Assembly: GCA_964187785.1 (NCBI GenBank)
Contig: OZ076412.1
Location: 37,324,001-37,388,000 of the forward strand
Direction: 5' to 3'
Length of the DNA: 64,000 nt
Source of the DNA: Amphiscolops sp. MND2022
Lineage: Eukaryota
Part shown: one piece after another, positions 1 to 64,000 of the stretch
Layout: every line of letters begins with the position of its first letter
How positions within the stretch are numbered: the stretch's first letter is position 1
Made by a program: the position numbers and the translations under genes
Notes under the pieces: model-generated
What the model was told of the DNA's origin: nothing
Databases searched by the model: none
The model's input: only the letters and a program-made list of their open reading frames with translations

Positions 1-911
1 CTATTGGACTATCTGGGGCGAGTTGTTATTTGTGTCACTATAGTTTGTTTTCCGAACCACCGGCAAAAAGGTAACCAGAAAAAAGTGAAAATTTGCAAAA
101 AGATACTTTTCAGAAAATTACCTTTTTCTCTATAACACAGCAACTGTTTGCTAAGTTACTGTCACTCTCTAGTAACACAGTTTGCCACCATTGAAACCGC
201 ATATCACCCCAAAAGTGGCGCCAACTCCCAGCCTAACTAGTGTCCATTTGAAAGCTTAGGTAAAGGGCTTTCAGGAGCAGAAAACCGCTTTGAGCTGTCG
301 CTATTATTCGTGGAGAAATTAGGCTTTGAAAAATTTTTTTGCTATTTTTTGTCACTTTTTCAACTTCTCGGTGTACTGTCGAGGTTAAGTAGTCGAAAAT
401 TCTTTGCGACTCCTAAAAACTAATTGCGTATATGTCAAAATCAATGGAACGTTTGAAAGCGAGAGATAGCAACGTAAAATACAATGCATTCTTGCAAAAA
501 TTACAACAACTGAGAACGCTGTGATGAAAACGTGTTCAACCTTCCGCTGTGAGCTCAGTCTAGACTACATAACTCAGGAAAAAAGTAAGCTCAGTAACCC
601 TTGGGTAAGTTGGCCCATTATTTAATTCTAGAATTTTTGCTAGTCATTGTGATAAATTTGTGAAATATATGATTGAGCGTTGAGTCTAATCGCTGCAATT
701 TGAATCCTCCATTGTTACTGAGCATCTGCAATCAGTTCAAAATGTTTAGCATACAATTGTATTCGTTTTGATAATGCTTCAAAATTCGTATAAAAAATCA
801 ACTGAAAAAAAACTATGAATCAAACGCCAGAAAAGAACTAACCATGTTTGAACACAATGATTTTGTGAGCCTGGTTGTATACTAGAGTATTGGAAGCTTT
901 ATTTATCCTAT

Positions 912-1075
912 CTGCATCAGTTGCTTCCAATGTTACGAATTTATGAAAAATTAAATGGAAGAACCTGTAGCCAACCACCTAACTAATAAACTTAAGTTCA
1001 TTAGTTAGGTGATTGGCTACAGGTTTTTCAATTTAATTTTTCATCAATTCGTAACATTGGAAGCAACTGATGCAG
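912..1075. repeat. 164-bp near-perfect palindrome with no spacer (hairpin/MITE-like)
   Basis: Left arm CTGCATCAGTTGCTTCCAATGTTACGAATT... is the reverse complement of right arm ...AATTCGTAACATTGGAAGCAACTGATGCAG; centre CTTAAG at 991-996; a few mismatches. Confidence 0.9.
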
Positions 1076-1800
1076 TCAATCGGAAGTAACAATTGTATAA
1101 CTGAAATAAGTAAATCTTTGAAAAGATATCAGATCAAAAAAACATGTAAATTGAATTAATCATTTATAATCAAGTGTATATGCAATAAGAATATTCTGCG
1201 TAAAAAGAGAATTTCCGTCTAAGAAATGATAAAGTAGGAAAGTATAAAAATCTTTCTGAGAGTCGATCTTCTCCGTATGCAACCTGAATTTTTCATGCTC
1301 TTTTCCACTGAGAATAATGCTTGGATATTGCAAATTAGTCTCGAATTTCTTGGCTGCAGCACGACCACCAGATATGACCATTACGTTTCTCTGTCAACAT
1401 TTCATCAAAAGAATCATCGAACAGTTTTGGTAGAAGTATTTGGTCACTTGGACGGTAATTAAAAAATGAAAATGAAGTTTTAAAACAACGACAATAAACC
1501 ACTGTGATTTTCGGTTTATGCTATATACCCCATTTCACAAAAGGATATTAGTATAGTTGATCTTGAAAAGATGCAAATGTTCGACACTGATGAGATTCGA
1601 ATTCTCGCCTTCTTGCTGGCAAAACATAATTCAATTCGCAAATTCAATTCGCGAAAATTAGGAAATAGCGCGCTCTTTTCGTTATATACGTTTCATGAAA
1701 AAATGGTATTAATATTGTTCATCTTGAAGAGTCCGACGCTGATCTGATTCGAATCTCAACAGACTTGCAGGCGAAGCATAACATAAGTCGGATGTACCAT

Positions 1801-2256
1801 CAACAAGCTGGGAACGGCCCAAGTCGCGCCCGGCTCAAGGTTCAAAAAGAGTAAGGTTTTTCAAAAAGGCACAGTCTCAGAGTGCCGAAAACTGCAGAAT
1901 GGGGCTCTTTCAACAACCATTCTGCTGCAAAATATCAAAAAAAAATCGGAGGGGACCCTTCTAAGACATTAAAAACTTCGAAAAAGTCTCAATGCCGAAA
2001 AAAAACATTAAGTCACGCCCGGTTTTGTATGTTACGCTGAAAAAAAAACAACTTTTATAGTTCAGTTCCCTAGACCAAATGGTCCAATTTGGCACCTTAA
2101 ATAATCGTAGAACTTTCTAGAGCTATTTTGGTCAGCTCGCATGGATTGAAAAAAGGGTCGGTCACTATTATAGTCGCGTTTCACTCCATGAAGCGCCGAC
2201 TGAAAAAGAAAAGTCACCACTATAGTCTGCTTTTTCTACGGAAGCGCCGATTAAAA
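1801..2256 (+). mobile_element. Non-autonomous interspersed repeat, Helentron-associated (HINE/DINE-like) candidate
   Basis: Starts CAACAAG..GGAACGG..AAGTCGCGCC and ends AAGCGCCGATTAAAA; same end motifs recur at 9262-9857, 27961-28690, 30419-31302, 47203-47232 and 50214. Confidence 0.5.
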
Positions 2257-2891
2257 ACTAGGACGAAGCGCTATATTTTTAATATTTCTGCTTTAGCAGG
2301 AATATTATTGAAATCTGGAAACGTGTACTTTTTTTTCAGAACAATTTTTCGGACGATCTGAATAATTCAGATATTTTGTTCGGCAGTGAGTGTAAGCGAG
2401 AGAGCTGCCGAAGACAATTCAATTCTAGTGCGATGGAACGAGCGAGTGGTAATTATCAATTCGTATGCTGACGTCATTGAGATGAAGCGAGCGAATGTTC
2501 GTAATTGTGCTTTCGTTGCCCCGAGTTATTGAGATGAAGCGAATGAGTCTTGATTATTCGTTCGTTGAGAGCTTCGCCTGCATTCAAATGCGAATGCGAA
2601 ACTTCGTCTACGCTTAGTAGTTATATTTTCTTTAGTCCGAGAAGAATTAAAGGCGGTGTAAACTTGTACAGTGATTAATTGTGCTGTAAGTAATGATTAA
2701 ACAGGAGTGTATTGGTATTCCAGATATGATTCTTTTATTAATGATTTTTTTTGTTTCAAAAAATAAAGATTAAAGCAGAAATAGTACTGAGCCCCGGAGG
2801 GGCCTATTTTGTTGAACACTTTTTTTGTTATATACGTTTCATCAGAAAAAGGTATTATATTTTAATTTGATTTGAGAACTTCCGGCCCAAT

Positions 2892-3590
2892 GAATGCAAG
2901 ACGATGCGTGAAATTGTAAAAGTGACTTGAGTTCAATTTTTGAAGTATAGATGACAGTATAGTGTATTAAGCTAATGTATTGTAGCCATGTGCTGAAACA
3001 ATATATGAGCCTATAGTTTTCAACTGGTTTACAATAGAACACAAGAAAAAGAACCACTGGGAGCTATATTCAAAGTTTGGTTGAAAATTGATTTGACTTT
3101 TGGTCCAGAAAATTTCAAGGCTGTTGCCAGAATAGCAAAGATTGCCCCTCTGGGGCACGGAAAGATTTTTGAAACGGTAAAACTTTTAACCCTAAATGGA
3201 CCAGGAAATTTCCGGATCCATCCAAAAATTCGATGCTTAAACTTTAAATCGCATTGTCTCCTAAACTATTCAAGTCTGACAAACAATTTATAGCGCGTTC
3301 GGAAGAAGAGACTCAGGGCTTTCACACTGGCTCCGGACTTTGCGCCAAAACTTTGCACGCCTCGTGTCTCTAACTGCATTTCAGCATGTTTGAAAGTGGC
3401 CACAGAAGAAAACAGGAAAAACGGAAATTTTGCGCTGTTTTTTGATTTTTTGGTCCCGTTTTTTTGATTTTGGAGACATCAAGTCAACAATCCGTGAAAA
3501 TGCGTGCAATGCTGTGTATTCAAGTCTGAAAATCCTATTCAAGAGTTTTCTTTACCATACTGTCAGCTGGTGCCTTTAGAAGTTTGCAGA
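2892..3590. repeat. Uninterrupted copy of the repeat family that is split by the Gypsy element at 33694-39577 (paralogous empty site)
   Basis: Similar to 33466-33693 joined to 39578 onward; carries a single GGTCC at 3102-3106 where the interrupted copy has two. Confidence 0.8.
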
Positions 3591-5251
3591 TCTTGAGTGG
3601 TGCAAAAACGTACCACAATGCTATTCCGGGTTAAAACAGTTTAATAAATTTTAATAAATTGTGCTTGGTAGCTAATTGTTTCATAAGCAAACCTCTGGAA
3701 CTTCATACCCACAGAAACACCCAAAAGTTGGACAAACACTGCAAGAACAAACGTTCAAAACACGATATTTCCGAATCCTTTAGACATTTTTTATAATAAA
3801 AGCAATTCATTTTCGTCTTAATCTTTTTGCTATATAGCCAAACACTTTGTTCCTCAATTCAATGAAATTTCATACGAACAAAAACATCCTGAGATAATAA
3901 TTCCTCCAAATTAGTGCATTTATCAGCCGAAGATATGAACAAAGAGTGCGTGGAACTGTCAAAGTTTGACATCTTGTGGGAATTCTTGCTGTCTTTTGGG
4001 CCTATAAGAAACCTCAGCCGTCTTTTGAAGAGTGTGCTGAGTAGATACTTTTCATCTCTTTGAACATTGTGCATGGTAATACCCAGCAAACTTTTTTAAA
4101 AAATTGAATAAAAGTTGCATAAAAATGTCAAAAATACAAAAAGCGTATTTTTCGTTTGATGAGCATTTCTTCATCAAATTTTCAGTATACTTCTGAAACG
4201 TGCGGTTAGTAGGTATTCGTGATGTCTTCAAAGTTTTTGTAGTATTACTCACCAAAACATCCAGATTTGAACAAAAGTTCCATAAAATTGACACAATGAA
4301 AATTTTCTTGGCTCTTTTTGAAAACTTTTAATGAAAAAACTTCAGATATAACTACTAAAAGGTGTTTCGAATTGACGAATGTTTCGTTTTTGAACTCTGT
4401 AGATGTTTATTTCTACAGAAGCAAAAAGAAAAGCTGTAGAAATTGCTTAAAACTGTCGAAATTGGAAAACTATTTTGTAACAACAGATTTTTTTTGTAAA
4501 ATGGATATTGGATAGCTTATTTTTCCCTTGTGAAATTCTGTGAATATTTTAGTGTTTGAAAACATTAAAAACTGCTTAGGAATGGCATAAAATTGGTCAA
4601 AAATAAGTAAAATTGTGAATTTTTTTTGATATTATTGGAAAATTCTTGGCATTTTGAGGCACGTTTTCCAAAAACTGCAAAAATCTCGACATATACCTAC
4701 GAACCTAATTCTATGGCAGTTGAATCCTGTTGGCCCACTTTCATAATTTGAGCACAAAAAAAATTCATAATGTGGAAACTGTCCCCTTCTCTAGAATAGC
4801 GAACAGAACCTTAGCGGCTTAGGAAGAGCAATATCTATGAATGATCACATAAATATATGATGAATTCTGCTAATCTGATCAAGTGTCAAACGAAACACAA
4901 TTCTGGTACAAAACAATTGAGCCCGTAAGCTACAGTGGCGTGAAAAATTATTCTTTGTTGTCGGCCGAACCGGTGCACCCTATGCACAAGAACAGTTTTA
5001 AATGCAGCCTTTCTCAACTGCCGTTTGAAAAGCAAGTGACAAGCTACGCCAAAAGTAGGCGTTTTCATCAGTCCTTAGAAGAAGAACGTTGACTGAATAG
5101 ATGACAAAATTCCTCAAACGTAAAATTAGTTAAAACCTTTCAAGGAAAACAAAAGTGGCATTTTGACATAAATGTTATATTGGCAGAAATCATATTGGCA
5201 TTACTTCCTTATTGGTCATGCCTGTTTCGAGCTGTCTGCATGCATGCTGTT

Positions 5252-5359
5252 TCAATGTGAGCATATGTCAGGCTGGCTGTCCGGACACAACTCGGAACAC
5301 AGAAGTTTCACAAATGTACCCGGAGCTAGTCCCATCATCTGTACTGTAGAATTCATATT
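5252..5359 (-). CDS. GILT: GILT-like thiol reductase, exon 5 (terminal coding exon)
   Basis: Acceptor TTTTGCAG; NMNSTVQMMGLAPGTFVKLLCSELCPDSQPDICSH* resembles the GILT C-terminal LxC...PDxC; phase 0. Confidence 0.75.
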   Translation of the reverse strand, partial: NMNSTVQMMGLAPGTFVKLLCSELCPDSQPDICSH

Positions 5360-5921
5360 CTGCAAAAGATACATGTACTTGACTTGCATGATATACGGAT
5401 AGAGCATCTTCATTTGAGATAATTCTCAACCACAATACCGACACATGGAAACTGTATAGTCCTACGTGTCCCCAAAAACGACAACTTCAGATTTAGAGAA
5501 GGTATTGCACACCCTAGTCGATATTGCTTGAACTTTTAACATGCTGTATGGAAACTTGGTAAACTACAAAAACATGTAAAAAGTTCAAGCAGCTCCAACC
5601 AGGGCACCATGAAAACACCGTTAGTGTGGAGTTGTGGTCTTTGTCTGTTTTAAACTTAGTTTAAAGTGAGGCTCGCTTTGTTGTTGATTTTAAGACGTCT
5701 GAAACTCGTATACTTACCCACTGCAAAAACGTTAAATTCCCCCTTTTTTTCTTGGAAACGTTGGAAAGAATCTGGCCTATACTTCAACGAAGAAATACAC
5801 GCATTTGCCAAAAGATTGTACCAAGAGTTCAAAAAAGATACAAAAAGTGAATAAAAAAGAATGAAAACGGTTGCCACATAACTACAAGTGATATTCTATG
5901 TATCAAAAAACGACTACGAAC

Positions 5922-6167
5922 CCCATTAAGAGCGAACCAGGGAATGAAAGTGTGTCCATTATCGGCAGAGAGCTGTTCCATTTTGATGAGTGCGTTCATG
6001 CCTTCAGTTCTGTCGGCATAACAGTTGTACAGCGTGTTGTAGTCTATACTGTTCACTTTGCTGCAGTACTCCCAGCTTTTGAAAGTGGCCGGTACAGTCC
6101 CCGTGCCCATCTGACACATCACCAGAGAGTTAAAACTTTTTTCCGGCAGGAGCTTGCGTCCACACGC
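5922..6167 (-). CDS. GILT: GILT-like thiol reductase, exon 4
   Basis: Acceptor TTTTCAACAG, donor GTTCGT; 82 codons ACGRKLL...C...C...C...GHTFIPWFALNG matching the GILT C-terminal half (PWxxxNG). Confidence 0.85.
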
Positions 6168-7749
6168 CTGTTGAAAAGAAATGAAAATTACTATGATGCA
6201 ATATAAAATTACTTTCACGCCACTATTATAATTGACAGTACTAAAATTGAGATTAGATGATCCTCTTCCAGATTTGAATAACAGCTTAAAAATAAACGGA
6301 GATCTAAAGGACCCAGCGCGAAGTTGGGATGTTTTAAACATGGGGTGTTTTAAACACGTTTTTTATTCAATGTTTTTTATTCATTTTTTCAATTGACGTA
6401 CTTCATACGTGTATATTTTTCACACAATAGATTTTGTTGTGCGGTCATTTGGAGATAATCTCTAAAGTGCTGTTTTTTTTTCAGATCGTTAATGAGTAAC
6501 GAAGGACGAAAACTTGACCCTATATGGACTGAATTTGATAAACTTGCACCAAATAAAGCCAGAATTTGAAGAAATCGTTTGTCGACCGACAAAGTGGCTA
6601 AACTGGCATTTTGTTTCCGAGTATTGGACGACAATAAGAACTCTATATAAGCTAACATCCAATTGAAACTCAAACAAAAAATATGAACCAGAATAATTTA
6701 ACTTATTTGGTTTCTACTTTTGTTTCACCATTAAGAGTTTCTAAATAAATACTAGTTTTTAAATATCTGACAAAATTTGTTTCAAAAAATGTGTTTCAAA
6801 AAATGTGTTTTTGCCAACGCTGCCAGCGTTTGAAGTCTCATTACAAAACTAAGTTATGTAGCAAAAGATCGATTGGTTCAGAAGTGTAGCGATCAAAGAA
6901 AGCAGCCCCGAACTAGAACAAGTTGCGCAGCGGAACTGCAAAATTCTCCAGGTCATAGAGAAACGTTTGGAAAAATTGTCAGAAAACAAAGATTGTAGAT
7001 GCCTGAAAACTACTAGAAAGAAAAAAACTTAGTCGGCGAATTACATGATAATTATATTTTTAACATTTGAAAAAAAGTTCCCTGTTTGCCCTCCTTGAAC
7101 TGGAATGTGGAAAATTCAAATTAGTACTAAAAATACGAAGTGTAAAATCAAGTGAATTTAATTTGCTACTGAAAATGAGATATTCCAAATGACGAAATAC
7201 ATTCAAAAAATATCCAATAAGGATGAGAAAGGATCTTAGTGGCTCTTCAAGTTCTCACCCTTGAAAGTAAATTTTTAGGCACAACTTAACTATTGGGAAT
7301 GAGACTTCCGGAAAAAGAAAAAAAAATTCGAAAATTTCAGAAGTTGATGATTGTCAAAACTTCAGAGTCCTTGCCTATTTATTGTAGTTTCATGACTGTG
7401 ATTTGGTCATCAAATGAACTTCATTCGGCTGTAGGTTGAAATGGGCTAACGAGTTGTACCTTTTACACAGTGCGTTTTGCGGGCATTATGATGCTTTTAT
7501 TATTTTCCGCTCATATTTCATATGGGAAAAGAAAATATTTAAGTTAAACGGGTTCTTTTTTAACAAAATTTGCCAAGCACCAAATTTATATTTAACTTAA
7601 AGGACGTTGTTCATAGAATTTGACTCACATAAAATTAGCAACGTGCAATTTGTATTTGTGAAGATTTCTGACTTTTTTGATTGACCCCAAGGACGCCAGA
7701 AAGACCCAAAAATGAAGGTATAGTTGCTGTTTTCTAAATGAAAACGATC

Positions 7750-8710
7750 TCAAATTGACAACGATATTTTTACAATCTTTTGTTGTCCACCGCCATTTTT
7801 GATATTGGTGTTCCGGTATCTACTATGAATTATTTCTCCATCTCGTTGAATTTCACAGTCGGTGTCAAAAATGTTTCTGTTAATCCTTACAATTCTATAG
7901 TTGCTCATATCTGATTCGTCAGTTTCTTCACCAATTGTTGTGTTCTCAGTGTCCCTTACATTCCGTATTTTGCGTTTGTAATATTTCGTTTTGTCTGCAT
8001 GTCCGTGCAAAAGGGCCATTCTTTCCACAGTTGTTGCTTGTTTGATCGAATGCTGGACATTTATGTCTCGGGTTCCAGTTCCGTGCATTACAAAATCTAC
8101 ATGGTCTGTTGTTATTGATATCGTTTTTCGGTCTTGTGTTGAAATTGTCCATCCTCTGTTTTGGTTCTTCTTTGATTTTTTGCCGGGTTGATATAACGCG
8201 TCCGGCATTTTGATTTTGTTTTTCTTTTCATATGTGTTCTGTGTTCTGTTTGATCAATTCTATCGTTTTCTTCATTTCGGAGTTCTTCTTGTAAATGATT
8301 TTGTTTTCGGCCCAACCTCTCCGTGTCATTCCGTCTCCCCGGATCACTTCTGCTATGTCCGTTTTGATTTCTCGTTTTGTATACTACCGGAATCGTACGA
8401 GCTGATTTGAGTATCTTCTGTCCGTCTGCTGTTGCTTCAAGGTTCTTCACTTTGTATTGTTTCTTGTGTCACCTTCTTTGTTTCAGTAAACGCAGTATAT
8501 AAAATTAGGTTGCCGACCGCGCCATGTTCTATTTCTACTTAGTTAGATAAATCAAGTTTTTGTACTGATTTCTTTTGTATGGCCAACTATACTTTATCAA
8601 ATAGATAGCAACAATGGTTGCTTAGCAAAACTAATCTAATGTTCATAGGTATATAAATATGTATCAACAAAAAGAAACAAAGATAGTTTGTTGATGAATG
8701 TTGTTTTTCA
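7750..8710 (-). mobile_element. Truncated, degenerate Mag-like Ty3/Gypsy 5' fragment (probable LTR, PBS, gag knuckles, protease start) in GILT intron 3
   Basis: PBS-like TGGCGCGGTCGGC next to a TG at 8525; CRFCNARNWNPRHKCPA..NCGKNGPFARTC knuckle pair; FIVDTGTPIS after a premature stop; far LTR end (~8710) is uncertain. Confidence 0.7.
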
Positions 8711-9089
8711 GGTTGATTGGCACTTCAGTTTGATCTACGGAATAAATTCGGACGCGGTATATTACACCGTATAGAGGATTTCGAAACCATCTTACGAGGT
8801 GCGAAGTTCTTAAGAAAGAAGAATGCCGAATCAAAAAAATCATTCATTGTGCTTGATCGAATCAGACTGATTGTTAAACGTTGCAACACGTTTAATATAA
8901 AATCTATCGAAAAACAATTTCTTAGATTTTAGGCAAATGAACTCTCGATAAGCGTTCCATTTTCAAAAGTCTTCATGGTGTCGTCATGAAAGTCGAAATT
9001 GTTCAGCTCATCATTGGACAATTGATCTTGCGTTGAACAAACCTTGTATTGAACGAACCTAAATGTCTCTAAATGTCTTTTGAACTGAC

Positions 9090-9167
9090 CTGGAACGTGT
9101 TGGTTCGCAACTCTTCTATCCCGTGTTGGCAAGCAAATGTGTATCCAAAGTTATCGGAGTGGAACCT
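9090..9167 (-). CDS. GILT: GILT-like thiol reductase, exon 3
   Basis: Acceptor TTTCAG, donor GTCAGT; RFHSDNFGYTFACQHGIEELRTNTFQ contains the CQHG signature; 78 bp, phase 0. Confidence 0.9.
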
Positions 9168-9261
9168 CTGAAACAGCAAAAGTTGTATGTCAATATGTTC
9201 AAAGCCTACCTCGTGACTAAATCAGTCATCTTTCCGTAAACCGAAAAAGAAAAGGGTAATT

Positions 9262-9857
9262 TTTAGTCGGCGCATTTTAACAAAATGAGCCCGACTATTA
9301 CAGTGGCAAGTTTTTTTTTCGTTTTTTTTTCGTCAGACCACAGAATGTATGCGTAGTGGACACTTTTTCTACAGAACTACTAAACTACTGGACCGGCAAG
9401 CGGAAACGCATCTAAGTTAGTGCAAAGGGTCCCACCTTTCGTGTACTCAATTTTTAACGTAAGATACAAAACGGGACGGGACTACAGGGTCACCCCTTTT
9501 TCGGCACTGTGCGACTTTTTTTCGACATTTTTTGTCGCCTAAGGGTCCCCACTTCAAGTTTTTTGATATTTTGCAGCAAACTGAAGTTTCAAAAAGCCCA
9601 AAGGGTCTCCCCTTTCTAGTTTTTCGGCACTATGAGACTGTTTCAAAATTCTCGTTTTTCGTTTTTTTTCGAAAATTTTTCCAAAAAATTTTTCGAACTT
9701 TTTCAATGTCTTTAAAGGGTCCCCCTTCAACCTTTTTGATATTTTGCAACAAACTGGATTTTCAAAAAGTCTAAAGTGTCCCCCTTTTACAATTTTAAAA
9801 ACTTTGCGCTTTTTGAGCCTTAGATATAGCGCCGACTTTAGACGTTCCCGTCTTGTT
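9262..9857 (-). mobile_element. HINE-like non-autonomous element in GILT intron 2
   Basis: TTTTAGTCGGCGC at the left end and GCGCCGACTTTAGACGTTCCCGTCTTGTT at the right end; internal AAGGGTCCCC-containing subrepeats. Confidence 0.6.
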
Positions 9858-10072
9858 TAATAATAAAACAATTGCGTAAATCACTGCCCCATGTAAAATT
9901 TTTTAGGGATCTGACTAAGATTCTTGTATTCTCGAGAGTCGTGATGAAAATCTGACAAAGAATCGAACGTGAAATTTTGCAAAGTTATGTATTGTTTCAT
10001 CAAAGTTTGATTTAAATTTAGGGTAGATTTCATACATTTGATTCTGTCAGAGTTTCAAGTATAAAGATTGAC

Positions 10073-10288
10073 CTCGGCATTCCCGAAAGGCACCAAATTG
10101 AGAATCAGTTGGGGTTGAAAGGCTTCGTAGTTAGGGTTCAGCACATAGGTAAAATGGTGGTTAGAGTCCGGACATCCAGTTTCATAGAACACTGTCCAGT
10201 TGACGCTGTTGGAGCAATGCCAATCTTCATTGACTTCATCATTCCACGTGAATTTATCTCGGATAATTAGATGCCCAGAGGCAGCTAC
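10073..10288 (-). CDS. GILT: GILT-like thiol reductase, exon 2 (active-site exon)
   Basis: Acceptor GATTTTAG, donor GTCAAT; 72 codons with VFYETGCPDS (CXXS) and LNLVPFGNAE, both GILT motifs. Confidence 0.9.
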
Positions 10289-11438
10289 CTAAAATCAAAC
10301 AAACAGACCAATCGGAACATTTCACTGCAATTTTACTCGGTGCTTTCGTTGAGAAACGCGGTGAGTGAGGCTGGGAAACAGGTGAACGCGGATCGAATCT
10401 TGCATGGAGCCTAACTTTTAAACCTTGCATTTCTCTCGACACTGTGTGACTTATCTAGAAACGAAATTTAATTTCTTCAAAATTTGGCGCTTTCAGTTTC
10501 CCGTTTTTAGCAAGAAAAGATGTTTTTAAAATTCCGAATATCCCACTTTTAGGTTTTTGCACTTCGCTACTTTTGACAGAAAATTGTTTTTTGTTTTCAA
10601 TTTATGTATTTCTTGGAACTGTGATGTTGGTTTTCAGTAACTATCCTTCAGCATTTTCCCCATTTTGCATGAACATTATTTCCGAATCTCTCCCAGTTGC
10701 ATTGCATGATTGAAGATGCCAGTACTTTATTAGTCGGCGCTTTCGTAGAAAGAGCAGTCTATAGTAGTGACTATTTTCAAGACCGACTAACTGACAGGTT
10801 TATAAAGTTTTATAAGCTCTTAGAAACTATTATCTTCTAACTGCCACTTAGTATAGAGGTTAACTCGGATTTTCTGAGGTCCGAGAAGCAGAAGTACGTG
10901 GGTTCGAGTATCGCACTAAACCAAATTGATTTTGCTTGCAAAAGTAGAGACCAACTCTTTTGGTTTTTTCAGCACTATGCCACTTTTTCCCCGAAGTTTT
11001 TTCAATGCCTTGCATGAGTGCTGCCTTTAATTTTTAGCGGAAATGAAGCGTTGTGCAAGCAAAGAGTGCAGCCGTTAGTTTTTTACGACACACATGCGAT
11101 TTACCGAATGAAAAAATCTGGAAAAAAAATTTCGGCACTATGCGACTTTTTTGGAATTTTTTCTTTTGGGTCAAATGGTACCCTTTCATATTTATAAATG
11201 TTTTCGGCACCATTAATATTTTTTCTGAAGAAAAACATTCCGATTTTTGATGTTTGCAGTTGGGAAGAGGCGTTTTTTAATCTCATAGTGTCCCTTTGGG
11301 TATTTTCCAACCCGGCTTGTTTTTATTTCAATCCCAATCACGGAGTTTCAAAAACTCATGACTTTCTTCAGAAAAAACTTAAGACGTCCCAATTATTCAG
11401 TTTAGAGTACATAGGAAGACTCCGATTGCAGCTAATGA

Positions 11439-12298
11439 GGGCCCATCATCGATGTTAACGTGGGCATTCCGACCAATAAATTCAAGTCCGATTTCTCGAT
11501 TAGAAACACCAATCCCCAACCTGATTATCGAATATTTCTAACATTTTTAGAGGCACCAGCAATAAATGGAAGGTTGCTCCTTCGAGTCCAGGTGCCATTT
11601 AGCGCATGTTTTTTTAATGCAATCTTTGATGTTTCAATCGGAAAAAACGCACGAAGCTGCAGACTTTGGATAATCATCGTAAACTAATTGCTTCAAAGAA
11701 TAATGACTTTGAGAATGCCTAGTTTTCCTGAGCGTTTTTGTACGGTATACACGAGATTTACACCGTTTCTGGAATACGGTTCTGCTGCCTAAACAAGCCA
11801 AACAAAAATTGAAGCAGCGGAAATGAACAACAGTGCAAGGTAATTTTTTTAAGTGGACTCCATCTGACATTTTTAAAACAACCAAAAATATGACAATATT
11901 TGATTTTTTCATTGTTGAGAACTTTAACGCTTTGTAGGCAATTTGAGGTTAGAAGCACCCAACATCTTCAGCACAGATGTCAAAGACATATAAAAAATGA
12001 ATGTCGATGGATTATGAAAAAATTGATGCCTTCGCAATATAGTGGGACGTTTTCAAGGAAAATTTTCCTTCGCCAAGCTTATAATTATTTAAATGTAGCC
12101 AAATTGACACCAGTAGATCTTAGGAAACTGTTTTGCTATCAAGTAAAAAAACTGATCACAAAAAAGGCCATTGTGTATTATGCGATGGTGGATTACATTA
12201 GGCCAAATACTGAGAGGGAAAACAGTCTTGAAATTGATTCAGATTTGGTTCTTCACGGTAAGATCTTTGCCAAGCAATTAGGTGCTTTTCCTGTCTAG
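11439..12298 (+). pseudogene. Possible decayed two-exon coding sequence of unknown family in GILT intron 1
   Basis: One frame runs 11439-11839 with two TAA stops, then a GT..AG gap (11840-11937) rejoins in frame to ~120 open codons ending at 12298; no motif recognised. Confidence 0.25.
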
Positions 12299-12443
12299 AT
12301 TAGTTTCCAAAATATTACTTTGTATGAAAGTGTCTTCTGTATTTATGTTGTGATTGCAATCAAATAAACTCTACTGTTTAATTACAAAATAAACCTTTGT
12401 GAATACTTCTTGTCGTTTTGGTTTTTGAATCAATGTCATATGT

Positions 12444-13063
12444 TCAACATATGTTCAAAAACATATGAACATATGTTAAAAAAGTAACTTTTATTCGATG
12501 AATAATTGAAATAATAAAAATACCTAATATTTCAATAACAACATTATCTACTTCAGTATCTAGGAGAGTACCCTTTATTAAACAGTACGCCCTCAATTCT
12601 TCTAGGGATGGATTCAAACATAGAAGCAATAAATTCGTCGGGAATTTTGTACAATTCGCTTCAACAATTTTTAATATATGTTCCAAATTGTAACACACCT
12701 CCCGTTGATATACCCGATCTTTCAGATACGCCAAACGGTTCTCTATGATATTCAGGTCAGGTGAACGAGCAGGCCAATCTGGGAGCAGAGCAATTTCATG
12801 GTTTTCCATGAATTCCTTGACTTCCCTAGAAGTAAGACATGTTGCGTTGGCCTGTTGAAAAATGGAGTCTTCATCCAAAATTGGCAGTAGTCGCTGTTCA
12901 AGAATTTCTTTATATTGTTGGCGCTTATTTGCCCTGCTTCTCGGTATGCTTTTAGTATCCGCTGTACTGTTCGTAAATTCAATTGCAGTTCACCCGCAAT
13001 ATCTTTGGGAAAACAATTTTCCACGATTTTTCAAATATTGAGTTTCCGCATTTCTATGGATGT
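12444..13063 (-). pseudogene. Internally deleted Tc1/mariner transposase remnant; its start codon lies beyond the hAT insertion at 24910
   Basis: FQQANAT...WPARSPDLNIIEN (Tc1 DDE C-terminal motifs, DDE_3-like) and HTH-like IAGELQLNLRTVQRIL; removing the hAT and one TSD copy gives MGFKYTSIEMRKLNI*KIVENCF. Confidence 0.85.
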
Positions 13064-13608
13064 CAGGGGCGGTTTTAAGGGGGAGCTGGGGCTGCGATAG
13101 CATTCCCCTTCAAAAAAAAAAGAACCGAGTTTGCTTACTTTCAAGTTTTAAACTGGTGCTCTCTTTCCGGTCCGCCCTGTTCCACCAATGAAAAGGCTCG
13201 TTAGAAAACGGATTTTATAGTAGCTGAGTTTACAACCAATCAGAATGCATGTTATTAAACCGACCAACCTAACACGTGAGCATTTCGTGCAAATCTCATG
13301 CCTGCTATAAAGCTGTTTCGGTTGAATTAGACTGCTATCACAGCTCAAAATTTTACCCTGGCTAAAAATTTAACATGAGTACTAAATTAATTTGGTAATT
13401 ATTATATCGGTCATTACCCTAACTGTTGATTGGGCTTTTCCTATCAATGTCGAAGGTTTTATTACCTCCTTTTACTACTTTCTTTGCCAAAAAAGCGGGC
13501 CATTGGTTCTCAGCATCAGTCCGAGGCTGAACTAGAAAGTAATTTGTCAGTTGAAAGCCTCGACGAACCGACATTACAGGGCCATAGAGACATTTAACAC
13601 GTTGATAT

Positions 13609-13895
13609 TGTTGTTCCGTGAGTTGTAATCAATCTAAGTTGTTGCGAATTGAAAATTAGAATCAAAATAATTTTTTGAAAAGTGGAAGAGCAAGTTAAAG
13701 TTTCAACTCGGCTGATTTTACTAAAGTGACAGAAAACTGTGGGAAATGAGAACAAAGTATGAACAAATTACGTTAGCAATGACGTGTACAAATTTGCATG
13801 TGAGTGTTAGTTAGCAACACTAGTTTGAGATTTAAATGCTTAGAAATTTTCACCTTTTGATTTCATCTTCTGCTTGATTTAGTTGTGCTTCAAAA
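13609..13895 (-). repeat. BEL/Pao 3' LTR (287 bp)
   Basis: Diverged direct repeat of 21994-22319; purine-rich GGTGGGCGAAA adjacent on the inner side (minus strand). Confidence 0.85.
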
Positions 13896-14075
13896 TTTCG
13901 CCCACCTTGAAGGATCTGTAGATTCTTTAAAGATTTCAGATTTTGCAATGAATCCAGCCGAAACGGTGGACGCGGGTGCGGAGGTTAATGACCACTAGGA
14001 GGTGCCTCCAACAATCCCAGAAGAGAGTCGTGTCGGGGAGGTGTTCGCTGAAGTGGAGCAGCGTGGAGGACTGGC

Positions 14076-15260
14076 GTGGCGACAAAGGGGAATTCTTGCA
14101 CTGTTGGTGGTCTCCATCTTCATCTGGGGGATCAAATTTCCTACTGTCCCCACAGTAATTCGAAGCGCTGTGCAGTCTCTGTGATTTGGCTCCCAGAGCC
14201 AAGTCACTTTGGAAAAAGTGTGTTTGTGCGTTCTCGGACTTTTTGCAGTCAGCAGGAGCCCCTGTTACAAGTCGCAGCAAGGGAAGGTACATCCGAGGTT
14301 TTGAAAACAGCAGAACGTTCTCATTTGTGTTGCCTGACTAGGCCGTCAATTGTCTTGCTCGGACTACATCAAAGTTGGTTCCAAGGCTCTTTTAGCAGCG
14401 AACGGGCCTTGGATGACATGTGGACATATCGAACCTGCTGGGGGAGAGAGTATTGGCAAGCTATCGTCCGACCGCAAGCTGTGGATCATAGCTACCAATA
14501 TTGGCTCTTCCAGATTCCTTATGTCCATTCAAACTTTGATCATTTTTATCAGCCCTTGATGGGTGCAAAATCAAAACGTTCGAAAACGCATAAACAGGAC
14601 AAGAGAAACACTCGTGGTTTGCGGTTTCACTTAGCTGAAGACGGTGACGTGTTAATTCAGCCTGCTTGCTATGCGCACTGTGTTCTAACAGGTCGAGCTT
14701 TTGCTGCCGATGGCTCTACTCGATGGGCACTTGTGCATGGTTAGGAAGGACTGGATTTGCGCGAAACTAGGCGAGCCACTGTTGTTTTTAGCAGTTTCAG
14801 TACGGAATGCGGAAGAGGTAATATCTCACAGTGGTTGAAGAGGTACGAAAAGGATAAGTTGTTGTCGCTTCTGACTATCAGGGACTGGAATCTTGCACTG
14901 GCAGCCTGGCGTAAGTCTCAAGTTCATGTTAGTCAGAATCCAGCAATTTCTCTTTCCCGTACTGAGACGTCCGTTAGAACTTAGCTATCTCGGAGTGATG
15001 TACTGGGACACTTTGAGGCATTCGTTGACTATGGTTTCAATTTGGAAGCTCACCTTCTCGTTCCCGAATTGGAGCCGTCAGCGAAGTCCCAAAGAAAGAA
15101 AAATCGCTCGCTGGCCAACTTTAAACACGGGGATCTAACTTCTTCGGAAGCGCCAGCTCTTCTAGAGTTAACGTCTTATGAAGAATTAGATCTACCTGTT
15201 GCTGCAGTTGTTGAGTGCATGCCTCGTGACGAACTTTCAAAATGTGTTGCTTCCATATGA
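14076..15260 (+). pseudogene. Decayed antisense ORF in the 3' region of the BEL/Pao element
   Basis: ORFs 14076-14744, 14757-14984 and 15042-15260 share one frame and are separated only by single TAG codons (14742, 14982). Confidence 0.55.
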
Positions 15261-16495
15261 ACAGAATAAATGAGTGAATGAGTGATTTGATCTCTCAACC
15301 ATTTGAATGAGTCACGAATACATGCATGAAATTCCAAATGAGTAATATGAACTGAAAATCCGTATTGATGAATTGATAAAGAACCAGTTGAACCGCAAGC
15401 CACGTTTGCTAGAATATGAGGATGGACAGATTTGAAATAACTATAAATTCGAAATTAATGAATACCCAATAGAGATTGTCTGCTATCGATAATTATAATT
15501 GCGAACATCCACATTTCGGTAGGTTGTATGAGTAAAAGATCCAATATCCATTTAATGACGAAAAATTCCATTGGTAGGTGGTAGGTGCCTCTGAGCTTGA
15601 TCTGCCGAAGCCCCGTCGAAACCTACGCAACAGCAACAAAGTTTCTTCTGTTCTCTGAATTTATTCTTCTGTTGACTGATTCCAAATGATATTTTGATAA
15701 CTGGATATAAAATTTTCTTGTAAAATAACTTGAAATTAAAAATTCCCGCTCAAGGAAGTTGTAGCCAATACTCGTAGGCATCGATTGTGACCACATATAC
15801 GGCTGGAAGACTTTTCAATGTTATTCGGGACCGAAAAAACATCGAACGTTTCAGAATTCCAAAGCAGGTGCAACACACATAAAACTGAGATAACTTCAGT
15901 TATAATCAAAAATTCATAATTCGGCTTCTCAGACTTTCTGTAGGGGGCTTTCAGGAAGCTTTTGAGCGTAATACCAGCTTGTGAAAGTACATATTGTTTT
16001 CAGACCGAAAAGACACCCGGTGATTTATGCCGAAGTTTGTTGAAAATACGAACTTTATCTGATTAAGACTGAATTTTTTGAATCGAATGTGTAAGTGACT
16101 GTTAAAATGCGACTTTTAGAACAGCTGGTAAAACTAGGAAATAAGAAAGGACCAGAAAAGACCAAACGCAAACAGCTGAATTGAAATGAAGTGAATAATT
16201 GTCAATTCTAGGGTAAAAATGTTGGGGTGAACCCGAAGTCAAACGGCTATAACTTTAGATATAAGTCGAAATCGAAAATTCGGCTTCCTAGACCCTTTCA
16301 CGGAGATGCCAGGGCGTTATTTAAAGAGGTTCATATATCCGTATATTGTACCAACAAAATTCGAGACCGAAAAAGTTGTCCGAGTAACAGCCCCAATTTT
16401 GCGCTGATGTGCTTGGATTCTTCTGCGTTAGAGTTAATGCATCTCTGACCAAGTCAGGGTATGATGTAGCTTGCGAGGGATCAAAGGGGAACTTT

Positions 16496-19400
16496 CTAAG
16501 CTTGATTATTGCCCGCATCATTGATTGTTTTGACTTTTGCAACACGATTTATCTCATCATTACCAGAGTAAAGATCTACTACACGAGCCATTTTCCAGTG
16601 CAAAGGAGGCTGATTGTCCTCAGCAATCAAAACTAAATCACCTATTGCGAATTCTGGACGGCTTGTGAGCCATCGTTTTCGTATTTGTAGCGTAACCAAG
16701 TAATCTCGATGCCAAGACTTCCAATATGAAGAATTCAATTTCTCCAAGAGCTTCAATCTGACATTGAGATATAAGCTTTCATCACTTTCACTTGCGTTCA
16801 GTGAAGGTAAATCGTTCATACTTTCGTCCCCGTATGAAGTGAGCTGGAATGAGGAGCGGCTGCAAATCATTGGGGTCAGCAGACATTGCAATGAGGGGTC
16901 TAGAAATTGAAATTCCTTAGATTTGAATAACGAAAGTGTTCAATTCATCATGAGTCAAGGTTTGCATACCCACACAACGCCTCAAGTGTCGTTTCAGTAA
17001 TTTGATAGCGGTTTCCCGGAGTCCACCGAAGCGCGGAGTTCTAGGTGGAATAGTAATCCATTCAATTCCACGACTATTGTTGTAATTGATTGAATTTTCA
17101 TTTGTTTCTTTCCTGAAAAGACTTTCAACTTTCGCAATATCATTTCTGGCTCCAATAAAATTGGCACCATTGTCACTGAAGATCTCTCTGGTAATCAATG
17201 CCTTGCAACGAATCGTCTTAAAGCTGCGATGAAAGATTCTTTTGTCAAGTCTAATCTTTGTTGACTAACTCTATCTGAATAGCCTTTGTGGAAAAACAGA
17301 CGAAAACTGTAATCCATGTCTTGTTGTATGGCTTGGTGATAATAGGTCGTGCCAAATCAATACCAACAAAAACGAGAAGTTTGGTAGGCGTAATTCTCTC
17401 GGAAGGTAAGTCGGCCATTAATTGAGCTGGCATTTCACTAGAGAATCGACTGCATTTGATTCCGAATAAATTTGTTAGCAACAGTTTTACCTCGAACTAT
17501 CCAGTATTCTGATCTGCTAGAGTTGAGCGTTAGCTGCCCCCCGCCATGAAGGGTAGCTTCATGAACATGTCGTAAAATCAGTACTGCCAGATGATAATGG
17601 ATGGGAAGAGGACATTTTGATACTCGGCGAGTGAACTTTGTGATAATCTACCACCAACGCGGACTGTGCTAGTATCATACCTCCATATCATATCTCCATC
17701 ATAGAAAGGACATAGGTTTAGAAGCTTGCTTTTTCTGCTTACTTCCTGCCGAGTTTTCAAACGAAAGAAATCTTCTGTGAAGAACTCTTGTTGGTGAAGT
17801 GAAATGATGAGATACTTCGCTTTTGCGAGTCTTGAGGGACTAAGACTCAGATGAGAATTGACCTTTTGAAGTAAGTCAATAGCTAAAAGCACACTTGCTG
17901 CTACACGAAAGACTTTGCTGAGAGTGCTGTAACGTTTAATGTCAAATAGAGGTTCCACGACTTGGGAGGCAATGACTGTAGTAGTGTTGGATTTCTGCTT
18001 TTGTTCTGTTTGAACAAGTGCTTGGTCTTTACACTTGGAACTGAATGAAATGCCGAGGAAGCAATTCCATACGTAACACGAGTCATTCGAAGCTGCTTGA
18101 TGAAGTCTGTGTTTGAATCTCGCCACCAACGACAGTGAAAATATTTTGCAGCTAGATCTAATGCAATTTGTTGGTACATTTTTGCGATTTCTGCCGATAG
18201 AGCAACTTTATGCAACCAAAAAGGAATAAGAATTGAGAACAAATCTTGTTGTACTGTTGCTCCTACCATGAGAGAACCCTTGAGTGAATTGCCATTACTG
18301 GAATTGCAGATCCTTCGAATACCACACGCAACTTTGTGGTAGTTGAATCCTCCTTGTGAACACAATGATGCGGCCAGAAGTTCAATTGATGATCAGGTTT
18401 TGCAATTTCATTGTTTTGCAATAGCCAATTAGGACCGAACCACCAGAGGTCATGCTTGAGTAAGTCTTGGACCATCATTTCTCTTGATGCACAGTCTGCC
18501 GGGTTCAAATTGGACTGGACGTGATTCCACTTTTCTCGAGGAAGAGTTTGCGGAATTTCGAACACTCTATTGGCGACGAAACAGGTCCATGTTCGTGGTA
18601 GCTGCGAAAGCCATTGGAGAACTATCGTGGAATCAGTCCATTCATAGTTGTTCGGCTTGGTAGATTTGTGAGTACAAATATTTCCTTGACCTCAACACGT
18701 AGCTTGATTCCAAGATGGGCAGCACAAAGTTCCAATCGAGGCAAAGAAACTGTTTTGATGGGTGTAACCCGTGTCTTGTTTGCGACGATTTTCGCGATCA
18801 TATGCCCGTCAACATCTGTTATCCGTGCGTAGATAACAGCGACATATGCCATTTCAGAGGCATCTGTAGACAAATGAAGATGAGCCTTCGCGATTTTCCC
18901 TTGAGGTGAAACACATTGCTGTAGCTTGAGTTTTGACAAATTGGGAAAGTCATCTTTTATTTGTTCCCATTCTTCCTGAATTTTTGTAGATACTGGTTGG
19001 TCCCATTCAATACCTTGTACTCAGAGTTTTTGAAGTAGGACCTTGAATCTGATGACAATGGAAGAAAGCCAACCAACTGGATCGAATAGCTTAGCTGTTT
19101 CTGAGAGTAAGCGTCGTTTTGTCACGTTTTGTTGGACTGTCAAGTTTGAAAAGAAACCCGAAGTGATCTGAGGTGGGTTTCCAAGACACACCTAGCGTTT
19201 TTATTTTGTGATCATCCACGAATTTTTCTTGGTTTGTACTTTCTCGTAAACTTTCTGGCAAGGATAATGTGATTTCATGATGACTAGACGCCCATTTCCG
19301 TAGCTCAAACTAATAATTGTTAAGAACTGCGCAAATGTCATCTACTTTCGTTTTGGCATTTTCAACTGATTCAGACCAGATAAATAATCGTCAACGTAGA

Positions 19401-21950
19401 AATGGTTTTTTATTGATTGAGCAAGTGCTTGGTCTTTACACTTGAAATTGATTGAAATGCCGAGGAAGCAATTCCATACGTAACACGAATCATTCGAAAC
19501 TGCTTGACGAAGTCTGTGTTTGAATCTCGCCACCAACGTCTGTGAAAATCTTTGCAGCTAGATCTAATGCAATTTGTTGGTACATTTTTGCGATTTCTGC
19601 CGATAGAGCAACTTTATGCAACCAAAAAGGAATAAGAATTGAGAACAAATCTTGTTGTACTGTTGCTCTTACCATGAGAGAACCCTTGAGTGAATTGCCA
19701 TTACTGGATTTGCAGATCCGTCGAATACCACACGCAACTTTGTGGTAGTTGAATCCTCCTTGTGAACACAATGATGCGGCCAGAAGTTCAATTGATGATC
19801 AGGGTTTGCAATATAATTGTCAAGTACAGGCTCCAGATGATTCAGATCGATGAATTCGTGAATGAAGGAAACTTTTTAAAATTAGGATTTGAATCTAGAC
19901 GTTTTTTAACATTTAGAAAACGACGTTTCGCTCGAGTAAAAGTATCTCCCAATGGAGAACTGTCAGGTTTGAAAAGCATACTAACATGAAATCTGTTATC
20001 TTCGATGTAGTCAGTTTCTTTGAAATGCTTTGCACAAGCAATTTCTTCATCACTGTACCTTTTTAATTCTGGAACTTCCTCAAGCTCCCAAAATTGTTTT
20101 AGATTGAAGGAGTTGGTGATACAAAGTGAAGTGGTGACGACATTTGATTGATGCTCTCTTGTAACACCAGATGCAGTCCAGCCAAATATAGTGTTTCTAA
20201 AATTGTCTTCCTGAAATTTTCCGTCAAGGAAATACAGCTCTGCAACATCAGAGCCCAAAATCGTTTCCACTTATCTGGGTTAATTGAATTAAGGGTCTGC
20301 TAAATCCACTGACCTCAGATGGAAACATTTGGCGATGCTGATTTCGCGTTCAAGTAAAACTTGGAAAAGGTTGGGTAAGACACATGCATTTACGGTAATG
20401 ACACTATGCCCAGAAGTTGGTTTCAATCGTAAGCTAACACTGCCGGAACGATAAGTCTTGGAAACATTTTCAATTCCATTGCTGGTAAGTGTCTGTTTTT
20501 GACGCTTCAAAATCATCCGCTGCACTGCGGACTCTGAGATCAAACTGATCTGTGATACTGTGTCGATCATGGCTCGGCACATGGTGATTTTTGAAGAACT
20601 ATCTTCAACGAGAACCATTGCGGTAGGAACGATGCCAGAGGCAATTCCAACAGTCGCCTTGTTTGTGGTTAGTGAGCCAGAAACAGCTCCTTTTGGTGCA
20701 TCAGGTAAGTGTAACAACGTGTTGTGTTTTGAATGGCATGTTTTGCAGGTGTGTTTCGACTTGCATTCCTCAGTGCTTAGACCAAAACTCCGACAATTAA
20801 AGAATATTTTCAACGTCCAAACGCTGATTTTTTTGGTCCTTGGGACTCGTATCAGTGAATTTCTTGCAAGTATAAACTCTACGGTTTTCCGAACAACAAG
20901 GTCACTTTTCAACACTAGCCTTGTAGTTTAGAGTGTTTTGTGATTTCTTTTGAGAATTACTTTTATGATGTGGACCTTCCGAAGCCTTGTGAGTTGACCT
21001 TGTGGCTGAATTAAGAGCATGAGCTTTTCTGCCAATACATTCTCGTAGTTGCTTCAAGGTTTGTGGATTGGTCCCAGGGTAGTCGTTTTCCGAAAGAGCT
21101 CTAGAATCTTGATCCAAACTTTCTGCAATCATTCGTACCCAAATGAAGTCTTCTACTTTTTCTCCGAGTTCTTGAGCCTTGAGTGCCATCAGATTTTCTT
21201 CAAAGGTGACAAACAGTTTGCGTAACTCAGATGCAGAATCGCTTTTCACCGGCTTCAAGTCCAAGATAACATCTAAAGAATTGTTGAGAGTCAATCTAGG
21301 ATTGTTATAAGGATCAATAAGCGACATCAAAGCAATTGGATATTTCGAATTTTATAACGGTTTTATAACGGCAGGTGAGCAACCAACTGAAGAGCTTCGT
21401 CAGTAAGTGAGGCCTTTAGATAATTAAATTTTTGAATTGCTGGAATGTTGGGATTACTATCGACTGATCCGTTAAATTGCTCATGTAAGGGAATCCACTT
21501 CTTGTATTCGCCATTGAACATAGGCAAATCGAATCGGGGCATCTTGATATGGTTGCTGTGACTATTCGATGTGACGTTTGTTGATTCTTGAAGTGGTGCC
21601 AGTGATGCATCAGTTTCTTCGAATAGTTCCAAAATGCGACTGACTGCTTCAAGAAGGGTACCACTTTTTCGTTTAGCATTTTCTGCATCTTCAAGCTCCT
21701 TTTCCTATTGGCATCTTTTTCTGGTGTAACTTCTACAAATGCGACATTCAGATGAGCAATTTCCTCAACCTTGGTTCCAAGCTTTTTCTTCCAGTAATTC
21801 AGCAAATCAATGTCTTCATCTAACAGATAACTTTTCTCCTTTTCAAAAGAGGTTGCGCTTCGTTGGTAATTTTGGTGATCTCACTAAGCATTGCAGATCT
21901 TGACCGCTTCAATTGGTCAACTGTTTGTCGGCGTACTTTGCGCACATTCT
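16496..21950 (-). pseudogene. pol: BEL/Pao gag-pol polyprotein, many frameshifts and stops
   Basis: PRFDLPMFNG (DUF1759-like), AMIDTVSQIS protease, YVDDYLSG RT, STDASEMAY and LPRLELCAA (Peptidase_A17/RNase H-like), FSDNGANF integrase, GDLVLIAEDNQPPLHWKMARV (DUF5641-like). Confidence 0.9.
18010..18406 (-). repeat. Ectopic ~400-bp duplicate of the BEL RT N-terminal segment (19417-19812)
   Basis: Near-identical DNA; the ORF track gives near-identical peptides MCSQGGFNYHK... and MVARFKHRL... at both places. Confidence 0.9.
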
Positions 21951-21993
21951 GAATAACAATTTTGGTGTTTCCCGGGTTGATACCGTGCCAAAA

Positions 21994-22319
21994 TGTTGTT
22001 CCGTGAGTTGTATATTAGACTCAATCTAATTTGTTGCGAATTGTAAATTAGAATCAATCTAATTTGTTGAATGTTTGAATTAGAATCAATCTAACTTTTT
22101 GAAAAGTGAGAGAGCAAGTTGAAGTTTTAACTCGACTGATTTCACTAAAGTGACAGAAAATTGAGGGAAATTAGGACAAAGTATAAACAAATTACGTTAC
22201 CAATGACGTGTACAAACTTGCATGTGAGTGTTAGTTAGCAAGACTAGTTTGAGATTTAAATGCTTAGAAATTTTCACGTTTTGACTTCATCTTCTGCTTG
22301 ATTTATTTATGCTTCAACA
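21994..22319 (-). repeat. BEL/Pao 5' LTR (326 bp)
   Basis: TGTTG...CAACA; has one more AGAATCAATCTAATTTGTTG subrepeat than the 3' LTR; TGG 3 nt inside (PBS-like). Confidence 0.85.
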
Positions 22320-22324
22320 GATAT

Positions 22325-24820
22325 TGCTACTGCAGTGGATCAAAGTTAACACGAGAAGACAAACACAAGTTTGTTACCAATCATTTTAAACCTTCTGCAG
22401 ATTTCAACTGGCTGTTTGAAGTGAGAAAATCTTATGGACGAGAGAAAAAACATTATTTGAAAGCTGGACGTTTGGAAAAGAACTCGTTGCTTGATTTTCG
22501 CCATCCAAAAAACGACTGCTTTCCAGAACGTGTGTTTTATTTGCCGATATCGACCAGATTAAATCAAAATCAGGAAAAGAAACTAGAATTTACCCAATAA
22601 CCCGAGCTTTGGATAAATACCCTCGTCTTTTTTGGAGTAAACTGGTATATCACAAGACACTCAAAAACATTCTATCATGACATTGCTGTTCAAAAAGCTA
22701 ATGATTTCATGAAATTTTTCAAAAAACCAGATGAAGCAAAAGATTTACAATTGGACAGTCAAGTTAGGGAAGAAGTTGCAAGAAATAGAAGGTATAAAAT
22801 GCGCAGTATATTACGAAAATGGCTCAAAAAGACGTCATCAGCTGCATTGGTGATAACATACTTAACAAAATTACTAAGGACATACAGCAAAAAACCTTGG
22901 CAGTCATAGCTGAGGAAACTATTGATGTTTCGAGATGGGAACAGCTGCTTTTGTGTATCCGTTACTGCTTTGATTGCAGAATACGTGAAGAATTCGTTGG
23001 TTTCTGTTTGTGAGTTTTTTCTGAGCCACTTGCAATTACAATAATTGAACCAGAGCCGCAAATGCAGTAAAAGAGTCGGCTTAGGTCTTTTTCCTTCTGA
23101 CTCGCTCCAATCCCAGTTATACGAATTTAATGAAATTGCACATATTGACCATTCTATGGTGTTAGAAAATGACTGTAGAAACTTTCGTTGAATCGTATCG
23201 ACAGTTTTTGCAAAAATCAAAAAAAGTCGAAAAATGGCTGTTTCTTGGCCATTTTTGGCTATGTTTCTCACATCTCAGAGCTACGAATTTGATGAAATTA
23301 CACACAAAGGACCATGAAATAGTGTAGAAGGACTGTACGAAATTCCGTTTGAATCGTATGAACAGTTTTTGAGAAAATCGAAAAAAGTCGAAAAATGGCT
23401 GTTTTTGGGCTAATTTGGCTATGTTTCTCAGATTCCAGTCAAACGATTGATGCCTTTGAGCACGCACGGGCCCCTTGGGGTGTAGAATGACTGTGCAAAA
23501 TTTTATGAAAATCATATGGACAGTTTTTGAGAAAATTGGTTTTTTCATGAAAAGGTCGGGAGAAAAAAAAACAAAAAACGACACGATTACATAAGTAGTC
23601 GAAATTTTTTTCCGACTCCTAAAAACTACAAGACCTTGGATTAAATATGGAATACATGGTGGGACACGGTTATGATGGGGCGAGCGCATTGTCGGACGTT
23701 CACAGAGGATTCCAGGCACTCGTACAGGGAAGGTAACCGTTGGCCCTATATACAGATTGTTTTTTCGTTCTTCGAAACTCAGTTAAACTACATAAAGTGT
23801 TTGAACAAGCTGCTCAAGCCATCAATTCTGATAAAACGGTTCTATCGGAGTTGTCTGAGACACGTTGGGTCGAGAGACATGATGGTATTCTAACTTTTTG
23901 CCAACTTTTCCAAGCAGTTTTAATAACTTTGTCTCAAATTAGTACCTGAATTAATGACTCAGCGGTATCAGAAGCAACTTGTGTATTAGCAGCTTTATCT
24001 CGTTCTGATTTTGCAGTGGCACTGCAAACATTGAAACATGTTTTGGGAGCGTCGAGGTGGGTCAGTCTAGCACTTCAAGGTCCACAGGAAGAGCTTCAAC
24101 ATGTAGAGCAAGTAAAATTGTTGAAGGAAACACTTCAAAATTGGGGATTGATGGGTCTGGCTCAGGAAGTTTGATAGAGTTTATAAATATTATGTGAAAA
24201 TGATTGGGGAACTACGAATTGATGAATTACCTGGGTCCCGTAGAGCACCTATGTCGCCAACCGGGATAACGGATGTTCGTGATTATTACCGTCAAAAAAT
24301 TATATGGCTTTTTTGAACTTCATTTTAGCTGAACTAGAAAGGCAATTTTCTGCTCATAATGCTATGGCGATGAAAATTTCTGTCTTTTTGCTAAGATGTT
24401 TCCGAGCGAAACAACTGCAGTACTCAGATGTGAAACCCGTGGCTGAGTTTCACAAACAAATCCTTCCTTGTCCCTTGGAATTACTTGAAAGTCAATTTGA
24501 GACCTGGGTTCAACATTGGAAGGATATTCTTCTGGAAAACCTACCGCTTACAAAAACGGCACCGATCGATGAGTTCAACAAGAACTTTTTGCCAGGAGTT
24601 TACTATCTGCTTCAAGTCTTTGCAACTATTCATGTTTCTAATGAGAAAACGAACGCTCGTTTTTAGCTCTTAAACTTTCAAAACTAATCTCCAATCAACA
24701 ATGTCAGAAGAGAAACATAGCAGTTTGGCACTTGCTTATATTCATTCAAATTTAGGTATTGAAGTTGACGATTTCATCAATTGATTTGCGTCAAAAAATA
24801 GAAGGCTCAAATTCGATTAA
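22325..24820 (+). pseudogene. hAT transposase remnant (THAP12/ZMYM1-like); N-terminus at 13447-13608 before the BEL insertion
   Basis: SRTCVLFA zinc-finger remnant, IAEETIDVSRWEQL..CIRY (DUF4371-like), LSETRWVERH, and C-terminal STMSEEKHSSLALAYIH (hAT dimerisation, PF05699-like). Confidence 0.88.
23069..23620. mobile_element. ~550-bp non-autonomous element inserted in the hAT transposase
   Basis: Ends GAGTCGGC...CCGACTCCT; related copy at 50519-50907 and a similar end at 405-418; interrupts transposase homology. Confidence 0.7.
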
Positions 24821-25189
24821 TTATCGCCAAATTTTGCTGTCTTTGAAAATCCGCACGATCGTTGAGAAAATACTAAAACGGCCACTGATGGATGTATATT
24901 TGAAACCCATTTCATGGGAGACAAAATGCAGAATAGCTGGCTATAGCGTGATTTTTGAGTTTCATGAAACAAAATTTCAAAACTAATTAGTCTTTAACTG
25001 GTACCATCAAATTGGAATGAACATGCAATGTTGAAAAGAGACGACAAGAGTTTTTCACAAGGCTGTATACAAGGCAGCAAATACACGATGAGTGTACTAT
25101 ACAGCCATATTCTAATCCGGATTAAACAATGATCAGGTAGTAATATCCCCCTAATTTCACGGGGCATAAAAACAAGGCTCTTTTCTGTT

Positions 25190-26090
25190 ACCCCCCCCCC
25201 CCCACCATCAAATTTTTTCAAAGAAATTCCCTTAAAAACTTTAGACTAGCCTAATTAAAAGTAAAACATTTTTCATAACGGGAAGTTAACGTCTATTGGA
25301 ACAATTTTTAGCTTGAACAAAACATTTTTCACACATTTTGACTTTAATTATGTTCGTATTAAGTGTTTATTGATGACTCAAAACAGGAAGCTGTTGATTT
25401 TTTCATCAAAAAAAGCGTGACTGCATACGGAAGAGTGAACAAAGTTTGTATTTGAATCCTAAACTGTCACCCTGAGAATAAATTTTAAATTGAAGCTTTC
25501 TGGTTGGTATTCAAATCTTTTTAATATAAGAGCCAAACAGAAAAGAGCCAAACAATTCATATTCGCTGCAGGAGAAACTCATATTGTTTCTGTAGATATA
25601 CATGTAAACTTGATGCAAAAATGATTTTTACAAGATTTCTACATTAGTGACCCTTGAGAAAAATGACGTCTATGTCAATACCGCCCTATATCTCGTGGGG
25701 GCTCTTTTCTAGCCCCCCAAACCCCCCCCCCCACCACCAAAATTTTTGACAATAAGTTTCCTTAAAAACCTCAGACTAGCCTAATTAAAAATAAAACCTT
25801 CTTTCACAACAGGAAGTTAACTTCTATTGAAGTAGTTTTCCGCTTGAACAAAACAATTGTTCACACATTTTGACTATAATTATGCTCGTATTAAGTGTTT
25901 ATTGATGACTCAAAACAGGAAGCTGTTGATTTCTTCATCAAAAAAGGCGTAACTACATATTGAAAAAGTGTGAACAAAGTTTGTATCTGAATCCTAAACG
26001 ATCACCCTGAGAATAAATTTAAAATTGAAGCTTTCTGGTTTGGATTCAAGTCTATTTGCTATAAGATTTTCACTAATTCTCCAAAAAAAT
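25190..26090. repeat. Diverged tandem duplication, period ~530 bp
   Basis: CCCCCCCCACCA(T/C)CAAA...AGACTAGCCTAATTAAAA...GATGACTCAAAACAGGAAGCTG occurs from ~25190 and again from ~25720. Confidence 0.8.
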
Positions 26091-26393
26091 TTTGGTGGTG
26101 GGGGGGAACAGAAAAGAACCCTATGGGTTAAGCTGAAGTCATATCAGTTGCAAGTCTTTCGATAAAAACCTTGAGTTCAAGGTCAGGGGGAGAATAGTTA
26201 GCAGAGATGATTTTCCCGTTGTATAAAAATAGCGAAGATTTGGGAAAAGTTTCAATTTTATGAGTCGCGAATGACAGGAACTTTTGAGAGTTTTAATCGG
26301 TTAAAAAATTCCGTAGCTTTTTGGTTTCAAGCCTTGTCACAAATAAAGATAATGCAAGTAGTCGATGGAAATTAGGAGAAATGTAGAACTTAC

Positions 26394-26429
26394 TGTTAAA
26401 ACAGCCAGCAGACCGCAGATGAGGAGCAT
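26394..26429 (-). CDS. GILT: GILT-like gene, exon 1 (signal peptide)
   Basis: ATG, MLLICGLLAVLT, canonical donor GTAAGT, phase 0; joined to exon 2 it gives a signal peptide MLLICGLLAVLTVAA-SG. Confidence 0.65.
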
Positions 26430-26938
26430 GATAGAAATGTGCAACCGATTCTTGAAGTGTCTCGAGAATTTGTACTGACTGAAGTGGTCATGATAGCTCA
26501 ATGATGGTCGGTTATTTGACGAGTAAACAGTAAAATGTTGCGTTGAATCTCGAATACCACGAGTAAGCCCTGCTCTAAATAACACCTTCATCTAAACACG
26601 GTATAAGTGATCTTTATCCGGGCATTGTAATCTTTATCCTTATGGAATGATTCTAGTAGAGAAATGGGCAATATTTTGTTTGATTTTGAGCGGAAATTTG
26701 AACGTTTAGAGCAATAAATTTGATTCTTTGACGTAATCTTTGAAATGATGTGAAGAAGTCAAAAGCAAATCTCATTCAGAATATTTCCCAAGTAGAATCG
26801 AAGTTATCACAACTAAACTATGAGAACAATGGAAGAAATGATCCATTGATGCTCCCAAGTTCCTACATTAAACTCAAAGAACTCACCCCCTTCATGGTTT
26901 AGAGTTTTCTAAGAAATTCATGAAGAGTATTTTAAGTA

Positions 26939-27101
26939 CAGTAAACCCTCGATTATCCGCCACCATCGGTCCAGCGTGAATTATGGCGGATAAGTGAGAG
27001 TGGCGATTAATCAAGGGAGCTTAGAAACGGGTGTTATAGCAAAATGTCCCGGTAGATTTGTGGCGGATGACCAAAGTTGGCGGATAATCGAGGGTTTACT
27101 G
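26939..27101. mobile_element. pogo/Tigger-type (Tc1-mariner superfamily) MITE, 163 bp
   Basis: Perfect 24-bp TIR CAGTAAACCCTCGATTATCCGCCA; TA on both sides (26937-26938, 27102-27103). Confidence 0.9.
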
Positions 27102-27578
27102 TATAATTCATTAGGTAAATATGTAGTTTTTAAAACGTGGTGGTTAAGAAAAAGGCCAATTTTATATTTATTTTGAAAGTCTTTGTGAGATGCAGTGGTA
27201 ATCAATTGGTCAGGAATTCTAAATGTGGCTGTCTTAGTCAGCGCTCATCGAAAAAAGTACATAGCATCATCAAGTCGCCTCACAAAAACCATGGTCCGTT
27301 AATGTCGACCTTCATAGTCATGCATTCAAAATAACCATTGTCAACTTTAGACGTTTCAGAGAGTTTCTCAATTATTGGTTTCCATCGATGGTCATCAGAG
27401 GTCCAAGCCTAGCCAGTTCTAAAAGCGTTGTGGACCGGCCCGAGATGGAAGTAGCATGGAGTTTGGGAACGGACCCCTCCACCTTAGAAATCTTGCAAAA
27501 ATCATACATGAAATGGAACTTTAGCAAGACAAATTAGCATAAATTAGTAGCTTTATGCTACTAAGATATACTTAGATT

Positions 27579-27853
27579 GGTGGCAGGACAAAATAACCAA
27601 AGTCAAAATAACCAAGGTCAAAATAACCAATGCCAAAATATCCAATATGCCAAAATAGCCAATGCCAAAATAGCCAAGACCAAAATAGCCAATGCCATAT
27701 AGACCAATACCAAAACAGTCAAAGTGACACTATAACATTGGCTATTATGTCACGTTGGCTATTTTGGCATTGGCTATTTTGTCACGTTGGATATTTTGGC
27801 ATTGGCTATTATGGCATTGGTTATTATGACTTAGGATATTCTGACATGTAACC
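27579..27853. mobile_element. Foldback-like non-autonomous DNA element made of inverted ~15-bp subrepeats
   Basis: 8-bp TSD CTTAGATT (27571-27578, 27854-27861); ends GGT..ACC; left arm (GCCAAAATAGCCAAT)n, right arm its inverse. Confidence 0.8.
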
Positions 27854-27960
27854 CTTAGATTATATGCATTTATGTGCAGTCAATAAAATAAAGTAAAATA
27901 GTAAGTTTTAGGAAATATTGAAAAGTAACATTTGTAGAATTCATTAGGTAATAATTTAGT

Positions 27961-28690
27961 TTTTAGTCGGCGCTTTTCGAAGAAGTCGTTTCCTTCCAAA
28001 GTCGTTTCCTTCCAAAGTCGTTTCCTTCCAAAGTCGTTTCCTTCCAAAGTCGTTTCCTTCCAAAGTCGAAGAAGCACGCTATATCCCCCCTCATTTTTAC
28101 TAGAAACGAAACGATTTGCGAGCATCGAGGACTCCTTGGGGTTTTTTGGCACTATGCGAGTTACCGAAGACATTTAAAATTTTCCGAAAATTACAGGAAA
28201 CATTTTCCTCAGTTTTTGTTTAAAGGTTTTCGGTTGAGCAAAATCATTTTGCCACTTTTATGGGTAACCTCTGACTATATTTTATTCCTATGGGTTGATT
28301 AGAGTTTTCTCAACAATTGTGCAAAAGACCTACGGATTTTTTGGCACTGTGCGTCTTCTTTTCACAACATTTCTTTCGTTAATATGGTACCCCTCCTTTT
28401 TTCAAACGTTTTTGGCTCGCAAAAAGCGCTTTGCGAAGTTAATGGTTCTCTCTTTGAGTTTTTCACCACTATGAGACTTTTTCAAGAAAAAGAATTCTGA
28501 TTTTTTTTTCAAAATTTGGGTCCAATGATATTTCCGGTTAGGGAAAAGTTGTTTTCGAGTCTTATGGATCTCTGTCGGGTATTTTTGTCACTGTAATCTT
28601 GAAACAGTAGTGTCCTTCAGCATAGTTATAACACTTTACTCGGTTTGAACCTTAAGAGAGGCACCGACATAGAGCCGTTCCGGGCTTGTT
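27961..28690 (-). mobile_element. HINE-like non-autonomous element
   Basis: TTTTAGTCGGCGC at the left end and GCCGTTCCGGGCTTGTT at the right end, as in the other copies. Confidence 0.55.
27983..28068. repeat. Perfect 16-bp minisatellite, 5 copies plus a partial
   Basis: AAGTCGTTTCCTTCCA starting at 27983, 27999, 28015, 28031 and 28047. Confidence 0.95.
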
Positions 28691-30418
28691 CAATGTGTGA
28701 AGAAAAAACCCACCAAAATTCAACGTCAAATCCTTTTCGAGCATAATCAGTTTTATTCAATATTTAGTTCAAAAAGAGTTTTGAGTGAAGCGAAACTATG
28801 TGTAACTTTATTCGTAATTTGGTGGGTAATTTGCTTTTTTTTCTAAACATGAAAACATACAGTAGTTTGATTGAGAAATCGTCTCCCTATGAGCTGAGCG
28901 TGATTAAACTAACTTAAAATGCTTACAAGCTCTCACTTTCAATTTTGATTGGCGCATTCAAGCGGAGAAAAACCACTTTAGGTATTTCCCCAGTTTTGAT
29001 GTTTTTGAATTTTTGCTGAAAATTTCAAATTCATTCGATTCTTTAGATTGTCCAGCATTCACTGAGGTATTTTTGTAAAAGAAACAGTTGTAAAGGAAAT
29101 AATAATCGCAGTGTTCACCGTGAAAACCTATTTACTTATCTTAATACCTGTTAATATGGGAAATTTCACCATTCGAGCCTGATATTTCGGAAACAGTTGA
29201 TCATATTTGAAATCAAAATATATCCATGGTTCCGGTAGATTTTGATATAAAATTTGTCAAAAAAGCAGTATGTAAAAGGGACGAAAATTGGAGAAACGCC
29301 AAAAAGTTCCAATTTTGCTCAAAATTAGCTATCTTTAACTTTCCACAATTTTTGTCTCAGAATTCCATCTAGTTTGCATTAGTATTTTCAACAGATGAAA
29401 AGATTTTGCAGTAACTTTTATCTGATGTTATTTAGAATTTTGAAACGATTTCGCAAAAATCGAGCCGAAAATCATCCCTCAATCACAGTGCTGTATTGTT
29501 TTGGCAGAGTAGAGCTTTAATTGTCCAGTTTTGATTTATTGTTTGTTCTTTGAAAATGCTAAACGTCGTAAATCATTTCTGGCACGTGCAGTTCAGTTTC
29601 GTTGTATTTCGATAAAAATCGCCATCTCTAAAAATGGGGCATTTTCAATTTGAGCATTTCGCTCTTTTTAGCAGGAATTCTTCGGTCTTTTGAAATCACA
29701 GTTTTCTCACAAATTTTCAGTTCAATTTTCTGTTTTGACCACTCTATATATATTGTTCAAGGTTGTTTCAGTGCATAACAAACGCCAAGAATAAGCAATT
29801 GAGCCATTTTCTAACACTACTAATGAACATTGTTGCGAAAAGAGTTGAAAAGAAGGCACACCTATCAAAAACAAGACGGAACGTCTAAAGTCGGAGCTAT
29901 ATTTAAGGCTCAAAAAGCGCAAGGTTTTTAAAATATGCCCAGGGCGTATTTATGAAAAGCTCAGAAAACAGTTTCGAGACACCCAAGGGTGCCTTTCATG
30001 CTCGATAGGACTCGGAAACCACTTTTTCCCCAACTGGGAACGAAAAAAACTTTTTTTTGAAAAAATTCGGATTTTTCTCGGAAAATGTCCTATAGTGCCA
30101 AAAAATAAAAAAGGGGAGTTTTTCTAAAACTTAGGATTTATTAACATGACTTATGTTGCAAAATGTCAAAAAAAATTGAAGGGATGCAATCAAAAAATTG
30201 TCGAAAAAAGTCTCATTGTGCCAAAAAAATCCAAGATAAAAACATCAAGATAGCTAAAGGGAGATCCTTAGCACGTTTTCGAGGTTCTGGGCGTTGGTTT
30301 TGTTTTGGACGAGGTACTGACGTATCCAGTATGGTTTGGATATGCATCGTTCAAGTTGAACAAATGAACAAAAAAGTGGACCTTCCAGTGTGAGGTATGT
30401 GGTCTGGAGAAACAAGAA

Positions 30419-31302
30419 AACAAGACGAGAACGTCTAAAGTCGGGGCCACATCTAAGGCTCAAAAAGCGCAAAACATTTTTTTGGAAACTTGAAATTTTT
30501 GCGAAAATTTTTTTCTCTCCAAAAAAAGTCGCATAGTGCCGAAAAATGTAAAAGGGGACCCTTCTGGATTTATTAACATACATTCCGTTGCAAAATATCA
30601 AAAAACTCGAAGGGGGACCCTTTGGGGACATTAAAAAATTTTCGAAAAAAAGTCGCACAGTGCCGGAAAAAATCCAAAGGGGAGACCCTTTAGGCACGTC
30701 CGATTTTGTAGGTTTGTAACGCCAACTAGCGCGAGCCCCTGGCGAGCTAAAAGGGGGACACTTCCGAAATTGTCAACATTTTTGTGGCAGTTGAAGGGGG
30801 ACCCTTTGGAGAAAAAACAAATTTTCGAAAAAAAGTCCCACAATGCCGAAAAACTGAAAGGGGGACACTTCGGAATTGTTAAACACCCAATCCGTTGTAA
30901 AATATCAAAGAAACTGAAGGGGGACCCTTTGGAGAGAAAACAAAATTAGAAAAAAAGTCTCACAATGCCGAAAAACTGAAAGAGGGTCCCTTTGGGATTT
31001 TCCAACATCCATTCTGACGCAAAACAGCAAAAAATTGAAGGGGTACCATTTGGGGAAATTTTTTCGAAAAAAAGTCTCGCAGTGCCGAAAAAAATTAAAG
31101 GGGGGACCCTTTGGTCTCGCCCGGTATGGTATGTTACGCGGAAAAACAGGAAAAACTTTTTTGGTTCAGTTCGCTAGGCCAAATGGTGCAATTTGCTGCG
31201 ATAATATTTTGCAGAACTTTTAAGAACAATTTTGGTCAGTTCGTGTGGATGGAAAAAAGTCACTATAATAGTCGCGTTTCACTCTATGAAGCGCCGACTA
31301 AA
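30419..31302 (+). mobile_element. HINE-like element with internal ~120-bp tandem subrepeats
   Basis: Starts AACAAGACGAGAACGTCTAAAGTCGG and ends AAGCGCCGACTAAA; repeated AAAAAGTC(G/T/C)CACA(G/A)TGCCG...GGGGACCCTTTGG; a truncated copy starts near 29869. Confidence 0.6.
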
Positions 31303-31359
31303 GAATGGTCACTGTAAAAGTCGGCCTTTTTTATTTGCTTCACAAAAAAAATTGCTCGA

Positions 31360-31550
31360 CTAAAAAAGAACAATTTGGCTTCATGCCAGACAGAGGAACT
31401 CATGACACCGTTCTCTGTCTACCAGTCATCGCAGAGCGATTTCTAAGCCATCAAGATCCGCAGATGACAACACTCTTATCTCATATTCAGGAGAGAAACT
31501 TTATCTGCTAATGGCAACTCTCAAAGAGGCTCTGATAACCATGGAATAGG
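31360..31550 (+). pseudogene. Short non-LTR retrotransposon (LINE) RT fragment
   Basis: KEQFGFMPDRGTHDTV matches the QxGFxxGRxT motif of non-LTR RTs. Confidence 0.6.
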
Positions 31551-33693
31551 GATCAACACCAAGCAAAATAAAACGGACGTTCTGGTGGTGGCAAAAAATC
31601 CAGTAAAAGTTTCCATTTAACTGAATGCTTCGAGATGACTTTATCTTGTAAGCCTGCCATAAGTTTGTCTTCAATTGGAAAACGGAAACAGACAGCGAGG
31701 AGGTCTTTTGAACGTGATAAAACTTGATATTGAATACATTTGGACATTTGAATAATATTCAGCAATTTGGTTTGATTAGGAAACGAATTGAGCAACCACA
31801 ACGGAAAGGTCAGGTGGACATGAGTAAAGTGTATCAAACGACTGGACGATAAATGGAGTTTTACAAGTAGAACCAGTGTAAAAGGTTGAAGTTCTCTAGA
31901 GACGGATCGGAGCTGTAAGACTGTAAACGTGCCGATGCAAAGAGCTATTGATAGTTCGAATATTAGGAGTGGGACGTCACAAAATAGCCAATAAAATGAC
32001 CACAAAAACAACAAATAAGAAAACAGCGGATTTAAAAAACGTAATTAAACAGCCGGTTTAGGGTGAAACGAAGCGGCCGAGTATTAAAGCGTAACAAAAA
32101 GACTTGATCAGCTGCGGAAACACACCTATAGTGCCCTACGTGCAGAAGCGAAGCGACGGTCATCACTTGGCTAACGGCTTGTTTGACGAATGGCTTTTTC
32201 TAATTCTTTCATCAGTTCATAAAGATGTGTTGTTTAAAAACATTGTCTGCGCTGATGTGTTTCTTGGGTTTTTAATGTTCTCAGTGTTATGTTAATTGTT
32301 CCCGTAAACTAAAATAACCGATTGACTTAAATGAGATGACCAGAAGGACGCAAAGCGCGCACCAGGAAGTAGGGAGGCCGATCATACAGCCAATCGTTTT
32401 CGCCGTTTCAGGACGCCAAATTCAATGAAAATTAACTGGCCATTTTGTTACATGCAAAAGTCGGTCATTTTATTGTTTTCACAATTGTCCATTTTGTCAC
32501 ACTTTTGAAAATTTTTATGTTGAAAGTTGCCAATTAGTGGTGCATCAACTGAGAGAGTAATCAAATACGAATTATTGCGATTGCCGTTAAACTGATTGTG
32601 CGTTGGGTACGTCAAATGGACCCTGAATGACCTTGGAGGATGGAAATAGCCCTAGAAACGCGAATTTAAGTTTCAATTCAATAAAGGATTTTCATCTCAG
32701 CCGTGACATGAGATCTTACATCAGTAAATGCTCAAGTTCGCCCAGAAGCAGACACAAAAAAGTATATACTATTGAATTTAGGATACGGGAACAAAATTTG
32801 CCAACTAACGCAAAATCACTCGCGAGAATAAGATTTCCGAAAAAGGAAAGATTTTTCGTTCAGACAAGTTTTTCAATTTGGTCAACAATTTTTGATCCAA
32901 TCTTAGTTTAAATCATGTTAAATTTTCATTAACCACGAGGTTGAATCAGAAAAGTGAGTCAGTCTGTATTCATCTTACCTGTGTTGGGCGTTATCGTAAC
33001 TGCTGGAGATGGCCATTATAAATTGAACGGAAGCTTTCAAAGCACGAAATACTGTAAATTCACATTTTCACATTTTGTTCATAGCTTGGAAGTAAGACAT
33101 CAGAAAGCGGGAAAAGATGTTACGTAACATCGGAGTTGAGCGTGCACTTGCACAAAAATAGAATGTTCCATTATTCGATTTTTCAATGTAACAATTCTTC
33201 AACGGTCAGAGCTTGTTGTCATGCATGTTGCGATTAGTCCTTCTATAAGCCGAGTCTCCATTTGCTTCTCGGTCATTTTTTTGCATTCAAATCCGAACAC
33301 AAGTCAAATCAGAACAAACGAAACGAACGCTTCATATTTTTGGAGAATAAACAAATTCAAAAGATAGAGACTTAAGTCTCTCGAATTTGCTATTCTTACG
33401 AATACATTCAGAATTTTCAGTTCACAATTCACGTTCATTTTTCTCTGCCTTTAGATTTTGTTCTGAATGCAAGACGATGCGTGAAATTGTACAAGTGACT
33501 TGAGTTCAATTATTGGAACAAAGATGACAGAATAGTGTATTGAACTAATGTAGTTTAGCCATGTGCTGAAACAATATATGAGCCTATAAATTTTAACTGG
33601 CTTACAATGGAACACAAAACAAGAAGAAAGAACCACTGGGAGCTATATTCCCATATGGGAAGTTTGGTTGAATATTGATTTGACTTTTGGTCC

Positions 33694-33883
33694 TGAAGTA
33701 ATTCTAAGGTAGGCTTGAGAAAAGAAGTTAAGATCAACGTTTACTCTAGCCGAAAGTTTACTGTAATGATATCAGCTTTAGATTAAGGGTTAAATAGTTG
33801 TTGGTAAACAATAATGATAATAAGTTCAAACTAAAAATAGCAACGGTAATTGATATAAAGTTGTTTGTCAACAGTCTACTACA
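33694..33883 (-). repeat. Mag-like element 3' LTR
   Basis: Differs from 39388-39577 at two adjacent bases in my comparison. Confidence 0.95.
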
Positions 33884-34314
33884 TTCCCCCTTCTGTAATT
33901 GGAGGAGAATCATCCAATGGGTTAGTGTATCCGTTGCTGTCCATTATGTGGTTATGTTCGGTGTTCCGTCCATGGTCTGGTGAAGTTTTCTCCGGTGTTC
34001 CGTGAGAGGCATGTTGTTTTTCCAGTTGTGGGCTGGTAATGTTTTTCGGGTGTTTTAATGGTCGACCTCTTTGTTTTGTTCCGGCATTTCTTCTGGTCGT
34101 TCTGGGAGTCGTGGCAGTTGATGAGTCGTTTCACTGTGTTTCCTGTAATCAGATTGGTTAACTGGATTATTTAATCTGACAATTGGATTTGTTTTCGTTA
34201 ACCTTTTGGACCGGCGTGAGTTATCATTTTCTAGTTGTTCTGTGTCTTTCTCTAATTGGGTGCTAGAGCTTAGGTTGCTTGCTAAGTCTAGTTCTGATAA
34301 ATCTAGTTCGTTTT

Positions 34315-37300
34315 CTATTTTTTGTAATTATCAAATGGTACCTTACCGGAGTTGTCTTTGATATGGATTTCTTGTCCTGACTGCGTGGAATCTTTTATTG
34401 TTTGGTCTATGTCGGACTCCGACATTTGGTCCGTATTTATTGTGAGTGTTCCCGTTCCTGTGTTGTTTCTGTCCGGTGTGTTATTTGATGCTGGCGTTGG
34501 ATTGTCTCTCGTCAGCCGTGGCCATCCCCTGCCGATGGTGCCTTGACGTTTAGTGGTGAGTGGTTCTGGGCTGGTGTCCGTATCTTCTGCTGATTGGGAT
34601 TTTCTGGGGGTGTTGTTTGTTTTGGTTTGCTTCTTGGCAAATTTTCCGTCCGGTCCTTTTGGGCCAGTCCCCCTGTTTGTTGGTTCCTGTTCAAATGTAT
34701 TATAAGGTTTACTAATAAGTTTACGGTGAATTATTTTATTATCTAGAGTGGTCACTGTATGTTTTGTTCCAGTACCTGTTATTTACTTACCGTTTTTGTT
34801 CCTTTTCTCTTTTGTTTCATTGGTAGATGGTCGGAGCTACCGCCGTCTCCACTGAAAGTGTATACCTGTAGGGTATCTGGTCTCGCTGAAATAAACTCAT
34901 TGGTTATTTATTTGGTTTTATCTAGTTTCAACATGTTACTCCATTCCGTGTTTGGTTCTCTGCCGAAGTGTAATTCGAATGCGGATTTTCTTATCCTGGT
35001 GTGTGGTGTATTCCGCATTACATTTAGAGCTAAGTCCAATGCTTTTCCAAATGGTTTTCCGGCTTTAATATTAGTTAAGAGGTTTTCTTTTAAGGTACGT
35101 ACGCCCCGTTCTACTAGGCCGGTAGGAGTGTGAATATACGGTGTTCCGTATATTAATTTGATGAGTTTGTTTTTGCAAAAGTTTCTAAACTGGCGTCCGG
35201 CAAAGGCTGTTGCCTTGTCCGTTCGTATGGTTTTCGGTATACCGTTCAGGTTGCAGTATTGTTCTAGAAATTTTATTGCCGTTTCTCCGTCTGTGGTTTT
35301 GCACAGACTGGCGGCTGGCCATTTGCTGTACCTGTCAATGTACAGCGAAATGTAAAATCTACGATTCTGGTCCGTGTCCAATGAAATCCAATTGGATTTC
35401 TTCGTTCGGTGCGCTTAATGGGGGTAGGCTATTTTGTTCCGTTTTAGGTATGTTAGGTTTAATACTCTTACCGGAAAGTTTGCATGGTATGCAGTTGTCG
35501 CATTTCCGTTGTATTGCTTCCGTCAGTTTGGGCCACCAGAAATGTTTTGCGGATAAGGTCATCTTATTGATGACTGGGTGTCCTTTGTGCAATAGGCTTA
35601 TGACGGTTGTTCGTAGGTTGAGTGGCACAATTATTTTGTCTTCGAAGAACACTAATCCGTAACGTGTTGATAGTTTCTTTTTGTATAGGCAGTATTTGTC
35701 CGGAATGTTGTCGTATTGCTGGCGTTCCAAGCAAACAAGTGATTTTACCAGTTTGAGGTCGTTGGTTGTTTCCGTCATCAGCAGTTGCAAGTCTGTGGCG
35801 AATTCTTTTTCCGTTTCTCGGACGGTGTTTTCTAAATCCCTGTTGTTTTGTTCGAGGGCTTGTACTTTTGGAGCGTGTCCCATCTTTATGTACTGTACGC
35901 TCTTTACCCCGAGGTAATTCGCCCAGTTAATGGTTGGTACCTCCAGCACCGACGGTGCCAGTTCGGAGTCGCTAGAGATTTCTCCTTCTTCCATGGGGAT
36001 ATCTTCTTGTGTGGCCGGTTTGGAATGTGATGTGCCCGGTTGATTATTTTGTGTTCGTTGTACGAACCCTCCTCGGAAATTCTGCGGTGCGGACGAGGTG
36101 AATTGCCAGTCTGCGGTGTATTCATCTGATTGTAATTGTTGTTGGTATGGCCGGTTTCGTAATTCCCTGGCCGGGCTTTCTATTTTCCGGATTATTTCGG
36201 AAAGTCTTTCTTCGATTTCCCTTCTTTCTCCACGAAGGAATTTTGGTTCGTGGTATTTTTTCCACTCGCCATTTGAGAGTCGGTATATTCCCGGCTTTAC
36301 CAAGTTTCTCCACCGCTCTATCAAGTCGATTGTCTCTTGCGAATTATCTATTTTCTCTAGATTATCGATAGTTTTGGCAACCATTGTTTTGATGTCTGTT
36401 TGATTTCGGCGGTTAGTGCTACTTGCTGTGATGCGGTCAATGCTATTAATGGCGTTTTGTTCACGTGTGCTTTCCGTTGACAGCTGTTTGTTTGGTTTTG
36501 GCAACCAACTTTTGAAACAAATTCGTAGAGCGGTACTATGCTGTTAATTACATACTCTTCTTCGTATGCTTCGTCACGTTGCGGCGGTGCGTTCGGATTT
36601 CTACTGAAGTAATCCGTCAGAGCTAGATGTTTTCCCGCGATATGGTTTACGTTGATTGTCAAATGCGCTAAGCGGTCCAACCACTGAGTTAAACGGGCGC
36701 TATATGTTTTATTTGAACGGTTGCGTTTATTTAATGGCTCTAAAGCTTGATGGACGGTCAGTAATTTTATTGGTTTACCGTATATGTATAAACGGAAAGG
36801 TTCTAGACCCCATACTACTGCCAATAATTCCAATTTAATAATTGCGTATTTTTTTTCAGTATCCGATAGAAAACTGCTTGCAAATGCTATCGGTTTTAGT
36901 TCGCCGCTATGTTGTTCTTGCCAGAGAGTTACGCCTAGGTCATTTTTACTGGCGTCTGTAGTTATTGTGTTCGGTGGATTGGAGCTGTAGTGTGCTAAAC
37001 ACGGTATCTCCGTGATTTTGTTTTTCAATTGCGTAAATGCCGCGGAGTGTTCTGGTGTCCAGATCCATTCGTTATTTTTTTCAATAGTTGTCTCAGTAAA
37101 TCCGTTTGAGCTGACAAATTTTCAATGTATTTTGACAAATATTGAATTGCCCCCCAAACGGATTTTAGTTCTTTTTCGTTCTTTGGTTCTTTTAGTTCTT
37201 GTATGGCTTTGATTTGTCTTGCAACGGTCTAATTCCGTCTTGGTCGATTTTGTGTCCCACCCATTCTATTTCGGATTTGAAAAATTCGGTTTTGTTTTCA

Positions 37301-38148
37301 CTCAGTCTATATCCTGCGTTTTCTAATTTTGTTAATGCGTCTATTAACTCACGTTTATGTTGTTCTTTTTTCCCTTTGGTGACCACCAAAATGTCGTCTA
37401 ACCATGCCGGATGTTTGTTTTCCAATGTTTTGTCTGTTTTTTCTTGAAATATGGTTGGAATGTCTGCTAAACCGTAGAAGCCTTTTAGGAATCTATAGTA
37501 GCCGGTAAAATTTCCACCGGTTATTGCAAATATGCATAGGTCCATTGCGTTCTTTGATAACGGTAGTTGACCGTATGCATAGTCCAAATCAAATTTTGAT
37601 ATCCATATCTCGTCTGCTTCTCCATCGGCGATTTTTCTTGATATTCTGGATATTAACTCCTCCATGTTGGGCATTTGAGTTTTCCTTTTCACGGTGATTT
37701 CATTGAGTTTCCGTGAATCTAAAACTATTTTTACCGTTTTGTCTTTTTTGACTGTAATAACGGCTGGGCTGACAAAGCAATTTTCGTCAATATTTGTAGC
37801 TTTTTCGATATGGCCGTGCTTCGTTAATTTCTCAATTTCCTTACCGACTGCCGGTTGTAAGTGGATCGGTATCGGTCGGCCTTTTTGCTGTATCAGCTTT
37901 GCATCTGGTTTTAAATGGATGTCTACTTCTATTCCTTTTACTGTTTTGTTTTCGTGGATTAGTTTTTTGAATTTTTTCTTCAGATCAGCGATGTCCGGAT
38001 CTTCTTGAATATTTTGAATTTTTGCATCTGGTTTTTCAATATTTAGATTGATTCCCAGGTGTTTCATCCAATCTAATCCAAGTAATAGGTTTGTTCTTTT
38101 TGTGGTGATCAATAGCCCTAGTTTTTTTCTTTTCCCCGTCCATTTCAA
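34315..38148 (-). pseudogene. pol: Mag-like pol (end of protease, RT, RNase H, integrase) split over several frames
   Basis: LLGLDW; WLDDILV RT; TDAS...ELLAVVWG RNase H; HKGHP..CDNCIPC zinc finger; IRTDKATAF and GLVERGVRTLK integrase core. Confidence 0.9.
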
Positions 38149-39358
38149 TGGTTGCCATTGTTTTTCCTTCGAATTTGATTTTGTTGTTGTTTACGTCTCT
38201 GTATTCCTCATGGAGCGGGTATATTGTTGTAATACCATTGAATTTTTGTTTTGGTATTAAGGTGACCGGTGATCCGCTGTCTATTATGAATTTGATTGGA
38301 CGGTTGTTAACCAATACCGTCACAGTAAAGAATGGTTGTCCGTCTTTGGATATTTGTTTTGTTGAGTGGACCGTCTTGTTTATTGAGTGTATCTTGTTTG
38401 GTGTCCAATTGTCTTCTTCTGCGCTGGTAGCTTCGGAGTCCTGTTGAATATGTTTTATTCTTCGGTCCGAATATTGTTTCGATCGGCATGGCCTTGCGTA
38501 ATGGCCGATTTTCCCGCAACTTAGACACTTCTTTGTCTTTGCTGGGCAGTCATGTGATTTGTTCCAGTTCGGTGCCCCGCATCTGATACAGTCTACTTTT
38601 CTGAATTTGTTTTGTCTCTCTTTTTCTGGTTTTTGGTAGGTTCTTTTTCTATCCACGTGCTTGATTTTTGTTTCTTTTTCGGAATCTTTCGATTCATTCA
38701 TTTTTTCGTACATGTATTCGTGGATTCTGTCGGTAATTGCTTCCACCGACATGTCCCCTTTCTTTATTTTCTTTTTCAGGTCGTTATCGCCTGTCGTTTT
38801 TCCAATAACGGATAGAAATTTTGATGCGAGCAATTCAGCTGCCGTTATTTCTTCGAATTCGCAATTCTTCTCTATTTCTAGAATGCGTTTCCACGTTTCC
38901 GCCGCTGATTCTCCTAGTTCTCGTTTTAGATTGAAAAAATCTGCTCTGTTGTGGTGTTTGTTCCTCTCGGGAATGAAATGGAGTCTGAAGAGTGTGTAAA
39001 GTCGGTATAATGGTAGGGAATTTGGTTCCCTTTCTCTTACCGTCTTTGTCATTTCCGTGATCGCTGATTGGCCAATCGCCCATATGAATACATCTTTGAT
39101 TTCTTCCTCCAACTGCACTCTGAATTGTGGCAGTATCTCTTTGGAGTTGGTCATTTTCGATAAGTCGATTTCACGGGTCATCTTGATGTATTGGACGAAC
39201 TTTCTCCACCATAGTTTTGCACTGGTGTGGTCATTCTTATCGAGGATCGGAATGGGTAGCTTTTGTGTAGCTGTCCGTTTTACCGATCTCGTCGTTGTAT
39301 TATTTGGAAGGGATTGGCTGTTACTCTGTCCCGTTATGTTGCCTTCTTTGTCTTCCAT
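38036..39358 (-). CDS. gag: Mag-like gag plus protease N-terminus (440 aa, ends after a frameshift)
   Basis: Double knuckle CIRCGAPNWNKSHDC / CLSCGKIGHYARPC; FIIDSGS aspartic protease motif. Confidence 0.85.
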   Translation of the reverse strand: MEDKEGNITGQSNSQSLPNNTTTRSVKRTATQKLPIPILDKNDHTSAKLWWRKFVQYIKMTREIDLSKMTNSKEILPQFRVQLEEEIKDVFIWAIGQSAITEMTKTVREREPNSLPLYRLYTLFRLHFIPERNKHHNRADFFNLKRELGESAAETWKRILEIEKNCEFEEITAAELLASKFLSVIGKTTGDNDLKKKIKKGDMSVEAITDRIHEYMYEKMNESKDSEKETKIKHVDRKRTYQKPEKERQNKFRKVDCIRCGAPNWNKSHDCPAKTKKCLSCGKIGHYARPCRSKQYSDRRIKHIQQDSEATSAEEDNWTPNKIHSINKTVHSTKQISKDGQPFFTVTVLVNNRPIKFIIDSGSPVTLIPKQKFNGITTIYPLHEEYRDVNNNKIKFEGKTMATIEMDGEKKKTRAIDHHKKNKPITWIRLDETPGNQSKY

Positions 39359-39387
39359 TGCAATTCTTTAAATTGTTGACTGCGCCA

Positions 39388-39577
39388 TGAAGTAATTCTA
39401 AGGTAGGCTTGAGAAAAGAAGTTAAGATCAACGTTTATACTAGCCGAAAGTTTACTGTAATGATATCAGCTTTAGATTAAGGGTTAAATAGTTGTTGGTA
39501 AACAATAATGATAATAAGTTCAAACTAAAAATAGCAACGGTAATTGATATAAAGTTGTTTGTCAACAGTCTACTACA
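39388..39577 (-). repeat. Mag-like element 5' LTR
   Basis: PBS immediately inside; followed by TSD GGTCC. Confidence 0.95.
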
Positions 39578-39802
39578 GGTCCAGAAAGTTACAAGGCTGT
39601 TGCCAGAATAGCAAAGATTGACCCTCTGGGGCTCGGAATGATTTTTGAAACGGTAAAACTTTTAACCCTAAATGGACGAGAAAATTCCCGGATCCATCCA
39701 AAAATTTGGTTCTTAAACTTTAAACCGCATTATCTCCTGAACTATTCAAGTCCGACAAACGATTTATAGCGCGTTCGAAAAAAGAGAATCATGGCTTTCA
39801 CA

Positions 39803-41800
39803 CTGGCTCCAGACTTTGCGCCAAAACTTTGCACGCCTCGTGTCTCTGACTGCATTTCAGCATGTTCGAAAACATACTAGGGCCACTTTGATCCAATCTT
39901 GATGCCAGTGGGATAAAGTGGTCACAAACAAATCTGGAAAAACTGAAAATCTGGGCTCGTTTTTTTATTTTTTGGTTCCGTTTTCTTGATTTCGGAGACA
40001 CCATGTCAATATTCCGTGAAAAGGCGTGCAATGCTATGTAATATCGTTTTAAAATCTTATTCAAATGTTTTCTTTATCATACGGTCAGCTGGTGCGTTTA
40101 GAAGTTTGCAGAAATTAACTCGTACGAAATTGTACAAATGGTCCATGGAGGGTTAAATCTTTTTCGACACGGAATATTTTTGTTTCCCCTAAGATTGGCT
40201 CGCGAGATGAAAATATTTCAGAAAAATTCCAAGATTAAGTCTATCAAATTTCAAGTAAACCTTCTGTTGATTTTTGCAAAACAAGTGCAAAGTAGAGAAG
40301 ACTAGGAGACACTGACATTTTAGACTCAATCCTTCACGTGATTTCTGTCAATCTCAACGAATCAGTGAAAATTGACAAGCTGGAAAAGAAATATTGAATA
40401 GCACCGTCTGTTGCAGTCGTGAACATCAAGAAGGTTATCAACGAAAAGATATTGAAAATTTTATCAACATTCTAGTTTACCCAGAAATTTAGAATAAGTG
40501 GCGCAGTGGCATTTCTGTATTTTTGTATCCTTGTACAAGTATTTTTAAGCTTTTAGAATTAAACGGGACAACTTGATGAAGCATTGACAAAAAGCAGGCA
40601 AAAAATAAAGGTTTTATCGGCAAAATAGCGCCTGTTTCCTCAAGCAGCAAACCATTCGAAGACGGGTTGAGAATTAGCATAACGAAGTCAACTAACGCAG
40701 ACACTTGAAGAACTCGCTGTCTTATCAGGCGAAAGTGTCAAACTATACCGTCATGTTTTATTTTTGATATTTCATCGTCATTCAAGTTTGTGGGAAGCTG
40801 GCTCCAGACTTTGCGCCAAAACTTTGCACGCCTCGTGTCTCTGACTGCATTTCAGCATGTTCGAAAACATGCTAGGGCCACTTTGATCCAATCTTGATGC
40901 CAGTGGGATAAAGTGGTCACAAACAAAAACTGGAAAAACTGAAAATCTGGGCTCGTTTTTTTTTATTTTTTGGTTCCGTTTTCTTGATTTCGGAGACACC
41001 ATGTCAATATTCCGTGAAAAGGCGTGCAATGCTATGTAATATCGTTTTAAAATCTTATTCAAATGTTTTCTTTATCATACGGTCAGCTGGTGCGTTTAGA
41101 AGTTTGCAGAAATTAACTCGTACGAAATTGTACAAATGGTCCATGGAGGGTTAAATCTTTTTCGACACGGAATATTTTCGTTTCCCCTAAGATTGGCTCG
41201 CGAGATGAAAATATTTCAGAAAAATTCCAAGATTAAGTCTATCAAATTTCAAGTAAACCTTCTTTTGATTTTTGCAAAACAAGTGCAAAGTAGAGAAGAC
41301 TAGGAGACACTGACATTTTAGACTCAATCCTTCACGTGATTTCTGTCAATCTCAACGAATCAGTGAAAATTGACAAGCTGGAAAAGAAATATTGAATAGC
41401 ACCGTCTGTTGCAGCCGGGAACATCAAGAAGGTTATCAACGAAAAGATATTGAAAATTTTATCAACATTCTAGTTTACCCAGAAATTAAGAATAAGTGGC
41501 GCAGTGGCATTTCTGTATTTTTGTATCCTTGTACAAGTATTTTTAAGCTTTTAGAATTAAACGGGACAACTTGATGAAGCATTGACAAAAAGCAGGCAAA
41601 AAATAAAGGTTTTATCGGCAAAATAGCGCCTGTTTCCTCAAGCAGCAAACCATTCGAAGACGGGTTGAGAATTAGCATAACGAAGTCAACTAACGCAGAC
41701 ACTTGAAGAACTCGCTGTCTTATCAGGCGAAAGTGTCAAACTATACCGTCATGTTTTATTTTTGATATTTCATCGTCATTCAAGTTTGTGGGAAGCTCCA
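39803..41800. repeat. Tandem duplication of a ~995-bp unit
   Basis: 39803-40797 repeats at 40798-41800; GCTCCA is shared at the junction. Confidence 0.9.
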
Positions 41801-42790
41801 TTGTTCGAAATCCATTGCGGTAACAAAAATGTCAATTCTTTGGGGTCTCAACTTTTCGAAAGCATAATTATGTTTATATGACCAGATTGCATATATTCTA
41901 CTAGCCCCGCCGTAAAAAGACAAAACTAAGCTTAAGCCTTTAAGTTACAGGTATCAATTTCTTGTTAATCTAACTTTAACTTCAACAGTAATGAAATCGT
42001 GGGCGAATTTTAAGACGTCAGTCGCTTCCACTTGAGGTTAAATACTAAAATCCCAAACATATCGTGCTTCTCCAAAAGAGAACTTCAGGTCAAAAAACTT
42101 CAAAATTCAAGCGCTCCTTACTGAGTTTCTCCGAAAAATTTGTTCCTTTGCTCAGGTGTTTCTCATGTACGTCAGGTATCTTTCTTCTACTTGCAAGGTT
42201 CATGTATTCGAAACATGTTCGGCGACTTCTGAGCTAAGTTTCACGAATGTTGAATAATTCTTGTGAATTTCAAAATCTATTACCATCAGTTAAATTTGTT
42301 TTATGACAGTCTCATTTCAAGGAAAAGTCCCGCATTTTTCATTCAATTATAAAGAACTTTCTGAATTTCTCAAATTTCGTAGGAAAAACTCTAGTTCGCA
42401 AAAAAAACTTAAAATACGTAGTAGTTAACCTTTATGATGCTTTCATGAGCATGATCAGAAGTCAGTTAAAGTCAACTTCAACTGGACACCATATGTGCGC
42501 TATATTACGGTATATCCGGAAAATTTTAGGCTGAATGCGTTTTATCAGAAGTAATTCATTTGAAAAAAATACTGGTGAAATCGAGAACGTTTCGAAAAAA
42601 GTCGCACAGTACCGAAAAAAGTGGGTAATTGTCGTCTTGTCTAGCTCTGCAAACGTGAAAAAAATGTAATATGCGTTTCACTTCTACTCCGCAATTGCAT
42701 GAAACAGTAAAGAATTCATAAAATAACAAATTTGGATATAACGGCAAAATATTATTGCCAAACATACCATCGATTCATATTTTTTCCTAC

Positions 42791-45700
42791 AATTTTTTCT
42801 TCATATCAGCGATGTCCTGATCTTCTTGAATATTTTGAATTTTTGCATCTGGTTTTTCAATATTTAGATTGATTCCTAGGTGTTTCATCCAATCTAATCC
42901 AAGTAATAGGTTTGTTCTTTTTGTGGTGATCAATAGCCCTAGTTTTTTTCTTTTCCCCGTCCATTTCAATGGTTGCCATTGTTTTTCCTTCGAATTTGAT
43001 TTTGTTGTTGTTTACGTCTCTGTATTCCTCATGGAGCGGGTATATTGTTGTAATACCATTGAATTTTTGTTTTGGTATTAAGGTGACCGGTGATCCGCTG
43101 TCTATTATGAATTTGATTGGACGGTTGTTAACGAATACCGTCACAGTAAAGAATGGTTGTCCGTCTTTGGATATTTGTTTTGTTGAGTGGACCGTCTTGT
43201 TTATTGAGTGTATCTTGTTTGGTGTCCAATTGTCTTCTTCTGCGCTGGTAGTAGCTTCGGAGTCCTGTTGAATATGTTTTATTCTTCGGTCCGAATATTG
43301 TTTCGATCGGCATGGCCTTGCGTAATGGCCGATTTTTCCGCAACTTAGACCCTTTTTTGTCTTTGCTGGGCAGTCATGTGATTTGTTCCAGTTCGGTGCC
43401 CCGCATCTGATACAGCCTACTTTTCTGAATTTGTTTTGTTTCTTTTTCTGGTTTTTGGTAGGTTCTTTTTCTATCCACGTGCTTGATTTTTGTTTCTTTT
43501 TCGGAATCTTTCGATTCATTCATTTTTTCGTACATGTATTCGTGGATTGTGTGGTAATTGCTTCCACCGACATGTCCCCTTTCTTTATTTTCTTTTTCAG
43601 GTCGTTATCGCCTGTCGTTTTTCCAATAACGGATAGAAATTTTGATGCGAGCAATTCAGCTGCCGTTATTTCTTCGAATTCGCAATTCTTCTCTATTTCT
43701 AGAATGCGTTTCCACGTTTCCGCAGCTGATTCTCCTAGTTCTCGTTTTAGATTGAAAAAATCTGCTCTGTTGTGGTGTTTGTTCCTCTCGGGAATGAAAT
43801 GGAGTCTGAAGAGTGTGTAAAGTCGGTATAATGGTAGGGAATTTGGTTCCCTTTCTCTTACTGTCTTTGTCATTTCCGTGATCGCTGATTGGCCAATCGC
43901 CCATATGAATACATCTTTGATTTCTTCCTCCAACTGCACTCTGAATTGTGGCAGTAACTCTTTGGAGTTGGTCATTTTCGATAAGTCGATTTCACGGGTC
44001 ATCTTGATGTATTGGACGAACTTTCTCCACCATAGTTTTGCACTGGTGTGGTCATTCTTATCGAGGATCGGAATGGGTAGCTTTTGTGTAGCTGTCCGTT
44101 TTACCGATCTCGTCGTTGTATTGTTTGGAAGGGATTGGCTGTTACTCTGTCCCGTTATGTTGCCTTCTTCGTCTTCCATTGCAATTCTTTAAATTGTTGA
44201 CTGCGCCATGAAGTAGTTCTAAGGTAGGCTTGAGAAAAGAAGTTAAGATCAACGTTTACACTAGCCGAAAGTTTACTGTAATGATATCAGCTTTAGATTA
44301 AGGGTTAAATAGTTGTTGGTAAACACTAATGATAATAAGTTCAAACTAAAAATAGCAACGGTAATTGATATAAAGTTGTTTGTCAACAGTCTACTACAGG
44401 TCCAGAAAGTTACAAGGCTGTTGCCAGAATAGCAAAGATTGACCCTCTGGGGCTCGGAATGATTTTTGAAACGGTAAAACTTTTAACCCTGAATGGACCA
44501 GAAAATTTCCGGATCCATCCAAAAATTTGATGCTTAAACTTTAAACCGCATTATCTCCTGAACTATTCAAGTCCGACAAACGATTTATAGCGCGTTCGAA
44601 AAAAGAGAATCAGGGCTTTCACACTGGCTCCAGACTTTGCGCCAAATATTTGCACGCCTCGTGTCTCTGACTGCATTTCAGCATGTTTGTAAACATGCTA
44701 GGGCCACTTTGACCCAATCTTGATACCAGTGGGATAAAGTGGCCACAAACAAAAACTGGAAAAACTGAAAATCTGGGCTCGTTTTTTTATTTTTTGGTTC
44801 CGTTTTCTTGATTTCGGAGACACCATGTCAATATTCCGTGAAAAGGCGTGCAATGCTATGTAATATCGTTTTAAAATCTTATTCAAATGTTTTCTTTATC
44901 ATACGGTCAGCTGGTGCGTTTAGAAGTTTGCAGAAATTAACTCGTACGAAATCGTACAATTGGTCCATGTAGGGTTAAATCTTTTTCGATACGGAACAAT
45001 TTCGTTTCCCCTAACATTGGCTCGCGAGATGAAAATATTTCAGAAAAATTCCAAGATTAAGTCTATCAAATTTCAAGTAAACCTTCTTTTGATTTTTGCA
45101 AAACAAGTGCAAAGTAGAGAAGACTAGGAGACACTGACATTTTAGACTCAATCCTTCACGTGATTTCTGTCAATCTCAACGAATCAGTGAAAATTGACAA
45201 GCTGGAAAAGAAATATTGAATAGCACCGTCTGTTGCAGCCGGGAACATCAAGAAGGTTATCAACGAAAAGATATTGAAAATTTTATCAACATTCTAGTTT
45301 ACCCAGAAATTAAGAATAAGTGGCGCAGTGGCATTTCTGTATTTTTGTATCCTTGTACAAGTATTTTTAAGCTTTTAGAATTAAACGGGACAACTTGATG
45401 AAGCATTGACAAAGAGCAGGCAAAAAAATAAAGGTTTTATCGGCAAAATAGCGCCTGTTTCCTCAAGCAGCAAACCATTCGAAGACGGGTTGAGAATTAG
45501 CATAACGAAGTCAACTAACGCAGACACTTGAAGAACTCGCTGTCTTATCAGGCGAAAGTGTCAAACTATACCGTCATGTTTTATTTTTGATATTTCATCG
45601 TCATTTTTTGTATTCAAGTTTGTGGGAAGCTCCATTGTTCGAAATCCATTGCGGTAACAAAAATGTCAATTCTTTGGGGTCTCAACTTTTCGAAAGCATA

Positions 45701-46625
45701 ATTATGTTTATATGACCAGATTGCATATATTCTACTAGCCCCGCCGTAAAAAGACAAAATTAAGCTTAAGCCTTTAAGTTACAGGTATCAATTCCTTGTT
45801 AATCTAACTTTAATTTCAACAGTAATGAAATCGTGGGCGAATTTTAAGACGTCAGTCGCTTCTACTTGAGGTTAAATACTAAAATCCCAAACATATCGTG
45901 CTTCTCCAAAAGAGAACTTCAGGTCAAAAAACTTCAAAATTCAAGCGCTCCTAACTGAGTTTCTCCGAAAAATTTGTTCCTTTGCTCAGGTGTTTCTCAT
46001 GTACGTCAGGTATCTTTCTTCTACTTGCAAGGTTCATGTATTCGAAACATGTTCGGCGACTTCTGAGCTAAGTTTCACGAATGTTGAATAATTCTAGTGA
46101 ATTTCAAAATCTATACCCATCATTTAAATTTGTTTCATGACAGTCTCATTTCAAGGAAAATTCCCGCATTTTTCATTCAATTTTAAAGAACTTTCTGAAT
46201 TTCTCAAATTTCGTAGGAAAAAACTCTAGTTCGCAAAAAAACTTAAAATACGTAGTTAACCTTTATGATGCTTTCATGAGCATGATCAGAAGTCAGTTAA
46301 AGTCAACTTCAACTGGACACCATATGTGCGCTATATTACGGTATATCCGGAAAATTTTAGGCTGAATGCGTTTTATCAGAAGTAATTCATTTGAAAAAAA
46401 ACTGGTGAAATCGAGAACGTTTCGAAAAAAGTCGCACAGTACCGAAAAAAGTGGGTAATTGTCGTCTTGTCTAGCTCTGCAAACAACGTGAAAAAAATGT
46501 AATATGCGTTTCACTTCTACTCCGCGATTGCAGGAAACAGTAAAAAAATTCATTAAATAAAAAATTTGGATATAACGGCAAAATATTATCGCCAAACATA
46601 CCATCGATTCATATTTTTTCTTTAC
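42791..46625. repeat. Tandem segmental duplicate (3.8 kb) of 37970-42790: gag/protease, LTR and flanking DNA
   Basis: Offset 4821 bp at the start; third LTR copy at 44209-44398 also followed by GGTCC; scattered substitutions and small indels between copies. Confidence 0.92.
42857..44179 (-). pseudogene. gag: Duplicated Mag-like gag/protease with an additional frameshift
   Basis: ORFs 43520-44179 and 42857-43519 reproduce the 440-aa ORF in two pieces. Confidence 0.9.
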
Positions 46626-47676
46626 AAATTAAGGTATCGGATTGTAACTAGTTCCTGGATCATCATATTAGTTCACATTTTCCACTTTTTGTCGACGCTT
46701 CTTTAAAAAGTGCACGGCTCTTACAGCGGCAAGTTTTTTTCAGTTTCACCGTGAAACGTCGTTCTAAAAATTTGGAATGGGTCAAAAACCAAGTGACCCA
46801 GCAGTTAACGCGAATTTTCAAACCTTAAGCTTTTCGAGGTTTTCTGTTTAGGAAAACAGTTTTCCCCGTCTTACGGGTGACATCTTTAGTTATTTCTAGA
46901 TCATGTGGAACTGATGAGAGTTGTCTCAATACCTGTGGAAAAGACCTACGGTTTTTAGGCTGTGCGAGATTTTGAAAAAAAAATAATTTTGTTAAATAGT
47001 ACTTCCTTATTTTTTTAAAAAATGTTTTTATTTTGGAAAAAGCGTTTTACGAACTTCGAGGGTCTCCTTTGCGTTTTTCGGCACTGAGACTTTTTCATGG
47101 GTTTTTTGATGTTTCGAGTATTTTTTGGCGCAGTAAATTTGATGAATTTTTTCACAAGTGCCCCTTCGCATACTCAAAACACATTGTTTTCAGCCTTGGG
47201 TGGGCGCCGACTTAGGCCGTTCCCGGCTTGTTCTTCAATTCCAGGGAAAAAAGACGAAAAGGTTCTGATGTACCTGAATAGTAACAACAACAATGATGTT
47301 CGTGAAGAAAATCCGAAAACCTTCGAAGTCGGAGTTTCGATAAGTTAAACTTCGTGAGAAACATTAGTTCCAACAAAAAACTATTTTGGAGTTGGAAAAA
47401 ACCCAAGAGCTACGATTAACAATATAATAACTATTTGCGCAAACAATATTTTAAGTTGCAGTTTCTTGTGAGTCATTGTTTTGTTTCATTTGAAGTTCTT
47501 TTATCAAAACCCTTTCATGTGCACTGCTGTGTACTTCTGCAGAATAAAAATAATCATACAAACATTCATTCAATGTCAAATATAAAAATTTATCGGCAAA
47601 AAGATGATATAAAATCTATTCAGTGTTATAATTCAATGGAATATTTCATACTAAATCAACTAATATTAAATTTCTA

Positions 47677-50100
47677 TCAAATCAGAAGCGTCACGAAGTA
47701 AGACATGAAAACACAGATGTAAGATAGTTTGAGCGAAGTTGAAAAACTGTAATAAATCCAAACGATTCGAGAATAAGAGGTTTCCACCTCTACTTGATCA
47801 TTTAAGTCTTGGTTCGAAGGCAGAGGCGAAGAGACAACTTCCTTGGAATCTGAGTGACCATCTTCTAGGAATTTCAGAAAAATCGGATTCTTCATCAAAG
47901 GCGGTATATCACTCGAATCCACAGGTGCTGTAAACGTTAAGGCGTCTGTCACTAATGAAATGACCTCTGTGTTTTTAAGAGAGCCACCAATGACCTTTTT
48001 GAAAATCTCGGCCTGCGCAGGTGTCAAAACGTCGACCTTTTGGATCGTAACAATTTGGTCCATGTCTAGTTTTTGGAACACGTTGTCGGGAATGGAAGCG
48101 ATGACATCCTCTGAAAGGTCACCCAAAGCGTCCATAGCCAATAAGATGTTGGGATGAGTCATGAGAGTGATATCAGCGGCTTCACCGGCAGTTTTGGATT
48201 TGAGGGCGGCGGAATGGAACTGAAAGAAACTGGAGCTGACTGAATTTAGAGTGTTGCCTGACTTAGGGGGGCAATCAAGGTGATCGAATACCCCATCTGA
48301 TGTTAGAATTCCAGCACGCAAGTAGAGAATTGCGGATGGAGCAATACCACAAAGAAAGCGGCCCATAGTCTTGACATGCAAAACGGACAACTTGTCGACT
48401 GAGAGTTTATTCGTATGCAAGAAATGGTTGAAACCATTTGCAAGGTGATCGTGAGTCCATCCCGGAACTAATGACAACTTGTTCACAACTAATGAGTTAG
48501 AAAAGTCCAGGCTACTCATGTTTGAGGGGTGCAGAAACTGCGGAAGAAGCCACGATATGCGCAAAAGTTCTTCTGGACTGTGATTCCGGAGACTTTTAGA
48601 ACTGAACAACTTAGTTTTGATGGCTTTTATTGTCTCAGGCAAAAGTACATTAGCATTTTCCGCCAAGTACTCCACGTTCCGCCAAAATTGACAGTGCGCC
48701 ATAGAGTATATATCTGATGCATAAATAGAAGTTACTGGTAACAGTCGAAGAAAGTGGAACTTCTCAGGGCCATTTTCACATTCACTGGATTCGAACTCTT
48801 CCGTTACTAGTTTTGACAAAGCTATAGCACGAATTTCAGAAACGCAGCTCCCATTAGAGCTAGAGTCGCCAAAGCTTCGGCCTTTTTCAAGTTCTAGAGC
48901 CAAAATGTGCCAAAGATATGTTCTGTCGTATCGAATTTTGGACTCAATTAGATAATTGGATATATTGTTCGTTCTGTAAAGTACGCAGAAAGAGTTCCGC
49001 AACGACGAAAACTGATCGGACGTCAAAGATGCAATCGATGGAAGTTTAGGTCCAAGAGCATTGCCTTGCGCTTCATCGAAGGTGCACTCTTGAATAAAGT
49101 CCAAATTTTGCAACAGAACTGACGGAGAAACAATCTTGAGAACTTCGGCGGGCAAATAACAGAACAAGTTGCCCATTATTGCCACATCATCGTTGTTTAC
49201 GTCACACTCATGTGCTTGCTGGCACCCTTTGCATTGTATCAAATATAATTCTGCGAGAATTCGATTAGACTCGGTCGAGTATCTTCTAGGATCAGTCTGT
49301 CCAATTTTCATGAACACATCTCGGCATTTAGAGTCACTGTCAAAACCGGTCAATTCATGAAACTGTAATTCTCGAAAAACCTCACCGTTCAAAGAAATTA
49401 TGTGGAGATCCGAAAGCTTAGTCACCATGAATTGCTCATTGTGCAAGGTCCACCACACGTCCCTGAGCTTCGAAACAATGACTTGCATCATTTTTCTGTC
49501 GGCCATTTTTTCTGTCTGGTCGAGATACACTGCAATCGCATCAAAGAAGTAAAATGGATTCAAATTACGAATATCGGAGGGCGCGAACCCGCGCACCAAT
49601 TTCTTCAGAGAATGAGCAATCTGACCGGTGACAGGTACGCCACCGAGGAATTTTCTAAACTGTGTGTAGACAATGCGAGACATGACCAACGATAGGTCGA
49701 GGTCTATGATGTTATGGGAGCTTCCAGTTTTGATGAAACCCTGGATTTCGTTGAAATGTAGATCAAACTGCTTCAAATCTGAGTTCTGCAAAGTGTCTGA
49801 CAAAGCTTCCATCGATTGCAAAAGATTTGAACCGTACTCAACCAGCTTTGCATGCGGGCACGTTTCTAGAACCAATAACTTGTGGGCCGCAGTCAAAGTT
49901 TTTGAGATTGAGTTGATAACATTCAGTTTGGCACAGATAGAAGATTCGAACTCTATCTTGTCAGGCGACAAATATCCAATGAAGTTTGACAACTCTTCTA
50001 ATTGGTTCTCCTTGATGAGAATTTTTTTCTTGTACGGTGTGATATCTTTCAGCAGAAATCTACCCATCAAAGCTTGCTGACTCGCTGTCAAATGATTCAC
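47677..50100 (-). CDS. Terminal exon (807 codons) of a mesothelin/otoancorin/stereocilin-like surface protein
   Basis: Acceptor TTTTATCGTTGCAG ends at 50101, in frame; recurring MGxxLCxL motifs (MGNLFCYLP, MGRFLCGI), Leu-rich helical composition, hydrophobic C-terminal tail (GPI-signal-like). Family call is from pattern recognition only. Confidence 0.6.
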   Translation of the reverse strand: MNHLTASQQALMGRFLLKDITPYKKKILIKENQLEELSNFIGYLSPDKIEFESSICAKLNVINSISKTLTAAHKLLVLETCPHAKLVEYGSNLLQSMEALSDTLQNSDLKQFDLHFNEIQGFIKTGSSHNIIDLDLSLVMSRIVYTQFRKFLGGVPVTGQIAHSLKKLVRGFAPSDIRNLNPFYFFDAIAVYLDQTEKMADRKMMQVIVSKLRDVWWTLHNEQFMVTKLSDLHIISLNGEVFRELQFHELTGFDSDSKCRDVFMKIGQTDPRRYSTESNRILAELYLIQCKGCQQAHECDVNNDDVAIMGNLFCYLPAEVLKIVSPSVLLQNLDFIQECTFDEAQGNALGPKLPSIASLTSDQFSSLRNSFCVLYRTNNISNYLIESKIRYDRTYLWHILALELEKGRSFGDSSSNGSCVSEIRAIALSKLVTEEFESSECENGPEKFHFLRLLPVTSIYASDIYSMAHCQFWRNVEYLAENANVLLPETIKAIKTKLFSSKSLRNHSPEELLRISWLLPQFLHPSNMSSLDFSNSLVVNKLSLVPGWTHDHLANGFNHFLHTNKLSVDKLSVLHVKTMGRFLCGIAPSAILYLRAGILTSDGVFDHLDCPPKSGNTLNSVSSSFFQFHSAALKSKTAGEAADITLMTHPNILLAMDALGDLSEDVIASIPDNVFQKLDMDQIVTIQKVDVLTPAQAEIFKKVIGGSLKNTEVISLVTDALTFTAPVDSSDIPPLMKNPIFLKFLEDGHSDSKEVVSSPLPSNQDLNDQVEVETSYSRIVWIYYSFSTSLKLSYICVFMSYFVTLLI

Positions 50101-50289
50101 CTGCAACGATAAAATGATAATTGACTTTCAAAGCTTTCAGCACATAGAAAAATTCGACATTCTGATCTTTCCAAAGAAAGGATTCACTCATGAAAAAATC
50201 CAGTGATTATTACAACAAGCCGGGAACGGCCCAATTCGGCGCCATATCTAAGGCTCAAAAATAGCAAAAGGACTTCAAAGTGCCAAGAA

Positions 50290-50400
50290 AACGCTATATC
50301 CGAACTTTGAAAACGTTATATCCGAATTTTTAAAACGTTGCATCCGAACTTTGAAAACGTTATATCCGAACTATGAAACGATCCGAACTTTGAAAGCGTT
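50290..50400. repeat. Degenerate ~22-bp minisatellite, about 5 copies
   Basis: AACGTTATATCCGAACTTTGAA repeated. Confidence 0.8.
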
Positions 50401-50518
50401 TGAACAAATGAACAAATTCGTCTTCTGAAAGTTCAAAGAATGGAATTGAAATGACTGCTTTTTCTTAAATTGTTGCAGGAATTACCCACAGTAAAAACCA
50501 GAGCCGGATATGCGGTAC

Positions 50519-50907
50519 AGGAATCGGCTTAGGTCTTTTTCCTTCTGACGCGCTCGAATCCCAGTCATACGAATTTATTGAAATTGCCATAGGACCACAT
50601 TATGGTGTAGAATGACTGTAGAAAATTTCGTTCGAATCGTATGAAGAGTTTCTAAGAAAATCGAAAGAAGTCGAAAAATGGCTGTTTTTTCGCCATTTTT
50701 GGGCTAATTTTGGCTATGTTTCTCACATCACAGCCGTACGATTTTGATGCCTTTGCGCACGCAGGGGCCCCTTTGGGTGTAGAATGACTGTGCAAAATTT
50801 TATGAAAATTGTATGGACAATTATTGGAAATTTTGAAATTTTCATTTGACGGTCGGGAGAAAAAAAACACGATTGCATAAGTAGTCGAAAATTTTTTTCC
50901 TACTCCT
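50519..50907. mobile_element. Second copy of the non-autonomous element at 23069-23620
   Basis: Shares TCGGCTTAGGTCTTTTTCCTTCTGAC... and ...TTTTTCC(G/T)ACTCCTAAAAA ends. Confidence 0.7.
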
Positions 50908-51453
50908 AAAAAATGGACCATTCAGAGTCAACTGAAAAAAACTACCCACTGTAATAGTTAGGCACTTTCCTTAAGAAAAGCGCAGACTAAAAAACAGACA
51001 ACATATGCACAATCAATTTCGGAAACATTTAGGATGTTTATTTATTCACTTTATTCTCTACATAATAAAGACAACACTGATACATAGTGCCCATGGCAGA
51101 TCATGAAAAGGCCTTGCCTTCGTTGGTACCATACCAATAATTTACAACTTCGTACAATTCACGAAAATATTCAGAGTAGTCTCAGGAAAACGCAATTACA
51201 TCGGCAATGGAGATGGCAGAAATTCACGGCGTGTAAAATCGCGACACTTGGTTGAAAAACTGGATTCGCATGATTCCGTGAAAATGCGCGTAGTCGATCA
51301 AAAATAATTTGAAGACAATTTCTTGAACTTTCAGTAAAATGTTCACTCAATGTGAACTTTTTGCCAGTTCTTACACATATGCTGGCCAATGGAAGTCTCT
51401 CAAATTTTTACCCAATGGAATTCAGATTTTGAGTAGTCAATGTGAATAAACTC

Positions 51454-51964
51454 TGTTGTAAACCGGTGTTTTGGTTACTTAGTACTCGCTTTCTAACCTA
51501 AGCAATAAGTCTCAAAAAGTGTTACGAAAAGGAAGATAAATTAAAACTGGAGGTTTACAGTAAGTAGAATTTTGTTAAGTCCTGCAAATCGCTGACTTGT
51601 AAAATTTATAATGTTCTGTCAATTTTGGGACTCTTTGTCCTTTCAATTTTGGGGGATTTCCAGAGAGCAAGAGAGAAGGAAAATTGAGAGAAGAGAAAAG
51701 AGTTGTTGCTTTCTCAGTGTTCCGCGTTGGAATTGGTACCTGTATTTCTCTTTCCAGCTCAGGACAGTTCTACTGTCGCGTGGCTTTTTCCTATTGGCTG
51801 AGCATTAAAGGAATTTGGGAATTCCAATTTCCTTTTAGCGCGTTGCTATTCGCTTAGAAAATAAAATGCTCTAATAATTCCGCTTTGGAAATTATTATGT
51901 CTCTGAGTCAATTTCCTCTGTTGGGAAAATGAACTAAATTAGAAATAGCGCATTGCTATAACTC
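51454..51964 (-). repeat. 3' LTR
   Basis: No difference seen against 63250-63760; the same 65-aa ORF is listed in both copies. Confidence 0.95.
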
Positions 51965-52173
51965 ACCCCAGTTGACAGAGAAGACTGCATTAGTCGTAAT
52001 ACCAAAATCAATTAATAAATATAATGGGTATAAAATGGGTATAATGGATAATGGGTAAAACTTATGTAAAGTTTACGTTAAGGTAAAGAAATTTTAAAGG
52101 TTAAATAAGTTTAAGCAAATTATCAAGTTAAAAGAGTTTCAGTTTTGGTTGGAGAGCAGTTTATAGGGGGCTT

Positions 52174-53733
52174 TCAATTATTCCTTCCAGTTGGCACTTG
52201 CTTTGAATTTATGGGCCAGGGTAATCGAGTACATTTATTCTTCCACTCGGGGTCTTTGTCAAAATTGTATGCAATGGGATAGTAGACTGTTGAAAGTCGG
52301 GTTTTGACATTTCCTCGTTTTACGTTAAAAATGGAGTACTTTTCGTATTGTTGCCAATCCCAGTGATCAGCGTGGGTTAGCAGGGCGTGTAAGCATTTTT
52401 CCAGCTTTTCATACTGTTTTGCATCTACTGCTTGGATCAATTGAATAGCCTCGGCTCGTTGAATGTCGATTTCGACTCTCATTGTCTGCAGTTGTTTGAC
52501 CAGCTTGTCAATTTCGGTTTGGTCCTTTAATTTAGTGTCCTTTTTATCAAGAATTTCCTTGAATCGTTTATTTGCCACATCGAAGGCATCAAGTTTCTCC
52601 TTTAGGAGGATGTTTGTCTTGTTTGATTCTAAAAGTTCACTTTGAAGTGACTCCGCTTTGGAGGTCGCTTCTTCAATTTGGCTTTTCAGTTCCTTATTCT
52701 CATCGAAAAGGTCTGATGTTACTCTTTCGGAGATTTCTAACTTGAATTCAGCTCGATTGGCACTCTCTTTAGCCATTGCTCGTGACCGATTGGCAGAGCA
52801 GAGAGCATTCTTCAAATTGGCTAGTTCAATGTTCAGGCTGCGATTTTGTTGTTCAAATTCGGCAATTGCGAATTCGGTTTTCCAAAGAGCAGCGGTAAGA
52901 TTGGTATCAGGTGTATCGATCCACTCTTCATTCCCAGTTTGTGTAGTCGCATTGCCTGTGGATCTAGTATTGGATGGAATATGGGGATTATCGGCGGACA
53001 CTTCCCTGAAGGAGGATGTACTATCTGACGAACTGATTGTACTTGTATTATCGTTGAAAAGAGGGTTTGGATCGTCAGGGAACGCGGTGATAACACCAAA
53101 GGGGGCCTTTATCATGGAGTCAAGTTGATGATTATAAACTACATACTTCCTTTCTTCAGGAAGACGGTCTTTTAACCTCCATTGGTTCATGTCCTTCGGA
53201 AGAGTAACTTTTATGGCTGGGCAATTGTCGGGGGGAATAACAATAGAACAATTCAACTTTTTGTGGACAATTTCAATTCCTGTTTTAGGAGTGGCAAGGA
53301 ACCATTCATTATGGTCCTTCCGTATACCATACTTTAGGAATTTGATGAATTTGGGGTCGTCAGTGTCCACATTATTTTCGCGGGATTTTTGGATTTCAAG
53401 CCTTTCTTTAAGGCTTGGAAACCAATTTTTTTCTTTGGGTAACCCATCGTCGAGTCTCATTGACACGCACGAGGGGCCTTTAATTTTCCCATCACCGAGT
53501 CTCTTTGACAGGCGGTTAGGGTCGAAATTCACATTATTTTCGAATTTAGTAGCTTTTCTTGGCCAATTTGGCTCAGGGTCGGTAGAGGCTAATCGCTTGT
53601 TAGCCTGGTTGTGATGTTTTTGAAAACAGGGTTTAACCCGTTTTGTTTTCCGGGACCTAAAGGTTACATTAGAAGGACGCAGGTCATCAGGGATGAAACC
53701 TTCAGGCTCGAATAGGTCGATAGCATCAGACAT
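52174..53733 (-). CDS. ORF4, 519-aa protein of unknown function with a long coiled coil
   Basis: ATG-initiated and uninterrupted, between env and the 3' LTR; basic N-terminus (RSRKTKRVKP), S/T-rich linker, heptad-like region (~aa 280-445); no signal peptide or TM segment seen. Confidence 0.85.
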   Translation of the reverse strand: MSDAIDLFEPEGFIPDDLRPSNVTFRSRKTKRVKPCFQKHHNQANKRLASTDPEPNWPRKATKFENNVNFDPNRLSKRLGDGKIKGPSCVSMRLDDGLPKEKNWFPSLKERLEIQKSRENNVDTDDPKFIKFLKYGIRKDHNEWFLATPKTGIEIVHKKLNCSIVIPPDNCPAIKVTLPKDMNQWRLKDRLPEERKYVVYNHQLDSMIKAPFGVITAFPDDPNPLFNDNTSTISSSDSTSSFREVSADNPHIPSNTRSTGNATTQTGNEEWIDTPDTNLTAALWKTEFAIAEFEQQNRSLNIELANLKNALCSANRSRAMAKESANRAEFKLEISERVTSDLFDENKELKSQIEEATSKAESLQSELLESNKTNILLKEKLDAFDVANKRFKEILDKKDTKLKDQTEIDKLVKQLQTMRVEIDIQRAEAIQLIQAVDAKQYEKLEKCLHALLTHADHWDWQQYEKYSIFNVKRGNVKTRLSTVYYPIAYNFDKDPEWKNKCTRLPWPINSKQVPTGRNN

Positions 53734-54005
53734 CGTGGGTAGGAGTAATTAAGTGTCGTTAAATTCTAAGCTGATAATTAAAGAACAACAAAGGATAACT
53801 TGGAATAACTGGTAGTTGGTAGTTGGCGACTATACTAAATTTTAGAAAGCGAGTTATATAGGGTTTGTAAGTCAATTTGTGCGTGTGTCATTATGTTTGT
53901 GACCAGAAGAAAAACATCAATAATCACAGTGGTATCTATTCCAGGAAGCCTTATCACTTTTAAGTAAGAGAAATTTCACTAAAGAGTAAACGTTTTTTGT
54001 AAACT

Positions 54006-56357
54006 TTATGGTGGGGGTAATGGAGCATTTCCATTACTGTTGTTATTTGAGGTACTAGGAGCGTTTTCATTGACAGTAGTCGGAGCATTTCCAGAACTGT
54101 TATTGCCATTGTTTTGTAAAAAGGTATTTAATGTACTAGGAGCATTTCCTGTTTGATTTAATACATTTGAGTCAGCTCTTTGTCTTTCATTAAGAGTAGA
54201 ACCAATCGCAATCGGATTGTTCAAGAGATGTACTTGAGGATACAAAAGAGTCGGATTTTCTTCGTACATTGGTGCAGCTATAGGTCTATTGCCTGCAGGG
54301 TTCTGCGAGAAACCATTTGAAATCCTTTTATTTTCCTCATTTTCGTACATTGGAGTCTGAAGTGAGAGAACAAATAAATTAAAAGTTGCGCCTAACATAG
54401 TTCTGACAAAACCAAAAGTGGCACCAGAAACTTTTCGAATTTCAAGTCCTCGGAGGACAATGACAACAACATCAATAACGAACTTTACCAAAAGGAAACA
54501 AGCAAAAAAGTTTCCTAAACACTGGATAATATATCCCAATTCGCCAAAAGTTTCCTTGAATTTATCGACGAAAAAAGAAGGCGTCAACAAGTGATCCAAC
54601 AGAAGTCTATCATTTAGACTCAAAAGACGTTCCAAGTTTCCCGGTTCGGAAATTCGAACTGAGTTACCTCGAGTCAAAATAGTCCGAGTAAGCTTCTTCA
54701 ATAATGTATCAGAAGCAGAGTTGTGGATTACATTATCCCAAAAATTTTTCATTTGATTTGGGGTGTACATTCCAGCACCCCTGGTGTCGAAAGTTGGAAA
54801 CTGAGTAATATGTCCAAGTTCAGTTGGCTTGAACAACAAAGGTTTATTGAAAGGCATGGGCTCAGGTAAAAGTTGGTACCAGGAATTGTCATTTTCGAGA
54901 TCAAGTTGAAACACATTTGTGTAATCTCCCAAACAGGGTATCTCGGATGCAAAATCATAAGTCTGACGGGTGATAGGATCTACAAATTTCGTAGACCGTT
55001 CAAACATGATCGGGATTCGATCATAACATTTATCAAGCACTTTCAAGGGCGACAAAAACTTCGGACAATGGTATAACCATGCGACACTTCCATCGGTGTC
55101 AAGGAACATAGACCTGTTTCCAGTTAACATGTAACCGGCAAGTCTTGTGTTTTGCATTGCTAACATTAAAATAGTTAACATTTGAGTTCGTTCGAGTTCG
55201 CATTGGCTCTGCAGAAGTGTCATTTCAGAATGCCTCAATTGCTTCGCATTGAAGTACATTATATAGTCTAACTTTGTTCCCAAGTGCAATTCATAATCAA
55301 TTTCATCCGCGCCGACGGTATGCCAAGGCTGTGCACCAATCCATTGGCCATTTGATTTGCTGAAAGATAATGACGAATAAGAGACCTGGCTAGAGTTGTC
55401 AATAGAAAATTGGTAGGCGTTAAAAGCATGTTCTTTAGTTCGTAGTTCTCCACCTGGCATTGCGAAACCTCCTTGGTAAGTCACAAATAGACTCTCAAAA
55501 TTTGTTTTGAACAATCGTTCAGGTTTCCCACATAGCTCATAGCTTTCAGGGAAGACTTTTATTTTGAGGTTCATTCCTTTGCCAGTCTCATTATGTTCGC
55601 TGATTAGGAAAAATTGGTTTTCGTTTCTGTTCGTTGACAATGGATACTTAAGCATTTTTGCTTCCTGAGTGAGGATTTTTGTCATCACGCAGTTTTCGGG
55701 AGTATCCCACGTGTAAGCGAATGGGTCTAAAGTAGTGGTCTCGCAACCACCCTCCATTAAAAGACATGGCAATTTTTGTTTATTTGGATTGGAAACCTCT
55801 TTGGTTCCGTAATCGAATGTCAAATTCACACGTTGCATGAACGTCTCGAAGGTATAGTGCTGTACTTGACCACTTGAGCAATGAATGGTTGTGCGGACTG
55901 ATTGTCCATCATTGAAATTCGATTGTTTCTTTGTATCGAATTCAATTGGGGCATCGAAGTTTTCGCTAAAAGACGAAATTTTAATTTTGTTCGTCTTTGA
56001 TGCCTGTCGGCACATTTCAGGAGTAACGATAAGGTCATACGTTATACTATTTTGAGTATGAACGTAGGACGAATGCGAAAACATTCCACAATTGTAGCGG
56101 AAGACATGGGCCTTGACAGAACACATTGTTGCTGCCAGATCAGTCCGATAGTTCTTCTGATAAAGTGTGATAGTAGCCGGGGTGACATACAAGTTTTCTG
56201 GTGTGATCTTGCAGTCTGCTACCTTGTTCAGGGAGTACATTCGATTGTCTTGCATTTTTGTGCAATCATAATGAGATACAAACAAGTTCTTTGACACATT
56301 GTCAAAGTCATCACTTGCACAAGAAAAAGGAAAAAGGAAAAGAATAAAGTAAAACAT
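54006..56357 (-). CDS. env: Envelope-like glycoprotein, 783 aa, chuvirus-glycoprotein-like pattern
   Basis: N-terminal signal peptide, Cys-rich ectodomain with N-glycosylation sequons, two hydrophobic segments near the C-terminus, long Asn/Pro-rich tail. Confidence 0.85.
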   Translation of the reverse strand: MFYFILFLFPFSCASDDFDNVSKNLFVSHYDCTKMQDNRMYSLNKVADCKITPENLYVTPATITLYQKNYRTDLAATMCSVKAHVFRYNCGMFSHSSYVHTQNSITYDLIVTPEMCRQASKTNKIKISSFSENFDAPIEFDTKKQSNFNDGQSVRTTIHCSSGQVQHYTFETFMQRVNLTFDYGTKEVSNPNKQKLPCLLMEGGCETTTLDPFAYTWDTPENCVMTKILTQEAKMLKYPLSTNRNENQFFLISEHNETGKGMNLKIKVFPESYELCGKPERLFKTNFESLFVTYQGGFAMPGGELRTKEHAFNAYQFSIDNSSQVSYSSLSFSKSNGQWIGAQPWHTVGADEIDYELHLGTKLDYIMYFNAKQLRHSEMTLLQSQCELERTQMLTILMLAMQNTRLAGYMLTGNRSMFLDTDGSVAWLYHCPKFLSPLKVLDKCYDRIPIMFERSTKFVDPITRQTYDFASEIPCLGDYTNVFQLDLENDNSWYQLLPEPMPFNKPLLFKPTELGHITQFPTFDTRGAGMYTPNQMKNFWDNVIHNSASDTLLKKLTRTILTRGNSVRISEPGNLERLLSLNDRLLLDHLLTPSFFVDKFKETFGELGYIIQCLGNFFACFLLVKFVIDVVVIVLRGLEIRKVSGATFGFVRTMLGATFNLFVLSLQTPMYENEENKRISNGFSQNPAGNRPIAAPMYEENPTLLYPQVHLLNNPIAIGSTLNERQRADSNVLNQTGNAPSTLNTFLQNNGNNSSGNAPTTVNENAPSTSNNNSNGNAPLPPP

Positions 56358-56468
56358 CTTGTATAAATAGAGATAGAAACAGTAGAAAGATATACAAATG
56401 CGCTTTGCATAGGATTTGTTTGGAATGACTTGGCGAGAGAGAGTAGAAAAAGAGAAATGATAATAATA

Positions 56469-59400
56469 TTAGAAATAAGGCTTTCCGTACCACTCTCTAG
56501 GAATGTTTCGTAACGTTCCTGTATTTCGTGAGCGTGGAGCAGCGGTAGTACTAGTTGAAGGAATATTGCGGGGTAAAGGACTAGGTGTGGTTGGCTGACT
56601 AGTTATTGCTGGCGATTCTCCTTGAAATGAAATAGGAGTCTGAGGAGATGACTGAGGGATGCCAGAGTCGGGTGAGCTCGCTAAGAAAGTCGGTGTCGAA
56701 TGAGCGGAGCCGCATTTAGCAGGCGAACTATAAGTCGTGTTCATCCTGGATGGACCAGGTGTGTCGGGAAATATAGGTAAGTATTCTTGTACGTGCTGTC
56801 GTTCAGCAAGCGTTTCAATTGGTTTGTTCAATTCGGAGAGTCGATTCTTTGCATACTCGTTGTAAAAATGTTCGGTTCTGTCGTCGTTGACAGGCTTTTC
56901 GTAATTGGACAACAATGTCGGTAAGTCATTATTACGAGGGAAAAATTCAACGAGATGATTACGATGAACGACATGAATCCTCGTTGGATCCGAATCGAGC
57001 GCGACTTCATAGTTCACTTTCGTGATCACTTTAGTCACAGTGTACGGTCCACTTCGGAGCTCGCACAGTTTTTGTGATTTCCCGAATGGGACTTGATGAT
57101 TTTCGAGTAGTACTTTTTGTCCAACACGTAATGGTTTAGCAAGTTTGTACTTGTTTCGGTACGGCAGAGATCGATGATTCGCTTTACGAACCTTTGTATA
57201 TACTTTTCTGTATATGTTTTTGAATTGTGTTTCTCTGTGTAACAAATCCAATGAACACTTTGACGTCAGTAAGGAGTCGATGCAAGAATGTTTCGTGTCT
57301 TTATTCAGGTGTGAATGGTCAGGTAAAGACTGACAGAATTCGGATTGACACAAATCATTGTCGTCTCTCACTAGACCTAATTTCAACGAAATTGGAATTT
57401 GTGGTTTAAATCCGAAAACAACTTCGTAGGGGGTTGTTCCTGTACTGGCGTTCACTGAAGTGTTATGAGCGAAGGCGAATTGAGGAGCCAGCTTGGCCCA
57501 ATTATTTCCTGCTTCGGAAAGATAGCATCGAAAATATCGACTGAGGTGTTTGTTTTGAATTTCAACCTTGCCGTTAGTCCAAGGAGACCATTTAGTTCTT
57601 GGGGCATGCGTTATGCCTAAATCCAAGAGAAAGGTTGAGAAATCGGTGCTCATGAACGATGTTCCTCTATCATATACAAGTTTTTGAGGAATACCAAACG
57701 AAGTAATGAAAGAAGTCATGGCTTCAATGGTATTACTTGCATCAGTCGACTTGACTGGGTAAACTTGTATAAATCGTGAGAATGCGTCAATCACAACCAA
57801 ACAGTGATGTTTCCCGTCGCTCATCGGATTCAGAGGTCCTTTGTGGTCAATGTGAACAGTGTGAAAGGGATAAGGAATTTCTTCTCCCCATTTTTCATTT
57901 GGAGCGGTGTTTTGATCCTTTCTGACTTGTTTATTTTTTCGGCATATCAGGCAGCTCTTCGTTAGAGTCCGCACCCATTTATACATACCAGGCCAATAGA
58001 AAAATCTTTTCAGAGACAAAAGTGTCTTTTCACATCCGGGATGTCCTGAAAGTCGATGGTCGTGTGCAACATTGAAAGCTTCAATGAAACAGTTGCGAGG
58101 CAAACATATTTGTCGTGATGAATGCTTGCTAGTTTTACAAACAAGATGGGTTTCTTCATCGATGAACAATTTTTCAAATTGATTTGAGTAGCCAAGTAAT
58201 CCCTTGCATTGTCTTGACTCGACATCTTTTGACGGCACTTTGCCTTTAATTATCCATGATTTAACAGTGCTCAGGACTGGGTCATCCTGTTGGTTTGCCA
58301 AAATATTGTTTAAATCAAGGTTATCGGTAACAAGTTTCAATGGTTGTTGTGAGTCTTGAATGGTAAAAATGGAGAGGATGAAAGGAACATCTTCTTTAGA
58401 TGCATTTACAACCTCTGTGTTCAATAGAGGATCTTCGTCAGAAGCTTCATTGTCACTATTGTCGGTTTCAGAGTCAATCTCTGAATAATGATTTTCATGG
58501 ACGTCGGCTTCCACAACTATTGGTGGGGTTTGCCATTTACGTCGGATGTTGATGTCCTTACCTTCACGGAAGGAGTCAGAAACATCAAAGAGCGCTTTCG
58601 GAGAGTTTGGATCGTATACCGTACAGATAAGATCTGTACCATCATTTTTCAGGTGAAGTTTCTTTGTTTCACCCAAGTGAGTGCAAACAATTGGGTAGAA
58701 ATCATCGTTGGCGCTTTCAGCAGGGCTGTTGTGGTCTATCAGATACTGAACTTCGTGTCCACTTTGGCTGAAGAACTTTATATCTTTTGGAATTTCTTTG
58801 TGAAGCAATTGGTGCCCATTGAGATCTTTCAACGACACATTTCTGCTTAGCAAATCTGGAAACGCTAAATTCTTTCCAGGGGTCCAAATGATTTGCAAAT
58901 TAGTGAACTGAGTGATAATCACTTGGTAGCGGAAGAATCTATGAGATAATCTTCCTTTGCGTGCCCATAGATACAGGAGGGGCTTGTGATCACAGAATAC
59001 CTTGATGGGATGCCGAGATCCAATTATGAAATGCTCATACGTTTGTAGAGCAGAAATGATTCCGCATAGTTCTCGATGTAGCGTTGACATCTTTTGTTCA
59101 TCCTTTGTAAAGACTCGCGAATTGAAGGAAACTATACGTTTCCCGGAAGGAAAATCTTGAATTAAGATTGATCCCGTACCAATACTGGAGGAGTCGACAG
59201 GGATGTGGAACGGATACTTTGGGTTTGGTACAGCTAAGATGGTTTCTTCGCTGATTCTATTTTTTATGTCTTGGAACAAGTTCTCATGCTCTTTTGTCCA
59301 TTTGAATGGAGTGTCATCTCTCAGAAGTTCGTAGAAAGGTTTCGAATCTACATGTAGATTTTTGATGAAGGTGCTATAGAAACCTAAACTTCCTAAGATG

Positions 59401-61391
59401 CGCATTACATCTCTTTTGTTCTCAGGGCTTTTCAGGTTTTTCAAATCTTGTACCTTTTTGGCTACTGGCTGGATTCCTTTGTCGGAAACAATGTGTCCAA
59501 GAAACTGAACTTTCCTCAAGAACAGTTTTGTTTTGTTCGGTGCAGCTTTCAGACCTGATGATCTCAAGCACTTGAAGTATGAATCCAAATTATTCCACAT
59601 TTCTTGTTTGGTTTTTGCCTGTAGGATAACATCATCAATGTATGTTATCACTTGCTTCTTGGCTATCATTTCAGCGAAATGAATAGTCATTATCCGACTG
59701 AAGAAGTTTGGTAGTCCGCAAAGACCATAGAATCCTCGTTCGAACATGTACTGTTTTCCACCAACAATAAAGCTTGTCAACTTCTTCGTATCTTCGGTGA
59801 GGGGTACTTGGTTATAGGCGGAAGCTAAATCACTCGTTGTGTAATAAACTCCATCAAGTCGTGTCAGTAACATTTGTACTGGTTCAAGGGGCCATGAGTA
59901 GTTAGTCAAGTCAGTGATTGAGTTAAGATAACGTGCGTCAATCACAAGCTTCACGGTATCTCCTTTTGGTAAAATGATGATAGGGTTTGTGAATAGGGAA
60001 CCCATTTCCACATCATTTCCCATTTCTCGAATGATTCCAGCTCGTTGCAGTTCATTCAGAAGAATTTCAAGTCGGTCTCTGTAGTGCAGAGGGACTTTTG
60101 AGGGCCTTTGTTTTCGCAATTCGGCGTTTTTCTTCAATTGTACATGAAATGCTTGTGTGATTTTTCCAACATCATAAGTAAATTTTGAAAACACGTCATT
60201 GTTTTCAACTAAAACTCGGAGAAGATGTTGTAATTCACGGTCATTTATATCGGATTCAGAAAAGTCAAACTTTTCTAAAAAGTTGCGTTCGGCGGGACTA
60301 AACTCGGCGTAAAATTCATCGTCGAGTTGTTTCCTTTTAATATCGGAAGCAGTTTTGGGCATTTTCGGTTGTAATGATTTCACCTCATTGGAGAAATCAG
60401 TAGCCAGTTCATTTTGCGAAATAGCGCTTTCGGCCATTTGTTTCCGTGAATCAATTTCCGTTAAGGAATAAATATACGGTTCGGTCGAACAAACGTGTAA
60501 ATCCTTGTTCCATTGAGACTCAGAAGTTTTGAGATACTCAATGAAAGCGACATTGTCAACGACACTCATCAATTGCGAGGTCTCTTGGACGCTGTCGAGC
60601 AATGTGTATCCAAGAATTCCTTTACGAATAGTAATACTATTCGGGTTCGGATTGTTCAGCATTAAAGGATATTTCGACTCGTCTTGTGAGCAATACACGT
60701 GATACGTGTAAATGCCAGTATCTAAAATGTCTTGGTGTAAACGGAAACTTGTTCCCTGTTTGAACAAATGTTTATCTTCATCTCTAGCAATTAAACTCAA
60801 AACTCGGATCGAATACGGTGCAATTGTGATGTCTTGAGTCAATTCTACTGAATTAACCTGGGAGAAGTAGGGAAAAGGCTTGTCTAAATAAGGTGACAGT
60901 TTAACACATTTGCCGGGGAAGACCGTTAAAATTAGCATTGGATTTCTCAAGTTAATGAATTCACCAAAATTTGCCAAAAAATCCATTCCAAGAATGTTCA
61001 TTCTCGCCTCGGGGGAATCAGACACATAAACAGTGTGTTCGATCACACAAGAATATTCTACGTCAAACGCAGACTGAATAATAGTTTTCCCTTTCATGGG
61101 CATTGCGTGTCCATTAGCAGCTAAAGGCGATTTCTCGAGAGGCGTTACAACTAAAGGCTGAATTTTGTTAATTTCAGTGAATGTCTCACGGTTGATAATG
61201 GAGCACGTTGCGCCAGTATCTATGAGAAATTGAGTGCTAAGGCCATTATTTTTATTTTTGTCTCCGACGGCGTATTGAAATAATTCTATATAAAAATGTT
61301 GGCCGGACGTTCCAGCAGTTGGAATGTGAGGGGTTTCATTTGATTCCTCACTTTGTTGGTTCGGAGACTTGATTATTTTAAAGGATTGCAT
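56469..61391 (-). CDS. pol: Pol polyprotein (PR-RT-RNase H-IN), 1640 aa
   Basis: FLIDTGA; YIDD; RNase H D/E/D/D in VDSS, RELC, CDHK, PDLL; HHCC; HIDH..YDRG-35 aa-E; GPY/F-type module SGPYTV. Confidence 0.97.
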   Translation of the reverse strand: MQSFKIIKSPNQQSEESNETPHIPTAGTSGQHFYIELFQYAVGDKNKNNGLSTQFLIDTGATCSIINRETFTEINKIQPLVVTPLEKSPLAANGHAMPMKGKTIIQSAFDVEYSCVIEHTVYVSDSPEARMNILGMDFLANFGEFINLRNPMLILTVFPGKCVKLSPYLDKPFPYFSQVNSVELTQDITIAPYSIRVLSLIARDEDKHLFKQGTSFRLHQDILDTGIYTYHVYCSQDESKYPLMLNNPNPNSITIRKGILGYTLLDSVQETSQLMSVVDNVAFIEYLKTSESQWNKDLHVCSTEPYIYSLTEIDSRKQMAESAISQNELATDFSNEVKSLQPKMPKTASDIKRKQLDDEFYAEFSPAERNFLEKFDFSESDINDRELQHLLRVLVENNDVFSKFTYDVGKITQAFHVQLKKNAELRKQRPSKVPLHYRDRLEILLNELQRAGIIREMGNDVEMGSLFTNPIIILPKGDTVKLVIDARYLNSITDLTNYSWPLEPVQMLLTRLDGVYYTTSDLASAYNQVPLTEDTKKLTSFIVGGKQYMFERGFYGLCGLPNFFSRIMTIHFAEMIAKKQVITYIDDVILQAKTKQEMWNNLDSYFKCLRSSGLKAAPNKTKLFLRKVQFLGHIVSDKGIQPVAKKVQDLKNLKSPENKRDVMRILGSLGFYSTFIKNLHVDSKPFYELLRDDTPFKWTKEHENLFQDIKNRISEETILAVPNPKYPFHIPVDSSSIGTGSILIQDFPSGKRIVSFNSRVFTKDEQKMSTLHRELCGIISALQTYEHFIIGSRHPIKVFCDHKPLLYLWARKGRLSHRFFRYQVIITQFTNLQIIWTPGKNLAFPDLLSRNVSLKDLNGHQLLHKEIPKDIKFFSQSGHEVQYLIDHNSPAESANDDFYPIVCTHLGETKKLHLKNDGTDLICTVYDPNSPKALFDVSDSFREGKDINIRRKWQTPPIVVEADVHENHYSEIDSETDNSDNEASDEDPLLNTEVVNASKEDVPFILSIFTIQDSQQPLKLVTDNLDLNNILANQQDDPVLSTVKSWIIKGKVPSKDVESRQCKGLLGYSNQFEKLFIDEETHLVCKTSKHSSRQICLPRNCFIEAFNVAHDHRLSGHPGCEKTLLSLKRFFYWPGMYKWVRTLTKSCLICRKNKQVRKDQNTAPNEKWGEEIPYPFHTVHIDHKGPLNPMSDGKHHCLVVIDAFSRFIQVYPVKSTDASNTIEAMTSFITSFGIPQKLVYDRGTSFMSTDFSTFLLDLGITHAPRTKWSPWTNGKVEIQNKHLSRYFRCYLSEAGNNWAKLAPQFAFAHNTSVNASTGTTPYEVVFGFKPQIPISLKLGLVRDDNDLCQSEFCQSLPDHSHLNKDTKHSCIDSLLTSKCSLDLLHRETQFKNIYRKVYTKVRKANHRSLPYRNKYKLAKPLRVGQKVLLENHQVPFGKSQKLCELRSGPYTVTKVITKVNYEVALDSDPTRIHVVHRNHLVEFFPRNNDLPTLLSNYEKPVNDDRTEHFYNEYAKNRLSELNKPIETLAERQHVQEYLPIFPDTPGPSRMNTTYSSPAKCGSAHSTPTFLASSPDSGIPQSSPQTPISFQGESPAITSQPTTPSPLPRNIPSTSTTAAPRSRNTGTLRNIPREWYGKPYF

Positions 61392-62476
61392 GACTGCAGA
61401 GTGTCATACAAAGAATTCACCTTGTCAGGCTTTGCTTCGAACCGAACAGCTCCAGAGTAGCTGTTACTTCTGCTTCGGTAGCCATTTGAAACATAAGGAC
61501 TATTACTTCTGCCTCTTTGGTTGTTGGACCGATTGTCCGATTGTGATGTGTTATTATTCGGAGACTTGGGTCGACTTGGATAGTTTTGCGCATATGTTTC
61601 TTTTGGTTGGGGAGGAGGTTTTTCCTCGTTTTCTTTCTTCTTTTTCAATGTCCAACAGTACTTGATTGTGTGTCCGGATTTTTTGCAAAAGTTGCAAAAT
61701 CTAGTAAAGTCTTGTTTCATTTTTGGGTTGTTCGGATCATAGGTAGCATTGATTTGATGATTTTTCACCATGTTGGTGATTTCATTCAATGTTTTCTCTA
61801 TGTTAGTGAAACGGGCGTCCATTGTCCCTGTTGAAGTTTGGGAACTTGAAGGTTGCAAGCCGGACATTTCGGCACTCACAACTAAACTCATATCTTTATT
61901 TATGATAAGAGCCTGTAAAGCGTCCCATGATTTGTTGGGATCTTCAATCATTGCTTGATGGGCTTTCTGTTTAAGACCCGGGCGCATTAAGCCTCTTATG
62001 AAGTAGTCTTTGTACTTCCCAATTCTCTGATTTTCGCATGCTGTGATAGCCTCTTGATTCGCATTTGACGGTGTTGGCCAGCCTTTGTCTACCAACGTTT
62101 TTATTCTGTGGATGTAACTTTTTATGTTTTCATCAGGCTGTCTTTTCAGATTCTCGGCCTCAATTCGGAACCGATATTGCATTTTTCCATCCGTAAACCT
62201 GTTTATGAATTGTGTTTTCATTTCTTCCCATGCTAACGCAGCGTCTAATGAATCAAACCACTCAGCCGCAGGTCCGCGTAGAACGGATCCGAAAAGTGCT
62301 TTTCTGCGGTCGTCATACACGGTTTGTTGGCCATTTTCATTTGTCGTAGGCCTACTTCCTAAAGAAAAGCTGATTTTCGTTTCTAATAGACGTATAAAAG
62401 CAGTTGGGTCCTCACTTGAATCGATTCCAATGAACTTTTCTAATGCTAAGTCAGGGTACGCTACAGTGTTTGCCAT
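61373..62476 (-). CDS. gag: Gag, 367 aa
   Basis: CX2CX4HX4C knuckle CNFCKKSGHTIKYC; LRGPAAEWF capsid-like segment; first ORF after the PBS. Confidence 0.92.
   Translation of the reverse strand: MANTVAYPDLALEKFIGIDSSEDPTAFIRLLETKISFSLGSRPTTNENGQQTVYDDRRKALFGSVLRGPAAEWFDSLDAALAWEEMKTQFINRFTDGKMQYRFRIEAENLKRQPDENIKSYIHRIKTLVDKGWPTPSNANQEAITACENQRIGKYKDYFIRGLMRPGLKQKAHQAMIEDPNKSWDALQALIINKDMSLVVSAEMSGLQPSSSQTSTGTMDARFTNIEKTLNEITNMVKNHQINATYDPNNPKMKQDFTRFCNFCKKSGHTIKYCWTLKKKKENEEKPPPQPKETYAQNYPSRPKSPNNNTSQSDNRSNNQRGRSNSPYVSNGYRSRSNSYSGAVRFEAKPDKVNSLYDTLQSCNPLK
61376..61382 (-). promoter_or_regulatory. Candidate -1 ribosomal frameshift heptamer U_UUA_AAA
   Basis: Lies directly before the gag stop, in gag phase; pol is in the -1 frame across it. 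Confidence 0.6.
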
Positions 62477-62776
62477 TTGTCTATTTAATCACGTTTATTT
62501 TGCTCCTTTATCACACTTTACAATTTTATTATTATTTTTGGCAATAACAGACTGGATTTTTGTGTAGAAGTTTCTTTGCTCCAATACACATGTAAAAATT
62601 GTTTACAAAGGAATCTCTTCGATCCTTTCGCAAATAAATAATTTTTGGAGTTTTGTTGCTCCTTTGAAGTGGACAGTTTCTGCGTATTTAAGCCTTAACA
62701 CGGAATGTTAAATTCCAAGGCAGCAGGCGAGGTGAAATATGGGCTTTCCATTTTCTTGCGAAACCTCGCTGGGATC

Positions 62777-63001
62777 GTGCAATTTAAGGAACACTCGTGT
62801 GCCAGAAATAAATTTCTTCCACGGAACCCGCACACGCTAATACCGAAGCTAGCGTAAGTGGATACTGTTTAGACTCAGTACCAAGAGTTGTGCAATTTAA
62901 GGAACACTCGTGTGTCAGAAATAAATTTCTTCCACGGAACCAGCACACGCTAATACCGAAGCTAGCGTAAGTGGATACTGTTTAGACTCAGTACCAAGAG
63001 T
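62777..63001. repeat. Two tandem ~113-bp repeats in the 5' leader
   Basis: GTGCAATTTAAGGAACACTCG...CAGTACCAAGAGT at 62777 and 62890, two mismatches seen. Confidence 0.95.
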
Positions 63002-63229
63002 ATGAAATTTTGTTTAGTATCTGCTTTAGATACTAAATGTTGTCAAAAAGTGAGTTTTTTTGTTTAATATCTGCTTTAGATATTAAATGTTGCACAAACA
63101 GTTGTTATTTTTCAAGAAATATTTGCTTTAAATATTTCAATTTTGCAAGATAAAACCCACCACGGGGAAAAGATTTTTGTTTTGTACGCTCGGTTTTATG
63201 GTCGTACAAATTGCGGTGTGAAATTGTTC

Positions 63230-63247
63230 TTTGCTCTGGTCGCACCA
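63230..63247 (-). promoter_or_regulatory. Primer-binding site
   Basis: TGGTGCGACCAGAGCAAA just inside the 5' LTR; priming tRNA not identified. Confidence 0.7.
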
Positions 63248-63249
63248 GA

Positions 63250-63760
63250 TGTTGTAAACCGGTGTTTTGGTTACTTAGTACTCGCTTTCTAACCTAAGCA
63301 ATAAGTCTCAAAAAGTGTTACGAAAAGGAAGATAAATTAAAACTGGAGGTTTACAGTAAGTAGAATTTTGTTAAGTCCTGCAAATCGCTGACTTGTAAAA
63401 TTTATAATGTTCTGTCAATTTTGGGACTCTTTGTCCTTTCAATTTTGGGGGATTTCCAGAGAGCAAGAGAGAAGGAAAATTGAGAGAAGAGAAAAGAGTT
63501 GTTGCTTTCTCAGTGTTCCGCGTTGGAATTGGTACCTGTATTTCTCTTTCCAGCTCAGGACAGTTCTACTGTCGCGTGGCTTTTTCCTATTGGCTGAGCA
63601 TTAAAGGAATTTGGGAATTCCAATTTCCTTTTAGCGCGTTGCTATTCGCTTAGAAAATAAAATGCTCTAATAATTCCGCTTTGGAAATTATTATGTCTCT
63701 GAGTCAATTTCCTCTGTTGGGAAAATGAACTAAATTAGAAATAGCGCATTGCTATAACTC
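63250..63760 (-). repeat. 5' LTR
   Basis: Direct repeat of 51454-51964; on the minus strand it has a CCAAT box and a TATAAA (63401-63406). Confidence 0.95.
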
Positions 63761-64000
63761 TGTCGAAGTTTTTCCGTTAAAAATGAGAATTCAGATTGCA
63801 TGAAAGTTGCGATGAAAAATGCTGTTATTTGAAATCAATGTGAAAAGATAGCTTATTTTGTCCGTGAAATCTCTTTTCAAAGTTAAAGATGATTTTCAGC
63901 CTGAAATCATGTTTTCCCCGTAGAGTGCTCCGTGAAATTTACTAAAATTCCCCGTAAAATTTTGCCATCCCTAATCGGGAATAAACTTGCTGCCACGGTG

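Follow-up and report, generated by a model that had tools for sequence, protein, structure and literature searches.

Within the 64,000-nucleotide stretch of DNA analysed here (the window), the minus strand of positions 51454-63756 carries an element with the layout LTR-gag-pol-env-ORF4-LTR, which is very probably an errantivirus with a gB-type envelope and a functional fourth gene. The fuller reading that we favour, with moderate confidence, is that of a young Ty3/gypsy errantivirus insertion whose envelope is of class III (gB-type) and whose fourth gene, ORF4, is an accessory one with a product that acts as a regulator of the element itself. The four same-strand ORFs listed in the first-pass annotation (367, 1640, 783 and 519 aa) are all present on the minus strand between identical repeats, but the element ends at 63756 rather than at 63760, the last four nucleotides being target site duplication (TSD). 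It belongs to multi-copy young families in the same genome, in which purifying selection was seen on gag, pol, env and ORF4. A search with the host gene next to it gave no match among longer proteins.

The 5' LTR (63250..63756, minus strand), with TA...CA ends and a TATAAA at LTR nt 351, and the 3' LTR (51454..51960, minus strand) are each 507 bp long and identical. Repeats of 511 bp had been described, and the sequence is indeed repeated exactly at 51454-51964 and 63250-63760; the repeat reads as 511 rather than 507 bp because the 4-bp TSD happens to have the same sequence as the final 4 nt of the polypurine tract (PPT). The same four bases flank the element on its 5' side (63757..63760) and its 3' side (51450..51453), in a register set by other copies: a 4-bp TSD in this register was found in 16 of the 18 scorable other LTR pairs (19 tried). 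A TSD of 5 or 6 bp, possible from the window alone, was ruled out by these copies. The primer-binding site (PBS) that had been reported was found on the internal side of the 5' LTR, 2 nt past its end (63230..63247, minus strand), beginning with TGG, and recurs in 17 of 18 scored 5' LTR flanks, the remaining flank being cut off by the end of the locus. No matching priming tRNA was identified, the nearest tRNA 3' ends being those of minor Leu(TAA) and Val(TAC) variants. Ahead of the 3' LTR lies a G-rich, polypurine-tract-like site (51961..51972, minus strand), which is kept in 18/18 scored pairs, two of them with a single nearby change. LTR ends, 4-bp TSD, PBS and PPT thus all have the form found in Metaviridae. 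The LTR starts with TA, not TG, in the window copy and in 4 of 8 other family-A pairs; most copies are TG...CA. In the 5' leader, a 113-bp unit is tandemly duplicated (62777..63001, minus strand), and the family B leader apparently has one copy of this unit.

That the insertion is recent was borne out by the absence of any difference between its LTRs (0/507) and by the presence of about ten other LTR pairs or solos that are nearly the same, at 98–100%. LTR divergence was likewise 0-6 of ~507 nt in 17 of 18 scored pairs (19 tried). All four frames are open in just one of the 20 other copies compared. The open frames of the window copy are nevertheless no proof that it works, because it carries private substitutions, six non-synonymous against one synonymous in gag and one in pol that adjoins the first RNase H motif.

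The gag gene (61373..62476, minus strand) encodes 367 aa with a Retrotrans_gag domain (PF03732, E 2.6e-06) and a CCHC knuckle (261-274). In pol (56469..61391, minus strand), Pfam and motif searches identified protease, RT, RNase H, integrase (HHCC, D-35-E) and an SH3/GPY module, with the Pfam domains in the order PR-RT-RH-IN; the catalytic residues noted previously (PR DTG, RT YIDD, RNase H D-E-D-D, and HHCC and D-35-E in integrase) are present. The pol frame is -1 relative to gag, with an overlap of 19 nt, and a candidate -1 frameshift heptamer of the form X XXY YYZ stands immediately before the gag stop (61376..61382, minus strand), both in the window copy and in 20/20 other copies. These signals suggest that Pol is probably made by -1 frameshifting, and therefore that the pol ATG is probably not the real start; the frame of the 1640-aa pol is open as claimed, but the figure itself is an ATG-to-stop length. 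The best PDB matches to RT/RH were Ty3 Gag-Pol (7q5b, E 1.5e-55) and then an RT/RH structure (4ol8, 8.3e-37), with foamy-type Pol weaker at 2.4e-26, a ranking of similarity only in a bank without BEL/Pao structures. RT/RH thus appears nearer to Ty3/gypsy than to Retroviridae, Copia or BEL/Pao; our RT/RH tree took in elements of this genome only.

The env gene (54006..56357, minus strand) encodes a 783-aa protein which, by profile rather than by structure, is predicted to be a class III (Monjiviricetes/gB-like) fusogen. It matches PF24664 with E 1.2e-40 and 139.6 bits (cut-off 27), best over residues 358-709, and has a hydrophobic N-terminus, a TM segment at ~606-640, 17 Cys and 8 N-glycosylation sequons. 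As the first-pass annotation had proposed, the envelope is not of the F type: no F-type Pfam match was obtained and the sequence contains no RxK/RR furin site. Neighbours in the ESM Atlas are class III glycoprotein clusters (0.84-0.87, a lead only), and a PDB sequence search with env returned no match. The accompanying premise, which confined env among Ty3/gypsy elements to the F type of insects, is out of date: errantiviruses with an HSV/gB-type env have been described across metazoans (Chary and Hayashi, eLife 2026, PMC13524379). Because such elements are already known and widespread in animals, the non-F envelope is not new. In the portion of that survey considered here, they share with the window element the LTR-gag-pol-env-LTR plan, multi-copy and young, and a class III env between signal peptide and TM, in which the furin site is not always conserved; they are annotated with gag, pol and env only, whereas the window element adds ORF4. 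The survey text makes no mention of accessory genes, TRAF, an extra ORF or genes downstream of env, and four peptides of the element and its PBS found no match in the supplements, as searched with long cells truncated and apart from the bait sequences on GitHub (PMC13524379). No acoel, the group to which the host may belong, is named in the survey text or its supplements.

ORF4 (52174..53733, minus strand), by contrast, is a new part of the element, kept by selection and without a Pfam or PDB relative. Its 519 aa comprise a basic, low-confidence N-terminus (1-92) with an NLS-like cluster (RKTKR at 28), a beta-barrel (~93-225), an S/T-rich linker, a coiled coil (~276-434) and a conserved helical C-domain (~408-510). 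Hydropathy revealed no TM segment or signal peptide, and no leucine-rich NES pattern was found. The model of the barrel has a pLDDT of 86.6 and a pTM of 0.72, and its top 50 structural matches are nearly all SH3-like (PWWP, Tudor, KOW, BAH, chromo; Z 3.8-4.8), with Agenet, Tudor and PWWP readers among the top ones. Although the best of them (Z 4.8, rmsd 3.0, 57 aligned) lies under the tool's own significance guide, the fold class is consistent across the match list, and the modelled N-terminal domain is probably an SH3/Tudor/KOW-like barrel. A shared barrel fold alone shows no function. Foldseek with the barrel gave no match at E<=0.001 in the PDB and viral libraries; the whole-protein fold is of low confidence (pLDDT 53) and yielded nothing at E<=0.001 in the viral library. 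Pfam has no match to ORF4, and among 65 members no Pfam family matched the barrel. A PDB profile search with alignment A2 gave coiled-coil noise only, the ESM Atlas had no usable match to the N-domain, and scans of metagenomes and viral contigs with alignment A1 produced 183 and 56 pattern matches, none of them confirmed. In the coiled coil, a/d positions are ~70% hydrophobic, against 32-41% overall, in the best register chosen, a heptad pattern that suggests oligomerisation.

The first-pass annotation would have been refuted, among other things, by a single copy whose ORF4 or env lacked expression or purifying selection; the extra gene proved real, with an ORF4 dN/dS of 0.07. Between families A and B, 3/3 protein-guided pairs gave 0.071-0.073 at a dS of 1.05-1.09, with ~185 synonymous differences. 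By region, dN/dS was 0.07-0.09 in the barrel, 0.05 in the coiled coil and 0.15-0.18 in the linker; in the C-domain, pN was ~0.035 and synonymous sites were saturated. Selection on ORF4 is as strong as on pol (dN/dS 0.07-0.12). Homologues of ORF4 also lie just 3' of env in family D, at the first place examined and in 5/5 further places, with 29-39% identity to ORF4 over matched stretches; families D and A are 72% identical in RT/RH.

ORF4 has been swapped by recombination, because its A/B divergence (dS ~1.05) far exceeds that of env (~0.035) and pol (~0.11). At the nucleotide level, the two families differ by 17-18% in ORF4, 18% in the second half of the LTR and 14% in the leader, against ~1% around the PPT and over LTR nt 1-250, which rules out a simple linked swap of ORF4 with the whole LTR. 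In one recombinant copy, the only one informative for co-segregation of leader and ORF4, ORF4 type tracks the type of the 5' leader and not that of the LTR or gag; three further copies have an ORF4 whose N-half is closer to A, together with a leader that is B-like where scored (2 of the 3).

In the sister families C and E, a small ORF and a coiled-coil/TRAF-C gene stand between env and the 3' LTR, replacing ORF4. That the position after env holds different cargo in sister families could not be seen from the window alone. The TRAF-C/MATH gene is RING-less (PF21355, E 1.6e-21, 5.5e-22 and 2.2e-22), lies inside the LTRs and is under purifying selection (dN/dS 0.044); it has the look of a captured gene that acts as a decoy in host signalling. 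Since families C and E transpose well without any ORF4, not every member of the clade needs it. The clade is best read as one of 'complex' errantiviruses with alternative accessory cassettes after env.

How might such an element work? By analogy with retroelement biology, the 5' LTR would drive genomic RNA, from which Gag and, via a -1 frameshift, Gag-Pol would be made, and env and ORF4 would be expressed from subgenomic RNAs. In the window copy, acceptor-like splice sites precede both env and ORF4, and such sites also stand before 6/9 of the family C/E ORFs (background, 149/1058 ATGs), but none was found within 45 nt of the six family-B-type ORF4 starts, and the leader showed no strong splice donor. 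Env would let particles fuse with neighbouring cells, plausibly passing from the soma into the germ line, as Drosophila errantiviruses do. The least certain step concerns ORF4, which may be a soluble, oligomeric and probably nuclear regulator: the barrel would be the part that binds nucleic acid or methylated chromatin, the coiled coil the part that oligomerises and the C-domain the part that recruits a partner, and the whole would help the element's own RNA to be expressed or exported, in the style of Rev, foamy-virus Tas/Bet or Cer1 CERV. A self-directed RNA or chromatin regulator is our leading, if tentative, reading of ORF4.

Foamy viruses carry the accessory genes tas/bel2 between env and the 3' LTR. 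Such foamy-type complex retroviruses are Retroviridae with a class I or foamy env, and we detected no homology between their accessory genes after env and ORF4. A functional model is offered by Cer1 CERV of C. elegans, a 517-aa LTR retrotransposon accessory protein with coiled-coil and multimerising domains, without which the genomic RNA is not exported from the nucleus (PMC10309623). The two are likened by description only: CERV, which contains an M and a GTPase-like G domain, is spliced from gag-region exons and a 3' exon, whereas ORF4 is a separate ORF 3' of an intact env and has an SH3-like barrel (PMC10309623).

ORF4 might instead be directed at the host, as an anti-silencing decoy or an innate-immune antagonist; the barrel would then pass for one of the Tudor/chromo readers that belong to the piRNA or heterochromatin machinery. 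The Tudor, PWWP and Agenet readers among the top barrel matches fit this reading, as do the exchange of ORF4 by recombination and the presence in C/E, at the same position, of a TRAF-C/MATH gene under purifying selection. Pairwise estimates, however, showed no positive selection, with dN/dS <=0.18 in every ORF4 region, and a genome search, in which the leading element-type matches were read in context, revealed no host paralogue; we consider such counter-defence rather unlikely. Less probable still, ORF4 might serve the particle as a structural or trafficking cofactor, resembling a matrix protein or phosphoprotein and perhaps acquired along with env from a negative-strand RNA virus. Mononegaviral P proteins combine a disordered N-terminus, an oligomerising coiled coil and a helical C-domain, an arrangement that ORF4 recalls, and env and ORF4 co-occur, env being ~52-60% identical among ORF4-bearing families and 36-39% in families without it. 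Against this, neither sequence nor structure searches gave ORF4 a significant match to a viral protein, it has no TM segment or membrane anchor, and its exchange between A and B while env remained ~99% identical fits a tight Env partner poorly. That ORF4 is a mere passenger, a chance frame or captured non-functional fragment, as the missing Pfam match and the restriction of its relatives to seemingly related animal assemblies might suggest, is scarcely credible, being refuted by purifying selection over ~185 synonymous differences and opposed by a confidently folded domain and by conserved blocks shared with proteins only 25-40% identical.

Self-regulation remains the preferred reading of ORF4, and partial precedents exist for its position in the element. 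The planarian giant gypsy elements Burro/GYPSM1 have env-like and MATH/TRAF-C domains, as do families C/E, and the review that covers them remarks that ORFs may be picked up by LTR elements on the 3' side of env (PMC6431247). In Burro these domains lie in a ~5,000-aa polyprotein or an upstream ORF, whereas in C/E the TRAF-C domain has a gene of its own 3' of env, and the window element, unlike Burro/GYPSM1, carries ORF4 where C/E have TRAF-C (PMC6431247). LTR elements of bdelloid rotifers likewise have a position after pol where genes can be exchanged and where the cargo differs by family, but there the variable ORF3 takes the place of env, whereas here the cargo follows an env that is intact; the rotifer paper never mentions ORF4 (PMC5408684). 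Literature searches, which did not extend to most subscription journals or to Repbase and GyDB, listed no account of an errantivirus with four ORFs or of an env element that carries TRAF.

Env-bearing Ty3/gypsy elements have been treated as three-gene entities, the latest survey annotating gag, pol and env only. Here, one clade keeps accessory genes 3' of env, on which selection matches that on pol in strength, with cassettes that differ by family. It is conceivable, though on the whole doubtful, that these are complex errantiviruses in which a class III fusogen moves the element from cell to cell and the cassette is either ORF4, as a regulator of a new family that recognises the 5' leader RNA or chromatin of its own subfamily, or a captured RING-less TRAF protein that damps the host's innate signalling. 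If true, they would be the Ty3/gypsy counterpart of complex retroviruses, and, if the genes function as their anatomy suggests, invertebrate retroelements would have evolved retrovirus-style regulators and immune antagonists independently. The natural A/B recombinants provide a ready genetic handle on what ORF4 recognises.

ORF4 also defines a protein domain family missing from Pfam. Families of ORF4 relatives from other assemblies (P0312/P0346, P0266 and P0112) are missing from this genome except for ORF4 itself, and divergent relatives occur in multi-copy clusters of up to 97 members, which suggests that they too belong to mobile elements.

The Ty3/gypsy element at window positions 51454-63756 lies on the minus strand and carries the four-ORF layout proposed by the first-pass annotation: ATG-to-stop frames for gag (62476-61373, 367 aa), pol (61391-56469, 1640 aa), env (56357-54006, 783 aa) and ORF4 (53733-52174, 519 aa), all minus. 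The terminal repeats described there match exactly over 511 bp, but the true LTR is 507 bp (5' LTR 63250-63756, 3' LTR 51454-51960, minus) plus a 4-bp target-site duplication (TSD), and appears to be 511 bp because the window TSD coincides with the last four PPT bases. These boundaries were set from the junctions of 20 LTR loci and 18 scorable LTR pairs (19 tried). The 4-bp TSD was seen in 16 of the 18 pairs; one of the other two has a 3' LTR cut by the locus end, and the other belongs to a tandem copy. All LTRs end in CA and start with TA in the window copy and 4/8 other pairs of its young subfamily (family A), with TG in the remainder. The expected PBS begins 2 nt inward of the 5' LTR, and a search for its priming tRNA did not identify one. 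The anticipated PR, RT, RNase H and integrase (D-35-E) catalytic motifs are all present, gag has a CCHC knuckle, Pfam domains in pol run PR-RT-RH-IN, and Ty3 Gag-Pol is the closest solved relative of pol. An X-XXY-YYZ heptamer abuts the gag stop on its upstream side in the window and in 20/20 other copies, and pol is in the -1 frame relative to gag; Gag-Pol is therefore probably made via -1 frameshifting.

The envelope matches PF24664 (Monjiviricetes_fusion) in Pfam with an E-value of 1.2e-40, and has a hydrophobic N-terminus, 17 cysteines and a TM segment near 606-640; no furin site was found in it. Its nearest Atlas clusters are class III glycoproteins, with scores under 0.9 that make this a lead only. 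The available text of Chary and Hayashi (PMC13524379) describes 1,512 intact Ty3/gypsy elements with an env gene, spread across metazoans, in which gB-type env is found as often as F-type. The earlier prediction of a non-F envelope is supported, but such an envelope is a known feature rather than a novelty. On the features tested, the element belongs to the gB-type errantiviruses and works like them, and it falls outside the insect F-type errantiviruses.

An LTR search of the 1.07-Gb genome, with 40 of 124 candidates scored, placed 21 matches in family A (98-100%) and 19 in a second young subfamily, family B (84-85%). The window LTRs differ at 0/507 positions and most A and B pairs by at most 6 nt (0-5 nt in 8 family-A pairs, 1-6 nt in 8/9 family-B pairs), confirming that these insertions are recent. 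Most copies are already damaged, with pol free of stops and frameshifts in 3/20 other copies and all four frames open in only 1/20. Compared with all other family-A copies examined, the window copy has 7 private codons in gag (6 non-synonymous), 11 in pol (3), 6 in env (2) and 2 in ORF4 (1); one private pol change adjoins the first RNase H motif. Elsewhere in the genome, C7 holds an internally deleted 7.7-kb family-A copy with env and ORF4 frames still open (21875581-21883295), as well as a solo LTR flanked by a separate 4-bp TSD (41280381-41280888).

The proposed extra gene proved to be under purifying selection. In pairwise Nei-Gojobori comparisons of families A and B, which all reflect one A-B split and so are not independent, dN/dS for ORF4 was 0.07 (dS 1.03-1.12; protein-guided pairs agree at 0.071-0.073), compared with 0.07-0.11 for gag (dS 0.13-0.16), 0.07-0.12 for pol (dS 0.11-0.14) and mostly 0.11-0.21 for env (dS about 0.035 in most B copies). 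Within ORF4, the coiled coil and C-domain are under the strongest selection and the linker under the weakest. This is a real gene, whose dN/dS rules out its being a passenger.

Because its dS far exceeds that of the other genes, ORF4 must have been exchanged by recombination. A-B divergence is patchy: about 1% in env, 17-18% in ORF4, 14% in the leader, about 1% in the PPT region and first LTR half, and 18% in the second LTR half. A recombinant at C8:8.78 Mb combines ORF4 and leader of A type with an LTR half and gag start of B type; in three others the ORF4 N-half leans A and the C-half B, and the leader, scorable in two, is B-like in both. The C-half tracks leader type in all lineages scored, which, given one informative event, is a lead and not a result. 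The C8 recombinant copy (G000:C8:8776421-8789588; L101, L031, L146, L164) has identical LTRs, and another PBS and leader directly follow its 3' LTR in a tandem arrangement.

A Pfam search with ORF4 gave no match. There are 112 homologues in the 90% collection and 267 among the 50% representatives (best 150 of 267 listed); those inspected are without names and nearly all from ENA contigs, and divergent relatives (25-40% identity) form multi-copy clusters that are not in the element's own genome. Residues 85-230 were modelled confidently from a 65-sequence alignment (pLDDT 86.6, pTM 0.72) as a predicted beta-barrel with one helix. A wide structural search with the barrel returned almost solely SH3-like barrels (PWWP, Tudor, KOW of Spt5/NusG, BAH, chromo) at Z 3.8-4.8, under the tool's trust level, and Foldseek found nothing significant. 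A long helix with heptad periodicity spans residues 275-434, residues 408-510 have the highest A-B conservation, and there is a basic cluster at residue 28. ORF4 has no TM segment and is probably a soluble adaptor-type protein, neither a second envelope nor a recognisable enzyme.

In family D, whose RT/RH is 72% identical to that of A and whose env is about 44-60% identical by stretch, an ORF4 homologue lies directly behind env in 6/6 places examined, mostly broken copies. In families C and E, RT/RH is 72-73% identical to that of A and 91% identical between the two, env shows 36-39% identity, and ORF4 is missing. Between class III env and 3' LTR (L109:4422-5720, minus; L111:2521-3802, plus; L187:6778-8224, plus) they carry an alternative cassette: a 153-169-aa ORF with no Pfam match and a gene for a 250- or 325-aa RING-less TRAF-C/MATH protein (E about 1e-21), ending 23 nt (C) or 58 nt (E) from the LTR, which is 2.07 kb in C and at least 1.7 kb in E. 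When two C subfamilies are compared, at dS about 1.4-1.6, env has a dN/dS of 0.02, the TRAF gene 0.044 and the small ORF 0.10, indicating purifying selection. These five-gene elements are high-copy, with at least 34 full-length family-C copies at 98-100% in a TRAF search (150 scored of 514 candidates). The order of events among these families is not separable in the RT tree. Family E also has about 3 kb with internal repeats and without long ORFs between pol and env (L187:1-4615; G000:C2 8.855-8.860 Mb), and a survey permitting only 1 kb there would overlook it.

Beyond the observed anatomy, recent spread, selection and alternative cassettes, a cycle modelled on retroelement biology would have the LTR drive genomic RNA, a tRNA prime it, a -1 frameshift yield Gag-Pol, env and ORF4 be expressed from subgenomic messages, and Env mediate cell-to-cell entry. 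Acceptor-like sites for such messages gave a mixed picture, and a search for a splice donor found none. We tentatively favour ORF4 as a regulator acting on the element's own RNA or chromatin, for which CERV of Cer1, an export regulator in the available text of PMC10309623, serves as a model. A host-directed antagonist is a less likely role, and a particle cofactor less likely still.

Additional ORFs have been described before in LTR elements. In the available texts, one takes env's place in bdelloid elements (PMC5408684), planarian Burro elements have MATH/TRAF domains, and ORF capture 'downstream of env' is a general remark (both PMC6431247). A literature search, with Repbase, GyDB and most subscription papers outside its scope, turned up neither a described four-gene gB-type errantivirus nor a described ORF4 domain family. 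The element is real, young and of known class; what is new is ORF4, an accessory gene under selection that represents a new family, together with the alternative TRAF-type gene of the sister families.

An intron-free 796-aa host-like ORF with a hydrophobic C-terminus (47677-50127, minus) lies on the same strand as the element, 1.4 kb downstream of its 3' LTR; its match to Stereocilin is weak and falls below the cut-off (PF21058, E 0.00038). Copies of an unrelated gypsy-type element, degraded and partly duplicated (about 33400-46500, minus; RT about 34% identical to the four-gene element), retain gag, PR, RT, RH and IN fragments, with repeat spacings of 1, 3.8 and 4.8 kb. Fragments at about 16400-21900 (minus) contain a 1.4-kb internal duplication and, from motif resemblance, presumably represent a decayed BEL/Pao element; a fragment at 12444-12989 (minus; WPARSPDLNIIE) we take to resemble a Tc1/mariner DDE transposase. 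Elsewhere in the genome, tRNA-Leu(TAA) and tRNA-Val form long tandem arrays with periods of about 270 bp and about 359 bp, respectively (G000:C11:22.43-22.46 Mb, L151; C2:56.46-56.57 Mb, L150, L154, L155).

What the first reader, a model, noticed from the sequence alone, without database searches (positions are those of the whole stretch)
52174..53733. Unknown 519-aa fourth ORF downstream of env
Seen: an intact ATG ORF inside the element with a basic NLS-like N-terminus, a globular-looking block, an S/T-rich linker, ~165 aa of heptad-like sequence and a Trp/Tyr-rich C-terminal block. It has no TM segment and no motif I recognise. Staying open for 1.56 kb suggests selection. Inference: an accessory factor (matrix-like, anti-silencing or RNA export), or a gene co-captured with env, since chuvirus genomes often place N next to G.
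Basis: partly seen in the sequence, partly recalled or inferred. Interest (0 to 1): 0.78.

Follow-up and report, generated by a model that had tools for sequence, protein, structure and literature searches.

The report
Swappable accessory gene of env retrotransposon
A young retrovirus-like element in an animal genome carries, behind its envelope gene, an extra gene of no known family that is kept by selection, swapped between element lineages, and most likely makes a nuclear protein that regulates the element or blunts host defence.

The parts
52174..53733 (-). ORF4, 519 aa accessory gene
   Evidence: dN/dS 0.076-0.078 against three 86%-identity copies, 0.077 over 54 pairs
53674..53733 (-). 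ORF4 residues 1-20, acidic/hydrophobic patch (activation-domain-like; inference)
   Evidence: an acidic/hydrophobic start in 10 of 14 family representatives
53458..53673 (-). ORF4 residues 21-92, basic, poorly conserved region with NLS-like cluster
   Evidence: 17 K/R; basic 8-mers in relatives
53077..53457 (-). ORF4 N-block, residues 93-219: helix plus SH3/Tudor/PWWP/KOW-type barrel made of two tandem units (134-176 and 175-219), conserved basic residues R111, K116, R118, R138, R186, K188, R190
52900..53067 (-). S/T-rich linker, residues 223-278, least constrained part
   Evidence: 60% identity, dN/dS 0.21-0.24 between subfamilies
52414..52899 (-). Coiled coil, residues 279-440, with conserved Asn (N297, N346)
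   Evidence: dN/dS 0.035-0.042 for 276-405
52177..52518 (-). C-block, residues about 406-519: predicted helical hairpin plus W/Y-rich tail, no known fold
   Evidence: AF2 pLDDT 62; dN/dS about 0.02; conserved to 30%-identity relatives
53771..53794 (-). Candidate splice acceptor 37 nt before the ORF4 ATG (inference)
   Evidence: rank 6 of 643 AG sites by an ad hoc pyrimidine score; similar sites at the same place in sister families
54006..56357 (-). env, 783 aa, class III (chuvirus G / gB-type) fusion glycoprotein
   Evidence: PF24664, E 1.2e-40
56469..61391 (-). pol, 1640 aa, PR-RT-RH-IN
61373..62476 (-). gag, 367 aa
   Evidence: PF03732, E 2.6e-06
63250..63756 (-). 5' LTR, 507 nt, TA...CA (sister copies TG...CA); target duplication at 63757-63760
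63233..63247 (-). Primer-binding-site-like stretch starting TGG; tRNA not identified
51454..51960 (-). 3' LTR, identical to the 5' LTR; purine tract just upstream; target duplication at 51450-51453

Best explanation
[quoted passage not shown] Its N-block is a tandem duplication of a unit that sister families carry once, as a short stand-alone gene in the same slot. PREDICTED: that block is a helix plus an SH3/Tudor/PWWP/KOW-type barrel with conserved basic residues. INFERRED: ORF4 is translated from a spliced or internally started subgenomic mRNA, enters the nucleus through the basic patch, oligomerises through the coiled coil, binds the element's own DNA/chromatin or unspliced RNA with the barrel, and recruits host machinery through the acidic/hydrophobic N-terminus and the C-block. 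It would thus raise transcription or export of the element's genomic RNA, working like Tas/Tat/Rev or CERV without being related to them. Confidence that it is a functional accessory gene is about 0.97; the figure given is for the regulator mechanism.
For: Selection. Linkage to env: 37 of 37; 65 of 67 loci beside env/pol. Cassette exchange: informative sites group the three compared copies differently in env (156 of 179), ORF4 93-519 (205 of 230) and LTR 200-507 (75 of 87), chi-square p about 1e-136; a sister family shows the same pattern (env dS 0.10, post-env genes 0.62-0.66). Fold: pLDDT 85; top structural rows are mostly PWWP, Tudor, KOW, BAH and Agenet domains of nuclear proteins. Duplication: repeat 1 vs 2 hhalign probability 93, score 30.3, 0 of 60 column shuffles reach it; single-unit gene vs repeat 2 probability 96; whole-profile match E 1.1e-7. 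R118 and position 186 are basic in all rows of a 19-row diverse set. No TM segment. Acceptor-like site before the start here and in relatives, four of which have no ATG in this frame and so need splicing or another non-standard start. Precedent for a nuclear export factor in an LTR retrotransposon: CERV (PMC10309623, abstract and section 9).
Confidence: 0.45

Rival explanations
1. ORF4 is a counter-defence protein: the Tudor-like barrel and C-block act as decoys or adaptors that bind host silencing (piRNA, heterochromatin) or innate-immune/cell-death factors, made multivalent by the coiled coil.
For: In sister families the same cassette holds a RING-less coiled-coil TRAF/MATH gene (PF21355 E 3.6e-22 and others), the form of a dominant-negative signalling adaptor (established knowledge). 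The cassette is swapped in two separate families, as host-facing modules often are. Top folds include methyl-lysine and methyl-arginine readers.
Against: Low dN/dS in both blocks (0.02-0.09) shows no arms-race signal at gene level. The C-half is unrelated to the TRAF gene (2 of 40 and 7 of 40 shuffles reach its score). No conserved aromatic cage was shown.
Confidence: 0.27
2. ORF4 is a particle protein (matrix- or tegument-like) that links the Gag shell to the Env tail or chaperones the genome during budding.
For: Always next to env; the only Pfam match in Gag is the core gag domain; coiled coil plus basic surface suit a lattice or RNA chaperone (inference).
Against: No TM segment. It is exchanged freely against near-identical gag and env, which fits poorly with tight structural contacts. 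NLS-like and acidic patches point to the nucleus.
Confidence: 0.15
3. ORF4 is a nucleoprotein or other gene co-captured with G from a chuvirus-like virus and retained.
For: env is a Monjiviricetes-type fusion protein and ORF4 lies directly behind it.
Against: Predicted beta-barrel plus 160-residue coiled coil is unlike the helical N fold (recalled). The slot is modular across sister families and includes a host-type TRAF gene. Origin from some other, unsampled viral gene is not excluded.
Confidence: 0.05
4. ORF4 is a recently transduced host gene fragment riding along without function.
For: Coiled coils and SH3-like barrels are common in host proteins; genome searches ignore introns, so a host source could be missed.
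Against: dN/dS 0.077 at dS about 1; conserved across lineages whose env are only 36-60% identical; all 150 listed relatives from 1.84 billion representatives match this family itself.
Confidence: 0.02

Closest known systems
Ty3/gypsy errantiviruses with HSV/gB-type Env (PMC13524379; saw abstract, section 5 part 1, term passages, supplement term search)
   Same: LTR-gag-pol-env order, class III chuvirus-like env, multiple near-identical copies.
   Different: That paper treats three ORFs; 'ORF4', 'extra ORF', 'downstream of env', 'TRAF' and 'accessory' do not occur in its main text by my term search. Here a fourth gene, and in sister families up to about seven extra ORFs.
CERV of C. elegans Cer1 (PMC10309623; abstract and section 9)
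   Same: About 517-aa accessory protein of an LTR retrotransposon, NLS, coiled-coil element, modular globular domains, spliced mRNA; model for the proposed mechanism.
   Different: CERV shares exons with gag and has a Cys-rich ring domain and a G-protein-like domain; ORF4 is a separate post-env frame with a duplicated SH3-type barrel. Sequences were not compared directly.
Burro/GYPSM1 giant planarian gypsy elements (PMC6431247; passages)
   Same: A gypsy element with a captured MATH_TRAF_C domain and mononegavirus-like env: precedent for the TRAF gene of the sister families.
   Different: There the domain lies in or upstream of a giant ORF1; ORF4 itself has no MATH domain.
Oikopleura Tor elements (PMC4402516; passages)
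   Same: Marine invertebrate env-carrying elements with 4-5 bp target duplications; env made by splicing or from an internal promoter, either of which could serve ORF4.
   Different: No gene behind env is mentioned in the passages seen.
Tudor / PWWP / KOW / Agenet small beta-barrels (6kco, 2mam, 5ohq, 3pnw, 1g5v)
Foamy-virus Tas/Bet, lentiviral Tat/Rev, HTLV Tax/Rex (recalled, no call)
   Same: Regulatory genes between env and the 3' LTR, made from spliced or internal-promoter mRNA.
   Different: Vertebrate Retroviridae with unrelated proteins; analogy only.

Membership tests
Ty3/gypsy element with gB-type env (errantivirus in the broad sense) | Paired LTRs ending in CA with 4-6 bp target duplication | tested here: met
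   507-nt identical LTRs, 4-bp duplication here and in three sister copies
Ty3/gypsy element with gB-type env (errantivirus in the broad sense) | gag, then pol in order PR-RT-RH-IN | tested here: met
Ty3/gypsy element with gB-type env (errantivirus in the broad sense) | env encoding a class III fusion glycoprotein | tested here: met
   PF24664 139.6 bits, cut-off 27
Ty3/gypsy element with gB-type env (errantivirus in the broad sense) | RT groups with reference Metaviridae clades | not tested
   holds only elements of this genome; no reference RTs at hand
Chuvirus / mononegaviral nucleoprotein | Two-lobed, essentially all-helical RNA-binding fold without a long coiled coil (recalled) | tested here: not met
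   confident beta-rich model of residues 85-235 and 160-residue heptad stretch
Chuvirus / mononegaviral nucleoprotein | Sequence or structure match to viral N proteins | tested here: inconclusive
   not listed; an unlisted family is not excluded
Royal family readers (Tudor/PWWP/Agenet) or KOW | SH3-type five-stranded barrel | tested here: inconclusive
Royal family readers (Tudor/PWWP/Agenet) or KOW | Aromatic cage for methyl-Lys/Arg | not testable with these tools
   no residue-level superposition returned; conserved aromatics F129, Y135, W144, W185, Y197, F212, F218 may simply be core
PWWP domain | PWWP motif and C-terminal helices | tested here: not met
   no such motif; the barrel is followed by a low-confidence linker
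CERV-type export factor | Cys-rich M domain and G-protein-like domain | tested here: not met
   no conserved Cys among invariant columns; predicted domains differ
CERV-type export factor | Spliced mRNA; required for genomic RNA export | not testable with these tools
   no RNA run listed
TRAF/MATH proteins | C-terminal MATH beta-sandwich after a coiled coil | tested here: not met
   ORF4 C-block predicted helical and no better than shuffles against the sister TRAF genes, which do score on PF21355/PF22486

The most novel reading that the evidence does not exclude
These elements are invertebrate counterparts of complex retroviruses: behind env they carry a recombining regulatory cassette whose core is an undescribed Tudor/PWWP-like chromatin- or RNA-binding domain. 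In ORF4 it is duplicated into an interdigitated double barrel and joined to an oligomerising effector, giving the element its own trans-activator or silencing antagonist; sister lineages pair the single barrel with a PAM2-coiled-coil-TRAF decoy.
Probability: 0.35. Interest if true: 0.8.

Novelty: new variant of a known kind. Interest (0 to 1): 0.62.

Why it matters
Env-carrying Ty3/gypsy elements are usually described as three-gene elements. Here a whole clade keeps a conserved, modular, exchangeable gene block in the position where vertebrate complex retroviruses keep their regulators. If ORF4 reads chromatin or RNA it would be an element-encoded regulator or anti-silencing factor in an animal, with a new domain family, and two natural alleles in near-identical backbones make host-element specificity directly testable. 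It also makes testable whether complex, multi-gene organisation arose independently outside Retroviridae.

Full report
Observation. The 519-aa frame is at 52174-53733 on the minus strand. It is far longer than chance (524 codons against at most 178 in 1000 shuffles). It is the fourth gene of a 12.3-kb LTR element: 5' LTR 63250-63756, gag, pol (PR-RT-RH-IN), env (PF24664, E 1.2e-40), ORF4, 3' LTR 51454-51960. The LTRs are identical and flanked by a 4-bp duplication, so the insertion is recent. The genome is 1.07 Gb; the host was not identified.

Selection. The genome search gave 96 matches from 83 scored of 248 candidates, in groups of about 99%, 94% and 86% identity plus a family at about 31-38%. 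Of the 22 best loci, 12 have no stop in 519 codons from the start (one with an altered tail), 6 have one stop and 4 have frame breaks. Between the 99% and 86% groups dN/dS is 0.076-0.078 with bootstrap limits about 0.05-0.11 and 0.077 over 54 pairs at dS 1.02. By region: C-block 0.02, coiled coil 0.04, N-block 0.07-0.09, N-terminus 0.11, linker 0.21-0.24. Within groups it is 0.23-0.28 on few changes, and against the 94% copy 0.33 at dS 0.08, as expected when post-insertion decay weighs more, though this is higher than gag/pol/env in the same pair. All 37 env loci of 54% identity or more listed have an ORF4 match within 3 kb downstream (the first look scored only 57 of 8788 env candidates). Of 67 sampled loci, 65 have env or pol sequence beside the match.

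Cassette exchange. The same two groups differ at only dS 0.035-0.041 in env, 0.03-0.19 in pol and 0.13-0.21 in gag; substitutions jump from 1-4 to 20-60 per 250 nt just after the env stop. In a three-way comparison, the odd copy out is the 94% copy in env (156 of 179 informative sites), the 86% copy in ORF4 93-519 (205 of 230) and the window copy in LTR 200-507 (75 of 87); p about 1e-136. So ORF4 is exchanged by recombination and is not locked to one LTR type. One sister family repeats the pattern (env dS 0.10, post-env genes 0.62-0.66); another pair does not (dS about 1.3 throughout).

Relatives. 112 proteins at E<=0.001 and 264 representatives, of which 150 were listed; all 150 match this family itself by BLASTP; the other 114 were not seen. 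None of the members read in 10 clusters has a name; sources are ENA and Logan. Some distant proteins carry N-block plus coiled coil with no visible C-block; their context is unknown.

Sister families. Elements with env only 36-38% identical carry, directly after env, a 153-169-aa gene (ORF A) with an acidic/hydrophobic start, a basic patch, the helix and a single unit. It matches the ORF4 N-block at E 1.1e-7, and each unit above all shuffles. It is abundant (150 matches listed in each; 135 proteins) and selected (dN/dS 0.10-0.13). It is followed by a coiled-coil TRAF/MATH gene, in some families with a PAM2-like start (16.6 bits, under the cut-off of 20). In four families ORF A is an open frame of 193-227 codons with no ATG that begins at a T-rich AG site, so it needs splicing or another non-standard start; an acceptor-like site also lies 37 nt before the ORF4 ATG (rank 6 of 643 by my own score). 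In RT and env trees of 14 and 13 rows, the ORF4 and 416-aa families form one clade (96/98; 100/100) apart from the ORF A plus TRAF families. The outgroup branch is too long to root, so single-before-double is parsimony, not shown. ORF4's C-half is not related to the TRAF gene.

C-half. About 160 residues of heptads with conserved Asn lead into a highly constrained block predicted as a helical hairpin with an unresolved W/Y-rich tail (pLDDT 62). It has no placed fold.

Mechanism. Shown: a selected, env-linked, swappable accessory gene with a duplicated domain shared across the clade. Predicted: an SH3-type barrel. Inferred: subgenomic mRNA, nuclear import, oligomerisation, binding of element DNA/chromatin or RNA, and recruitment of host factors, giving a Tas/Rev/CERV-like regulator (0.45). 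Rivals: antagonist of host silencing or immunity (0.27), particle protein (0.15), co-captured chuvirus gene (0.05), passenger (0.02). The first two are not exclusive.

Comparison and novelty. The element is a member of a known kind, gB-type env Ty3/gypsy (PMC13524379; abstract, part of section 5, term passages, and a term search of 7 supplementary files for six host names only). Extra ORFs in LTR elements are known: CERV (PMC10309623; abstract, section 9), MATH in Burro (PMC6431247; passages), rotifer ORF3s (PMC5408684; abstract), plant aORFs (PMC7264820; abstract), Tor env expression (PMC4402516; passages). Vertebrate retroviral regulators and the nucleoprotein fold are recalled. Eight searches listed nothing on this gene or domain; Repbase, subscription papers and bioRxiv supplements were not seen and could hold an annotation. 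Verdict: real, new protein family in a known kind of element; new variant; interest 0.62.

Noticed in passing
L115-L136, L149-L164: Sister env families look like complex retroviruses: between pol and env a 128-aa ORF, an antisense acidic 196-231-aa ORF, paired 131+113-aa (or 136+154, 117+132) ORFs and a 176-aa ORF; after env, ORF A and a TRAF gene. Five of these small ORFs and two had no Pfam match.
   Followed up: partly
L149:6250-7194, L151:6156-7058, L155:6118-7122, L157:6122-7060: Post-env ORF B: PAM2-like N-terminal motif (sub-threshold), coiled coil and TRAF/MATH domain without RING; could couple poly(A)-binding protein to a signalling decoy (inference).
   Followed up: partly
L149, L151, L155, L157, just after the env stop: ORF A is a conserved 193-227-codon open frame with no ATG, starting at a T-rich AG site.
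   Followed up: partly
L041:5630-8370: A copy with the end of pol and all of env deleted still has an open ORF4.
   Followed up: no
window 63250-63756: The window's LTR starts TA where four sister copies start TG, and LTR positions 200-450 exist as two types only 73-75% identical; L006 looks recombinant within this segment.
   Followed up: partly
window 62777-63010: Two 122-nt tandem repeats (96% alike) in the 5' leader, plus a shorter 80%-alike pair.
   Followed up: no
window 47677-50067 (-): Intronless 796-aa ORF with a weak stereocilin match (E 0.0004, under cut-off), probably a host gene.
   Followed up: no
window 33400-46500: Fragments of a second, distant gypsy element in nested tandem duplications (4.8, 3.8 and 1.0 kb spacings).
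   Followed up: no
window 13600-22300: Broken ORFs that read like BEL/Pao gag-pol pieces (recalled resemblance), between 240-nt direct repeats.
   Followed up: no
window 30190-31110: Array of about 120-nt degenerate repeats also found scattered in the window.
   Followed up: no
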